Positions 1-64,000 of a DNA stretch of 64,000 nucleotides are shown piece after piece. The translations under genes were made by a program, and so were the position numbers. Positions within the stretch are counted from its first letter, which is position 1. Each line of letters begins with the position of its first letter. The notes beneath the pieces are model-generated. The model worked only from the letters and a program-made list of their open reading frames with translations. It made no database searches and had not been told where the DNA came from. Source of the stretch: Narcine bancroftii (taxonomy: Eukaryota); contig NC_091481.1 of NCBI RefSeq assembly GCF_036971445.1, positions 11,222,001-11,286,000 of the forward strand, given 5' to 3'.

Positions 1-3000
1 GGAATATTGGATGTGGGAGTTGTTGAAGTATTTTATGTATTAAATGTGTTGTCATACATTGAGTTTGAAAAGGGAAGACTGAGAGATGAAAATGGGGAAA
101 AGGGGTGGTGGTGAAGAAGTGGAAATAAGGTGTAAACAGGATATGAGATGGCCATATTGAACTATATGACTATATGACTATAAATATTAATTGAATACAT
201 AACCAAATTAAACGGAAGAAGCTGAAAAGATAAAAAAAATAGACATAGCATTTGTGCAGGAAATGCATCCAACTGAAGTGGAACATAATAAATTAAGGAG
301 AGACTGGGTAGGACACGTAGCGGCAGCATCATATAATTCAAAAGCTAGAGGTGTAGCCATATTAATAAATAAAAATGTACCAATCAAAATAGAGAAGGAA
401 ATAATAGATCCAACAGGGAGGTATGTAATGATAAAGTGTCAGGTATACTCAGAATTTTGGAATTTGCTCAATATATATGCACCTAATGAAGAGGATCAAA
501 ATTTTATGCAAGTTTTTTTTAAGATTGTAGATACACAGAGGAATATATTGATAGGAGGGGATTTTAACCTTCATTTGGATAAAACTGAACAAAAGACTAG
601 CAAAAAGAATAAAGTAGCCAAATTTATGGTTAAATCAATGCAGGAAATGAAACTTATGGATATATGGAGGAGGCAGCACCCAAGGGAGAAGGAATACTCA
701 TATTACTCGAGTAGGCATAAAACATACTCAAGGATTGATATGTTTTTGTTGTCAACCCATATTCAAGGGAGAGTAAGATAAACTGAAAATAAAGCAAGAT
801 TGCTATCAGATCATTCACTTAAAAGGCAGAAATTTAGAGAGTTTATTGAACGCCAAATTAAAATGTACATTGAAATAAATACGGAATCAGTGAAAGACAA
901 ATTTATATTATGGGATGCAATGAAAGTTTTCATTAGAGGGCAGATAATAAGTTATGTAACTAAGATGAAAAAGGACTATAATCGGGAAATAGAATAGTTG
1001 GAAAGGGAGATAGTAAGCACAGAAAAGGAACTAGCAACAAAGGATGATATAACAAAAAGAGATTTGGCGGACAAAAAAATAAAACACGAAACATTACAAA
1101 CGTATAAGGTGGAGAAGAACATAATGAAAATAAAGCAAAAGTATTATGAACTAGGAGAAAAAACACACAAAATATTAGCCTGACAACTTAAAACAGAACA
1201 AGCTAAAAGAACTGTATTGGCATCAAGGAAAAAGGACAAACAAATTACATATAATCCAAAGGAGATTAATGAGAACTTTAAGGAATTTTATGAACAATTA
1301 TACCAAACTGAGAATGAGGGGAAAGATGATAAAGTAGAAGAGTTTTTAGCTAAAATTGAACTGCCGAAATTGCAAGAAGAGGAACAAAACAATCTGATAA
1401 AACCATTTGAAATAGAGGAAGTACAGGAGATATTAAAAAAGCTGTCGAACAATAAAACGCCTGGAGAGGATGGATTCCCAATATAATTCTATAAAACATT
1501 TAAAGAGTTATTAATTCCTCCTCTCCTGGAAGTAATGAACCAGATAGAAGAAACACAAAACTAAGACAGCAATAATTACAGTAATACCAAAGATGGGGAA
1601 GGATCCACTAATACCAGCATCATATTGACCAATATCTCGACTTAATTCAGATTATAAGATAATAGCAAAATTATTCACAAACAGATTGGCCGACTGTGTA
1701 CCAAAAATATTAAAACAAGATCAATCTGGATTTATTAAGAAAAGAAGAACAGCGGATAATGTCTGTAAATTTATTAATTTAATTCATGCAGTTCAAGAAA
1801 ATAAGATACCAGCAATGATGTTGCTTTAGATGCAGAAAAAAGCCTTTGACAGAGTAGAATGGAATTATTTATTCAAAGTATTACAGAGGTTCAATCTACC
1901 AGAAAAATATATTAATTGGATTAAAGCATTATATAATGGACCATTGGCAAAGTAACAGTAAATGGATATGTATCAAACCAATTTAAATTAAGTAGGTCAA
2001 CTAGGTAAGGATGTCCACTATCTCCCTTACTGTTCGCTTTAGCAATATAACCATTGGCAAAAAATAAAACAAAAGGGATAAATATAAAGGAAAAGGAGTA
2101 TAAAATCAGTTTATTTGTAGATGACATCATAGTATACTTAACAGAACCAGAAATATCAATTTAAAAATTACATAAGAAATTGAAGGAGTATGGAGAAATA
2201 TCGGGGTACAAGATCAACGCAAATAAAAGTGAAGTGATGCCAATGAGTAATGAGGATTATACAGGATTTAAAAAAGAATCACCATTTAAATGGCAAACAC
2301 AAGCAATCCGATACCTAGGTATTAGGTTAGATAATAACTTAAGCCACCTGTACAAATTAAATTATCAGCCACTAATAAAGAAATTGCAGGAAGTCTTAGA
2401 ACATTGGAAAGAATTACCACTAATGTTGATAGGGAGGGTAAACTGCATTAAAATGAATGTCTTCCCTAGAATATAATACTTATTTCATTCGTTACCAATT
2501 CCCTTAACAGAGAAGTACTTTAACGAATAAAGAGAATAATAAGGAATTTTTTATGGAAAGGGGGGGAAACCGAGAATAACATTAGATAAATTAATAGAGA
2601 GGTTCAACCAAGGTGGTTTGCAGTTAGCAAACTTTAAAAATTATTATAGAGCAGCACAATTAAGATATTTATCAGATTTTTATCAGACAAGGGAAAAACC
2701 AGATTGGAGTAAGATAGAGCTAGATAAAATAGGGAGAAGGTACCGGAACATATACTTTATAAATGGGATGAAAAGCTGGGAAGCTCACCAGTATTGCATC
2801 ATTTACTCAATATATGGAAGAAGATTCACTTAGAAAGGAAAAAAACAAATGACCAAATACCAAAATTATTATTGATGCAAAATCAGCTAATCCCTTTTAC
2901 AATAGATAACCTTTCCTTTAGAGAATGGGAGAGAAAAGGAATTAAAAGAATAGAAAATTGTTTTTTGGGAAATAATTTATTGAACAATTGAAGTACAAAT

Positions 3001-3265
3001 ATGGAATAACTCATGGTACAATGTTTGCATGCCATCAACTGAAAGCTTACTTAAAAGATAAATTGGGAAACAGACTGAGATTACCAGAAGGAAGCAGCTT
3101 TGAATATGTGATTACAGACACAATGATAATTAAAAGGTTTATAACAAACATGTACATTAATCTCCAAGATAAGGAAAAGGATGAAAGAAGCTATAAACCC
3201 AAACAAAAGTGGGAAAAGGATTTAAACATAAAGATAAAAAAAAATGAAATATGAGAAAAGCGATG
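1..3265 (+). mobile_element. Decayed L1 LINE: inter-ORF end plus fragmented ORF2 (APE endonuclease and RT); same family as the intact copy at 22598
   Basis: ORF fragments 254-781, 800-997, 998-1183, 1217-1486, 2180-2476, 2618-3254 are colinear with and highly similar to ORF2 at 24528-28325 (e.g. RDWVGHV.AASYNSKARGVAIL, TPGEDG.PI). Many stops and frameshifts; 3' truncated. Confidence 0.95.
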
Positions 3266-4072
3266 CCATGCATGATGGGGCAATACAATAGCAGCACCAT
3301 CTTCTTCATACATCAGGATATGAATGTCATGAGGCCAGGACTTATTGGCCTTAAGAAGGTAGTGCTAAACTGCCTTCTTGAATCACTGCAGTCTTTCTGC
3401 AGAAAGTATTCCCACACTATTGTTAGATAGAATTTTTTTTTTAAATTACACCTAGTAATAATGAAGGGTGATACATGCTTTCATGCCAAGATGGTGTGTG
3501 CTGTGATATTCTTGGCAGTAAATGCTTAGGCCTTGAAAGGTGCAGTTGGAGTAGCCCTGGTATGCATCAACAGCACATTTTATAGGAGAGCCAAGCTGAA
3601 GCTATGCTGTGCCAATGGTGGAAGCAATTGATGTATCATATGGTTGATGGTGCGTTATTCAAGCAATTCATTTGGTTTGGTTTTGCTCCTATAAATTTAC
3701 AAAAGGCTCAGGCCTGAAACATTGGTTATATATCTTTACCTGCTCCTCCAGCATTTTTGTATTTTTACTTCCTGTTCAACCGCATTTTAGAGTGGCCCTG
3801 GCCTGTCAAATGGAGCAATCTTTATTACGCTCCTGAACTGTGTCTTGTAGATGGTGGAAAGGCTTTCGTATGTCATTCTCTGCAGGACATCCAACCGCTG
3901 GTCTGCTCTTCCACAGTGTTTATTTAAAAATTCCAGTTGAATAGCACAATCCTGTGAGATTGGATAGTTTACTGGTTAAATAAATGGACATTGGTAATGC
4001 ATTGTTATTTGCAGGAAAGGAAGTGAATTCTGATTCGAAGAAAATACAAAATAGAAACTAAACGAGGCATAC

Positions 4073-4172
4073 TTGCTGCACCCTTCAGCTCATTATAGCC
4101 ATTATGATTTGTGGGGGTTTGCAGCTGTGGATCTGATTCAGGTGAGAATGTGCTTGTGTGGGCAGGATAAAA
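4073..4172 (-). CDS. Candidate distal cytoplasmic exon of the V-C1 receptor (FYPAHTSTFSPESDPQLQTPTNHNGYNELKGAA)
   Basis: Good acceptor (ttttcttctag), open in phase 0, contains YNEL, weak donor caa|gtatgc, lies in non-repeat sequence. No independent support. Confidence 0.2.
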
Positions 4173-4663
4173 CTAGAAGAAAACTGGTCCTTGATAGAAT
4201 TTGGTCAATAATTTACAATAAATTCTAGCAGTAGAATTTAATGTTTTATTTTAAAGATGTTTCAAATATATGGACTTACACAATGGCTAAAATATGCACT
4301 TTTCTAACTTCCCATGAATAAATGAAGTGAATAAAAATAAAGAAATAAGGAGAGATATAATTTTGATAGAGCCAGAGAGGATAGCGATGTTCATCAGAAC
4401 AGACAACATATTCACCGAAACAGGGCACAAAGATACACATAGAAACAAGATGCAAACAATATACACAGAAAAACAGATAAGATGAACAAATTGCAAATGG
4501 AAGAATTTGATTTGAAAAAATGATAGCTGCTGTGATCTGGAGAGGGGGAGTGAAGACACAGTGCTGCTTCAGGATCCTACTGCCTGGACCTGATGACAAT
4601 GGGCCCAGACAGTAGATTCCACTGTTTGTTAGAGGAGCAATGGTGTTTTTTTTAATATCTTGT

Positions 4664-5205
4664 AACCATGGAGGTCTGGGCCCAAGATGGCAGCGCTTTG
4701 CTAGGCAGGTACCACAAGGGGTTGCAGACTCCAAGGGAGTAGAGGTGTAAGACATCAAAAACAGGGAGAACTCCCCCTGCTTCCCATTGAGGAGATGACC
4801 TTAAGGAAGGTGGCCATGGCAGTGGACCAGCAAGGGGCCTGGCGGCTGAAAGACCTGTACATGGTGCGGGCAGCTGGCAACTTGTGGTCTTAGGACTCAC
4901 ACCAGACTGGACTGCTGGCAACTGGCTCATGGGAATCAGGGATCAGAACTGGGATTTGAAAGGTCGCTGAGGGCGAGAAGGGCTCACAAAGGGCCATTGG
5001 ACTGAACAGTAGTCTGAGGCTGCAGAAGCTGCGGGAGTGCTGGAGGACACTCAGTATCTCTGAAGGAACTCTCTTTTGCTTCTTTTTCTCATTATTGCAG
5101 GCACTGGGAAATGCTGATGGCCTTTACAGCAGGCAAAGGTTGAAGAACAGAATATTGTGTATATTACATTTTTTGTATTATAATATGACAATAAAAGGAA
5201 TCTTT
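4664..5205 (+). mobile_element. Non-autonomous retroposon-like repeat (second copy 13525-13992)
   Basis: Shares internal and 3' sequence (ctcttttgcttct..., tgacaataaaaggaatctt) with 13525-13992; 5' end has ccaagatggc; no coding capacity. Confidence 0.55.
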
Positions 5206-6059
5206 GTAATAATCTACTTCAAGGTGCCTTCTTCTGTTTGTCTTTCAGTGAAGAACTGGGCTGTACACAACTTCCTCCTCCTTCACCTTCTTACTCTCTG
5301 CGTTTCCCCATTGCAGTTCGACATAGCAGATCTCATTCTCATCACTTTCATTCTATAAAATAGGAAAGCAGACAAATGGATTTATTTCTGTCTCTCTTTT
5401 AACCATCCTTGAGTCTTTTGGTGTGGAGATTTAAACCAAGCCTAATGTCCAATTACACAGATGACACAGAATTTACTTCATATTAGCAAATGCACTGCAA
5501 GCAACAATGTAATAAGAGGAAATAACTTTTAAGGTTATAGTCTAATTAATGGGAAGCCATTGCAGGTACAGATCAATATAGTGAAATCACTCGGCAGAAG
5601 GACAAATATAAATAGCAGCTTGTCAATGAGGATTTTCTGATGATAGTCAATAAGATTGTTCAGGTGACTCGTCAAGATGTAGTTCTAACCCACATTTTGG
5701 AAGGATTAACTTGTGGATATGTCCAAATGAAGTTTTACAGTTATCCCATGACTGAAAGTTTAAAACGGTCAGATAAAAAAGCATGTTTAAAATGGTACAA
5801 ATAATTATTCTAAGTGTCCCCTGGATAAGAAATGTACATGAAGGAGGAAGACAGAGAGGAAGGAATTAGAAACCAAGAGCTGAATGTCTGTCATAAGAAA
5901 AAATAAGCTATTGTCAATGACATTGTAGAAGGGCACTCATTCAAGATAATCAAGCAATGTTGATATGGCTTTGTGAAAGAGGAAATGTGTTTTATTGGAA
6001 CTCTTTGAAGATTTAACATGTGGGTAACTGATAGATGGACAATCCTGAGATTTCTAAAA

Positions 6060-6920
6060 GTCAAGTGAAGTTTATTGTCATCTGGCTGCACAAGTACAAG
6101 CCGAAAAACAGCATTCTCTGGTTTTCGATACAAAGCACACTGACACACAACCAGACATAACACACATACAGATAAACAATACATATGCAGGACAAGTAAA
6201 ATATATATTATACAAAATAAAATAAATATTGTTTCATAAATGTGAGAGTCTCAGATGATTAGTGTGAGCTGTTCCTTTGCTTGTTTGGCGTTCTCATTGC
6301 CCGTGGGAAGAAGTTGTTCCTCAGCCTGGTGGTGCTGGCTCTGTTTCTCCTATATCACTTTCCCGATGCAAGCTGCTGAAAGAAGCTGTGTGCAGGGTGG
6401 AAGGATTCCTCAATGATTCTACGTGACATCTTTAGACAATGATCTTGGTTGATCCCATCAAAGGGGTGGGGGGAGGGATCTAGGGATTCTCTCTGCCACT
6501 TTTATGGTCCTGTGGATTGATTTCTAATCATTTCTCTGCTACAACCTGTGATGCAGCTGGCCAGGATACTCTTGATAGAGCTCCTATAGAAAGTTGACAT
6601 AATGGGGGCCAGTTCCCTTGCCCAGTTTTCTCAGGAAGCACAGTTGCTTTGCTCCTTCCTGATGTAAGGAAATGTTGAGTGTCCACAATAGGTCACTAGT
6701 TAAATGAACTTCAAGGAACTTGGTGCTCTCCACTACTGAGTTATTGATGTTTAGTGGAGGGTGATCAATCCTGGTCCTCCTGAAGTCCACCATCATCTCC
6801 TTAGTCTTATCCACTTTTGCACCACAAGAGTTTTTCATCTCTTCTCTATAGTGTGACTCATCATTGTTGCTGATGAGGCCAACTACTGTTGTGTCATCTG
6901 CAAACTTGATGACACTTTTG
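6060..6920 (-). mobile_element. Rex1/Babar-type LINE, 3' RT fragment
   Basis: Minus ORF 6584-6838 has KTKEMMVDFRR and KFL.VH motifs typical of the Rex1/Babar RT C terminus; gacaataaa tail near 6070. Confidence 0.7.
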
Positions 6921-6939
6921 GGATTGACTTCCAGCTGGC

Positions 6940-9900
6940 TGTAACAATCTAATGCTCCTGCTTGCTTGACAGATCTTCCATCTACTCATTTCTTTATTCT
7001 ACAACTAAAGCGCTCCACATTATTCTCCTTTTCTTTCTTCTACTTATACTCGCATTGAAATTGCTACAAGAAGTAAATTTGTGAAGAAAAAAGATATGCC
7101 AATGAATCTGACTATGGAGGCTATTACTGAGGTACTGAATCAACATAGACAGATGTTAACCAAAGATCTTAAACAAGCCTTGGGTCAGATTAATACTAAA
7201 CTTGACCAAGTCCAAAATCTAACGAAAGAACAGGGTGAACGTTTGACATCTGTCGAGCAGGAATTGACCATCTGAATTGACCGTGTTGATGAAGTGGAAA
7301 ATACATGCTTTAGATTAAGTGACAGTAATTTGAAACTTAAGGCGAAAGTCATTGATCTGGAAGGCAGGAGCAGACGACAGAACTGACATATTCTGGGTTT
7401 GGCTAAACCTACAGAAAGTGGGCAATTCACAAAATTCTTTTTGGAGTTGCTTTATGAGGTTTTTGAGAAAGAGTTTTTTTTAATCTCCCCTAGTGATTGC
7501 TAGAGCTAACCATTCTTTAATAGCTAAGCCTTCCACCAATCAGAGACTATGTTCAGTTATTAGTTGGCTACATCATTATCAAATAAGGAGTCTTTGATTT
7601 GTGATGCCCATCGAACCAGGACACTTTAATATCATAGCCAGCAAATCAGAATTGTGGAAGATTACTGTCCCAAAGTCATGAACCAGTGCGGCAAATACAG
7701 AGAAGTTATGACGGAGCTGTACAAATGTGGTTTAAAGCCTTTCCTGCTGTATTCTGCGCGTTTCTGCACTGTACTTCCTCATGGTCAGAAAAAGATGCTG
7801 CACTCTGTTGAAAAGGCTTGGAGCTACCAAGAAGATATCACTACTACATTGTGCCCAGTGGTAACTTCTACTTGATCACCTTGATGATTGATTATGATTA
7901 GTTTTAAGGTTTTCAACATTTATTACATAACAATCAAGGACTGGTTGGTTCCTTTTATCTGGGCAATTTTTCTCTTTATTTTTACCGGGATGATAAAATT
8001 ACTAGGGTTGTATTCATATATATTTTCTCCTTCTCTCTTCATTGAATTATTATTTTTATGAGAATATTAAGAAATACATATTAATTTATTTTTCAGTAAT
8101 ATTGGTCCAAATTTTACTTTAGTATTTTTATATTAAATTTATTGCATTTAAAAAATCTTTATAAGAAGAAATTCATGAGAAATTTTAAAATAAATCATTA
8201 TTTTGATTGTAGTCATAATAAATTAATCATAGGTTGGAAGAGCTGCATATATCTACATTGGCAGCAATGGAGATAATATCAACAGATCCAGCAGGGAGAA
8301 TTAATTGAGTGGGAAATGGATTGTTTTGGCAAGCCTGCTGCATTATCTTTAGAAGCTGTCTGGGTTTGGGGAGGGAGAGGTGGGGAGAGGGTATGGTTTT
8401 TTTCTTCAAGGTTGTATTGGCTTTAGGAATTTGTTTAAACTCTGGCTGGGTAACAATTTTTTACAATTTATCACCAGTTTCATATTTCTGCCTCAAAACT
8501 GCCACCTAGTGCCATATATTAGTTGAACTAATCAATCTACATTAATTATGGAAATTATGAATAATTATATTAATATCCTTAGTTGGAATGTAAAAGGATT
8601 GATCCATCCAGTTAAGAGGAACAAAATATTTTCACATATTAAACAGTTTAAAGCTATTGTATTTTTACAATAAACACATCAATAGTTATGATAATTCCCA
8701 CCGTATGACAAACTGGAGGGGACAGCATTTTCATTCCTCCTTCCAGGCTAAAGCCGGGGGGTGGGGTTTCAATTTTTATTAATCAAAATATTCCTTTTGT
8801 CCATCACAAAGTCATATTAGATATAAATGGTCAGTGTATCATTGTTTCAGGGAAACTAAATGATAAAATGGTGGTTTTTGCTGATATTTATGCCCCTAAT
8901 GCAGATAATGTGGATTTTTAAAAACATTTTTTCTTCCTTACCAGACTTGAATTCATACTCTATAGTATTTGGTGGGGATTTTAACCGTTGGTTCGACCTT
9001 GCTTTGGATTGTCCATCTCTTAAACCTGCCTTGAGTAAATCTACTTCATTAATTATTTTTTTTATCAGATGATCGTATTTCTGATGTTTGGCATTTTCTT
9101 TATCCAAATCGTAGAGAGTATTCTTTATTTTCACATGTTCAATTAACTTATTCGTGAATTGATTATTTTCTTTTTGATAATCAACTGATCCCACGATTAA
9201 TTCCTGTAATATCAGATCATGCCCCTATTGTGTTATCTATGACTCTTCCTGGCCTTTCTCAAATAAAAAGGCATTGGTGTTTTAATTTGAGTTTATTGTC
9301 AGATAATGACTTTGTGAAATTTATGTTGAAGCAGGTAACTTTCTTCTTTGATTCAAACAATTCATCAGAAATTTCTAATCAGATTTGGATGCAATGAAAG
9401 CTTTTTTGAGGGAGCAAATTATTTCTTACAGTGTGAATATAAAAAGGAAGATCAATAAAGACTAGAATTAATTAATCAAATTAAACAAATAGATCAAAAA
9501 TATGCTCAAACTAAAAAAAACCTGAGTTATATAAAAAATGAGTTGAATTTCAAACTAAATTTGATCTTCTTTCAACTTATGTCAAAGCTAATTGTTGAAG
9601 AGTAACAGTCAGTTTTATATCCATGGTGCTAAATCAGACAAGCTTTTAGCTAACCAGCTGAGAGGTTTTGAAGCCAAGAGGCAAATTACAAAGATTCGAA
9701 AAGAGGATGGTAACATGACTACAGAGCATTCTGAGATAAATGATACACTCAGGAAATTTTTCTCCTGACTTTACAATTCCGAATTCACAAATGATAGTAT
9801 TTGTTTAAACATTCCACACTTTCCTGGATGACCAAATGAAACTAGATGAGCCTATATTGTATGAGGAAATTGCTGCTATTTCTTTACTACAGTCTGGAAG

Positions 9901-10080
9901 ATCTCTGGGACCTGACAGGTTTCCTGTTGAGTTTTCAAAATCTTTTTCTCCACTACTTTCACCTCAATTAAGTTCAGTGTTATCAGACTCATTTAGGAAG
10001 GGTAATCTTCTGGCAACATTTAATGAAGTATGTATATTTCTCATAGCAAAGTGCTATGGAACTGAGTGCTCCTCCTACAA
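6940..10080 (+). mobile_element. Decayed L1 of a second family (ORF1 remnants ~7081-7875; ORF2 EN and start of RT ~8548-10080)
   Basis: ORF1-like DLEGRSRRQN and EDY motifs; ORF2 start SWNVKG near 8580; GGDFN; G.SLGPD.FP.EF. Many disruptions. Confidence 0.85.
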
Positions 10081-10084
10081 TTTT

Positions 10085-11950
10085 AACTGTAAGTCTTTAT
10101 CATTTATATTACTTAATAGAAAAATATTTGGATCTTTAGGTATTTTATCTTTAAGTATTTAATATTAGATTCAATTTATCCCAGAAAAATTTAACTTTCT
10201 CACGTCCAAGTTGAATGCAGTATTGTACCAATTTCTTGATTACAATCGAAGCATTTATCTGATAATGTGGGATTCCATTCTTTTAATTTTTGAGGTGTAA
10301 TATATAATCTATGTAACAAATTATATTGTATCATATGATACTAAGTATTTATTGTATTTATCATAATACCATTACATAGTTCAGACCGAGTTTTGTTTTT
10401 TATCTGTATATTTAAATCCTCTTCCCAATGTTGTTTTGATTTGTACATTTTTAAATCATTTTTGTTATTTTGTAATCTAAAATACATATTTGTAATGGTT
10501 TTTAAACTATTGATATGTCTGTAATTATATATTCAAAACAGCTTGACTCAGGTAGCTTAAACTTGTTCTTATTTTCTCCTTTAAATATGTTTTTAATTTA
10601 TAATAAGAAAAGATTGTGTCATTAAATATTTCATATTTATAATTCAATTGATCAAATGTCATTAAAATATTACCCAAAAAATGATATTTTTATTCTTTTA
10701 ATTCATTTTTTTGTCCATTCATTAAAAGTGTATTATTCATTGTAAAAATAATTAATTGATTTTGCTTCAGCAACATATTTGGTAATTGATAGTTTACCAT
10801 CCCATTTTCTGAATGTATATTATTCCATTTTTTTAATATATGATGTAATATTGGTGTATTTTTATACCTTACTTATTTCTTGTTCCATTTATAAATTAAA
10901 TGTTAAAAAACATTATCTTCTAATTTATATAACTCTATCCTGAGCCAAGCCAATTTTTCCCCTTGTTGATAGAATTTTGACAAAAATTTTAATTGAGATG
11001 CCTTTTAGTAGTTTTTAAAATTTGGTAGCTTCAAACCTCCTTGTTTATATGACCATGTTAACTTGTCCAAAGCTTACCCTTCCATAGAAATGTTCCTACT
11101 TAATTTATTCAGTTTTTGGAAAAATTTTCCTGATAAAGGAATAGGTAACAATTGGAAAAAAATATTGTAATCTCTGAAATACGTTAATTTTTATACAGTT
11201 TACCCTCCCTATCAGAGTTATAGATAAGTCTTTCCATTTTTCTAGGTCATCTTGGATCTTTTTTAATAGTGATTGATAGTTTAATTTAAATTATTGTCTA
11301 TTCTAATGCCATTTAAATGGAGATTCCTGTTTACAGCTGTGTTCATTGGCATTACTTCATTTTTATCAGTGTTAACTTTATATCCTGACACTGCACCGTA
11401 TCCTTTCAATTTAGTATGTAACATCTTTATTGACTTTTCAGGTTGTGTTAAGTACACAATAATATCGTCAGCAAATAGGCTCATTTTAAATTCTTCATCA
11501 TTTATTGTTTTATCTGATCTTATCAATTCTGCTAATGGTTCTAGACCTAAAACAAAAAGGGAAGGTGCTAGAGGACAGTCCTGTCTCGTTGACCTATTTA
11601 ATGAGAAAGAATCTGAGATATGCCCGTTAGTCAATACTCTTGCTTTAGGATTGTTATATAAGACATAATCCAGTTAATGAATTGTTCTGGCACTTTAACT
11701 TTCTGTAATACTTTAAACAAGAAACTCCATTCAAGCCTTTCAAAGGCATTTTCAGCATTTTCTAATGCTACTGCAATGGTTTGTTCTTTCCTCATTTGTG
11801 CTGTATGAATCAAGTAGATAAATTTACGCACATTGTCAGTTGATCATCTATTTTTAACAAATCTGGTCTGATCTGATTTCACTAATTTTGGTAAATAATT
11901 TGTTAGTATATTTGATAACAATTTTGCAATAAGTTTGTAATCTGTATGAA
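10085..11950 (-). mobile_element. Decayed L1 ORF2, RT and 3' part, antisense
   Basis: Minus ORFs 11281-11634 (STRQDCPLAP, SLFADD, GYKVN) and 11631-11831 (AENAFERLEW) match L1 RT motifs. Confidence 0.9.
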
Positions 11951-11959
11951 ACAAAGATA

Positions 11960-12785
11960 TTGGTCAAGCTTTGAGAGCCTTCCACACTGTCCACTACACG
12001 TCCAATCTTTGTGTCATCTACAAAGTTGCTGATCCAATTTACCACATTAACATCCAAATCATTGATATGGATGACAAACAACAACCAACCCAGCACTGAT
12101 CCCTGAGGCACATCACTGGCCTTTCCAGTCTGAGAGGCAATCATCTATTACCAATCTCTGCTTTCTCCTGTTTAGCCATTGTCAAACCCAGTTTACTATC
12201 TCACCATGAATATGGAGTGGCTGAACCTTCCTAACCAATTTCCAATGTGGGACCTTGTCAAAAGCCTTTTCTAAAGTCCCTGTAGACAATGTCCACAGCA
12301 TTTTCTTCATCAACTTTCCTGGTAATCTACTTGAAAAACTCTATAAGATTGGTTAATCATAATCTACTATGCACAAAGCTATGTTGACTATGCCTAATCA
12401 GTCCCTGCCTATTCAAATACTTGTATATCTGATCTCTGAGAACACCTTTCAATAACGTACCTACTATTGACTTCAGGTTCACCCAGGTTATATTTGGAGC
12501 CTTTTTTAAACAATCCTCAGCACCTGACCCATGGATGAGGACAAATCTGTCAGGGCCCCAACAATTTCTACTCTAGCCTCCCACAAAGTCCGAGGGAATA
12601 CCTTGTCAGGCCTTGGTGATTTATCTACTCTTGTTTACTTTAAGAGCAAGCAAATCATCCTCTTTAATCTGTATAGATTCCATGACCTCACAGCTTGTTT
12701 GCATTACTTCCCTAGACTCTGTTCCAAATTCCTAATTAGGTACAGATGCAAAAATAACATTTAAGATCTCCCCATCTCTCCTGGC
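11960..12785 (-). mobile_element. CR1 LINE RT fragment
   Basis: Minus ORF 11854-12144: VPQGSVLG..LFVI.INDLD and FVDDTKIG, the CR1 RT signature. Confidence 0.85.
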
Positions 12786-13157
12786 TCCATACACAGTTGA
12801 TTCGACATTTAATGGCATTACCTTTGATGAAACTTCTTGCATAAAATCACAAGTAAATTGGCATAGTATTTGTATCTGAGACGTGAATTATACTAAAAAA
12901 AGTGTAAATATGTTAAAAAGGATTGGTTTTTTTCAGATGTGATATTATGTTTGTTTTGGAAAAATAAAATTTTCAAAAATTTCCTGCATATTTCTTCGGA
13001 CCAACAATTTAATGGACCAACAACATAAATACATGATCTGATACATAGCAGTGTCACCATTTCTGGTGAGTTGTTTGCTGTGTTTGGTTTGGTGGCTCTG
13101 CAGTCTTTATCTATACTTGGCAGTGCATCAGGAATAATCCAAGGTCCACATTGGGAT

Positions 13158-13214
13158 TCAATACGTTGCCCATTCCAAATTTAAACTCAGTTGAACATCT
13201 TTCACCTTGTCAGT
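13158..13214 (-). CDS. Candidate terminal cytoplasmic exon of the V-C1 receptor (TDKVKDVQLSLNLEWATY*)
   Basis: Acceptor tctcacattcccacttag; open in phase 0, compatible with the 13328 donor; alternative to the 4073-4172 candidate. Confidence 0.25.
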   Translation of the reverse strand, partial: TDKVKDVQLSLNLEWATY

Positions 13215-13327
13215 CTAAGTGGGAATGTGAGACAATTCTGGGCAGAGTCTAACCAACATTTCCTTTGAATTAGTAACTAGGGAGGCCTAAACTTGCATTC
13301 ACAATTAAAAATTAATTTTACATTTAC

Positions 13328-13392
13328 CATGTTATTCTGTTCCAGGTTCAATGGTTGATTACCAGCTTGAATTCTCTTTTGTTCTTGAATTC
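13328..13392 (-). CDS. Probable first cytoplasmic exon of the V-C1 receptor (GIQEQKRIQAGNQPLNLEQNNM)
   Basis: Acceptor ttttttataaag; phase-1 entry matches the TM exon; open to donor ATG|gtaaat at 13328 (alternative donor ctg|gtaatc at 13363). Confidence 0.4.
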
Positions 13393-13524
13393 CTTTATAA
13401 AAAATTGAGAATAATTAGTGTAAAGAAGAGTTTTTAAGTCATAGTAGTGTTAAGAAGATATACAATGAACTTCAATATCTTGAAACAGAGTTTCATCTAA
13501 CATTTTGCTTAATATTTTTTCGTT

Positions 13525-13992
13525 AATTACAAAATAGGACAATAGCTGCAAACTCAGGATAAATGGAGCAAGGATCATTGTGCAGAGTCCATGATCACAT
13601 ATGCAGCAAGCTGTTGATGACTCAAGGTGAGGAACACTTGCAGGCTGCTGGTAACTGTGGTCAAAGGACTCACTCCAGACTGTCGACTGCCGGATTGCCT
13701 TGACCAGGTATCGGAACCGGAATATGGGAGTGTGAAGGATTCCTAATCGTGTCGGAGGTTTGGATCTGGAGTTCAATTTGCGGATGGTTTGGACTGGAGT
13801 CTGTGTAGCTGCGGAGGCTGCAGGAGTGGTGGAGGCGAATCCAGACACTCTGTGACTCTGGGGGGCTCTCTTTTGCTTCTCTTTCTCTGACTGTGAGGCA
13901 CCTGGCAATTTCTGCTAACCCTTATAGCAGACTAAAGGCAATTTCATGTAATATTATACTGTTTTTATTACTTGACAATAAAAGGAATCTTG
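13525..13992 (+). mobile_element. Non-autonomous retroposon-like repeat (related to 4664-5205)
   Basis: Shared 3' end ctcttttgcttctc...tgacaataaaaggaatcttga. Confidence 0.5.
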
Positions 13993-14056
13993 AGTCAGGG
14001 TAGAATCTGCAAATGGCTTGGGAGTGGCCTATAAAGTTGTTTGTGAAATGACTTAC

Positions 14057-14155
14057 CGTAAATATATTTTATAAGGAAGAGCAAAAGAAGGATAACACAA
14101 GCTGTTCCTCCACTTACGGAAAGCAAAATTGAAATCCAGATACTCCATTTATGAT
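14057..14155 (-). CDS. Transmembrane exon of the V-C1 Ig-superfamily receptor
   Basis: ttttccatag|...|gtaagt; 99 nt, phase 1-1; encodes DHKWSIWISILLSVSGGTACVILLLLFLIKYIY, with a ~23-residue uncharged hydrophobic helix followed by K. Confidence 0.8.
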
Positions 14156-14194
14156 CTATGGAAAATTGGAATTTTTAAATCACTTTATCCATGA

Positions 14195-14902
14195 ATATTT
14201 AAAGAATTCTCCAAAACATTTTCAAGGTCAATATATTCAATTACCTTCTCCAAAGGAATTTCTTGAAACAACTTATTAACAAAAAATTCACCTTCAAACT
14301 CCCCCTCTTTTATAACAATGCCCACTGCAAATCTCTAAAACTATGCAAATCTCTAAAACAGTGTAAAACTAATAAATTCCCCAGCCTAAACATTACATAC
14401 GTAATCAAAGTCTAAGCTACACTTCCAACCAGCCCTCAGAAAAACTTAGACACCAAACAAACACAAAACACACAAGACTTCGATCTCAACTGACGCAAAG
14501 ATCATAAACAAAATTCAGTTTGTTTGGTAAACTGAAGCCAAAAGATCTTTGAGAGAGAGAGAGCACAAAATTTGAAGTTGTCTTGTGTTGCTTGCAGAGA
14601 GAGGCACAACGGCTTGGTCTGGATTCTTCTGGCTGCCTTTGGAATGTCCATCCTTTTTGAAATCCCAACATTCTAAACTGTCCTCTAGACCATGACTCAG
14701 CTCTGGGCCTTCTTCCACTCCATAACACCCCCAGTTTATCATCCAAGTCCAGAAATTTTTAGATCATATTCTGCACATGCTCAGTCCATCTTCCACTTTC
14801 TCAGCAGTCCACCTTCACCTTGGCTCTCTAAGGCAAACTCTCACTTTTTAACATAAAACCACACAACATATAGGCAAATACACAACACAGAACTCTGTAA
14901 CA
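14195..14902 (-). mobile_element. LTR-like repeat (possible solo LTR)
   Basis: Minus strand starts tgttaca; non-coding; LTR-like composition. The other boundary is uncertain. Confidence 0.4.
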
Positions 14903-16903
14903 GGTCCAATTGTCTAGATGTCAAAACTTCAAAAAATTGCTGGAAGTCCACAGTTTTTGGAACCAGATTTATTATTTGGTTAGGCATTTTATTTTAACTT
15001 TCACCACATTTAAAACCTGAATCCACCTGACCCTTCTGCACACATAATACATTCATCTTTGGGTTTTTTCTTTTTCTTTTTTAATTCCTTTTCTTTCTAG
15101 CTGCTGGTGAGTTAATTTGATAGAGAGACCTTCCATCTTTAATTTCAATATTTAAAATTATTTGTTTAAAGTTGTGTTTTTGTTTGCTTTCAAAGATTTG
15201 AATAATTCAATCAGTATATCCACATTCCATGTAGTCTTGTATGTTTTTCACCTTTCTTAAAAACCCTAGTGCATAAAGTTATTTGACTAGATTAGGTCCA
15301 GTCTGACATAAACTGAATTTATATTACTGACCTTGAATAGAGCACGATACCAGAAACCACAAAACCTATCTTATCATGAACAGCAGAAATGAAAATTTGT
15401 TTGTGGGGAAAATTTGATCAATTTTAAGACCATTGAAATTAAATACTGTTGTTATTCATCAATCCAGCTTCTCGGTCTTGGCTTTAAGGATAATTTCCAT
15501 ATTTTTTAGAATTATAATGATATCGTTGGATGTTTACTGAAATTTTTTAAGTGCTTTTTTAATATTCCTGCAATGCAGTGACCAGAACTAGTCTCTTCAT
15601 TTTGTCAGGATGTCTCAAGTTATTTTAGTCATTGGTGTGAAATCATGTCAGAAATGTGACATTTGAAATGACTGTCACAAAGCAATGACTGAAATGACAG
15701 TTGAATTTTATTTTCCGACATGGAAACATTGTGTAAGAGGCAAACATGGTAGCTGATTCATACACAATGATTTTTGAAAGATAACAAGATCTATAACCAC
15801 ATAATTTATCTTTGATTGGTGAAGGAAATGAAGTTGAAACATCTGCTTTCTTTCATAACTGTCATGAGATCTATTAAATTCACCATTAACAGCAAACTAG
15901 ATTTAGCTTTAATGCGCACTCTCAATACTGCATTGGAATGTTTGCTGGATATTGTTTACATGGCTTTCAGACAATTTGATTTCAATCTGCAGATTTGCAA
16001 ATTGTTCCCAAGTGAATCAAACTGAATATTTGTCGCAAATTTCCTGCCTTCTTTCAGGGTGCTAAGTAACATTGGTTTTGTGCTTAAATTGGTCACTTTT
16101 TGTAGTTTGATAAACTTTGGTGGCACATTCCTTTTATCTGTTGAACTTCATTTTTTGTTTGTATGGTTATAGATGTGGTGAAAATTGAGGGAGTGGATTT
16201 TCTTCCGGTTGTGGTTCATCTATGTATTGATATACAAAGCATTCAATGCAATGCCGGCACAGTCAATGACATTCTGTACCATTGAAGTGTGGACACTCAC
16301 TCTACTTGCCGATCGCAGATCAAATATGTAATCTGCTAGATGTGACCATGACTTCCCCCCAACAAAAATAGTCATCAAAATAGGAGATAATATGGATATT
16401 TCCAGTTCCAGCCTGAAAGGAATTCAGCTTATATTTAAATTTGTCCGCATGAAGCCGTCAATAGGCACAGCAGCTCATGCAGTGCATTAAATGCCAAAGT
16501 GAAAACATGTTTGTATGTGTACTTGTTAAACAAAGGACTCTCATGGTGGTATTTTGCAGTCATAGAGTTAGGGATTGCTTATCATAATGAAGAGCTTTGG
16601 GCCTGAGAATTTTACTGGCTATATCTATTGATGCTAGAAAGCACTAATAAGAGTGGAGATTATGCTGACAAGGAAGCAATTCAAATGGGAATGGAACAAG
16701 TACCTTCTCAGAAAAATAAGGTGTGCCTGGTAACAAAGTAACATTATAAAAAAACAATATGATTGGAAAAAATTAAATTGATCTTCTTTATCTGTATGTA
16801 TTTTATCCATATTTAGTAAAACATTTATTCTACAACATATTGTATTGCATAAGCAGGGTCTTAATTGACCTCATGCTGAATTGATTCTATGATTCCATCC
16901 TAC

Positions 16904-17218
16904 CTTGAGCATCTGTATGTATGGCAATGAGAAGAGTACCATTTATCTCGGTTCGCGATGCTGGATGTTGAACTAAACAAGTGAATTCAGTGGACTTAGT
17001 ACAGCTTTTAGTGGAAATTCTATAAGTCCTTGTGTTGTTATAGGTTCCATCGGGATTTGATGGATTGCTTATACTGATGAGCCTGTTGGTGAGACAGGTT
17101 GGTTGAATCCTCAATGTAATATTATTTGGATAAAATCCATATGCTGAGCATGTGATAACAATGGAAGGTAAAGAAGCAATCTCATTTGAAGATTCCAGGA
17201 GCTGGATAGAAGGAGAAG
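16904..17218 (-). CDS. C1-set Ig constant domain exon of the V-C1 receptor
   Basis: tttttataaccag|...caag|gtagga; 315 nt, phase 1-1; ASPSIQLLESSNEIASLPSIVITCSAYGFYPNNITLRIQPTCLTNRLISISNPSNPDGTYNNTRTYRISTKSCTKSTEFTCLVQHPASRTEINGTLLIAIHTDAQ. C1 hallmarks C..YGFYP, NPDGTY and FTC.V.HPA are present. Confidence 0.9.
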
Positions 17219-19544
17219 CTGGTTATAAAAATAAGAGAGAGATAGATTAATAATGGAATCATTCTGATGTGTCACATCATTCATTGAAGATGACAAGATT
17301 TTTCAGGTATTAAAAACATCCATATTTTTACATGAACTTAATTATTAATGTAGATTTCTTAACATCAGTTCTGATCTTTATGTACAGTTCTGAAGACTTG
17401 AATAATTTCATTTTTGATAAGGTTACAAATGTTTGGGAGCTTTTTTTTTGCAGTGTAATACATTTACAAGTTAAATGTCATGTTTTCTCTCAGTTCTCCT
17501 TCATAATCCACTCATCCTGATCTTAGCCATTGTATCTTTACGACTGTACAGTCACGTAGATTTAGCCTTATATTTGCCCACTTTCATGCATTTCCAGCAT
17601 AACTCTGTATAGTCATCTGCTTAATTTTTGTTTCATTTATCCACCTTATTTTAATTGGCCTCCTGTGTCTTTGGCCTTAATCTTGTTGACTCAACCACTC
17701 CTATTCTCTTGCTATTTTTTTTCCTTTGACTGTATCAAACTTTTAAAATTTGCTCTTTCTTCTTCCATCAAAATGAAGCAAATCAGTAAGTGAAACATTA
17801 TTTTCTCCTACCGCCCACAAATGAATTGTAAATGTTACATCACCCCCTATAAAAGATGTAATTTCATGCAACATTCCATAATTATTCTCACTACATCTAG
17901 CATTCTAATGTTAAACAGGGATGAATTAAATCAAAGTGCATTCTTTGTCTATCTGTAATGGTAAAATAGATGGGTTTGTGCATCTTGAAAAATGCAAATT
18001 AATTTTCATTTTTTTCCATCTGGAGACCACAAATTAGCTACTTGCATCCTGTACTTTTTTAAAATCCAAATAAATAAATGAAAGTGGTCTTTTTCATGAT
18101 TTCCCTGTTTTTTATTCCATTATATTCAAATTTGCTCCACAATACATATAAAAAAATAGAATAAGCAGATACCATCATTAAGACAATGAAGTGCCAATTA
18201 AACAAAGGCCCAAATTCCACATACAAAAACAGAAAATGTTGATACTGATGAGGATTTGTGCAAATTGCCCATCATAGATCAATAGTCATCGTTTTCATAA
18301 AAAGAGGGGCAGTAAATTCAAAAGTTGTCTCTTCTCTAACATTGTCATAAGCCAAGAGTGATACATTTGCTCTTGACTTGGAGACTTTCATATTTTACAT
18401 TATAAATCAGGATTCTGGCCTGATAAGGCAATGAGTTTGAACTATGCTTGATCTTGACATGCTTCCTCTCTTTGCAGATCAATTAATGTGAACATTCCTC
18501 ACTTTTAACCTGGACCATGCACAACAACACTGTCTACTTGAGCCGTGGTGTGACTCCATGTGATATTCAGAGCATTCCTCTACTGTCATTTGAACAAGTA
18601 TGACTGTTATTAATCTGATCTTTATGCCATTTGATTCAGTCTAATTTAAACATGCTTTATTTTTCAAAACATTAACAACTATGAATAAAATAAAAGAGAT
18701 AGATATAATTTGGAAATATAGAAAGCCAATTCTCAATAAAATTGATAATTATACTCTCTTCCATTTTGACATAAATAGATATGTAAAAGTAATTTACACA
18801 AAAATTATACTCACTGATATTGCAGCTTATTGATCCAAATATTAAAACATTGCAATAATAAAAATATAATAATATTGTGCCATGTGGAACTAAATTCAAC
18901 AGGCAATTAATAAGAGCATTTCAAAATATTATTGTACATACTGATTTAATATGCACGAGTTAATTTCACGCTCATGAACCACACAACTTCAATAGCACAA
19001 AGTGAGAAATGCAGGTTGCGTACAAGTGAAAAAGCTGAATAGTCGAGCAATATTTTGATCCAATTTCTCTTAATTTTAAGCATCTGTGCTAAGTAATCGG
19101 CATTGATCAGTAATATTATTTATTAGCTGTACTTTTCTCAGTTTTATTCAAATGTTGTAGTCCTCCCCATCTCTGCAAACTTACAAAGTATTTGATTTCT
19201 AATTATTTCCAGTTCTGACAAAAGGACTTTGACTTGATTCTGTTTCTTTTAGCACAGATTCTGTCTGACCTGTTATTTTTAGCAACTTCTGATTTTATTA
19301 CTGTTATCTCATCAAAAGTGTGTTTTGAGATTCTGCCCCTTCCTACTCTAGGAAAAGTGAGGATTATCAGAGACCTCTTGATGGCATGCTGACTCAGGTC
19401 AGCTAACTCACCACAGTGTGATGATCAAATGACACATCTCTCATTAACTGAAACAGCTGTATAATATTATTATCTGCAAAGGTTTGTATTAATTTTCCCA
19501 TTAATGCCTGCAAAATTATTTTAAAATAATTTTAAAATACTTAC

Positions 19545-19904
19545 CAGTTACATTCAGTTGGGTACTGTTTCCACGTGCTTTAAAAATTGGTGCTGGAGCC
19601 ATCCAAATCATCTCACAGTTGTAGATGCCATTGTCACGGACTTGAACATCAGTAATTATTAAGGTGAAAACTTTCAGTGTTAAAATGTGCTTTACACAGT
19701 ATCGAAAATGAGACACCCATTGTTTAATATTTGACAGATTTGCAATGATCTTTTCAGAATGCGTTCCACTTTCACGGAAAGTCCACTTTAGTTGAAATTT
19801 CAAAAGTTTAGAGTTGGAATAGGAACAATTTAATAAGATTGAGTCTCCTTTTGTGGTGGTCAGAGTGTCGGGCTGCTGTAAATCATAATTTATCCTGTGT
19901 CCAG
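19545..19904 (-). CDS. V-set (VJ-type) Ig domain exon of the V-C1 receptor
   Basis: ctcttcttag|...actg|gtaagt; 360 nt, phase 1-1; AGHRINYDLQQPDTLTTTKGDSILLNCSYSNSKLLKFQLKWTFRESGTHSEKIIANLSNIKQWVSHFRYCVKHILTLKVFTLIITDVQVRDNGIYNCEMIWMAPAPIFKARGNSTQLNVT. B-strand Cys, C-strand Trp, DxGxYxC and a J-like G strand (GNSTQLNV). Confidence 0.92.
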
Positions 19905-19937
19905 CTAAGAAGAGATTCAGAAAATGTAAATAACGTA

Positions 19938-20215
19938 CAAGTCCACGATCCTTTATCTGGAACCCTTGGGGGACAGTGCGTTCCGAATTTCAGATTTTTC
20001 TGGATTTCGGAAAGCCCACCCAAATTGTGCTGCCGTATCCACCCCCACCCCTTTCCAGTCACCTGGCCATCTCCCCCGACCGCCGGTCTCTCGGCCGCCC
20101 GGCCATCTCCCCCGACCGCCAGTCCGTCGGCTGCCACCCCCGGCCACCAGTCCTCACTTGCTGGATTTTGAAGCTTTCCAGATTTTAGATGTCCGGATAA
20201 AGGATCGTGTACCTG
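19938..20215. mobile_element. Tc1/mariner-pogo (Tigger-like) MITE
   Basis: 24-bp TIRs caagtccacgatcctttatctgga / rc caggtacacgatcctttatccgga; TA on both sides (19936-37, 20216-17); internal repeat ggccatctccc(c)cgaccgcc x2. Confidence 0.85.
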
Positions 20216-20843
20216 TACTGCATTTCAAAGAATACGAGTCTTTGCTTGAATCCCCTCCACTATTTCAATTTAAGTAGTTAACACATTAAATTTCTTGATT
20301 CAGTTAGAGCAAAAATTGGAAGTTCATAATAATACATCATATTTTCAGCTATAATTTGAGTATAATTTTAAAGCTGCACAGAATATAACACATTATTGCT
20401 GCAAGAAGATAATAAAATAGATATACTGTATTAGGTTCAAATGTAACATGGAATTAGCAGTAGCCAGTTTATGAACTGAAGGTACTTTGAGAGGGCACTA
20501 CATAGAAACAAATCAGCAAAGCCCCATGAGAATTATGAGATACAAACAACACTGGCACAAAATATCTCAACACCTACTGTAAATCAAAAATTTACTGAAT
20601 TACATTGCAAGTTTTGGAAAGGTTCAATTAATTTTTCACAAACATCTGTGGAATGTTACAGAATAAAATATAAAAATTGCAATAAAATAGAAGGAATTAA
20701 ACTCCAGTAAAAAGAATGTTTAGAAGACATTTATGGCTAACATACACTGCTGCTTGACCTACTGAGTTCTACATTGTTTTTTAGATTTTTGTATCTGCAG
20801 TCTCTTTTGACTTGTTAATATCAAACCCTGATTATCCTCATAC

Positions 20844-20892
20844 CTGCAAACGGTATCTGTATCTGGAGGAAAAGATAAAATGATATCCTCAT
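20844..20892 (-). CDS. Leader (signal peptide) exon of the V-C1 receptor
   Basis: aacATG ... gcag|gtatga; 49 nt = MRISFYLFLQIQIPFA + phase-1 G; joins the V exon in frame; typical IgSF leader-exon size and phase. Confidence 0.75.
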
Positions 20893-21261
20893 GTTGTAGT
20901 AATCACCAGCTGAACTGTGAAGCTCCCAACAACTGCAGTGCAGCTCAGCCTCTTGTCAATCATTTCATAATCTACATACAAACAACAAAAAAAGGCTGCA
21001 AATGCATTCCTCATGCAAAGGGGTGGAGGTGTGTAAGTTGTTATCTTGGATTTAGATACTTATCACGAATATGCCAAAGAAACTTTTAGTGCAGCTGAAG
21101 TGGTCATGTTTTTTATTACAAACTTGGACATTTCAATGTTGCATGATAATTGAACATGTAATATTTAAACATAATGATGAATGCTGGGGATTCAATCATT
21201 CATGCTTGCCAGCTTATGAGTCGATCTTTATAAGTATATATTTTTTTGTTCAGACGAAAAG

Positions 21262-21480
21262 GGAGGAGCACGGTTAACATAGTGGTTAGTACAACACTGT
21301 TACAGCTCTAGTGATCAGGACTGGGGTACGAATCCCAAGCTGTCTGTAAGAGTTTTCCCCGGGGGCTCTGGTTTCCTCCCACCATTCAAAAACGTATTGG
21401 GGGTTGTAGGGCAATTGGTATACTTGGGCGGCATGGGCTTGTGGGCCGAAAGGGCCTATTACCATGCTGTATGTCTAAAA
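21262..21480 (+). mobile_element. tRNA-derived SINE
   Basis: A-box-like tagtggttag, B-box-like ggtacgaatcc, A-rich tail; homologous to 49396-49650. Confidence 0.8.
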
Positions 21481-22082
21481 AAAATTTTTAATTAAAAAAA
21501 AATCACCCTATTTAAACTAGTGTTAATAGATTGTCTATTTTACCCAAAAAACTGTGGTGAATTTAAGAGATAAAAGCAATTAAAGTGGACCCAAGCCCCA
21601 ACAATAGGCTTGTTTGGGAAAAAGTAATTCACAAGATTTGGTGAAATGTTGAAGACAAGCCCGATGAGAAGGGGATGAAACAGCTCTGCACTTGATAACT
21701 TGTCTTTGCTTTGAATTTTAACTAATATCTAGCTGTAGATGAGGAAAGAAGCACAAGTTTTTAGATGTATAAACTAGTTTGTCTGACTTCTCCTCAGACC
21801 TGAATGTGATTGGTGCCAAGGAGCCTTTGAGTTCTTGGGACGAGCTGTTTGTGTAGAGTCCCCATAGAACAGCAAGTGAGACTCGTTGCTTTGTCAGTGT
21901 ACTTGTTGCTTTGTTAGGTTGATATATAGGTCGAGGTGTTGCAATCCCTGACATTTCAGTATTAATTATATTGATCATCTCTCACTGAGTTAGTGTGATC
22001 ATTTGCCTCAATTACAATAATGGAGGATGACCACTAGGGAATATTAACCGGTATGGATGTTATTAGTGCACTTGTAGTTTTA

Positions 22083-22585
22083 CTAAAAACACAAAGTTGG
22101 AGAAACTCAGCTGGTCAAATAGTGTACTTGATGTAGCAAAGATAAAGACATATAACCAATGTTTCAGGCTTGAGCCCTTCATCAAGGTATGGACAAAATG
22201 TTGGCAGGTGCCCAAACAAAATGGTAGTGGGGAGGGGCAAAGGCAGAAGGTAATAGGTGGCTAAGGGAGGGAGGGCATACACAGCAAGCAAAGGGAGGAG
22301 GCATGGCTCTGTGAATGGAATGGGAAGCAGGTGAAAAGCTGGAGGAAATAGAAAGGGAAGGGAGTAGGCTAGCAGGTACCAGAGAAGAGGATGTTAATGC
22401 CATCCAGTTGGAGAGTGTCCATATGGAAAATCAAGTGTTTTCTTCCAATGGCCTTGGTGGAATAGTAATTGAGGCCATAGACAAATATTGGAGCATGTGA
22501 GCGGGGCGTGGAATTGAAGTGGTTGGTCACTGATGTGGACAGAGAGAAGGTGCTCACTGATGTGGACAGAGAGAAGGTGCTCAAT
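22083..22585 (-). mobile_element. Penelope-like element 3' part (continues at 28600-28735; split by the L1)
   Basis: Minus translation gives GIY-YIG C-terminal motifs (NHFNS, HLIFH..TLQ.DGINI); homologous to 34460-35065 and 62905-63525. Confidence 0.7.
22527..22580. repeat. Perfect 27-bp tandem duplication
   Basis: tcactgatgtggacagagagaaggtgc x2, immediately upstream of the L1 TSD. Confidence 0.9.
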
Positions 22586-22884
22586 GAAGTGATCTCTGGG
22601 AGGAGTCACGTGATGGAGTAGTGGCCGGACGGTGAACTCCAGCCCTCTCCAGAAAAGTCGGGAAAAACAAGAGAAAATACAAAGGCACAGAAATACAAGT
22701 TAAAGAAAAGTGAGTATAAAGGTGGAAAGAAGATGGAGACAAAAGGAGAAAAATCAAAATCAACGGAAAGAAGAGAGGAAGAGAAGACAACGGAGGAAAA
22801 AGGTGAAGGCCTTACCTGTCCGAAGAGGCCCGCTGTGGAGAGAAGACCCCACTACCTCAGGTCGGTAGAAAGAGAACTACAACA

Positions 22885-23928
22885 ATGGCTCACAGAGCCG
22901 AGCAAAAGTGCGCAACCGCGCATGCGCATGAAAAAAAACATACCGACGGGAGGGGGGACCAGCTGGGGAGTCGATCTCCACAGCCGGCAACGACAGCTGC
23001 AGAACACCTGCAGCAAGAAGAGACCACAGAAGACAATGGAAACAAGAAAGAAGAGGAGGAAAGGGCAGCAAAGAAACAACAGATGGTCAACCCAGAGGAA
23101 GAAGAAGAGGAAGAATACAGTGAAATAGATAAAGGGAAAGGCAAGGTAAAGGATATACTTGCTCTTGTTAGAGGATACATGGAGTCATTTAAAGAATGGC
23201 AAACACAGGAATTCAATGATTTAAGAAGAAGAATAAACAACACAGAAAAGAAAATAAATAAAATGGATATGACCTTAACAGAAATGGGGAAAAAAATGGA
23301 CAAGATGGAAGAACGGGCAGTAGCAGCAGAAATGGAGGTAGAAGACTTAAAAAAGAAATTGGAGGAATCTAATAAAAAAACTAAAGAGACACAAGAATTA
23401 CTAGCCCAAAAAATAGATATAATGGAAAATTATAACAGAAGAAATAACATAAAGATAGTGGGCCTTAAGGAAGATGAAGAAGGCAAGAATATGAGGGAGT
23501 TTATAAAAGAATGGATCCCTAAGGCCCTAGGATGTCCAGAACTACAGCAAGAAATGGAAATAGAAAGGGCACATAGAGCATTGGCCCCTAAACCACAACC
23601 ACAACAAAAACCAAGATCTATTGTAGTAAAATTCCTAAGATATACTACAAGAGAAAAGGTACTGGAGAAGACAATGGAAAAAGTAAGAGAGGGCAACAAA
23701 CCACTGGAGTATAAAGGGCAAAAAATCTTCATTTATCCAGATATAAGCTTTGAACTCCTAAAGAAGAGAAAAGAGTTCAATGCAGCAAAAGCGATTTTAT
23801 GGAAGAAAGGATATAAATTTACACTGAAGCATCCTGCGGTATTGAAAATATTTATTCCAGGACAACAAAACAGACTATTCTCGGATCCAGAAGAAGCACG
23901 AAAATTTGCAGAACAATTACAAAAATAG
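22885..23928 (+). CDS. L1 ORF1p (coiled coil, RRM, CTD; Transposase_22-like), 347 aa
   Basis: Long coiled coil, then ENYNRRNNIKIVGLKE, EIERAHR, PRSIVVKFLRY, IFIYPDIS. Uninterrupted. Confidence 0.93.
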   Translation: MAHRAEQKCATAHAHEKKHTDGRGDQLGSRSPQPATTAAEHLQQEETTEDNGNKKEEEERAAKKQQMVNPEEEEEEEYSEIDKGKGKVKDILALVRGYMESFKEWQTQEFNDLRRRINNTEKKINKMDMTLTEMGKKMDKMEERAVAAEMEVEDLKKKLEESNKKTKETQELLAQKIDIMENYNRRNNIKIVGLKEDEEGKNMREFIKEWIPKALGCPELQQEMEIERAHRALAPKPQPQQKPRSIVVKFLRYTTREKVLEKTMEKVREGNKPLEYKGQKIFIYPDISFELLKKRKEFNAAKAILWKKGYKFTLKHPAVLKIFIPGQQNRLFSDPEEARKFAEQLQK

Positions 23929-24527
23929 ACTGAGGGAGGAAGACGGGTAATGAGAGCAAAAATTATCACGATTGATATGTATGTGGGTAAAGACAAAAAT
24001 AGACTGAGGGATGAAGACGGGTAAGGAGGGTAAAAATGACCACGATTGATATGTATGCGGGTAAATAGGTATAAGAGTGAATAGAGACAATGGGCATATG
24101 TGAAAGTATCTGTAATTAGAGGAAAACATAGAGAGTATAGACAAGAATCAATAAGGGAAGGTAATGGAATAGAGAGAATAAGGAGGGAATTAAAAGAGTG
24201 ACCTTTGTGACATATAAAAAGCGAAATCTTTTCTGGGGGGGGCTGGGTGGGGGAAAAGAGCGGTCACTGCAAAATCAGTTGACGCTTGCGAGTGGATTCG
24301 CAAATCCAAATGGAGAGGGGAGATGTGGTTGTCCGACAAGGGATAAAGGGCAACTCAGGAGGGGAAGGGGAGATTGGGGATAAAGAAGATAGAAATAGGA
24401 GAATAAGGAAAATGTTGGATGTTGTAGGAATGTTGTCTGGTAAAGAGTTGAAAATAAGAAAACAGAAATGGAAAAGGAGGAAAGGTAATGATGGAAAAAT
24501 GGAAAGAGAAGATAAACAAAATATAAA

Positions 24528-27500
24528 ATGGCTACGCTGAACTATATGACTCTAAATATTAATGGAATACATAACCAAATTAAAAGGAAGAAACTACTAA
24601 ATTTACTGAAAAAGGAAAAAATAGATATAGCATTTGTCCAAGAAACACACTTAACTGAATTGGAGCACAAGAAATTAAAGAGAGATTGGGTAGGACATGT
24701 AACAGCAGCATCGTATAATTCAAAAGCAAGAGGAGTGGCTATATTAATTAGCAAAAATGTGCCATTTAAAATAGAAGAGGAAATAATAGATCCAGCAGGG
24801 AGATATGTTATGATAAAATGTCAGATATATTCAGAGCTTTGGAATCTACTTAATATATATTCACCTAACGAAGAAGATCAAAAGTTTATGCAAGATATCT
24901 TTTTGAAGGTAGCTAATACGCAAGGGAACATACTAATAGGAGGGGATTTCAATCTGAATTTGGATCCAAATATGGATAAAACGGGGAAAAAAATTAACAG
25001 GAAGAACAAAGTAACCAAATTTATAATTAAATCAATGCAAGAAATGAAACTTGTGGACATATGGAGGAAACAAAACCCAAAAGAAAAGGAATACTCATAC
25101 TACTCGACTAGACATAAAACATACTCAAGGATAGACCTATTCCTGTTATCAGCCCACATTCAAGGGAGAGTTAGGAAAATGGAATATAAAGCTAGACTAT
25201 TATCGGACCACTCACCCCTGTTATTGGCAATAGAGCTAGAGGACATCCCTCCAAGAATGTACAGATGGAGATTAAACCCCATGCTACTTAAAAGACAGGA
25301 TTTTAGAGAATTTATTGAAAAACAATTAAAAATGTACTTTGAAGTAAATACGGAATCAGTGGAAGATAAGTTTATACTATGGGACGCAATGAAAGCATTC
25401 ATTAGAGGGCAAATAATAAGTTATGCAACCAAGATGAAGAAGGACTATAATCAGGAAACAGAGCAGTTGGAAAGGGAAATAATAAACATAGAAAAAAAAT
25501 TAGCAATAAAGGAAGATACAACCAAAAGAAGAGAATTGGCGGATAAAAAAATAAAATATGAAACATTACAAACATATAAGGTGGAGAAGAATATAATGAA
25601 GACAAAACAGAAATATTATGAACTAGGGGAAAAAACACACAAAATCCTAGCATGGCAGCTTAAGACAGAGCAAACTAAGAAAATGGTATTGGCAACAAGG
25701 AAAAAAGACAAACAAATTACATATAATCCAAAAGAAATTAAGGAAAACTTCAGAGAATTCTATGAACAATTATACCGAACCGAAAACGAAGGGAAAGAAG
25801 GGAAAATAGATGAATTTTTGACTAAAATTGAACTACCAAAACTACAAATAGAGGAACAAAATAAATTAACAGAACCATTTGGAACAGTAGAAATACAAGA
25901 GATAATAAAAAATTTACCAAATAATAAGACACCAGGAGAGGATGGACTCCCAATAGAATTCTACAAAACATTTAAAGACCTAATAATACCGCCCCTCCTG
26001 GATGTAATCAACCAGATTGATGAGACACAAAACTTACCAGATTCATGTAAAACAGCAATAATTACAGTGATACTAAAACAAGGGAAAGATCCACTCTCAC
26101 CAGCGTCATATAGACCAATATCTCTGCTAAACACAGATTATAAGATAATAGCTAAACTATTAGCAAACAGATTAGCAGAACAGGTACCGAAAATGGTAAA
26201 TTTAGACCAAACTGGATTTATCAAAAAAAGACGCACAACAGACAATATTTGTAAATTTATTAACTTAATTCATGCAGTAGAAGGAAATAAAGCACCGGCA
26301 GTAGCAGTTGCATTAGACGCAGAGAAGGCCTTCGACAGAGTAGAATGGAATTACTTGTTCAAAGTATTGCAAAAATTCAGTTTACCGGAGAAGTATATTA
26401 ATTGGATTAAAGCATTATATAAGGGACCATTAGCGAAAGTGACAGTAAATGGACATGTATCAAAGCAATTTAACTTAAGCAGGTCAATGCGGCAGGGATG
26501 CCCACTATCACCATTATTGTTTGCGCTAGCTATAGAACCACTAGCAGAATCGATAAGAAGAGATAATAATATAAAAGGAATAAAAATAAAAGACAGGGAA
26601 TATAAAATCAGTCTGTTTGCGGATGATGTGATAGTGTACTTAACAGAACCAGAACTATCAATAAAAGAACTATATAAGAAATTGAAGGAATATGGAGAAG
26701 TGTCGGGATACAAGATAAACGTAAATAAAAGTGAAGCAATGCCTATGAATAACGCGGATTTCTCAAAATTTAAGGAGGAATCCCCATTCAGATGGCAAAC
26801 GCAGGCAATAAGATACCTAGGTGTGCAAATAAACAAAAATCTAGGCCAATTATATAAACTCAATTACAATCCACTAATGAAAAAATTACAGGACGATTTA
26901 GAGCATTGGAAAGAGCTACCACTAACACTGATAGGAAGGATAAACTGTATTAAAATGAACATTTTTCCAAGGATACTATACTTATTTCAGGCATTGCCAA
27001 TACAACTGACAGAAAAATTCTTCAAAGAGTTAAAGAAAATAATAAGGAGATTTTTATGGAGAGGGGGGAAACCGAGGATAGCACTAGATAAATTAACAGA
27101 ATGGTATAAACAAGGAGGCTTACAATTGCCAAACTTCAAAAATTATTATAGAGCCGCACAATTAAGGTACCTATCAGATTTTTATCAAACAAGGGAAAAA
27201 CCAGACTGGACGAGACTAGAATTAGATAAAATAGGGGAAAAGATACCTGAACACATATTATATAAATGGGACAAAAAATTGGTACAACATAGAACTTCTC
27301 CAGTATTACACCATCTCCTCAATATATGGAAGAAGATTCATGTAGAAAGAAATAAAATAAATTACCAAATACCAAAACTAATATTGACGCAAAATAAGCT
27401 ACTCCCTTTTACAATAGACAACCTTGCCTTTAGAAAATGGGAAAAAAAAGGGATTAAAAGAATAGAAAATTGTTTTTCAGGAAGTAGATTCTTATCCTTT

Positions 27501-28325
27501 GAACAAATGAGAGATAAGTACAATATAACTGGAGATACAGCGCTGGCATATTACCAACTGAGATCCTACTTGAAAGATAAATTAGGAAGCAACTTGAGTT
27601 TACCAGAGGGAAGTAACCTTGAATATGTGATTACAGATACAATGTTAATCAAAAGATTTATAAAAAATATGTATATTAAACTGCAAGAAAAGGAAAATGA
27701 GGAAACAAATGGTAAAACTAAACAAAAATGGGAACAAGATTTAAATATAAAGATAAAAAAGGAAACATGGGAGAAGTTATGCTCTGGAACGATGAGAAAT
27801 ACAATAAATACGAGGCTGCGTATGATACAATATAATTGGTTACACAGACTATACATTACACTGCAAAAGTTAAATAAATGGGACCCAACAGTATCTGATA
27901 GATGTTTTCGATGTAAAAAAGAAAGGGGAACAACAATTCATGCAATCTGGACATGTGAGAGAGTAGAAAAATTTTGGGATGATCTCAATCAGATATTAAA
28001 TAAAATAACAGAAAACAATATACCAAAGAATCCAGAGATCTTTCTCCTAAGTAACATAAAAAATAAAGAATTTGGAATTGACTTGGAAGATGCACAAAAA
28101 AGATTTGTCAAGATAGCCCTAGCCGTAGCAAAAAAATGTATTATGTCAACCTGGAAATTGGAAGATAATTTGAAAATACAACAATGGTATATAGAAATGA
28201 ATAAATGTATTCCATTAGAAAAAATAACATATAGTTTAAGAAATAATATTGAAATATTCGAACAAGTATGGGAGCCTTACATTAAATACAATAGCGAAAA
28301 CCTACCGGGAACAAACATTACCTAA
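24528..28325 (+). CDS. L1 ORF2p (APE endonuclease, reverse transcriptase, CCHC zinc knuckle), 1265 aa
   Basis: EN motifs TLNING, QETH, GGDFN, SRID, SDH; RT motifs YRPISLLN, DAEKAFD, QGCPLSP, FADD, YLG; C-terminal CFRC...H...C. Uninterrupted. Confidence 0.98.
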   Translation: MATLNYMTLNINGIHNQIKRKKLLNLLKKEKIDIAFVQETHLTELEHKKLKRDWVGHVTAASYNSKARGVAILISKNVPFKIEEEIIDPAGRYVMIKCQIYSELWNLLNIYSPNEEDQKFMQDIFLKVANTQGNILIGGDFNLNLDPNMDKTGKKINRKNKVTKFIIKSMQEMKLVDIWRKQNPKEKEYSYYSTRHKTYSRIDLFLLSAHIQGRVRKMEYKARLLSDHSPLLLAIELEDIPPRMYRWRLNPMLLKRQDFREFIEKQLKMYFEVNTESVEDKFILWDAMKAFIRGQIISYATKMKKDYNQETEQLEREIINIEKKLAIKEDTTKRRELADKKIKYETLQTYKVEKNIMKTKQKYYELGEKTHKILAWQLKTEQTKKMVLATRKKDKQITYNPKEIKENFREFYEQLYRTENEGKEGKIDEFLTKIELPKLQIEEQNKLTEPFGTVEIQEIIKNLPNNKTPGEDGLPIEFYKTFKDLIIPPLLDVINQIDETQNLPDSCKTAIITVILKQGKDPLSPASYRPISLLNTDYKIIAKLLANRLAEQVPKMVNLDQTGFIKKRRTTDNICKFINLIHAVEGNKAPAVAVALDAEKAFDRVEWNYLFKVLQKFSLPEKYINWIKALYKGPLAKVTVNGHVSKQFNLSRSMRQGCPLSPLLFALAIEPLAESIRRDNNIKGIKIKDREYKISLFADDVIVYLTEPELSIKELYKKLKEYGEVSGYKINVNKSEAMPMNNADFSKFKEESPFRWQTQAIRYLGVQINKNLGQLYKLNYNPLMKKLQDDLEHWKELPLTLIGRINCIKMNIFPRILYLFQALPIQLTEKFFKELKKIIRRFLWRGGKPRIALDKLTEWYKQGGLQLPNFKNYYRAAQLRYLSDFYQTREKPDWTRLELDKIGEKIPEHILYKWDKKLVQHRTSPVLHHLLNIWKKIHVERNKINYQIPKLILTQNKLLPFTIDNLAFRKWEKKGIKRIENCFSGSRFLSFEQMRDKYNITGDTALAYYQLRSYLKDKLGSNLSLPEGSNLEYVITDTMLIKRFIKNMYIKLQEKENEETNGKTKQKWEQDLNIKIKKETWEKLCSGTMRNTINTRLRMIQYNWLHRLYITLQKLNKWDPTVSDRCFRCKKERGTTIHAIWTCERVEKFWDDLNQILNKITENNIPKNPEIFLLSNIKNKEFGIDLEDAQKRFVKIALAVAKKCIMSTWKLEDNLKIQQWYIEMNKCIPLEKITYSLRNNIEIFEQVWEPYIKYNSENLPGTNIT

Positions 28326-28599
28326 ATTGATGGAAGGAGAAGAAAAGAAAAGAATGGACTCAGTAGAATTTCTGGTGTATTTTTGTTGAATGACAACATT
28401 GTCTAACTGAATTAATGCAACCTAGATTGTATACCTAAAATGGATGAGAGGGGGGGGGGGTGGGGGGGTGGCTTGGGAGGAGGGAGGGGGGAGGGAGAAA
28501 AAGTCACTGTAAATGTGTGGAAAAGAAAAAGTGTATATCATGGCTATTGTGATTTATGGTGTGAAAAATAAAAAATTTAAAAAAAAAGAAGTGATCTCT

Positions 28600-28735
28600 C
28601 AGTCTGTGCCCAGTCTCTCCGATGTAGAGAAGGCCACAAAAGGAGCACCAAATGCAGTAGCTAACTCTCGTGAACACATGTGAAGAGCTGCTTCACTTGA
28701 AAGGGAGGAGGTGTGGGTGCAAGTGTGGCACTTGC
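28600..28735 (-). mobile_element. Penelope-like element, continuation after the L1
   Basis: rc of agtgatctctcagtctgtgcccagtctctccgatgtagag encodes LYIGETGHRLRDH (GIY-YIG second motif). Confidence 0.7.
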
Positions 28736-29149
28736 AGTTCTCATTTTATTGTAGTTTTAATAATGTCATTGTTTGTTATTTTGTTTTGTAAAGATTTTTT
28801 TTCATTATTGATCCAAATCCTCAAATCCTGTTTATACTGTTACATTTTTGGTGTAATTGGCAGTATTAGGTGAGAATGTCAAGATTCTGAAACCCAAGAA
28901 CTTTATGGTCCAAGGGTGAACAGACAACTCAGTAAGGTTTGGCAGTTTAGTAATTGGTTTGTGTAAGTAACGATCACCTCAGTTTTTTGGAAAAGGATAT
29001 GAAGGACAAAGTGCAGATGCCCCCATATTTAATTGTTAACTGTTTGGAGGGAGCATACTTCTCCAAAAAGAAATGAATGAGATGGATATTTGCCATTGCA
29101 CTCAGGCAGCAGTGTGCTGAGAATGAAAATGAGTCCTGAAACTGAAAAA

Positions 29150-29760
29150 TGTAGGAAGGGTTGTTAATAGTAATAAGTTAAGGTTTGATCCTGTTTTTGT
29201 TTAAAGAAAATTAAAAATAACTTTTAAGTAACCATTTGTCTTGGAGAATTTCTATTGCTGCTGGGTTTTGGGGCCCTCTGGGCCTATCGCATTTTGGATT
29301 GAAAATTAGAGTTTTGGGATTGTAAACTTTTGGAGGTTTTGTGATTTATTAGTTAATTGGTTTTTCCATGCTAATTTAAAGCTTGTGTGTGTCCAGCGAG
29401 CAACAAATTTCCCTCTGAAAACCAACATGAACCTTCCTAACCGGTAACAATTTACCTTTCAAGCACCAAAGCCTGGTGAAGATTCATAAATGTTAAATTC
29501 TGTGCATAGTATAAGAATTGCCTGATACCAGTAAACTTGGAGGTAAGATTGGACCGTGAATCAAAGAAGTTTTCTGAACTTGCATACACATTACATACAC
29601 ATGCGCTTAGAATTAGGAGGGGTTGTTAATAGTAATAAATTAAAGTTTGACCCTTCTTTTATGTTTAATTAAAATTAAAAGTGACTTTTGTTTAAGTAAC
29701 CATTTGTTTTGGTGAATTTCTATTGCTGCTGGGTTTTGGAGTCCTCTGGGCCCGTCGCAG
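29150..29760 (+). mobile_element. Two partial LTR 3' ends, family of the solo LTRs at 35917 and 52868
   Basis: Share aagtaaccatttg...ctattgctgctgggttttgg...ctctgggcc and aagcaccaaagcctggtgaa blocks with 36600-36974. Confidence 0.75.
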
Positions 29761-31145
29761 TATCTGCATCTTCGCTGAGTTTTTCCAGCATTGTGTTTTT
29801 AACCTCAAAACAAAGTGTCCTGTTTTTTGATATATTTTCAAAATATAATACACCCAAGTCACATTTTTTTAGATATTTCCAAGTTAGAAATTTTTTGAAT
29901 ATTACCTGATTTGGTTTATACACTTTTACATTTTTTTAATAGGTGTAACTGAAACTGAATAAACATACTGCTATAAATGTAAGTGGTTTTGCTGTTTTCT
30001 GCTGTGTGTTTTCTTGCAGTGTGGCCTGACTTTTACAATTCTCTACAGTCAGGTTGATGGAGAGATGATGAGGCTGGAAAGAAATACCTTCTTGTCACCA
30101 ATTTCTACATGCTGCTATAACTCAGTGCCAAATCCTGAGAAATAAATCACTTCTGAAATGATTCAGTGAGACAGTGATCTTCACTCATCAGATCTATACT
30201 GACCTGAATGTCACTTTTAATGCAAAAAACATGAATAACTGATACTACTTCCTGATCACAATTCATCTTTAAACCGTTTGCCAGGCACAGAATGGATTTT
30301 AGTTACACCCTTGAATATCAAGTGGAAATGGTGTTCCATTTGATAAAGATGTTCAGACGCTGAGATTTTTAAAAATATTTAAAATCAAAAGCCATGTGGT
30401 GGCAAAGTCTGGTATTATTGGCTTCATTGTCATCTGCTACATGTTCCATAATCTGAATGTGGTGAAGGTATATCCGTTCCCAATTTGCAGGGGAGGGAAA
30501 GGTGTGATGAGATGGCAATAACAAAAATGCCTTGATGAATGTGTTGACAAGAAATACCTCAGCTCAATTACCAGTTCAATTTCTTATCAGAATACATCAC
30601 ATAGGGAAAGTGGCTCATAGACTGAGCAGAGTACTTGGAAGACCATAGTTGAAAAAAAAGTTGAGAACGGCTGTTTTCGAGACATCCCTGTTGGTGCAGA
30701 GAGCTGCATCCTGGGAAATATCAATTAGCTATTGCCTGTTGGAATTATTTGGGATGATATAGCCAACATCTTTCAATGCACAACTAGCTCGCTTATCAAG
30801 ATTAACATATCCATAAATTGGATATAAGCTTTCTTCCCTTCAACTTTTTTAACCTCTTACCTGGATGCCAAAATGAGCTTTAGGGCAGAAGTGGTTCCAT
30901 AACCATGAACTTCTAGACTTTCCTCATAACATCTCTGACTCTGCTCCTGCCTCAACTCATCTGCAACTAAAACTTACATTTACCTGAATAGCCTCATGCA
31001 CTCTCGGCCAGGTTCCCCTTTTCTTCTGTCTGTAAACTAAAGTCAGTCATAACTCTCCAACCTACAGAGAATGGCAGAGAAGAATTTTTTGGTTTGGCAC
31101 TTAAGTATGCTGCATTGTAATGAGTTAAATGTTTGACTAGAAGTA

Positions 31146-31609
31146 TGATATTTGATGGCACATAAGACCCACTTTTTTCCCCCAAAAAATCAGCTCAAAA
31201 ATATCCCCCGAGGTTGAAATTGAGCAGGGCGCTGGCTACTTGACCAGCTTCAAGAAGCCCATGTAGGTGCTGTGGTTGTCCAAGAAGCAGGCCTGCAGCT
31301 TTGCGGGCACCTTCCTTTGGATGGCCCGTGCTTTCTGGAGCCACTGCTGCTGCTCACTTCCCTATGTCAAAAGACTGACCATGGTGGCCACCACCGGTAG
31401 CACAAGACCATGCTTTCCAGAGCCACTGCTGCTACTCTCTTCCCCTGGTGAGAAGGCCAACCACTGTGGACTCTGCCAGCAGTGCAGAAGGTACAGAAAT
31501 AACCCATTCGCCAACATACCATAAATACACTAAAAAAAGTTCTTCCCCTGCTGAAATGGGGGGAGGGGGGGTGTTATAGCTCGTGGGTCTTATATCCTGT
31601 CAAATATGG
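31146..31609. mobile_element. Tc1/mariner-pogo MITE, degenerate
   Basis: Imperfect TIRs atatttgatggcacataagacccac / gtgggtcttatatcctgtcaaatat. Confidence 0.6.
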
Positions 31610-32499
31610 TAATTCATCAGATTTTCCCCCATTAAATAAGGAAAAATGGTAAACAGGTGAGCAGTCTTCGCTACTAGATGATCAGGTCAAATTAAGCAAA
31701 GGTCTGATGAACAATCTTCAATTTGAAATTTTAACTCCATTTCTCTTCTCATGATGCAGCTTGACCTGCTGAATATTTCTATTATGTTCTGTTGCAAACA
31801 AAACGTTTCCCTTGCATACATACATATTTTCATTGAATTCCAAACAGAAAACTTTTTGTATCTTGTCACATTATATTTTTACTGGCATTCAATTTTGGTA
31901 GTGTGAGATATTTAATTTAACATCACTAAACTAAGGGTACGTTAGTTTAATATTTCAATTAAATGTTTCAACAGAACACAGCAATTATCTTACATCACCT
32001 CATCAATACTTTCTATTTTAACTCAAAAATATTTGAAGATAGATGAAAGAAAAAAATGTGGATTTCAGCTAAAAGGTTGCAACAACCAAGCATTCCAGGG
32101 TCTGGAAGAGAAGATGTTACCCTTGGGCAATATGGATAGACATTATTGATTTTACTAGAATTTCTGAAAATTAGTTAATTTCAAATGATCAACTGTCACA
32201 AATTAACTTTTGTTAGTCTTTAAAAATATTCTGTTAAATTGTAAACACTCATCATAACATTGAAGGCACAAGTTTGGAAAAGTACTGCAACTAGCAGAGG
32301 AAGGAGGTGAATTAACTGACAAGTATTGCTGAGTCATCCATAGGTGAATGATTCTGGGGTAGATCCCATGATTGAAATAAAAAAAATATCTGCAACCTAC
32401 ACATGGAGCTAAGGAAATTATAATGGGGAATAAAGAAAATGAAAAGGAATTAAACAAATACTTTGTGTCTGTGACTAATTCTCCTTGGTGCTTAGTTAC

Positions 32500-32960
32500 T
32501 GCCTGGAGCTGCTGCAGTCTTTCTGGTCAAGATTGTGAAGAGAGTAGTTCCTCGGAGACCACTTAAGTAGTGACCTATCCTGGGCACACATCTCCTCAAT
32601 TGTCAGGGAGGTGCATAAGGAATTGCACTTCCTGGGAAGAGTGAAGCAGTCAAGGCTACTGGCCACCATCCTATCAACTTTCTACTGGCTGGCTGCATCA
32701 CCATGGGGTACGGTTGCCAGAGAGCATTGGATCAGAGGTCAATTCACAGGACCATAAGAGAGGATCACTGGAATCCCCCCCCCCCCCCCCCCCTCTCCCC
32801 ATCCACATAATTTACCAGGATCTTTGTCTGAAAATGGCTCGCAAAATTTTTGAGGACCCCCTACCACCCTGCACACAGCAACTTCCAGCTACTCCTGTCT
32901 GGAAAGTGATAGCAGCACCAGGCCAATGAGAATCCTGAATGACTGATGAACTGCTCATAC
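32500..32960 (+). mobile_element. Rex1/Babar-type LINE 3' fragment
   Basis: Similar to the reverse complement of 6300-6720. Confidence 0.55.
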
Positions 32961-33169
32961 AAAACCTCTGAGATTCTGCTATTTATTTAACTATATTTTT
33001 GGAGCGAAGCTCATCTCAGCAAGTGGAAAGTATTCCTTCACACACTCCCAAGATGCGTTCCAGATGGTAGAAAAGCTTTGGGGGAAATCACCTCTGACAG
33101 GAAAGTCCAACCTCCTGCACGAAGACCTGGGGGGGGGGGGGGGGACCACGGCCACAAGAAGGTGGGACC

Positions 33170-33360
33170 AGGACCTGCGCGTTTCTCCAGCGACGACGTC
33201 CCTCAGCGGAGGATCTGGGTCATGTGACTGGCGCCGCGGGTCAAAGGGCGGAGTCTGGCCGTGGGTCAGTGTGGCAGTGGATAAAATCCGATGAAACCTC
33301 GCACTTCCAACGAGCTGAGGCGAGCCTGGTCTGCGCATCGGTTAGGGATTTGGCGTTGAG
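33170..33360 (+). promoter_or_regulatory. CpG-rich promoter and probable non-coding first exon of the ACOT gene
   Basis: Local CpG/GC enrichment in unique sequence; M-box/E-box gtcatgtgac 33219-33228; DR1-like gggtca-a-agggcg 33238-33250; GC box gggcggag 33246-33253; donor gag|gtaaag at 33360/33361, upstream of and co-oriented with the ACOT exons. Confidence 0.6.
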
Positions 33361-33799
33361 GTAAAGTTAAACCAGGAGCAACCCACACTCCGACTGGCCC
33401 TCCCCTCCCCTCCAACTCTTCCCCTCACACTCGTGCACCCATGATGAGCGAGCGAGTGAATGTTCTCAGGTTTTGCTGCTCACCCTGACCTAAAATTCTG
33501 ATCCCTCTCCGCCAATTCTCTCTCCTTGGGAGACTCACTCTCTGCAGTCTTTTTCTCCAAACCCACCATGCTTAAAAATAATGAGTAGAGTCGGTAGATG
33601 CAGTGAACCCCAACAAAATGCTTTACTGAGCAAGATTTACATGACTGGGGAGGTGGTGGGGGGAGAGATCTTGCACCTTGCGTCCGCAGCCTTCTGGCTA
33701 CTGACCAACCAGGTAGGTACCCTGTCGAACACCACTGTAAATACAGAGGCTGCAGTGATTGCAGCAGTAGAACAGCCTTAACAATAGCTGCCTACACCA

Positions 33800-35065
33800 C
33801 AGTTACCTCAACTACACCTCTTCACACCATGTTTCCTATAAGAATTCTGTTCTTTTGTCTCAGTTTCTCTGTCACATCTGGTCCCAGGATGAGGTCTTCC
33901 ATGTCATCTGAGATGTCCAACTCCTTCAAAAAACGTGGCTTCCCCACGACTGCCATTAACTCAGCCCTTACCTGCATTTCCTCTATTTTCCCTGGTTTCC
34001 CATAACCTTTAGATACAGCGAGGACAGGATTACCCACATCCTCACCTACCATCACACCAGCCTCCACCATATCGGCCACCGACAATGTATTCCACTGGAG
34101 ACCCCTCTCTGCCTTCCATGTGGACTGAGCAACTCCCTCATCCCTTCCCACTAATTGTACCCTTGGTACCTACCCCTGTGACTGCAGCAAATTCTAGACT
34201 TGTGTCCACATCTCCTCCTTCGCCACCATTCAGGGCCTCAAACAGTCCCTCCAAATGAACCAACACTTACATATATATATTCTTTTACACACACACACCA
34301 ACCAGTAATCATATCTTTTATTATATCTTCTATTATGCTTTTGATTTACAATGTATTGATGATATGTACAAGATGTGATCTGTTTTATGTGATCATTTAG
34401 AACATTTTGTACATAGGATTTTTCTATTTATAAAAGAAAAAGAATCTGTAGGACTTATCAACTGCATTTGGTGATCACATTGTGGCCTCCTCCACATCAG
34501 AGAGACTGGATGCAGATTGGGAGATTGTTTTGTTGAACACCTTTGCTGTCTGCTGCAATAGTGGGAACCTCCCTGTGGCTAACTATTTCAGTACTGTGCT
34601 TCATCCCCACATGAACATGCCTGCTCATGGCCCCATGAATTTGCAATTTGCAAATTGGAAAAACCACACCTAATATTTCATCTGGGCACTCTGCAACCAG
34701 ATGGCATTAACATTGACTTCTCTGGTTTCCATTAGGTCCCTCCCATCCCCCCTCTCCCTCTTGAGGGTGCTCTCTCCCTTCCAGTCCCCCATCCACTTCC
34801 CTCCATTCAGGGAGCTATCTCCTCTCCTTGTCACTTCTAAGTGTTTTTTCTCTTCTGCCCTCCAACCCATATCCATCTGTGATATCTTGCCTGTATTCCT
34901 TCCCATTTCCCTCTTTCATTCCCCGCCCCCCCCACCTTTTTTTTTCAGGCTCCTGTCCTTTTTTTTGCTTGTACTTGGACAAAGGGTCCCGACCTGAAGT
35001 GTTGATGATGTATCATTGCTTCCAATTAATTTTTCAGACTGCTGAGTTTCTCCAGCACTTTTCAG
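33800..35065 (+). mobile_element. Decayed Penelope-like element (RT end, GIY-YIG, 3' terminus)
   Basis: Degenerate CGLL.I.ETG.RLGD.FVEHL...LPVAN.F...HLIFHLGTLQPDGINIDFS at 34460-34725; characteristic terminus gctgagtttctccagc. Confidence 0.75.
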
Positions 35066-35284
35066 GTAAATAATTGTTTCAAGTGATTACTCTTTAACCC
35101 TGGATGCTTAAGCTCATACGAGGATAACAATAGTTTGTATCACCTATACTATTTGATGACTGCCTTTTGCTCCACGCTCTTGGAAGCTGACAAATTCACC
35201 ACTTGGGTGTTACTTCGTTTCTGCGCTGAATGGCTGCAATCTTTTTAGACACAACATTTTCAGAGTATGATAGGTGGAGACATT

Positions 35285-35565
35285 TTAACTGACATTTTGG
35301 GCTTGAGCCTGTCATCAAAGTATAGAAAAATGTCCGCAGGCATCTAAACAAAAGAGTGGGTAGGAGGTGTGGTCACAAAGGCAGGCAGTGATAGAGAAGG
35401 GAGGAAGGTGACAGCAATGAACAAGGGGAGGAGGGATGGCTAGGTGAATAGAGAGGGAAAGGGGAGGAGATCTGGAAAAGGGAAGGGGGGAAGAAGAGGA
35501 GAGGAGGTTAGAAGAGACTGGAAAAGTTGATGTTAATGCCGTCTGGCTGGAGAGTGCCAGACCAT
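35285..35565 (-). mobile_element. Penelope-like 3' fragment
   Basis: Homologous to 22141-22430 and 62980-63200. Confidence 0.65.
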
Positions 35566-35832
35566 CTGTTCAGTTTCACTAATTTCAGGTGGGGTCAGCA
35601 TTGGTCCTCATAATTCTCTAAAGAACAATCAAAGCTGGAGAAAACAGAAGCTCCATTGGCCACTCTGTATTTATGTTTTAATTATTCAAAGGACATAAGA
35701 GTTCCTTCTGTGTGGCAGTTAATATATCTTGTACCTTTGTCATCCCACGAATTTAATATTCTATACAGTGGTGCTTCCATTAATATCCTTACTTTTGTTC
35801 CTATACATTCATTTTCCACATTCTGATCATAT

Positions 35833-38800
35833 TGTAGCGACTGCTGCGGCAGTGCAACTGAGTAAAGAGACATCCACACAGTGTGAGGGTGAACCAAAGA
35901 ATGACTTTGTTGGTACTGTGACAAGAGTATATAGATATGTTTTGGGGAGATAAATTGGGAAAGGTTTGTTAGTGTAGGTCACATACAAACACTTTAAAAC
36001 AGATCTTATTTAAAATATTGGAGCTCTGCCCCATGCTAGACCTGTCGGGGCCAACAGTCTTTGCAAGAGCTTTGGAGAGTGTCCAAGAGACTTGACTAAT
36101 GGATTGTTGTTTACAAAAAGGCAACAGATGAAAGAGCTTGTCAGAGCCACAGACAGTCTGAAGGGGAACTTGCTGTTTTAAGAGGATCATGTGGCTTTGC
36201 AAGCAGAGAGAGTAAAACTGGCTTTCTCTCTGTGTGAGAGAGGGAGAGAGAGACACACAGAGATCACTTCTACAGTATTACAGCCAGTAACAGCAGCTAG
36301 GACTGGAACAGTACAAGCTGGCAAGCTTATGGAAAGCCCTATTTGGAAGATGAGTTTGTAAGTGCTTTGTTCAGCCTGGTAAAAGCCCTTGTGGGTCATG
36401 CAAGAGGAGAGGACTGGCTGTCTAATGTTTTACTTGGAATAAGAGAAACAAAAAAGCACTCTGTGGTGACCTGAAGAAAGAGGTTATCATCTGGAGAACC
36501 CTGAGGGGGAAAGATGTGTCAGTAAGACACTGAAATGGCTGATTTAAAAAATTTAAAAAAAAAATTTCATATATATATAAAAGGAATCAGTTGTGGGTGT
36601 CAACGTACAATGAATCTCTCTCTGAAAACTGAGCAGTAACCATTTACCTTTTAAGCACCAAAGCCTGGTGAACTTTATAAATGTTAAATTCTGTGCACTG
36701 TATAAGAATTGCCTGCAACCAGTAAACTTGGAGAAATGAGAAGTGAGATTGGACTATGAACCAAAGAACTTTTCTGAACTTATATACACATTACATACAC
36801 GTGCACTTAGAATTAGAAGGGGGTGAAGTTAGGTTAAGTAAGTCAATAATGATGTTAAAGTTTGATTCTATTTTCATGTTTAAAGATAATTAAAAGCAAC
36901 TTTTGTTTAAGTAACCATTTGTCTTGGAGAATATCTATTGCTGCTAGGTTTATGGGTCCTTTGGACTTGTAACAGTACCTAAAAGTACCCAAGACAGTTC
37001 ATCTATCCAATCCAGTCCCTTAAGACATGCTATGGGAACCATTTTCATATGACAGTGAAAACTTTTCCATTAAGCCATTGGACTGGGGATGATAGGCCAT
37101 CGACTGAAAAAATTGTGTTCCCAACAACTGTCCGATTGTGGACCATAACCCAGGTATAAACTGAGCTCCTCTGTAAGAGTAAATATGCACAGCTAGTCTG
37201 AAACACACTATCCAATTGGCAAAGAGGGCTCTTGCACAAGCTGAGGTGGAGGTGTTGGAGAGCAGGACAACCTCTGGCCATCTCATGAACCTGTCTACTA
37301 TTGTGAAGAGGTAAGTAGCACCCTTGAATGGGGTAACGGGCCGATGATATCAGCAACATGAGGGTGCAAAAACCTGTAGTGGGCTTTGGTGTGGCGCTGA
37401 ACTTTTGAAGTCTGGCACTGGATGCATGTCCTGGTCCAAGTGCCACCTTGCATGTGCAAGACATGGAACATGAATTTAGTTGTCACGAGCCTTGTTGTTG
37501 TCCTAATAGAAGGGAGAGCCAAACTGTGTGGCGTCAAACACCTGAAGTCGCCACGCAGAAGGTACAATGGGCCTCGGTTGACCGGTGGATATGTCACAAA
37601 GTAGAGAGGCAGTTGCTGGACCAAAATTTATGTCCTCCAATTTCAGTCCTGATATGGCAGCACAATACGTAGCCATCTCTTCATCTTCCTGCTGAGCTGC
37701 TGTCAAAGCTGTGTTGTCTATACTGGGAACAGACGAAAGGAGGGAAGCAATGGTGGTGCAATGTGTTTCATCGTAGTCATAAACTGTGAAATGTAAGAGT
37801 TGTTGTTGTGCTGATCATGGATCTGACATCTTGGCAAAGGCGAAATTCAATGGCTTGTGATCCATGTAGAGCATGAACCCTCTGCCCTCTAGGAAGTAGT
37901 GGAAATGCCATATGGCCAAGTAGAGGGCAAGGAGCTCCCTGTCAAAAGCATTGTACTTTTGCTCCAGTGGTCTCAAATGATGACTAAAGAAAGCTAGGGG
38001 TTTCCAAATGCCATCGACGAGCTGCTCCAGGACCCCACCTACGCAGTGTCTGATGCATCCACCGTCTGAGCTTTTGGCACTTCACACCTCGGATGCACAA
38101 GCTTAGTGGCTCTCGTTAGCACTCCTTTGGTAGTCTTGAATCCAGCCTTGGCCTCGTCATTCCATTTCAGTTCCTTGGGAAGTGTGGGAAGGTGTTTGAA
38201 AAGTGGGTGTATAACTTTGGCTGCAGCTGCATTACCACGAAACGATGGTAAAAGTTCATCATGCCAACAAACTCATGGAGGTCTTTAATGGTTGAGGGTC
38301 TTGGAAATTTGCAAATGGCCTTGATCTTGGAAGGTAGTGGAACTGCTCCGTGGTCACTGCAGTGGCTGAGGAAATTGATTGATGTGAGGCCAAACTGGCA
38401 TTTGGCCAGGTTGATCGCTACCCTGTGGTCATCTCGCTGCTGACATAATTGACGGAGATGGGCTTGGTTCGCTGCTGCTAGTGGCTGGTGATAGGATGTC
38501 GTCTAAATAAACAAATACGAAATCCAGATCCCGGCTAACTGTGTCCATTAGACATTGAAATGTCTGGGCTGTTTTTTTTTAAACCGAAAAGCACACGGAG
38601 GAATTCAAATAGCCCAAAAGGGGTATTCTAGGCAGTCTTAGGAATGACATTTAGGTGAACTGGGATCTGATGGTCAACTCGCACCAGGTCGATTTTGGAG
38701 AAAATCTTAACGCCGTGAAGGATCGCAGAGAAATCCTGTATATGGGGAACTGGGTAGGGATCTGCTGCAGTGATGTCATTCAGTCACAGATAGCCCCCAC

Positions 38801-40329
38801 AAGGTCTCCACTCTCCAGATGCCTTGGGTACCATATGCAGTAGTGATGTCCAAGGGCTTTCGGAGTAGCAAACAATCCCCATTTCTTCCATATTTTCGAA
38901 TTAATTTTTAGCCAATCGTAATTTATCCAGAGGTAGCCTGTGTGCTTGAGCCTGCAGGGGACGTGCATGAGTTGGAATGTGGCGCTGTACTCAACATTTC
39001 AGTTGGGTTTTTGAGAACTGCGGAGTAATAACGCTGGGGAATTCTCTGAGGATTCTGGTGTATTCATTGTTCGAGAGTGTCACAGAGTTGAGATGAGGTG
39101 CGGGCAATGCCGTGGGGTGCAAGACTAGGGACTTGAAAGTCTTCAAATTAACTAAGCGCCGACTTTGAGGTCTACTAGAAGGGTGTGTGCTCGCAAAAAA
39201 TCAGCCCCCAGGAGTGGCTGTGATACATCAGCAATGGTGAAGGACCAGCTGAAACACGAGCCAAAATTGAGTAGAATTGTCCGTGACCTGTACGTCTGGA
39301 TGCTGCTGATGCGAGAGGAAGACCTGTATTTCCTTAATGTGTGTCTAGGCCAGAGGAGGAAAACAGACTAACCTCCGCTCAAATGTCGACCAAGAACTGA
39401 CAGCCTGAGTGTCGATCCCAGAGGAGAAGGAGGTTGTTCTTTTGGCCAGCTCTCCTGCCACTACTGACGGCCAGTCTTGGCATTTCTTGGATGCGTGCAG
39501 GGAGGACGGTAGAGGTGGGCTGCAGCTCCCCATCACTGATGATAATAGCACCTCTGCTTTTTGTCTGTGCTGATTAGCATACCACAACACATCAGCACAG
39601 GCCGCTAAGCAACAGGGGTTGTTAAAGTCTTCGTCTGCAAGCAGTAAACTGATGACTTCTGGCATTTGCTTGAGGAAAACGTTGCTTGAAAAACAAACAG
39701 GGCTTGTGTGTGTCCATGAGCTCCAGTATCTCATTCATTAGTTCGGAAGGAATATGGTTGCCCAGGCCTTCATATGGAGAAGTCATGCCACGGGAAAGGC
39801 TGAAAATACGTATGAGGAGGATTTAGATGGCGACATGCCTGTCATTGGCTGGAGACTAGGATAAGAAATTGACAAAATGTCCCGCAGTGTCTTGGTCCAG
39901 TGATGCAACGATATAGTAGTACTTCGTTTCATCAGCGGTAATCTGGCATAGATGGAACTGGGCCTCAGCCTGCTTGAACCAGACCTGTGGCTGCGAGGTC
40001 CAAACTACTGGAAGTTTGAGTGCACTGGCTTTTGGTGTGACCATAGTGAGGTCCAAAATGTCATTTGGACCGTTGGGGTCTCCAGTGTAGCGAGTGGTGC
40101 AGTGAATAAAGCACAAGAGAAGTTGTTTGTGAGCTGAACCAACAGAACTGTTTAATGGAATCTTCACAGAAGTTTAAATAATTACAGTTGGTCCACTATC
40201 ATAATCACACGACCTGAAGTCACATGCCTCCCAGAGTTCTTTGTGACCCCACCACTAGGTACTCCTGATCCTGTGGAGGCCCACAACTATGGACGCTGGT
40301 TTGATAATGGAATGGCACGGTTTGCCACA
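35833..40329 (-). mobile_element. Decayed Ty3/Gypsy LTR retrotransposon (5' LTR 40086-40329, PBS, gag-pol remnants to ~37000, probable 3' LTR remnant from 35833)
   Basis: 5' LTR TG...CA followed by PBS-like ctggagacccc; gag ALKLPVVWTSQPQVWFKQAEAQF; RT VFVYLDDIL (~38500-38520); RNase H TVDASD and AFDRELLALY (~37920-38065); integrase C..CQ.SK and YHPQSNGLME. Domain order RT-RH-IN is Gypsy. Many frameshifts. Confidence 0.88.
35917..36974 (+). mobile_element. Solo LTR (~1.06 kb) nested in the Gypsy remnant
   Basis: tgtgaca...gtaaca termini; 4-bp TSD gtac (35913-35916 / 36975-36978); homologous along its length to 52868-53892. Confidence 0.9.
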
Positions 40330-40485
40330 ATGTACTAATTTCAGATTGTAAAAAAAAAAATTACAACACTTGCAGAAAGTCAACACTTGTGGAGCTGAAA
40401 CATTTGTAATTTCAATCATAATTAACACTTATTTGACTTGTTTGGCACATTTTCTTATTGGCATTATTTTTAGCTTCACTAGGTT

Positions 40486-40576
40486 ATGAAATATTTTTGG
40501 ATGCTACGATTCATAAAAGGCAGCTCTTCTAATAGCCTGCTCAAAACAATATTTGTTCGAAGAATGCTCAGTTCAG
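40486..40576 (+). CDS. ACOT: ACOT coding exon 1 (mitochondrial presequence-like)
   Basis: Acceptor ttttagcttcactag (exon from 40483), ATG at 40486, donor cag|gtacag; MKYFWMLRFIKGSSSNSLLKTIFVRRMLSS + phase-1 G joins exon 45968 in frame. No acidic residues, K/R/S/L/F-rich. Symbol is family-level only. Confidence 0.7.
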
Positions 40577-40801
40577 GTACAGTATAAATTTGCAACTTTT
40601 CAAATTAAATGGAAATACTATGGATGGTTTATTAAATTATTTTTCTGCCCAACAGTTATTTTATAAGACAAATGCTTTATTATCATACTGTTTTTACTAA
40701 GTAATTTGTTAGAATTTCAGTTTGATGGAATTGTAGTGCTGAGGTTTTAACATTATCAAAGAAAGTTGAGGGGTTGCTGTTTAACCACATATTTCAATGT
40801 T

Positions 40802-41559
40802 CAGTAAAATCCCCGTTATCCAGAATTCCATCAACTCAAACAACTGGCAAAAAAAGGGGGGAAAAAAAAACCGAATAAATAAATACATGAATAGATGAAT
40901 AGATGTGAATAGATAAGACTGGGTGGATGGACCCTGCGTAAGAGCTCTGAGACTTTGTTGGGCACACACAGCAATGCCCCTCAAATGTTCGCGCATTCTT
41001 TTCGCTGTCACCACTTGCGTGGAGGTGAGTTGGGTTGTCAGCGCAAGGAAGTGTGCCGAGGGCCTCACTGGAACACTTGAGTCGGAGCTGGGATGGGTGG
41101 TGCCCAGGTTGAAGGGTCGGCCAATGCTGCTTACCATTGGGGCAACTTTCCCAAAGTGTCTTCCTATCCCTGCCTAATAGGAATCTTTATTAGTATTAGG
41201 TATATTAGTAAGGCTTTATCTGTAAACTTGGAAGAGGAGGTTAATTATGATGGTGGCTTAGTTAGCATAACATAGAAGCTGGCATAACACTATTACAGCG
41301 CCAGTGACCCAGATTCGAATTAAAATTTTGTAAGTTACCAGAATCACCTAATAAAAGTGAACCTTACATAATTAAAGACTACAATACTGATTTTTTTTTT
41401 TCATATTACTTTACAATTTGAACTGTCTTTTGTCTTTTAAAGGGTATATTCTTAATCCAGATATATTAGGCATTGGAAGAGTGAGTCTCAGTCAACAGGA
41501 AAATTCACATATTCGACATCTGCGATCCCCGTAGGTATCAGGTAGTGGGGATTCGACTG
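40802..41559. mobile_element. Degenerate Tc1/mariner-pogo non-autonomous element with a SINE fragment inside
   Basis: Termini cagtaaaatcccc / ggggattcgactg resemble the TIRs of 45198-45417. Confidence 0.55.
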
Positions 41560-42081
41560 TCATTGAAATTAAATTAATAAATATACTCAAGAGAATGAGA
41601 AAACCCTGTAATGTTCTCCACAGATTTCGTGCCACTGTGACATTGAAGAGTTTTGCAAAAGTGATTCATGATTTTCAACAGCTGTTATTAGGATATAATG
41701 TTTTGATTAATGCTTTCCTCAGATGCTATAATTTTCCTTGTGTATTGATCAAGTGGCTGTAATTTTTGACTTTGGCAGTGGCTTAGAATGAATTGATTTT
41801 CCACTTCCACATTTAATTTTGAATTGGAACCATCTTGTGGGATTTTTAAATGTGTTTGCATGAAGCCTGAGAGGTAATTTAAATAAAACCACATATGAAA
41901 GTAGCTTGGCAGAAGTATAAATATATCAAGGATGTTAATCTGAGAAATTTATTAGGAAGATAGTGAGATTCTAGCCATAATTCTAGAACCCTTGGGGAAA
42001 GTAGAACACACTGTAGGTGCATAATTGAATTCAAATTGGGTAACAAAGTAATATCATCGGAATTGCACAAATGCTATGTTT

Positions 42082-42688
42082 TTTTTTGAAGACTTTATTT
42101 AAAATTTTATAACATGAATACAATAGAGAATTACATTTAAAGAAAAATTTTAAAAAATTAAAATGGTATGATTACAATATTACATCAGAAAACTACACAA
42201 AATAACCCCCCCATTAATTGTAGCATAATATTAGTAATCTAACTTAAAATTAGTCCAGCCCTCCCCCCCCCAAATAAAGAGTGAAGAGTTAATAAAATTA
42301 ACAATATTATATATGGAAAAAAAATACCCACTTACAAAAAAGAGATAAAACTTAACCTAAAAAAAAATTCTAACAACAAAAATTTTTTTTATCAATACTA
42401 AAATATCACGCTTAAACATATATTTAAATCAAACTTAAATGCATATAATTAGCAAACGGAGTCCACTTTAACTTATAAAAAGACATCTTATCCTGAATTG
42501 AAAAAGATATCCTTTCCATAGTCAAACAAAATTTCATCTCCAAATACCACTTATCTAAAGTTAATATATTTTTATCTTTCCAAGTAAGTGCTATACATTT
42601 CTTAGCCACGACTAAAGCTAAATAGTTAAAGGAAATCTGATAATCCTCTAAACCTAAATCAATTAATGATTGCATGTTCCCTAATAAA
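42082..42688 (-). mobile_element. 5'-truncated L1 with 16-bp TSD
   Basis: Minus ORF 42424-42693 (AKKCIALTWK...WYLEM) is an L1 ORF2 C terminus; poly-T at left; TSD cacaaatgctatgttt at 42066-42081 and 42689-42704. Confidence 0.9.
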
Positions 42689-42909
42689 CACAAATGCTAT
42701 GTTTGAACGAATGATGGATTTTATAGGGAAAGGGAAAGCTGTGAATGAAATGTCTTAGATTTTTTACAAAGGCTCAGAAAAAGTGACCTTCGGGTGCTGT
42801 TGAGTTACTATGCCTTGTGGCTGAAGTGGGAAGTGGCTAGTTGCCAGTAGATGGGAGGCTGTTAACGTTGGTTCTGCCCACTCCCTCCAAGCGTACCGCT
42901 ACATATGTA

Positions 42910-44975
42910 CCTTTTATTAAAGAAAATTAAAGAAGATTTAATAAGATGAAAGGATTTGCCAATTTATTTAATAGGAAGGATAAATTGTGTGAATATGAAT
43001 ATTTATCCGAGAAAACAATCCCTATTTCAATCATTACCAATTTTTTTACCAACAATGTTTTTTTTTCCAAGATTTAAATAAAAGTGTAAGAAGATTTATT
43101 TGGCAAGACAAAATGCTGAGGATTGCATTGGATAAATTAACATGGAAGTATGACCGGGGTGGGGGGGGGGGGGGGCGGGGGAGATGGTGGAATTACGAAT
43201 GCCTAATTAAAAAAATTACCATAAAGCAGCTCAACTTAGATTTTTGTCTTGTTATCAGACTGATGAAAAGGCAGTGTGGGTACAAATTGAAATGAGTAAA
43301 TTAGGAGAAAATAATTCTGAGCATATTTTGTATAAATAGCATGAAGGATTGTTGAGAGGGCAAAAAATACACCAATCTTGAAGCATATATTTAATGTTGG
43401 AATGGATACATGTAGAAAGAGGAAAGAAAAATGATCAATTGGCTAGAATGTTATTAAAGCAAAATCCTTTGATTCCTTTCACGGTTAATAATGTTTATTT
43501 TGACATTTGGTACAATTGTGGAATAAAAACAATAAAGGATTGTTTTTTGGATTCTGTATTTTTTTTTACTTTTGACCAATTGAAAGATAAGTATAACATA
43601 CCAAGTAATACTATTTTTTCTTATTATCAGCTTAAATCATATTTAAAAATAAAGCTAGGGATGAATTTTAGAATACCTGAACAAAGTCAATTTGAATATT
43701 TAATAACTGATACAGTTATCAAAAGATTTATTACTAATGTGTATATAAAATTGCAAGAGACTATGCAGAAAAAGGATATATTTGAAACTGAAGTGAATTG
43801 GGAAAGAGATTTAAAGATACAAATTCAAGTATGGTAAAAAATTATGTTGTGAAAGTGTAACTAATACAATTAATGTTAGATACCAAATGATACAATTCAA
43901 TTTTTTACATCAATGATACTCTGTAGCCGTTTCCTACGAAGAAACACACACACTCGCAGTCTGGGAGGTTAAACTCTGACTTTATTGAGGCTGGAAATGG
44001 TCCTTTTGTACAGTTGGAGTTCCTGCTGTTTGGTTGATTGGCTGACATCAACAGCATGAATAACAAAAATGGGATTCCCGCCCACGGGAATATTCTTGCA
44101 TATGAATACCCTTCTTCCCCAGCCTGGTGTTGTTCTGTTAGCTCAGCAGCCTGGCCAGCACCATTTTGGAGCTGCTGGTCTTGTACGGCCCCAGCTTCCA
44201 ACCGTGCAGGTTCGCTATTGCTAGGGGTCATGTTTATGAGTTATGCCACTGTTTATTACCGTGCGTTGTGCCGGCCCGATCTCTGCAGTTGAGGGCTGTC
44301 ACAATTCCATATAAATTACATGGGAATTAATTCTAATTTTTCTGATCAATGTTTCAAATGTAGTAAAGAAGTAGGAACTTTCTTGCATGCAGTTTGGCAA
44401 TGTGAAAAAGTAGAAAATTTTTTGGAAGATATTATTATTTTATTGGGATGAGTTATGAGGATGCAAGTTTTGAAAGATCCCAAAATATTTTTATTGGGAG
44501 TTATTTTTCAGTTGAACTTAGATATTTATCAGAAGTTTTTAAGTGTAGCAAAGAAATGTATAGCTGTAACTTGGAAATTAGATAATGTGGAGTTGCATAA
44601 ATGGTAAATAGAATGACTAATTTGTATACCATTAGAGAAAATAATGTATAATTTACGGAATCAACCAGAAAAATTTGATAAGATTTGGAAACCTTGTATG
44701 GATTTTATGGCTTCATCTACAGCATCCGCCACTCCAGCTCCAACTCACCTTAGTTAATTCAAGGTTCAAGGTCATTATGTAAATTTGAAATTTAACTAAT
44801 TAATGATGGATATATGATTATCTGGCTTTCTTTTCTATTTTTCCTACTTTTTGGGGATGGAGGGGTAGAAAATAGGGAAATATGTATTTTTGCATATTTT
44901 AAAATCTGTATAATATGATAAATACTGTATTTGTATTGATGCAAACAAAAAATAAAATTTACAACAACAAAAAAA
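42910..44975 (+). mobile_element. Decayed L1 ORF2 3' half and 3'UTR, interrupted by a solo LTR
   Basis: RIALDKLT, QNPLIPFT, YYQLKSYLK, FEYLITDT and CF.C..E.GTF.HA.W.C remnants; A-tail near 44970. Confidence 0.85.
43922..44303 (-). mobile_element. Solo LTR (382 bp) inserted in L1
   Basis: TG...CA termini, near-TSD actc/attc, aataaa on the minus strand; cleanly interrupts L1 coding remnants. Confidence 0.75.
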
Positions 44976-45197
44976 AATGAGGGGCACCATGAGATAATTG
45001 ATGAAGGAAGTAGAGGATAAAAATAAATATAACAATAGACCATACAAAGTGGTGAAGACTAATGGGGGCATCAGGGGTCTGGTAATTCTTCAGTAACCAG
45101 CAGAGGAGGATTACAAATTTATAAGGAGGGAAGAAATTGATAATAAGAATGAGCTGGAAAGCAATATTAAAACAAACAGTAGGAGCTTTAGTGCATA

Positions 45198-45417
45198 CAG
45201 TAAAACCCCTGTTATTTGGAATACAAGCAACTGGCAGCTTCAAACAATGGCAAAAAAAAACTGAGGAAAATAAACAGTTAAAAAATATGAAAGGTTAAAA
45301 TTGGCGCGCCTCACCTTTAGTTCATCAGTCATGCCACATGCATCTCAGGCAACAGGAAATACACTTATCCAGCATCTACCAATCCTCTTAGGTGCTGGAT
45401 TCCAGGGGACTTTACTG
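45198..45417. mobile_element. Tc1/mariner-pogo MITE
   Basis: TIRs cagtaaaacccctg / caggggactttactg; TA on both sides. Confidence 0.8.
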
Positions 45418-45967
45418 TATTTTTTTAAATGGAGAGATTAGCATGCATTAGACCCATTGAGAAAGATACTCTAAGGTCCCTCTATTTAACTATATCTGAG
45501 TGATCTACCTCTCACTATGTATTTCTTTGTCTTGTTGCACTTCCCTAAAAATAAATTACACAAAATGCATACATATGAAAACAGGCCTTGAACTATGACC
45601 CACGAGGTCATGGGCCTAGTGCAAGAAGATAGTATTTGGTTGGATAATTCTTTATTAACTGGTACAGAGTCTCCTATTTTGTACAAAGTGGGAGGGGAGG
45701 AGAGGAAAAAAGTAATTTTGGAAGGAAAGATAGATTTTGCATCAAAAGGAGTGACAATGTAATGTGAAAGATGGTGATAATGGACAAGTAAAGGAACAAC
45801 TTGAAAGTAAATAAATAAAGCATTGTTTAACATAGAAAATATATTTGAGCCTTGGATTATGTGGCTCATGATAAGTTTGGTTGGGAATGGTTTTTTGATA
45901 TTTATATTGTGCATAATTTTAAAGGATTTATTTCCATTAAATGTGTTGACTGTTTCATTAAATCCAG

Positions 45968-46174
45968 GTAGAGCAATAAATTATGGTCAAAGAGTGGCCC
46001 CCCTGATCAAAGCAGAACCATTAAGAGGACTGGTGGATGAATCAATCAAGATTGAGATTGCACATTTAACCCCAAACCAACAGGTTACATTGCACTCACA
46101 GATTTTGTCTGAGGATGACGATTGGTGGATGGCATATGCCCACTATGTCAGTGATTCGGAGGGAACTGTTCGAG
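45968..46174 (+). CDS. ACOT: ACOT coding exon 2 (N-terminal Bile_Hydr_Trans-type domain)
   Basis: GRAINYGQRVAPLIKAEPLRGLVDESIKIEIAHLTPNQQVTLHS...WMAYAHYVSDSEGTVR; P.RGLVDE and A.Y..D..G.V motifs; phase 1-1. Confidence 0.9.
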
Positions 46175-46859
46175 GTGTGTGCCACTGTGTAACACTATGT
46201 ATTTTTCACTATTTCACAGGAATTTTGTGTCACTTTAACTTGCAGTAGAGTGTCAGCCTTTAAGGCAGATGTTTTGAGCACGTGTGGGAAATAATTTTCA
46301 TAAATTCTTCAATTTTTAAACAGGTAACAGAGGGCAGGTCAGTAATTAAAAAAAAACCTTATAAAGGGACATTGTATCCACAAATAGTTTGACCCTCCAT
46401 GAGACATGCTAATGAGCACAACTTGCTGAACAAAGGATTCAGTGGACAATCAATGATTTGGATGTGGAGTGAGCTGTTTGGTTCACAAATATCAGTCTAC
46501 TCTACAGCAAATAAAGTTAGTTTAAGAGCTGAGAAAACAAAGATACAGTTTTCTTTCTCAATAAAAGCTGGTTAATTTCTCAACAATAATTCTGCAGATG
46601 GAGATGGTTAGAGGTGAGAAGGCTTTGCATGAAATTATTTTCAGCCTTTTGTGGTACTGTGATCACCAAGCACAACCAGAAGGGAATAAACCCATTTTTT
46701 CACTGGTTGACATTATATGTAATCTTCTCAGAAACATGCAAGAATCGTTCAAACTGGGAAGTGTTGAATTTTTGTTTTCAGAGAAACACCTGTCGGTTTT
46801 TTTTTTCATACTAGCACAAAAGATTTAAAATGTAGCTCTATCTTTTAGTAAGATAGAGA

Positions 46860-47150
46860 TTAATCCTGATAAGTGAGCAGTGATGCACTTTGGGAGGACT
46901 GATAAAGGAAGGGAATTAATAATGAATTGCAAGATCCCGAGGAGTATTGAAAATTCAAGGGACCTGGCATACCAAGATAAAGGAATTTGAGGTGACAGCC
47001 CAGGTAGATAAGTTTGGGAATAAGACAAGCAAAATACTTGCCTTTATTAACCAAGGCACAAAATGTAAGATTATGGTGCAGGTTTATAAAACATTGATTA
47101 GTCCTTAGCTAAAGAACTGTAGGCAGCTCTGGCTGCCACATAAAAAGAGA
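46860..47150 (+). mobile_element. CR1 LINE fragment
   Basis: Degenerate MHFGR.., RDLG, LYKTL.RP.L motifs; similar to the reverse complement of 56350-56640. Confidence 0.6.
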
Positions 47151-47420
47151 GAGTTGTAGGTTTTATAATGAAACAATCTGAAGAGAGGGAAAAATAAAAC
47201 TTTTTATTTTGTCTGCTTCCAAGCCAATTTAAAAAAGATCATCTGACCCTTTTAATTAAGTATCTTTAAATTTCTTTAAACTTGTTAATATTAGTCGTTT
47301 TTAGAAAAAAAACGATGGCAATATATGTTCATGTTCATCTATTGAGTATCTTTTTATTAGAATGGAATTGATGCAAGTAGAAACTCTGGATAATTTTGTT
47401 TTTCATCTTACTTTTCATAG

Positions 47421-47520
47421 TTAGCCATGATAAATCAATGGGAGGCACCTACACTGGTCAAGAACCAATGGGCTTAATCTGGAGCATGAAGCTTGCACCT
47501 GGTGGTCGTCAAGCAATGAG
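47421..47520 (+). CDS. ACOT: ACOT coding exon 3
   Basis: cttttcatag|...gag|gtacaa; VSHDKSMGGTYTGQEPMGLIWSMKLAPGGRQAMR (GG.Y.G.EPMGL.WS motif). Confidence 0.93.
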
Positions 47521-47664
47521 GTACAATTTTTGACTACTTTCCCCAAATTCTACTAACTTTGTCTATGGAGGGTCTGACGAGTCTCTGGTTACCATTCCCA
47601 ATGTACCTGGCAAATTTGATGTATAACATCTCCTGTATATCTTCAGGCCCAAGAATTACATACC

Positions 47665-48470
47665 TCTGAGGAAATGTGGGAGCCATCTCCCTTTTCCTTC
47701 AGCCCACTGACTCTTCTATGGGATCCATAATTAGTGTGACTGCACTTTCCATCCTGCTTCCTGTAAGGATTCCATTTTCTCAGTTCCTCCATCTCCATCG
47801 TATTTGCTAAAATGACAAAATTTTCCATGTGATTGTCTTGAGATGCCGTGGTTCAGGAAAAAGGAATACATGCCCTGCACTATTGATAAGAGTGCATCTT
47901 TTTCCTGCACTGCTACTTTCTCTCCTCTTAGATGAAACAGGATGGAATACATATAGTCGACCTTCAACCCTTTTCAATCTTTTGCAGTTTCCACCACTAA
48001 ATGAATCTTCCCTCTCCTCCCCTTCCCTATTTTTCTACAACCTCCTTGTTGGCTCTTCCCATTCAAGCCACTACCATTCAACTGCAGGAGATGCAGTATT
48101 CTTTTTAATCTTTTAGCTTGTGACCTACCAAGGAGTCACAGTCCTTCCAAGAGAAGCAGCTATTTGGCTGCCCTTCTTCCAGTCCTGTGAATTGCATTCC
48201 ACATTCACAATGTGGTACTGTATGCTCTACATTGGAGAAATCAAAAGCAGATTGACTGTCTGCTTTGTTGAGCATTTATGTTAATTCCTCTGGGGTGACC
48301 ATGAGTTTCCTGGTATCTGCCTCTTTACTTCTCCTTCTCTTTGTGCTTCAACTGTATGTTATAATGAGGCCCAATATAAACTTTAGAAAGAATATCGCTT
48401 CCTGGCCAAATTTCAACCTTCAGAACACAATATCAAATTCTAGAACTTCAGTTAACTTTGCTTTCTGTCT
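47665..48470 (+). mobile_element. Old Penelope-like fragment
   Basis: Degenerate LYIGE.K.RL...FVEH near 48225-48275. Confidence 0.55.
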
Positions 48471-48539
48471 CTATCAGAACAGGCAAGGATTTCAATCTGA
48501 TATTGGCTCAATATTGCTATCTTCACCTGTTTTGCTGAC

Positions 48540-49290
48540 CAGATTTGATTTCAAATTTATTGTCAGACGACATGCATGACACATACAACTGAGATTCCTT
48601 TTTCCTGCGGGTGTGGCAGAATTACCACTAATTGGTAGTGCAAAAATAAACTGTACACAGCATAATGCATGTAAATACACAAAGAACTGTAAACAGATAA
48701 TGAATGCAAACAAACTGCAATACAGAGAGAACAAAAAGAAAGTCAATAAATTACACAAGTAAGAGTGCTTAAATGAGTCTCTCATTGAGTTTGTCATTAA
48801 GGAGTCTGATGGTGAAGGGGTAGCAGCTGTTCCTGAACCTGCTGGTGTGAGTCTTGCAGCACCTATACCTCTTTCCTGATGGCAGCAGTGAGAACAGAAC
48901 GTGTGCTGGGTGGTGTGGGTCTTTGATGATCGCTGCTGCTCTCCAACGGCAGCATTCCCTGTCAATGTACTCAATAGTGGGGAGGGTTTTGACATGTCCT
49001 GGCTGTGTCCGCTACCTTTTGGAGGGCTTTATGCCCAAAGGTAATGTTGTTCCCATACCAGACCATGACGCAGCTGGTCAGCACCCTTTCCATCGCACCT
49101 CTTTAGAAATTTGCCAGGGTTCCTGATGTCATACCAAACCTCCGCAAACCCTTGAGGAAATAGAAGCACTAATGTGCTTTCTTCATGACACCATTGGTGC
49201 GTTGGGTCCAGGAAAGATCCTCCAAGATAGTGACTCCCAAGAACTTAAATTTGCTCACCCTCTCCACCTCTGAATCCCAGTGATCACTGG
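48540..49290 (-). mobile_element. Rex1/Babar-type LINE 3' fragment
   Basis: rc encodes FKFLGVTI.EDLSWTQH...KKA...LYFL..LR; 3' tail near 48545. Confidence 0.75.
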
Positions 49291-49395
49291 CCTATAATTG
49301 TACAGCAGCTTGGCATATCTGCAAATATGCACCTCTTGCATTCCTGTGTCTGATTTTCGTCATTGTCTCTCCTTTGCAATATTGAGAGCAGATTA

Positions 49396-49650
49396 GGGCG
49401 GCACAGTTGGCGTAGTAGTTAGCGGAACGCTTTTACAGTGCCAGCGATTGGGACTGGAGTTCAAATCTCACACTGTCTGTAAGAAGTTTGTATGTTCTCC
49501 CTGTGTCTGCGTGGGTTTTCCCCAGGGGCTCCAGTATCCTTCCACTGTTCGAAACGTACCGGGGTTGTAGGTTAATGGGGTGTAAATTGGGTGGCACGGG
49601 CTTGTTGCTGAAATGGCCTGTTACTGTGCTCGCTGCCTAAATTAAAATTT
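49396..49650 (+). mobile_element. tRNA-derived SINE
   Basis: ggcgtagtagttag A box, gagttcaaatct B box; homologous to 21262-21480. Confidence 0.8.
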
Positions 49651-50044
49651 AGGCCTTGTATCTAAGGAGGGATGTGTTGATGTTAGAGAGGGTCCAGAGG
49701 AAGTTTACAAGATGTATTTGAAGGCTTTGGGCATGAACATGTTGGAGGTTTGTAAGGATGAGGGGGGTGGGGTCTCATTGAAAAGGCGTGATAAAGTGGA
49801 CGTAGAGAAGATGTTTCCAGTCACGGAAGTATCGAGAGAAGGCAGGTGAATGGGGTTGAGAGGGAAAATACATAAATTACGATTCAAATGGCAGTGCAGA
49901 ATCAATATACTAACTCTGCTCCTAACAGCTTGTGATCTCAACATCTCAAATCTAGAGAAGTCTTGCCCAAACAGAAATATTTTCTTTGACCTCACTCCCT
50001 CCCTCTCTTGCAAATTACAATTAACTTTGCTCTTTCCCAGTTAA

Positions 50045-51290
50045 AACCATAAGACATGGGATGAGAAATAGGCCATTCAGCCCATCAAGCCTATCCCACC
50101 ATTTATTCACCATATTTCCAATTCCGCCCTACTGCCCAGCATTCTCCTCATAATCTTGATGTCCTAGATAATTAAGAACTTGTCAATCTCCCTTAAATAC
50201 ACCCAACGACAACCGCATGTGGCAACAAATTCCTCAGATTCACCACCCTCTGGCTAAAGAGCTTTGTTTTAATTTTTAAAGTAGACCTACAGCACAGTAA
50301 GGGGCCATTCTGGCCCACTTACACCCAATTGAGCTAGTATGTCTCAAACTGGAGCATCCAGGGAAAACCCCTGCAGACACGAGGAAAATGTACCAACTCC
50401 TGACAGCGGAGGATTCAAGCTCCTCTCTCAATCACTGGTGCTGTAACAGCATTGCGCTAACAGTGCCACCCAAATTTCCTCCTCCGAAGTAGACACTCTT
50501 CAATCCTGAAGTTGTGTCCTCTTGTCCTAGATTCCCACTATGGGAAACAACTTTTTTACATCTACACTGTCCATGCTTTTCACTATTTGAAATGTCAATG
50601 CCAAGAGCTTTCGAACGTTCTGTACACTTTCCGATGTGGTATTTCATTTGCCACTTCTATGCCCATTCTCCGAATCAACCTAAGTCATTCTGCAGCCTCT
50701 CTGTTTCCTCAACACAACCTGTTCCTGCACCTACCTTCAAATCATCTGCAAATTTGGCCACAAAACTATTTACTACATAATCTAAATCATGGAAATACAA
50801 CATTTAAAAAAAAAAAAAGTGGCCCCAACACTAATCCTTGTGGAACATAACCTGCAACTAGCAGCCAACCAAAATATGATCCTTATCTTCTGACTGCTTC
50901 CAGCCAATCAGATAATCTCGACCCACGGTAGAATGTTTCTTTTTACACCATGGGCTCTTGTTAAGTAGCCTCAAGTACGGCACTTGTCAGAGGCCTTCTG
51001 AAAACCCAAATACACAACATCGACTGCATCTCCATTATCCATCTTGCTTGTCTTCTTCAAAGAATTCCAATAACATTTGTCAAGCAAGATTTTCCCTTGA
51101 GGAAATCATGCTGGTTTTTGCCTTTTTTTTGTCATGTCTCCCAAGAACTCTGTATCCTTCACAATCTTCCCTAACATTGATGTCAGGTGAACTGGGTTAT
51201 AATATCCTTTCTGTTGCCTTCATCCTTTCTTGACTAGTAGGGTGACATTTGCGATTTTTCCAGTCCTCAGGGACAATGCCAGATCATTAT
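50045..51290 (-). mobile_element. CR1 LINE fragments with a nested SINE (~50283-50470, minus)
   Basis: rc VPQGLVLGP and FADDL near 50740-50850; CR1 3' end (ggccattcagccc on + strand) near 50070. Confidence 0.65.
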
Positions 51291-51551
51291 CAATGTCTTC
51301 ACAATCTCTACCACGATTTCTTTCAGAAAATGAGGGCGCAATCTATCTGGATCTTCAACCTGAAGTGCAAACTCTTTCTCCTTCCTCAGATGCTGTCTGG
51401 CTTCATCAGTGTTTTCATCATTTTCTATTATTGGAGGTTTACAGCATCTGCAATTTATATTAAAAAAAATATGCAATTAAATCCCATTTCTAAACTTCTA
51501 TGATTTTTCAGCAATAGATGATATCTCTTATGTATGCTAATTTATTTTTAG

Positions 51552-51742
51552 GTTGAGGAAGAAGGATATAACCATCCCATTTTCAGTAACCTTATCTGTA
51601 TATGATGGGTGGATTTCAAATAATTTTGACAAGGAAGCAGTACTGGCATTGGTGGTATTTGAACGCTTTTATATGGCCCCAGGCACTGTTAGGTTACAGA
51701 TCAAAGAGGGTCGTGTTATTGGAACACTGTTCTTGCCACCAG
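51552..51742 (+). CDS. ACOT: ACOT coding exon 4
   Basis: tttttag|...ccag|gtaagg; LRKKDITIPFSVTLSVYDG...ERFYMAPGTVRLQIKEGRVIGTLFLPP; phase 2-1. Confidence 0.95.
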
Positions 51743-51999
51743 GTAAGGAAAAACTGTGCTTCAAATCAATAATATACCAAAGCCTTTCTTTGTTTTGCAA
51801 CATAGCATGCCATGGACTTGCACGGCATTATGTCAATTCCTTCTATTTCATTTGCTTTCCTTTCTCTCTAATTTCTTAACCATGAAAGAGACAGAAGAAA
51901 ATAGTTTTACATCGTACTTATTGTGCATCTTTGTGTACTAAGTTGGCTTGATTTCAGTGAATTACATTGAAGGATGTTTGAGTTCACTGTCAACGTAAC

Positions 52000-52863
52000 A
52001 TGCTTGAAATTCTTGCTGCAGCCAAACAGTATGACACACCAGTATGATAGTATACATTAAATTTCCCCGAGAAGGATAATCTATAAAGAATAGATAAATA
52101 AATATTCACAGTTACAGTTAGTTCAAGAAAAAAAAGTTGTTTCATTAGCGCAGACAGATCTTTTTGATGGTCCCAGAGTAACTAATGGTTAGGCAAGTAA
52201 GAGGTTCAAGAATCTAATGTACTTTTTCTTGAAGGTAACAGCAAGAAGAAGATGTGATTAGGGTGAATTGAGTCATTTATGATGATAAATTTAACTTTAG
52301 AAATGCAGCAAACCCATCTGGCCCACAAGCTCGCTCTTCCCACCCCCCCTCACCATGTTGGTTGCCTTCTTGAGGCAGCACCTTATGGATCTCTTTGATG
52401 GATTGGGAGGTTGGAGCCGATGATGGACCTGGCCTTTCTGTATTTCTGCATTCCTGGGCATTTCAAACCTGGGTATGGAAGCTTGATAGAGTATTTAATA
52501 ACATGTCACCTGAGAAAGTAGAGCCATTGGTGTACCTTTTTCATGGTTGCCTTTATGTGAAGTCCAAGTGAAGTCCTCTGATTTGTGGACTCTCAGGAAC
52601 GTGAAGCTACCAACCCTCTCCACCGCTGTCCCATCAGTACTGATATATGCATTGTACCTTGGGCTCCCCTTAATAGACTCGTTAATGTTGAGAACATGAT
52701 TGTTGTTCTGGCACCACCCAAACAGAATGGCTCTCCATTCTGCATTGTGACTCATCATATCCCTTTATGACTATGCAGTCATGAGTGTACAGGGGACTAG
52801 GCACATAGCCTTGTATTGCCTCTTTGTGGTTGGTCAGTGAGGAGAAGCTGATACTGCTGATGC
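52000..52863 (-). mobile_element. Rex1/Babar-type LINE fragment, interrupted by the solo LTR at 52868
   Basis: Minus ORF 52495-52758: WCQNNN.VLN, VERVGSFTFL.VH.SED..WT. Confidence 0.65.
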
Positions 52864-52867
52864 ACAC

Positions 52868-53175
52868 TGTGACAGATTATAGCTATGTTTTGGGGAGATA
52901 AATTGGGGCAGATTTTTTAGTGTAGGTCACATACAAACACTTTAAAACCGATCTTTTTTAAAATGCTGGAGCTCTGCTCATGCTAGACATGTCGAGGTCT
53001 CAGAGCCTTTGCAAAAGCTTTGGAGAGTGCCCAAGAGACTTCACTAATAGATTGTTGTTTACAAAAAGGCAACAGATGAAGGAGCTTGTCAGAGCCACAG
53101 ACAGTCTGAAGGGGAACTTGCTGTTCTAAGAGGGCCATGTTGTTTTGCAAGCAGAGAGAGAAAGCAGGTTTTTTC

Positions 53176-53211
<36 letters not shown>

Positions 53212-53892
53212 TTCAGTTCTGCAGTTTTACAGACAGCAGCAGCAGCTGGGAATGGAACAGGACAAGCTGGCAAGCTTGTGGAAAAACCCATTTGGAAGAT
53301 GGGTTGTGACCGCTTGGATCAGCCTGGTCAGAGCCCTTGTGGCTCACACAAGAGGAGAGGACTGGCTGCCAAATGTTTCACTTGAAATAAGAGAAACAAA
53401 AAAGGAAGTCTGTGGTGACCTGAAAGAAAAAGGTTATCATCTGGAAAACCCTGATGGGGCAAGTTTCTTCAGCAAGACACTGAAGTGGCTGGTTACAAGG
53501 AATCAGTTGTGGGTGTCCAGTGAACACAAATCACTCTCTGAAAACCGACAAGAACCTTCGTGAGCAGTAACCATTTACCTTTTACAAGCACCAAACCCTG
53601 ATTAACTTCATAAATGTTAACTGTGCACAGTATAAGAATTGCCTGCAACCAGTAAACTTGGAGGAATGAGACATGAGATTGGACTGTGAATCAAATAACT
53701 TTTCTGAACTTACACACATAGTACATACACGTGTGCTTAGAATTAGAAGGGGGTTAAATTAAAAGTAATAGGTTAAAGTTTGATCCTGTTTTCATGTTTA
53801 AAAATAATTAAAAGCAACTTTTGTTTAAGTAATCATTTGTCTTGGTGATTATCTATTGCTGCTGGGTTTTGGGGTGCTCTGGGCTCGTAACA
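52868..53892 (+). mobile_element. Solo LTR (~1.03 kb)
   Basis: tgtgaca...gtaaca termini; 4-bp TSD acac (52864-67 / 53893-96); homologous to 35917-36974; internal (AG)n at ~53178-53207. Confidence 0.9.
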
Positions 53893-54111
53893 ACACCGAC
53901 TGGGGTCTGCCAAAGGGGAAGTGAGAAGCTAGTTGCAGAAAGTTGAATAGAATCTGAGATCCTTTAGCTTGATATTTTTGAGGATGATGTATGGATGATA
54001 TACTTTCCACATGTGTCGTAATTTTGATTCAGATAAGTGCCTAATGTCTTATTGTATTCTAGCAATCTGTTGTTTACATTTTATAACTGTGCTTCCTGAT
54101 ATATTTATTAG

Positions 54112-54287
54112 GCCCTGGACCATTTCCTGCAGTTCTAGACATGTGGGGTGGTGGAGGGGGTCTGGTTGAATACAGAGCGGCTCTTCTTGCATCCAGAGGA
54201 TATGCAGCCCTTGCCTTGGCGTATAAAGAATATAAGGATGTTCCACCACCAGAGGAAGTTTTTGATTCAAAACTTTCTTACTTTGAG
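54112..54287 (+). CDS. ACOT: ACOT coding exon 5
   Basis: [38 protein letters not shown]...LSYFE, a highly conserved ACOT/BAAT block; canonical splice sites. Confidence 0.97.
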
Positions 54288-54688
54288 GTAAAGAATATTT
54301 CATTGAAAACATATTTGAACTTAATGAATTCATTTGAAAGTTGGATAGTTGGCCAGTTTCCTCTAAATATTTGATTTCATAAATTATTAAATTGAAGACC
54401 TGAATGTTTTTCTGTTTCGATGGAAAAAATGGGAGCATGGGAATAGTATGTCTCTTCATTGTACTCACAACTAGATGACTCAGTGGTGTGAAAAGAACAT
54501 CGCTACAATTGATTCTATCAGAATATAAGTGGGCCAAAAAAACCAGGCACAAGCAAAGGATGTCAGAGGTCATGTCCTGTCTAAATACCAGAATCAAAGA
54601 TAATTGATGTTTGCACTTGTTAGTTACAGTGATGTATGTGGCCATTAAATAACAAGTTACTGCAGCATTGTTGTTCAATGATACACAG

Positions 54689-54808
54689 GAGGCCTTTGAT
54701 GTCTTGAATAACCATCCAAAGATTGCAAAAGACAGGACTGCCTTTGTGGGCCTTTCACTTGGATTCACAGTCGCACTCCTGATGGCAACAGAGATCCCAA
54801 ATATTCAT
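54689..54808 (+). CDS. ACOT: ACOT coding exon 6 (nucleophile Ser)
   Basis: EAFDVLNNHPKIAKDRTAFVGLSLGFTVALLMATEIPNIH; G-x-S-x-G elbow; cag|...cat|gtaagt. Confidence 0.95.
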
Positions 54809-55380
54809 GTAAGTTGATCAATCTTGAAAATTACTTGTGAAAGAAGAATGTAAAGTTGGCATCAAATGGAATCTTGACAGAGTAATACTGTTATTACAAG
54901 ATTGAGGATGGTTGTATATCTATTCAGTTAGATTTTTATAATCTATAGGGTTTTTAATATATTTTTTGAAATATATTATTTCAAATACAGTATTTTTTGA
55001 AATGGCTACTGCAAAAACGTAGTGTTAGGGGTAAAGATGAGAATTTGTATAAATTTTCTATCAGATAGTTATAAAGAAACCTGTGTGTTTTTAAAATAGA
55101 TTTATTCATTTGGTTTTGCCTTTTGCAAAACAATTAAGTATTTGACAGGACAATCTTAAGAGATCCCAAGTAAATGAGGAATTTTTGTGGTTCTGAACCA
55201 ATGCTCAATATTATAAAACATATCAGAATTGTGGCTGGTTAGCATTATTGATGAATGTTTTTTTTTGTTGGAAATTGATTAAACTGTTACTGGTCTTCTT
55301 GGATCCTCTTTACAAATAATACAAATTCTTGTGTTGATCTTGATTGTTCAAGCACTGCATATTTTGCATATTTCTTTCAG

Positions 55381-55460
55381 CCCAAGTGCTTAATCTGCAT
55401 CAGTGGAAGTCATATTATACCTTTTCAGGAAGGGACTGAACTATTTGTCAAGGACAATGA
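55381..55460 (+). CDS. ACOT: ACOT coding exon 7
   Basis: tttctttcag|PKCLICISGSHIIPFQEGTELFVKDN|gtaagt; phase 0-2. Confidence 0.9.
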
Positions 55461-55536
55461 GTAAGTTGATCTAATTTCTTGGAATGTTCTTTTTAAATGT
55501 CTTTGCTGTTCTTCACTTGTGATCTAGACTATAATG

Positions 55537-55562
55537 CGCGAGTGACGCGAGTGACGCGAGTT
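55537..55562. repeat. Short CpG-rich tandem repeat (cgcgagtga x~3)
   Basis: cgcgagtga cgcgagtga cgcgagtt in an ACOT intron. Confidence 0.85.
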
Positions 55563-55711
55563 ACCAAGCATATATTAAATATCAAGGAAACTGGGTTGTT
55601 TTCTGCAAATTTGTACAATTGCTTTATCCTCTTGTGAAATTGACAAGTTATAGGTTAATGGACTTGAATCTCAACACCAAATAAAATGTTTATTTTTGTG
55701 TTTTCACCTAG

Positions 55712-55805
55712 TTATACAGACAAAATTAAATTTTCTGAAGAAGGTGCTATGATATGGAGAAACATTCCCTTGCCATTTACAGATAATTTGATGCCCAGGG
55801 TGCAG
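55712..55805 (+). CDS. ACOT: ACOT coding exon 8
   Basis: ttttcacctag|DYTDKIKFSEEGAMIWRNIPLPFTDNLMPRVQ|gtaaaa; phase 2-0. Confidence 0.88.
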
Positions 55806-55869
55806 GTAAAAAAAAAAAAAGATTTTACTGACTGGGAATAAAAAAAAAAAAATTCTTGTCAAGAAGTGG

Positions 55870-56740
55870 AACCATCGAATATTACATCACAGAAACAGGC
55901 ACCTTTGCCCCTTCTAGTCTGTGCCAAACCATTTTTCTGCCTCGTCCGATGGTCTTGCACTAGTCCATAGCCTTCCATACCTTTCCCATCCTCGCCTGTC
56001 CAAATTCTTCTTAAAAGTTAAAATTGAGCCTGCATTCACCACTTCAGCTGGCAGCTTGTTCCACACTCCCATCACTCTGTGTGAATAAGTTCTTCCTCGT
56101 GTACCCCCAAAACTTTTCCCCTTTCCCCCTTAACCCATGTCCTCTGATTTGTATTTCACCTATCCTTAGTGGAAAAAGCCTAACTACCTGTATATTTACT
56201 CTGTCTGTCCCCCTCATTTCAAATACCTCTATCACATATCCCTCATTCTTCTACATTCCAGGAAATAAAGTCTTAACCTGGTTTAATCTTTCCCTGTAAT
56301 TCAATTCCTGAAGCCCTGACAACATCCAAGTAAATCTTATTGATATCTTTCCTGTAGTTAGGTGACCAAAGCTGCACATAATACTCCAAATTTAGCCTCA
56401 CCAATGCCTTATACAACTTTACCAAAACATGCCAACTCCTATATGGAACACTTTGATTTATGAAAGCCAATATGCCAGAAGCTCCCTTTACAATCCTATC
56501 TACCTGTGACGCCACTTTCAGAGAATTATGTATCTGTATTCCCAGATCCCTCTGTTGAACTGCACTCCTCAGTGCCCCCCCATTTACTGTGTATGTCCTT
56601 TCTTGCTTTGACCTTTCAAAATTCAACATTTCACTCTTGTCTGCATTAAATTCCATCTGCCATTTTTCAGTCCATTTTTCCATCTGATCCAGATCCCTCT
56701 GCAACCTTTGAAAATCTTCTTCACTGTCCATAATACCTCC
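55870..56740 (-). mobile_element. CR1 LINE 3' fragment
   Basis: Minus ORFs 56273-56731 (LQRDLD...WQMEFNADK...RDLG...LYKALVRL.LEY.VQ.WSP) and 56044-56235 (RGHGL...RKN.FTQ). Confidence 0.9.
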
Positions 56741-56979
56741 ACTATAGATTAGTATCTGTGCAGCAAGCCAAAGTATATTTTGCTTGTGGACTTATTGCGA
56801 GTTGGTCACATGAAATTAGGCAAGTCAAGGCCATAGCAGGGAAGGATGAGGGATGCACTTAGACCATTATAAGACTACTTATAAACAATGATTATCAGTG
56901 GTGGCAAGTCTCTGTGATGGACAGCTGCTGATTGCCTTTGCAGATTGCTTTTAGCATTGCTTCTACAACAGAGCATGTA

Positions 56980-57830
56980 TTTTTTTAATTTTTAAAATTT
57001 TTTCCCCCACTATGAACCATATCAATCAAAATACGTACAAACATTTCCCTCTTAAATATACACTGTGGCATTTTCTCCCCCTTTTTTCCCCCCCCTCCCT
57101 TCCCTCCCTCCTTCCCACCCCTCTCCAAACCCATTAAATGTTCAACATATACAATACAATTAAACTATTAAACAATGTCATCACACAATGAAAATAAACA
57201 AGAAAATTGTGTCATCTACTTTTACACACTGGATCAGGTCATTTTGTCTTCTTATCATTTTAGGGGGTGGAGGTCCACGGTAGGCCCCCTCTGTTGTGTT
57301 CCATGTATGGTTCCCAAATTTTTTCAAATAATGTGACTTTATTTTTTAAATTCTATGTTATTTTTTTCCAATGGAATACATTTATTCATTTCTATGTACC
57401 ATGGCTGTATTCTCAGGCTCTCTTTTGATTTCCAAGTTGACATTATACATTCTTTTGCTACAGCTAAGGCTATCATAATAAATCTTTTTTGCGCTTCATC
57501 CAGTTTGAGGCCTAATTCTTTACTTATATTACTTAGAAGAAAGATCTCTGGATTTTATTTAATACCTGATTTAGATCTTCCCAAAACTTTTCCACTTTCT
57601 CACATGCCCAAATTGCATGTACAGTTGTTCCCATTTCCTTTTTACAGCGAAAACATCTATCTGATACTGTTGGATCCCATTTATTTAACTTCTGTAACCA
57701 ATTATATTGTATCATGCGTAACCTTGTGTTTATTATATTTTTCATAGTTCCAGAGCTTAACTTTTCGCATATTTCATTTTTTATCTTTATGTTTAAATCT
57801 TGCTCCCACTTTTGTTTAGGTTTATAATGA
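56980..57830 (-). mobile_element. 5'-truncated L1 3' end (family of the 22598 element)
   Basis: Minus ORF 57533-57745 nearly matches the ORF2 C terminus (RLRMIQYNWL...CFRCKKE.GTT.HAIW.C); G-rich 3'UTR and A-tail on the minus strand. Confidence 0.92.
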
Positions 57831-58696
57831 ATTGAGTGAGTTTCAAGGGAATGCAGGATAACAGATTTCCAAACAACAGGATGGGAGATATCAATGTTTT
57901 ACTATACCTTATTTGCAGCTGATATCTGCAATAAAGATAATGGAGATTGTGGAGGAGATGTTCCTGTCAATCCTCTCTGATTGTGGTCTGGAAATGAGGA
58001 AATCCAGGATCCAAGTGGTCTTGGCTTTGGCTGATCGATTTTGAGGGGATGATGGTGTTAAATGCTGACTCTAGTCAAGAATGAGCATCCTGATTTATGT
58101 TTAGGGCTTTGTGTGGATCTGCTGTAGATCTGTTGCTATGATAGGCAATTTGGAATGAATTCATGTTGCCACTCAGACAGGAGCTGAGAGGCTTCAACAC
58201 CAGCCTTTCAAAACACTTCTTCACTGTTGATATGAGTGCCACTGGTCGATTGTCATTTAGGCAGGTGTTACCACATTCTTCTTGTATGATAGATGCCTGT
58301 TTTTAGTATATGTGCTGCCAAAGCAAGGACAATGCACTGTTTGAAACAGTGATGTTGAAGATATCCATGAATACATTGTCAAGTTGGTCAGCAGACTTTT
58401 AATACTTGGCTGGGTACTCCATCCAGACCAGATACTTTCACCAGATTCCTTCTCCTGAAGAAAGCCCACATGTCATCCTGGGTTATGGAGAGGATCATCA
58501 AGCGATGTTCTTAAGGTTGAGTTTATCTGGGAGAGGAGATTTGCTGTCTCCTACTGCACTGGATTTGGGTTGCAGCAGGCTACGTCATTTAGACCCTGAA
58601 TCAGCTGTTCTGTTGTTTCCATTTTTAAACTCCTGTCTTCACAGCTTTGCTTTAAATCATTTGTTCACAACATATTCCTTTGTCTTTAATTGAAAG

Positions 58697-58777
58697 ATTG
58701 ATAAAATCCAATCCCCTTTGATGATTATCTGTGGTGAAGATGATCAGAACTGGCCGACAGCTGAATCTGCCGTTGAG
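58697..58777 (+). CDS. ACOT: ACOT coding exon 9 (catalytic Asp)
   Basis: IDKIQSPLMIICGEDDQNWPTAESAVE|gtaaat; G.DD.NW motif. Confidence 0.93.
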
Positions 58778-58862
58778 GTAAATGCAGATACTGCTCACTT
58801 GCAAGTGAGATTTTGGATCGAAAGTATTTGTAGGTGTAAACTTAGTTGCTTTTTTCTCTCAG

Positions 58863-59004
58863 ATAAAGAAGTTGATGAAGACTGCAGGAAATGATCACTT
58901 GCTCACAACTATCTTCTACCCTCAGACTGGACATCTGATTGAGCCTCCATATAGTCCTCATTTCAGGATAACCAAGTTTAAGATTCATTCAATAAACAAA
59001 ACTG
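58863..59004 (+). CDS. ACOT: ACOT coding exon 10 (catalytic His); terminal exon not found in window
   Basis: tttttctctcag|IKKLMKTAGNDHLLTTIFYPQTGHLIEPPYSPHFRITKFKIHSINKT G|gtaagg; YP..GHLIEPPY motif. Confidence 0.95.
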
Positions 59005-59735
59005 GTAAGGTGTTATATTACCTGAAGTGAAATTTTATTAATGATAATGCCCATTAAATTACAGTTGTTTAATGTAAATTTGGTAAATAGTTTTCTACTC
59101 CTTTAAAATGGCATAATGCCAAGTTTGTAGAACTGCTGTCTAATAGCAGCAATTCTGATTTCTAGTGTTATCCGAGTGAAGTTTGCATGTTTCTCTGTGA
59201 CTGTGTGGTTTCCTCCTTCATCCTAAGGTCGGTAAATTAATTGGCCACTGGTGCACAGATGGAGTAGTTCTGAGAAATGGTATACAATTAAGAGGAAGTG
59301 GGTTCATGGTGGATCAAAGAGCCTGTTTTCATGTTTTATAAGTGCATTTATGCTTTTGCCTTCAAAGCCATTATATTCATTTTCCTGTTCTTTAGTAGCA
59401 TACACAGTGTGCTATTTGATGCCAGTATCTTGCATTTCACTTTAACGGTGATATTATCTAGATAAGCAGTTGAATGCGTGAAACTGTTTTGAATTTAGGC
59501 ATTGATTGGAATGGGGTTAGAATTAATGTATGATATCAAAATGGATTCCCCCTACTGCCTCCCCCTGAAATTTCCATAATTTTGGAATACAGTATTCTTG
59601 GACATCATAACTTCTAAATGAAACCGATAGGAGTAGGCCATTAGCATGCTCAAGCCTGGGATTTCCATTGAGTAAGATCATGGTGATCTGATTGCAACCA
59701 CGAGTCTACATCCCTTTGTTTATCAAGTATCTTTC

Positions 59736-60750
59736 ACCAAGACACAAGAGCAACCTCCGTGAACTACTCTTTGCAGACGATGCCGCTTTAGTTGCCCATT
59801 CAGAGCCAGCTCTCCAGCGCATGACGTCCTGTTTTGCGGAAACTGCCAAAATGTTTGGCCTGGAAGTCAGCCTGAAGAAAACTGAGGTCCTCCATCAGCC
59901 AGCTTCCCACCATGACCACCAGCTCCCCCACATCTCCATCGAGCACACTGAACTCAAAACGGTCAACCAGTTTACCTACCTCGGCTGCACCATTTCATCT
60001 GATGCAAGGATTGACAAAGAGATAGACAACAGACTCGCCAAGGCAATTAGAGCCTTTGGAAGACTACACAAAAGAGTCTGGAAAAACAACCACCTGAAGA
60101 AACACACAAAGATCAGCGTGTACAGAGCCGTTGTCATACCCACGCTTCTGTTCGGCTCCGAATCATGGGTCCTCTACCGGCATCACCTACGGCTCCTAGA
60201 ACGTTTCCATCAGCGCTGTCTCCGCTCCATCCTCAACATTAATTGGAATGACTTCATCACCAACATCGAAGTACTCGAGCTGACAGAGTCCTCAAGCATC
60301 GAATCCACGCTGCTGAAGACCCAACTTTGCTGGGTGGGTCACGTCTCCAGAATGGAGGACCATCGTCTTCCCAAGATCGTGTTCTATGGCGAGCTCTCCA
60401 TTGGCCACCGAGACAGAGGTGCACCAAAGAAGAGGTACAAGGACTGCTTAAAGAAATCTCTTGGTGCCTGCCACATTGACCACCGCCAGTGGGCTGATAT
60501 CGCCTCCAACCGTGCACCTTGGCGCCTCACAGTTCGGCGGGCAGCAACATCCTTTGAAGAAGACCGCAGAGCCCACCTCACTGACAAAAGACAAAGGAGG
60601 AAAAACCCAACCCCCAACTTTTCCCTTGCAACCGCTGAAACCGTGCCTGCCTGTCCCGCATCGGACTTGTCAGTCACCAACGAGCCTGCAGCAGACGTGG
60701 ACATACCCCTCCATAAATCTTTGTCCGCTAAGCCAAGCCAGAGAAGAGAT
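59736..60750 (+). mobile_element. 5'-truncated RTE-clade LINE (RT C terminus and zinc-finger remnant)
   Basis: LRELLFADDAAL, FGLEVSLKKTEV, FTYLG, LLFGSESW, WVGHVSRM..RLPK; shifted-frame FPCNR*NRACLSRIGLVSHQRAC; tail aagccaagccagagaaga. Confidence 0.92.
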
Positions 60751-61150
60751 CTCTCGAAGTCTACCTTAAAAATATTCAAAGACTTTGCTCTGTTATCTTA
60801 TTAAAATAACAAAGGCTTGAGACCACCTAAATGGAGGAAAAAAAAGTCACCTGGAGCCACTCTGAAATGGACAACTCCTTATGTTTAAACATTAACACCT
60901 AGTTCTACATTCTCACTGGAGTAAAATTCTCTCCAGATACTCTTCTCATGTCCAGTGAATACAAGATTCTCATCAGGTAGTCTATTCCTATCACAGTCTA
61001 ATCAACCTTTTCTGAACTCCTTCCAACACATTAATATTCTTGTGTGAATAAGGAGGCTATTACAATATAAGTGTATAGAGGTGTTCCCACAAATGCATTG
61101 CATAACTAAAACATAATCTCGCTACAAGCAAATAAATAAATAACATACAC

Positions 61151-61225
61151 ACGAGCCTGCAGCTGACATGGACATTGCCCCTCCATAAATCTTCGTCCGC
61201 GAAGCCAAGCCAAAGAAAAAAAAGA
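61151..61225 (+). mobile_element. Very short RTE 3'-end copy
   Basis: acgagcctgcagc...ccataaatcttcgtccgcgaagccaagccaaagaaaaaaaaga matches 60680-60748. Confidence 0.8.
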
Positions 61226-62904
61226 TGCAATGCCAGCATATTAGCCTTTTGGGAAACATACAGGAACCCCCCTGACCCCTTTAGCTCTGTAATCTCTCAC
61301 TATTTAGAAATTTGCTTTTTCCATTTTTCCTAAATTGGGCAATTTCACATTTTATCTACATTATACTTTGCCAAGCCTTTGTACACTCACTTTACCAATC
61401 TTGATCTTTTTGTAATCTTCAGCAAATTTGGCAACCATGTCTTCCATACCAAGTTATCGAAGTCCAATTGCAAACAATTCAAGCCCCAGCACCAATCTTA
61501 TGGCACGCCATTCCTTCCACTTCACTAAGAAAATGTTTAATTAATTCCCCACTTTCTTTTTCCTTTTAGCCAACTAATCTTCCATCTGACTCACTGCGCA
61601 AGGAGCTTTTTTTATTATCTTTATCAGATATTTACATTTATTTTAGATTTAGACGTACAAATTTTGTTTGTCATCTTCTTAATTATTTTATTAATTTCCA
61701 GACTTGCTTTGTTTTTGACCTGTCCTCACCTTGCAATCTCTTTATTTCAGTAACAGTAGAAACTGTTCTTCTTGGTTCTTATAATTAGTTGCGAATTTTA
61801 CCCTGTACTCAATGTTCCTTCCTTGTTAATCTTTTGGGGGTTGGGGGTTTGTTTTTTTAAATATTCTGTGCAATTTTCTGACCTGCTGCTTAACTGTATG
61901 CTTTTTCGCTTTGTTTAACATGAACTTCAACTTTGTAAATTAATTACAAATGTTGGATTCTTTCCTTAATTGTTTTTATTCTACAAGAATATTTCTATCT
62001 GCTCATTTTGAAAGAACCTTTGAAATATGTGTCACTGCATCTCAACAGACTTATCTTTCAATATAACCTGCCAGGTCACTTAAGCTGATCCTGCTTTCAA
62101 ACCCTAATTTTTGCTATTTTATACTTAAAAATATTTGTCTTGGACCAACCGAATGTAAAATTTAGTCATTCTGACTTGGAATTGGGAGAGTCTGCTGTTA
62201 GTTTTGCCTTGTATTCCAACCAGATCTTGTTGCCAAGAATTGCCAGTTGCATAGCATCTGTCATTTCAGTATTAAACTGACCAATGACTTGCTCACCATT
62301 TTGGGATTAAAAAAAATGATAGGACAAAAAGAGAAGCTTTAAGCCCCACTAATTTAAAATCCCAGTTTTTGGGCGATATTTTCCCTTGCAAACCTTTCAA
62401 CAATGTCCTTGTGTGGAGTCCCTGCTCTTCCAGATTTTATTACATTGACGTACTTCCCTCCATTACCACTTGAAAGGCACAGAAAAATGAACATCATCTT
62501 GTGTACCTTTAAAACTATATTTCCTAAATGTGTGTCCAGCTTTTTGGATGATCGACTTTTGCCTGTGCAATTATCAGTTTGTTTTTATGAGTATTGATTT
62601 CACCAGCAAATCCTCATTTATTACGCATCTCCAGTTAGCTTTGCAGCTACTTGTGCAACCTTATCCCATTGTGCAATGTACTTTTAAATGGAAATTTGGT
62701 GACAAAACCTGCTCTTATTAGTATTAACAGACAATACATGTCAGTTTATCTGCTTCTGTGGTTTAGATGAGACAATAACGTCACCCAGCGCGTTATGTTC
62801 TTGCTGCCACAATCAGGAACAAGACTCTCACCACCAGGTTCGGGTACAGCTGCTACCCCATCACCATCAGACTCCTCAACCATAAACTCAATTAGGGCTT
62901 TAAA

Positions 62905-63525
62905 AAAAGTAAAAACACAAGGCTGGAGAAACTCAGCAGATCAAACAGTGTCATTATATAGCAAAGATAAAATTACATAACTGACATTTTGGGCTTGAAC
63001 CCATCAAGGTATGGAAAAATGCCTGCAGGCATCTGAATAAAAGGGTAAGGCGAAGACGTGATCGCAAAGGTAGTAGGTGGAGAAGGGAGGGCACAGCAGC
63101 AAGCAAGAGGAGGAGGGATGGCTTGGTGAATAGAGAGGGAAGGGGGTGGAGAGCTGAAGGGAAAGAGAAGAGGAAAGGAGAGCAGGTTAGCAGAAACCGG
63201 AAAATCAGCTGCTGCTCCTCCAATTTATGGGTGGTCTTGGCGGGATAGTACATGTGAATATGGGAGTGTGATGCAGAACTGAAATGGTTGGCCACTAGAA
63301 GACAGAGTGACGGTGCTCAGCAAAGTGATCTCCCAGTCTGTACCCAGTCTCTCTGCTGTAGAGAAAGGGAGCACTGAATGCAGTAAATCAATCCTGCGGA
63401 TACACAAGTGAAGTGTTGCACTTCACTTAAAAGGCCTGTTTGGGGCCCCAGACTGTGGTGAGGGAGAATGTGTAGGCACAAGCGTGGCACCTCCTGCAGC
63501 CACAGAGGAAGGTGCCGGTGGGGGG
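62905..63525 (-). mobile_element. Penelope-like element 3' part
   Basis: Minus ORF 62954-63295 has ANHFSS..HSH and KLEEQQLIFR; rc of 63320-63362 gives degenerate LY..ETG.RLGDHF.EH; terminus ctgctgagtttctccagc. Confidence 0.75.
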
Positions 63526-64000
63526 GTGTTTAGGTCTTTGTACTCCTAATTAGAGTTGTGCAGAGAACACTTCAGCCCTTCATATTCAGAAAGTTAATTT
63601 TAAAGTGGCTTTCTTGCAGTTTTGCTGCACTGAAAACATGCCCGTACACCTTGACAGAACCAATTGAGCTGCTCTCAGTTGCTTCATGGGACATTTAGGA
63701 AAAGCTAGAAAATCAGAATGGTTTGTTTAATTGAGGACAGATGGAGAGGATTTGTGCTAGAAATTGTTATTTAATTCTTTAAACAGAATTCAAATGTATA
63801 AAAATGTTGACGGAATAAACCATTTCATAGGATAGTGTGGATAGCATTCCAAATCTTTGATTTCCTCACGTTCCTGTGAAAGCTACAGTTTTGCAGATGG
63901 AACTTGTAGAAATAGTAGTTGCAGTCCTATCTTTAAGAAGTTGTTTTTCTCTGCTCATGAGTGACTATTTATTTTTGTACAGCTTGTGATGCTTGCATGA

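Follow-up and report, generated by a model that had tools for sequence, protein, structure and literature searches.

An intact, expressed gene for a putative inhibitory V-C1 receptor in the lesser electric ray

A gene of the lesser electric ray (Narcine bancroftii) joins a V domain whose FG loop recalls that of CTLA-4 to a C1 domain, which raises the question of whether it belongs with the CD28/CTLA-4 receptors, with the SIRP family or with the antigen-receptor-like chains, and whether it still acts as a receptor at all. The CD28 family has been extended to nine members, each with a single V domain, and the origin of the family was stated as unknown (Quiniou et al. 2024, PMC11599192). Here we describe the structure, expression and relatives of the Narcine gene, and conclude that it is probably an intact, expressed inhibitory V-C1 receptor gene of an undescribed family, with a mechanism based on its loop and ITIMs that is proposed below.

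Gene structure, splicing and expression

The gene lies on the minus strand of the window (the whole 64-kb stretch of DNA that was analysed) and has six exons, with an intact reading frame throughout and canonical splice sites. Its coding parts are as follows.

20844..20892, minus strand: exon 1, coding part; ATG at 20892; encodes the signal peptide in 16 codons and 1 base; donor GT, phase 1, at 20843-20842
19545..19904, minus strand: exon 2, V domain (Pfam V-set, E 1.2e-14); RNA junctions at both ends
16904..17218, minus strand: exon 3, C1-set domain (Pfam C1-set, E 1.7e-7); RNA junctions at both ends
14057..14155, minus strand: exon 4, short stalk and transmembrane (TM) helix without a charged residue; acceptor AG at 14157-14156
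13328..13392, minus strand: exon 5, membrane-proximal cytoplasmic segment; phase 1 in, phase 0 out; located by tblastn of the protein
5245..5352, minus strand: exon 6, coding part, cytoplasmic tail; tblastn 100% identity; AG acceptor; stop TGA at 5247-5245

The 5'UTR reaches upstream of the coding part of exon 1, and the 3'UTR goes on downstream of the stop codon in exon 6. A first-pass annotation of this DNA had described the leader, V, C1 and TM exons with phase-1 junctions and canonical splice sites, and all four were present on the minus strand with their AG acceptors and GT donors. Its gene extent held for these exons and fell short at the cytoplasmic end, where two further coding exons (13392-13328 and 5352-5245) had been missed, so the gene reaches 5245 and beyond instead of ending at 14057. 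The joined translation of the six-exon CDS is that of RefSeq XP_069765712.1 (Narcine bancroftii), which is auto-named "SIRP-alpha-like".

The splicing of V to C1, for which RNA had been proposed as the check, was borne out by spliced RNA contigs of 2.4–2.6 kb from three runs of one study, which skip exactly from 19545 to 17218 and from 16904 to 14155, joining V to C1 and C1 to TM. The contigs extend to the leader exon (their 30 letters beyond 19906 match 20875-20846 in reverse complement), span 14056-14155 unbroken in exon 4, and support exon 5 through a contig end before 14056 that maps to 13362-13391. The internal GT at 14117-14116 of exon 4, used by RefSeq isoform X2, was not seen in the RNA contigs. 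No letter differed between contigs and genome in the exons, and the RNA depth was 74–98 in two runs. The junction between exons 5 and 6 is based on the RefSeq model, the canonical splice sites and the conservation of the tail, and not on RNA contigs. Within the 64-kb window, no second V or C1 exon was found, and the sole neighbouring gene is ACOT/BAAT-like, which is not among the CD28-family synteny markers named in PMC11599192.

Domains, cytoplasmic tail and relatives

The encoded protein is a type I membrane protein of 331 residues, composed of signal peptide, V domain, C1 domain, TM segment and a tail with two ITIM-consensus motifs. The V exon is VJ-type and germline-joined, running from V through the G strand in a single exon that ends at a splice donor, and no RSS-like heptamer-spacer-nonamer was found in 19400-20000; the annotation had read both features in the same way. 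The split V and J segments with RSS by which Ig and TCR genes are recognised are absent from the Narcine gene. The end of the V domain, as the annotation quoted it, matches the translation, with M-A-P-A-P in the FG loop and G-N-S-T-Q-L-N-V in the G strand, and its seven N-glycosylation sequons were all recovered in the ectodomain as N-x-S/T (four in the V exon and three in the C1 exon). Among the three Cys of the V exon, that of the D strand is unpaired and lies 27 residues before the F-strand Cys; this spacing and the missing partner had been noted correctly, but the suggested likeness to the extra Cys of the CD28 family is weakened, since the residue occurs only in rays. The predicted V-only structure model had a pLDDT of 89.8, and that of V-C1 exceeded 85 over most of both domains.

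The C1 domain scored 31.9 bits against a Pfam C1-set cut-off of 21 and contains the G-F-Y-P and F-T-C-x-V-x-H motifs; its exon also matches the CD80-like C2-set_2 (E 7.4e-5). The domain is atypical in that the C-strand Trp is replaced by Ile in Narcine and by Phe, Ile or Leu in relatives, being kept only in a chimaera and white-shark subgroup. An extra conserved Cys pair is located at protein residues 178 and 209.

Two tail motifs, I-C-Y-V-E-L and V-V-Y-S-P-V (residues 304 and 324), agree with the ITIM consensus. The ITIM-bearing class was defined by type I topology, an uncharged TM segment and a tail with one or more [SIVL]-x-Y-x-x-[ILV] motifs, all of which are found here. The tail is of ITIM type without YxxM or YxNx, and neither a stalk Cys nor Y-x4-T in the TM segment was found in the exon 4 translation. 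The motifs [IV]-C-Y-x-x-L and [IV]-V-Y-S-x-V are kept in seven elasmobranch species. Among distant relatives, the gar tail has two ITIMs, the axolotl tail an ITIM and T-E-Y-S-V-L, and the frog tail T-E-Y-M-A-I, the latter two sequences both fitting the ITSM consensus. ITIM-consensus motifs are short and common.

Orthologues in elasmobranchs showed 63% (Mobula), 60% (Hemitrygon) and 43–54% (five shark species) identity to the Narcine protein, and remoter family members were found in chimaera, gar, frog, axolotl and turtle; the annotation's suggested search for orthologues in sharks, chimaeras and basal bony fish was thus met by members in sharks, chimaera and gar. In a phylogenetic tree, the ray clade with the Narcine gene was supported at 100/100 and the shark-and-ray set at 88/98. 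The Narcine gene is the ray orthologue of a shark-and-ray gene in a wider, unnamed V-C1 family. Narcine retains every framework residue, together with the four C1 Cys and the two ITIMs. We found no paper describing the family, and the 2024 CD28-family survey (PMC11599192) omits it. The annotation's "undescribed" non-rearranging VJ-C1 receptor therefore stands as to architecture and literature, with the reservation that the gene was already predicted in RefSeq. No curated name exists for the family, and the labels of its members in public databases are inconsistent: the Narcine, catshark and axolotl proteins are called SIRP-alpha-like, and other automatic names among the orthologues are kappa-like, lambda-like and CEACAM1-like.

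The CDR3-like loop and the readings of the gene

The published CDR3 signature of CTLA-4 and CD28X is Y-x-C-x6-PPP-x4/5-G-x-G (PMC11599192). With the exception of Narcine, every member examined from rays, sharks, chimaera, gar, axolotl and turtle has it at identical spacing, and the frog member keeps PPP with G-x-G missing. Among the proteins compared, 23 carry the signature, and apart from one CD28H-like protein these are all members of the V-C1 family or isoforms of such members. The loop that had been likened to that of CTLA-4 is indeed CTLA-4-like and family-wide, although the conserved element is P-P-P and not M-x-P-x-P. Loss of the loop in orthologues, named by the annotation as an outcome that would speak against its reading, was not what we observed; the relatives carry the fuller PPP and GxG at CTLA-4 spacing (PPP only in the frog). 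Narcine itself has P-A-P and G-N-S at the signature positions, with the same letters in the RNA contigs, and is alone among family members in being without both PPP and GxG. As its loop has decayed to P-A-P and G-N-S, ligand binding in Narcine has probably shifted or weakened.

The loss of both elements might also mean that the Narcine gene is decaying toward non-function, being transcribed but no longer acting as a receptor, and its terminal branch in the tree is long (0.31, compared with 0.05 in Mobula and 0.10 in Hemitrygon). The frame that is intact over six exons, the retained framework residues, C1 Cys and ITIMs, and the depth of the RNA argue against decay, which we regard as very unlikely. 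As for ancestry, specific homology of the V domain to the CD28/CTLA-4 family, either as a tenth, two-domain branch or as a VJ-C1 relic predating the loss of the C1 exon, is plausible but in our judgement somewhat unlikely. In its favour, the canonical loop signature (PMC11599192) recurs at identical spacing across the family. A phmmer search of the 43-residue E-F-G segment against 177,635 PDB sequences returned mouse and human CTLA-4 first at a marginal E of 0.004, and reproduced the annotation's gapless CTLA-4 alignment over 38 residues, with M-A-P-A-P opposite M-Y-P-P-P; when a ray relative was used, the first 18 PDB matches were CTLA-4 (E 3.6e-5), and CD28 was matched at E 0.012. Among non-rearranging V domains, CTLA-4 scored highest with the V-only profile (44.9 bits, E 8e-11), a PD-1 family cluster came first or second in a language-model search with the V part of two orthologues, and the V search also retrieved a protein fitting the CD28H-like motif. 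The ectodomain exons are all phase 1-1, and for stingray and axolotl RefSeq has predicted isoforms that lack the C1 exon. However, the likeness to CTLA-4 centres on strands E to G. When the complete V domain is compared, TCR V equals or outscores CTLA-4 in the profile search (47–49 bits) and is clearly ahead by fold: the top 50 Foldseek matches of the V-only model were all TCR or antibody V, and the VIA fold search gave Z 16–17.7 for TCR V and 15.2 for PD-1, with CTLA-4 and CD28 outside its top 50. Homology is further opposed by the lack of a conserved C'-D Cys pair, of the stalk Cys, of YxxxxT in the TM segment and of YxxM or YxNx in the tail; the one neighbouring gene seen is not a synteny marker named for any CD28-family member. 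We think it unlikely that the family is the missing two-domain relative of CD28/CTLA-4, such that costimulatory and checkpoint receptors would have arisen from a non-rearranging VJ-C1 ancestor resembling an antigen-receptor chain and become single-V by dropping the phase 1-1 C1 exon, and that it would bind B7-type ligands via the PPP loop.

The RefSeq name of the Narcine, catshark and axolotl proteins points to a divergent SIRP member, which would act as an inhibitory receptor of myeloid type with a CD47-like ligand and would have a convergent PPP loop. The VJ-type V, the C1-set domain and ITIMs resembling the SIRP motif I-T-Y-A-D-L are consistent with it, and SIRP-alpha (2wng) matched the V+C1 profile at E 8.8e-21 and SIRP-gamma the C1 domain at E 1.5e-5. 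In the same PDB searches, however, SIRP ranked below UrIg2, Ig (including light chains) and TCR chains for both C1 and V+C1, and the 60 best matches of the V-only profile included no SIRP V; moreover, SIRP-alpha has two C1 domains against one here, with no further Ig exon in the window, and the automatic names of the orthologues disagree, which leaves this reading improbable. A chain that dimerises via V and C1 with itself or a partner, like those of Ig, TCR and UrIg2, would fit the V model, which is nearest TCR alpha/delta V (Z up to 17.7), the Foldseek matches of the V-C1 model to Fab and gamma-delta TCR chains, and the rank of shark UrIg2 as best PDB match for C1 (E 1.3e-10) and for the V+C1 profile (E 1.1e-25). 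Such a chain seems quite improbable here, given a stalk without Cys for an interchain bond, a C1 domain without the canonical Trp and no partner gene within the window. We prefer to read the gene as encoding an inhibitory V-C1 receptor from a family not yet described. The V domain of this receptor would bind a cell-surface ligand via its CDR3-like FG loop, where the other family members keep the P-P-P and G-x-G signature used by CTLA-4, CD28 and CD28X. Once a ligand is engaged, the two tail tyrosines would become phosphorylated and SH2 phosphatases would be recruited, which may in turn damp cell activation.

Comparison with known systems

The SIRP family shares with the Narcine gene a VJ-type V followed by C1-set, type I topology and ITIMs, as well as the RefSeq name, but differs in the number of C1 domains, and Ig, TCR and UrIg2 are at least as close in sequence. 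To our knowledge, the PPP loop is absent from SIRP. UrIg and UrIg2 are non-rearranging antibody-like V-C1 genes of sharks (PMC12227049). UrIg2 resembles the Narcine gene in being an elasmobranch gene with a germline-joined V ahead of C1, and it is the best PDB match for C1 and V+C1, although its best single-domain score for C1 (20.6 bits) corresponds to generic C1 similarity. UrIg2 has a V-C1-C2-C3 structure and forms disulfide-linked dimers, in contrast to the V-C1-TM structure with an ITIM tail found here.

Within the CD28 family, PD-1 and CD28HL3 are the only branches resembled in the inhibitory-type tail with two tyrosine motifs, and the tetrapod relatives of the Narcine gene have, like PD-1, an ITIM followed by a T-E-Y-x-x-[IL] ITSM. 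PD-1 V also matched the Narcine V at about E 2.5e-5. PD-1 differs in that it has no C1 domain and its CDR3 loop contains no conserved Pro (PMC11599192), and a separate PD-1 gene has already been reported in cartilaginous fish; Chondrichthyes yielded no CD28HL3. CTLA-4, CD28 and CD28X have a single V domain, as does every described member, where the Narcine gene has a C1-set domain between V and TM. The Narcine gene also differs from them in lacking the C'-D Cys pair, stalk Cys and TM YxxxxT, in its ITIM tail in place of YxxM/YxNx, in its P-A-P and G-N-S, and in having no CD28-family synteny marker in the window. Like them, it has one exon per domain, phase-1 junctions and a V that does not rearrange and bears a J-like G strand; no PDB sequence matched the E-F-G half of the Narcine V better than CTLA-4, and the orthologues share both the loop signature and an N-G-T sequon at identical spacing. 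Overall, a family conserved from chimaera to turtle places a CTLA-4-type CDR3 signature on a V domain of TCR-like fold, ahead of a C1 domain and an inhibitory-type tail. If the likeness to CTLA-4 reflects descent, it would tie checkpoint receptors to the VJ-C1 stock thought to be ancestral to antigen receptors, and sharks, gar, amphibians and turtles would have a further, unstudied inhibitory receptor in their immune systems; if it is convergent, the PPP loop would have arisen twice as a ligand-binding device.

Structure and transcription of the receptor gene

The locus was confirmed as an expressed gene of six coding exons on the minus strand, which extends the four-exon model of the first-pass annotation: its leader, V, C1 and TM exons stood, and exons 5 and 6 had been missed. 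RefSeq already includes a prediction of this gene. A phmmer search of 1.84 billion representatives with the V exon returned a 100% match to Narcine bancroftii XP_069765714.1, which has a 331-residue isoform, XP_069765712.1, automatically named SIRP-alpha-like, and the six exons joined by coordinate gave a translation identical to the latter. The joined exons were used only for this identity test, and the query of the whole-protein searches was the database record XP_069765712.1 (P0126). A word-based protein homology search with the V exon alone, limited by length and shared words, gave no match. The leader, V, C1 and TM exons have AG/GT borders, with every junction in phase 1.

Features of the window (coordinates, strand, identity and basis)
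212-3251 and 43382-43834: truncated copies of the LINE at 22885-28325
5352-5245, minus: exon 6 with stop TGA; tblastn of XP_069765712.1 on the window, canonical splice sites
13392-13328, minus: exon 5; tblastn of XP_069765712.1 on the window, canonical splice sites
14155-14057, minus: TM exon; sequence reading and RNA junction at 14155
17218-16904, minus: C1 exon; Pfam C1-set, E 1.7e-7
19904-19545, minus: V exon; Pfam V-set, E 1.2e-14
ATG at 20892, exon end at 20844, minus: leader exon; sequence reading
22885-28325, plus: apparently full-length LINE
22885-23928, plus: ORF1-like frame of this LINE, 347 residues
24528-28325, plus: ORF2 of this LINE, 1,265 residues uninterrupted, with endonuclease- and reverse-transcriptase-like sequence
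37000-38500, minus: retroviral/LTR-element pol-like open stretches with integrase-core-like and RNase H/RT-like sequence
45811-54371, plus: exons of an acyl-CoA thioesterase/BAAT-like (ACOT/BAAT-like) gene; Pfam Bile_Hydr_Trans
45811-46245, plus: Bile_Hydr_Trans match, E 1.3e-10
51541-51876, plus: Bile_Hydr_Trans match, E 3.6e-6
54087-54371, plus: third exon-like stretch of the ACOT/BAAT-like gene; G-G-G-G-L-x-E-Y-R motif, no Pfam match

The C1 exon also gave a second, weaker Pfam match to the CD80-like C2-set_2, and neither a further V or C1 exon nor an Rfam family was found in the 64-kb window. The sole neighbouring gene seen in the window was the ACOT/BAAT-like gene on the plus strand. The pol-like stretches are broken by stops and thus represent a decayed LTR retroelement.

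Four public runs from one study and one coded organism contain parts of the window, and these were aligned to positions 14001-20000. Runs X1 and X2 each yielded one contig of ~2.5 kb in which exactly 19545>17218 and 16904>14155 are skipped, and run X3 contained the same two junctions on two overlapping contigs; the joining of V to C1, on which the first-pass annotation had chiefly hinged, is therefore borne out. The skipped stretches end in CT..AC on the plus strand (GT..AG on the gene strand), the contigs differ from the window exons in no letter, and word depth was 74-98 in two runs versus 0-9 across most of the introns. Although the runs are labelled only "RNA?", spliced RNA is the sole possible source of intron-less contigs with canonical junctions. 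Of the loose contig ends, the one behind 19906 matches the leader exon in reverse complement, and the one before 14056 maps to 13362-13391, within exon 5. The junction between exons 5 and 6 lies outside the aligned 14001-20000 and is based on the RefSeq model, the splice sites and tail conservation. The contigs carry 1,705 to 2,205 more letters downstream of exon 4; if these are contiguous after exon 6, we infer that the 3'UTR would extend to roughly 3.2-3.7 kb in the window.

Two alternative splice sites were rejected: a TM exon acceptor near 14100, because it led to a stop or a too-short TM and the RNA junction lies at 14155, and an exon 5 donor at G-C-T-G/G-T-A-A-T-C, since orthologue tails read through that site. 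In RefSeq isoform X2 (P0001, 268 aa), a donor G-T-A-A-G-T inside the TM exon (14116-14117, minus) is followed by a frame shift in exon 5, and the predicted product would be without membrane anchor and ITIMs. Isoforms lacking the TM or C1 exon are also on record for catshark, stingray and axolotl; neither such forms nor the isoform X2 donor were seen in the aligned RNA contigs.

The introns showed two further peculiarities. In the RNA runs, word depth rose to between thousands and 100,000 within positions 14201-15000 (intron 3) and 19801-20000 (intron 1), where numerous short contigs aligned at 95-99% likeness; these stretches appear to be transcribed dispersed repeats and not part of the receptor gene. 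A GC-rich stretch at 20040-20160 (minus) in the otherwise AT-rich intron 1 contains a near-repeat of ~39 bases, in which G-G-C-G-G-T-C-G-G-G-G-G-A-G-A-T-G-G-C-C occurs twice.

Protein features and relatives

The protein consists of a signal peptide, a V domain, a C1 domain, a TM helix without charged residues and a tail. The V domain through its J-like G strand is encoded by one exon, and no RSS-like element was found at the V exon in the window, in agreement with the germline-joined arrangement proposed earlier; the proposed count of seven N-glycosylation sequons was likewise reproduced across V and C1 together. The extra D-strand Cys is present, 27 residues before the F-strand Cys and without a partner, and is found in rays only; it is not a shared trait. 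In the C1 domain, which has G-F-Y-P and F-T-C-x-V-x-H motifs, the C-strand Trp is replaced by Ile, and a further two Cys occur at residues 178 and 209. The tail contains I-C-Y-V-E-L and V-V-Y-S-P-V, both matching the ITIM consensus. Judging from motifs and conservation, the receptor is most likely inhibitory.

Whole-protein searches retrieved orthologues from Mobula birostris (63% identity), Hemitrygon akajei (60%), Pristiophorus japonicus (54%), Heptranchias perlo (54%), Heterodontus francisci (52%), Scyliorhinus canicula (50%) and Stegostoma tigrinum (43%). Their automatic names conflict (kappa-like, lambda-like, SIRP-alpha-like, CEACAM1-like and uncharacterized). Conservation extends over the V framework, all four Cys of C1 and the motifs of the tail. 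Remoter members occur in Callorhinchus, Carcharodon, Lepisosteus, Ascaphus, Ambystoma and Pelusios; those of Callorhinchus and Carcharodon have a typical C1 domain with the Trp present, and in the tetrapod members an ITIM precedes T-E-Y-x-x-[IL], a match to the ITSM consensus. In the maximum-likelihood tree, the window gene fell within a ray clade (support 100/100) nested in the shark-and-ray set (88/98), and the tetrapod members formed a separate clade (97/96); the long gar branch was unplaced, and deeper nodes were weakly supported. No mention of the V-C1 family or its accessions was found in the papers searched, including the text and nine supplementary files of PMC11599192; the novelty is the recognition of this family and its CD28-type signature.

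A CTLA-4-type loop signature

The gapless CTLA-4 alignment proposed in the first-pass annotation was recovered against PDB sequences: the first matches of the 43-residue Narcine E-F-G segment were mouse and human CTLA-4, over 38 ungapped residues at a marginal E of 0.004. The similarity was more pronounced among the relatives. P0003, a ray relative without strands A and B, had CTLA-4 as its first 18 PDB matches, from E 3.6e-5, and also matched CD28 (E 0.012). Every relative but Narcine has P-P-P six residues past the F-strand Cys, followed five residues beyond, in all but the frog member, by G-[NK]-G-T. The pattern Y-x-C-x6-PPP-x4/5-G-x-G is the CTLA-4 signature and was used to admit CD28X to the CD28 family (Quiniou et al. 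2024, PMC11599192). It was matched by 23 of the 145 collected proteins; apart from one CD28H-like protein, all of these belong to the V-C1 family, isoforms included. The Narcine loop reads P-A-P and G-N-S, as confirmed in RNA, so that even the loose pattern no longer matches. The proposed CTLA-4-like loop thus holds as a family-wide, position-exact signature, but one that the Narcine copy itself has lost.

The V search also retrieved single-V or double-V shark and ray membrane proteins (P0119 from Pristiophorus, P0124/P0140 from Hypanus, P0040 and P0115) whose loops read E-I-P-P-P or x-P-x-P and which carry G-N-G. The CDR3 motif published for CD28HL1/2 is matched by P0119, whose tail contains Y-V-N-V. 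These sequences suggest that cartilaginous fish have PPP-loop receptors beyond the V-C1 family.

Comparison with known receptor families

Over the whole V domain, TCR V was preferred. The V-only profile against the PDB gave 47-49 bits for TCR alpha and delta V and 44.9 bits (E 8e-11) for CTLA-4, which outscored every other non-rearranging V domain. In Foldseek, the V model (pLDDT 89.8) was closest to TCR V, and the best 50 matches were all TCR, antibody or VNAR V domains; a VIA search with it gave TCR V at Z 16-17.7 and PD-1 at Z 15.2 (rank 26), with neither CTLA-4 nor CD28 among the best 50. The whole V-C1 model gave only generic Fab and TCR matches in Foldseek, and antibodies dominated the list of the V+C1 profile against the PDB, which is uninformative on V alone. 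With TCR V ahead on profile and fold and the loop of CTLA-4 type, the V domain combines a TCR-like body with a CTLA-4-type CDR3 and G strand, a combination that descent from a VJ-type ancestor and convergence of one loop fit equally well. The larger idea of the first-pass annotation is partly supported: the loop signature is family-wide, but the extra Cys is confined to rays and the Narcine copy has lost the signature. A specific kinship of the V-C1 family with CD28/CTLA-4 is plausible, not established.

A language-model search, taken as a lead only, ranked a PD-1 family cluster in first or second place when queried with the V part from two orthologues. PD-1 identity was rejected, since PD-1 has been separately identified in cartilaginous fish and its CDR3 loop is without a conserved Pro; a 2025 PD-1 paper contains no mention of C1 or PPP. 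B7-family identity was set aside because B7 V domains are not known to have a J-like G-x-G-T G strand.

The CD28 family comprises nine members with a single V each, and its origin was not revealed in the survey that lists them (PMC11599192). The present family differs from it in its V-C1 architecture and in being without the C'-D Cys pair, the stalk Cys, the TM dimerisation motif and the YxxM/YxNx tail motifs. UrIg2, a non-rearranging shark gene of V-C1-C2-C3 organization, was the best PDB match of the C1 domain, at the generic C1-domain level only, and SIRP did not match better than Ig, TCR or UrIg2.
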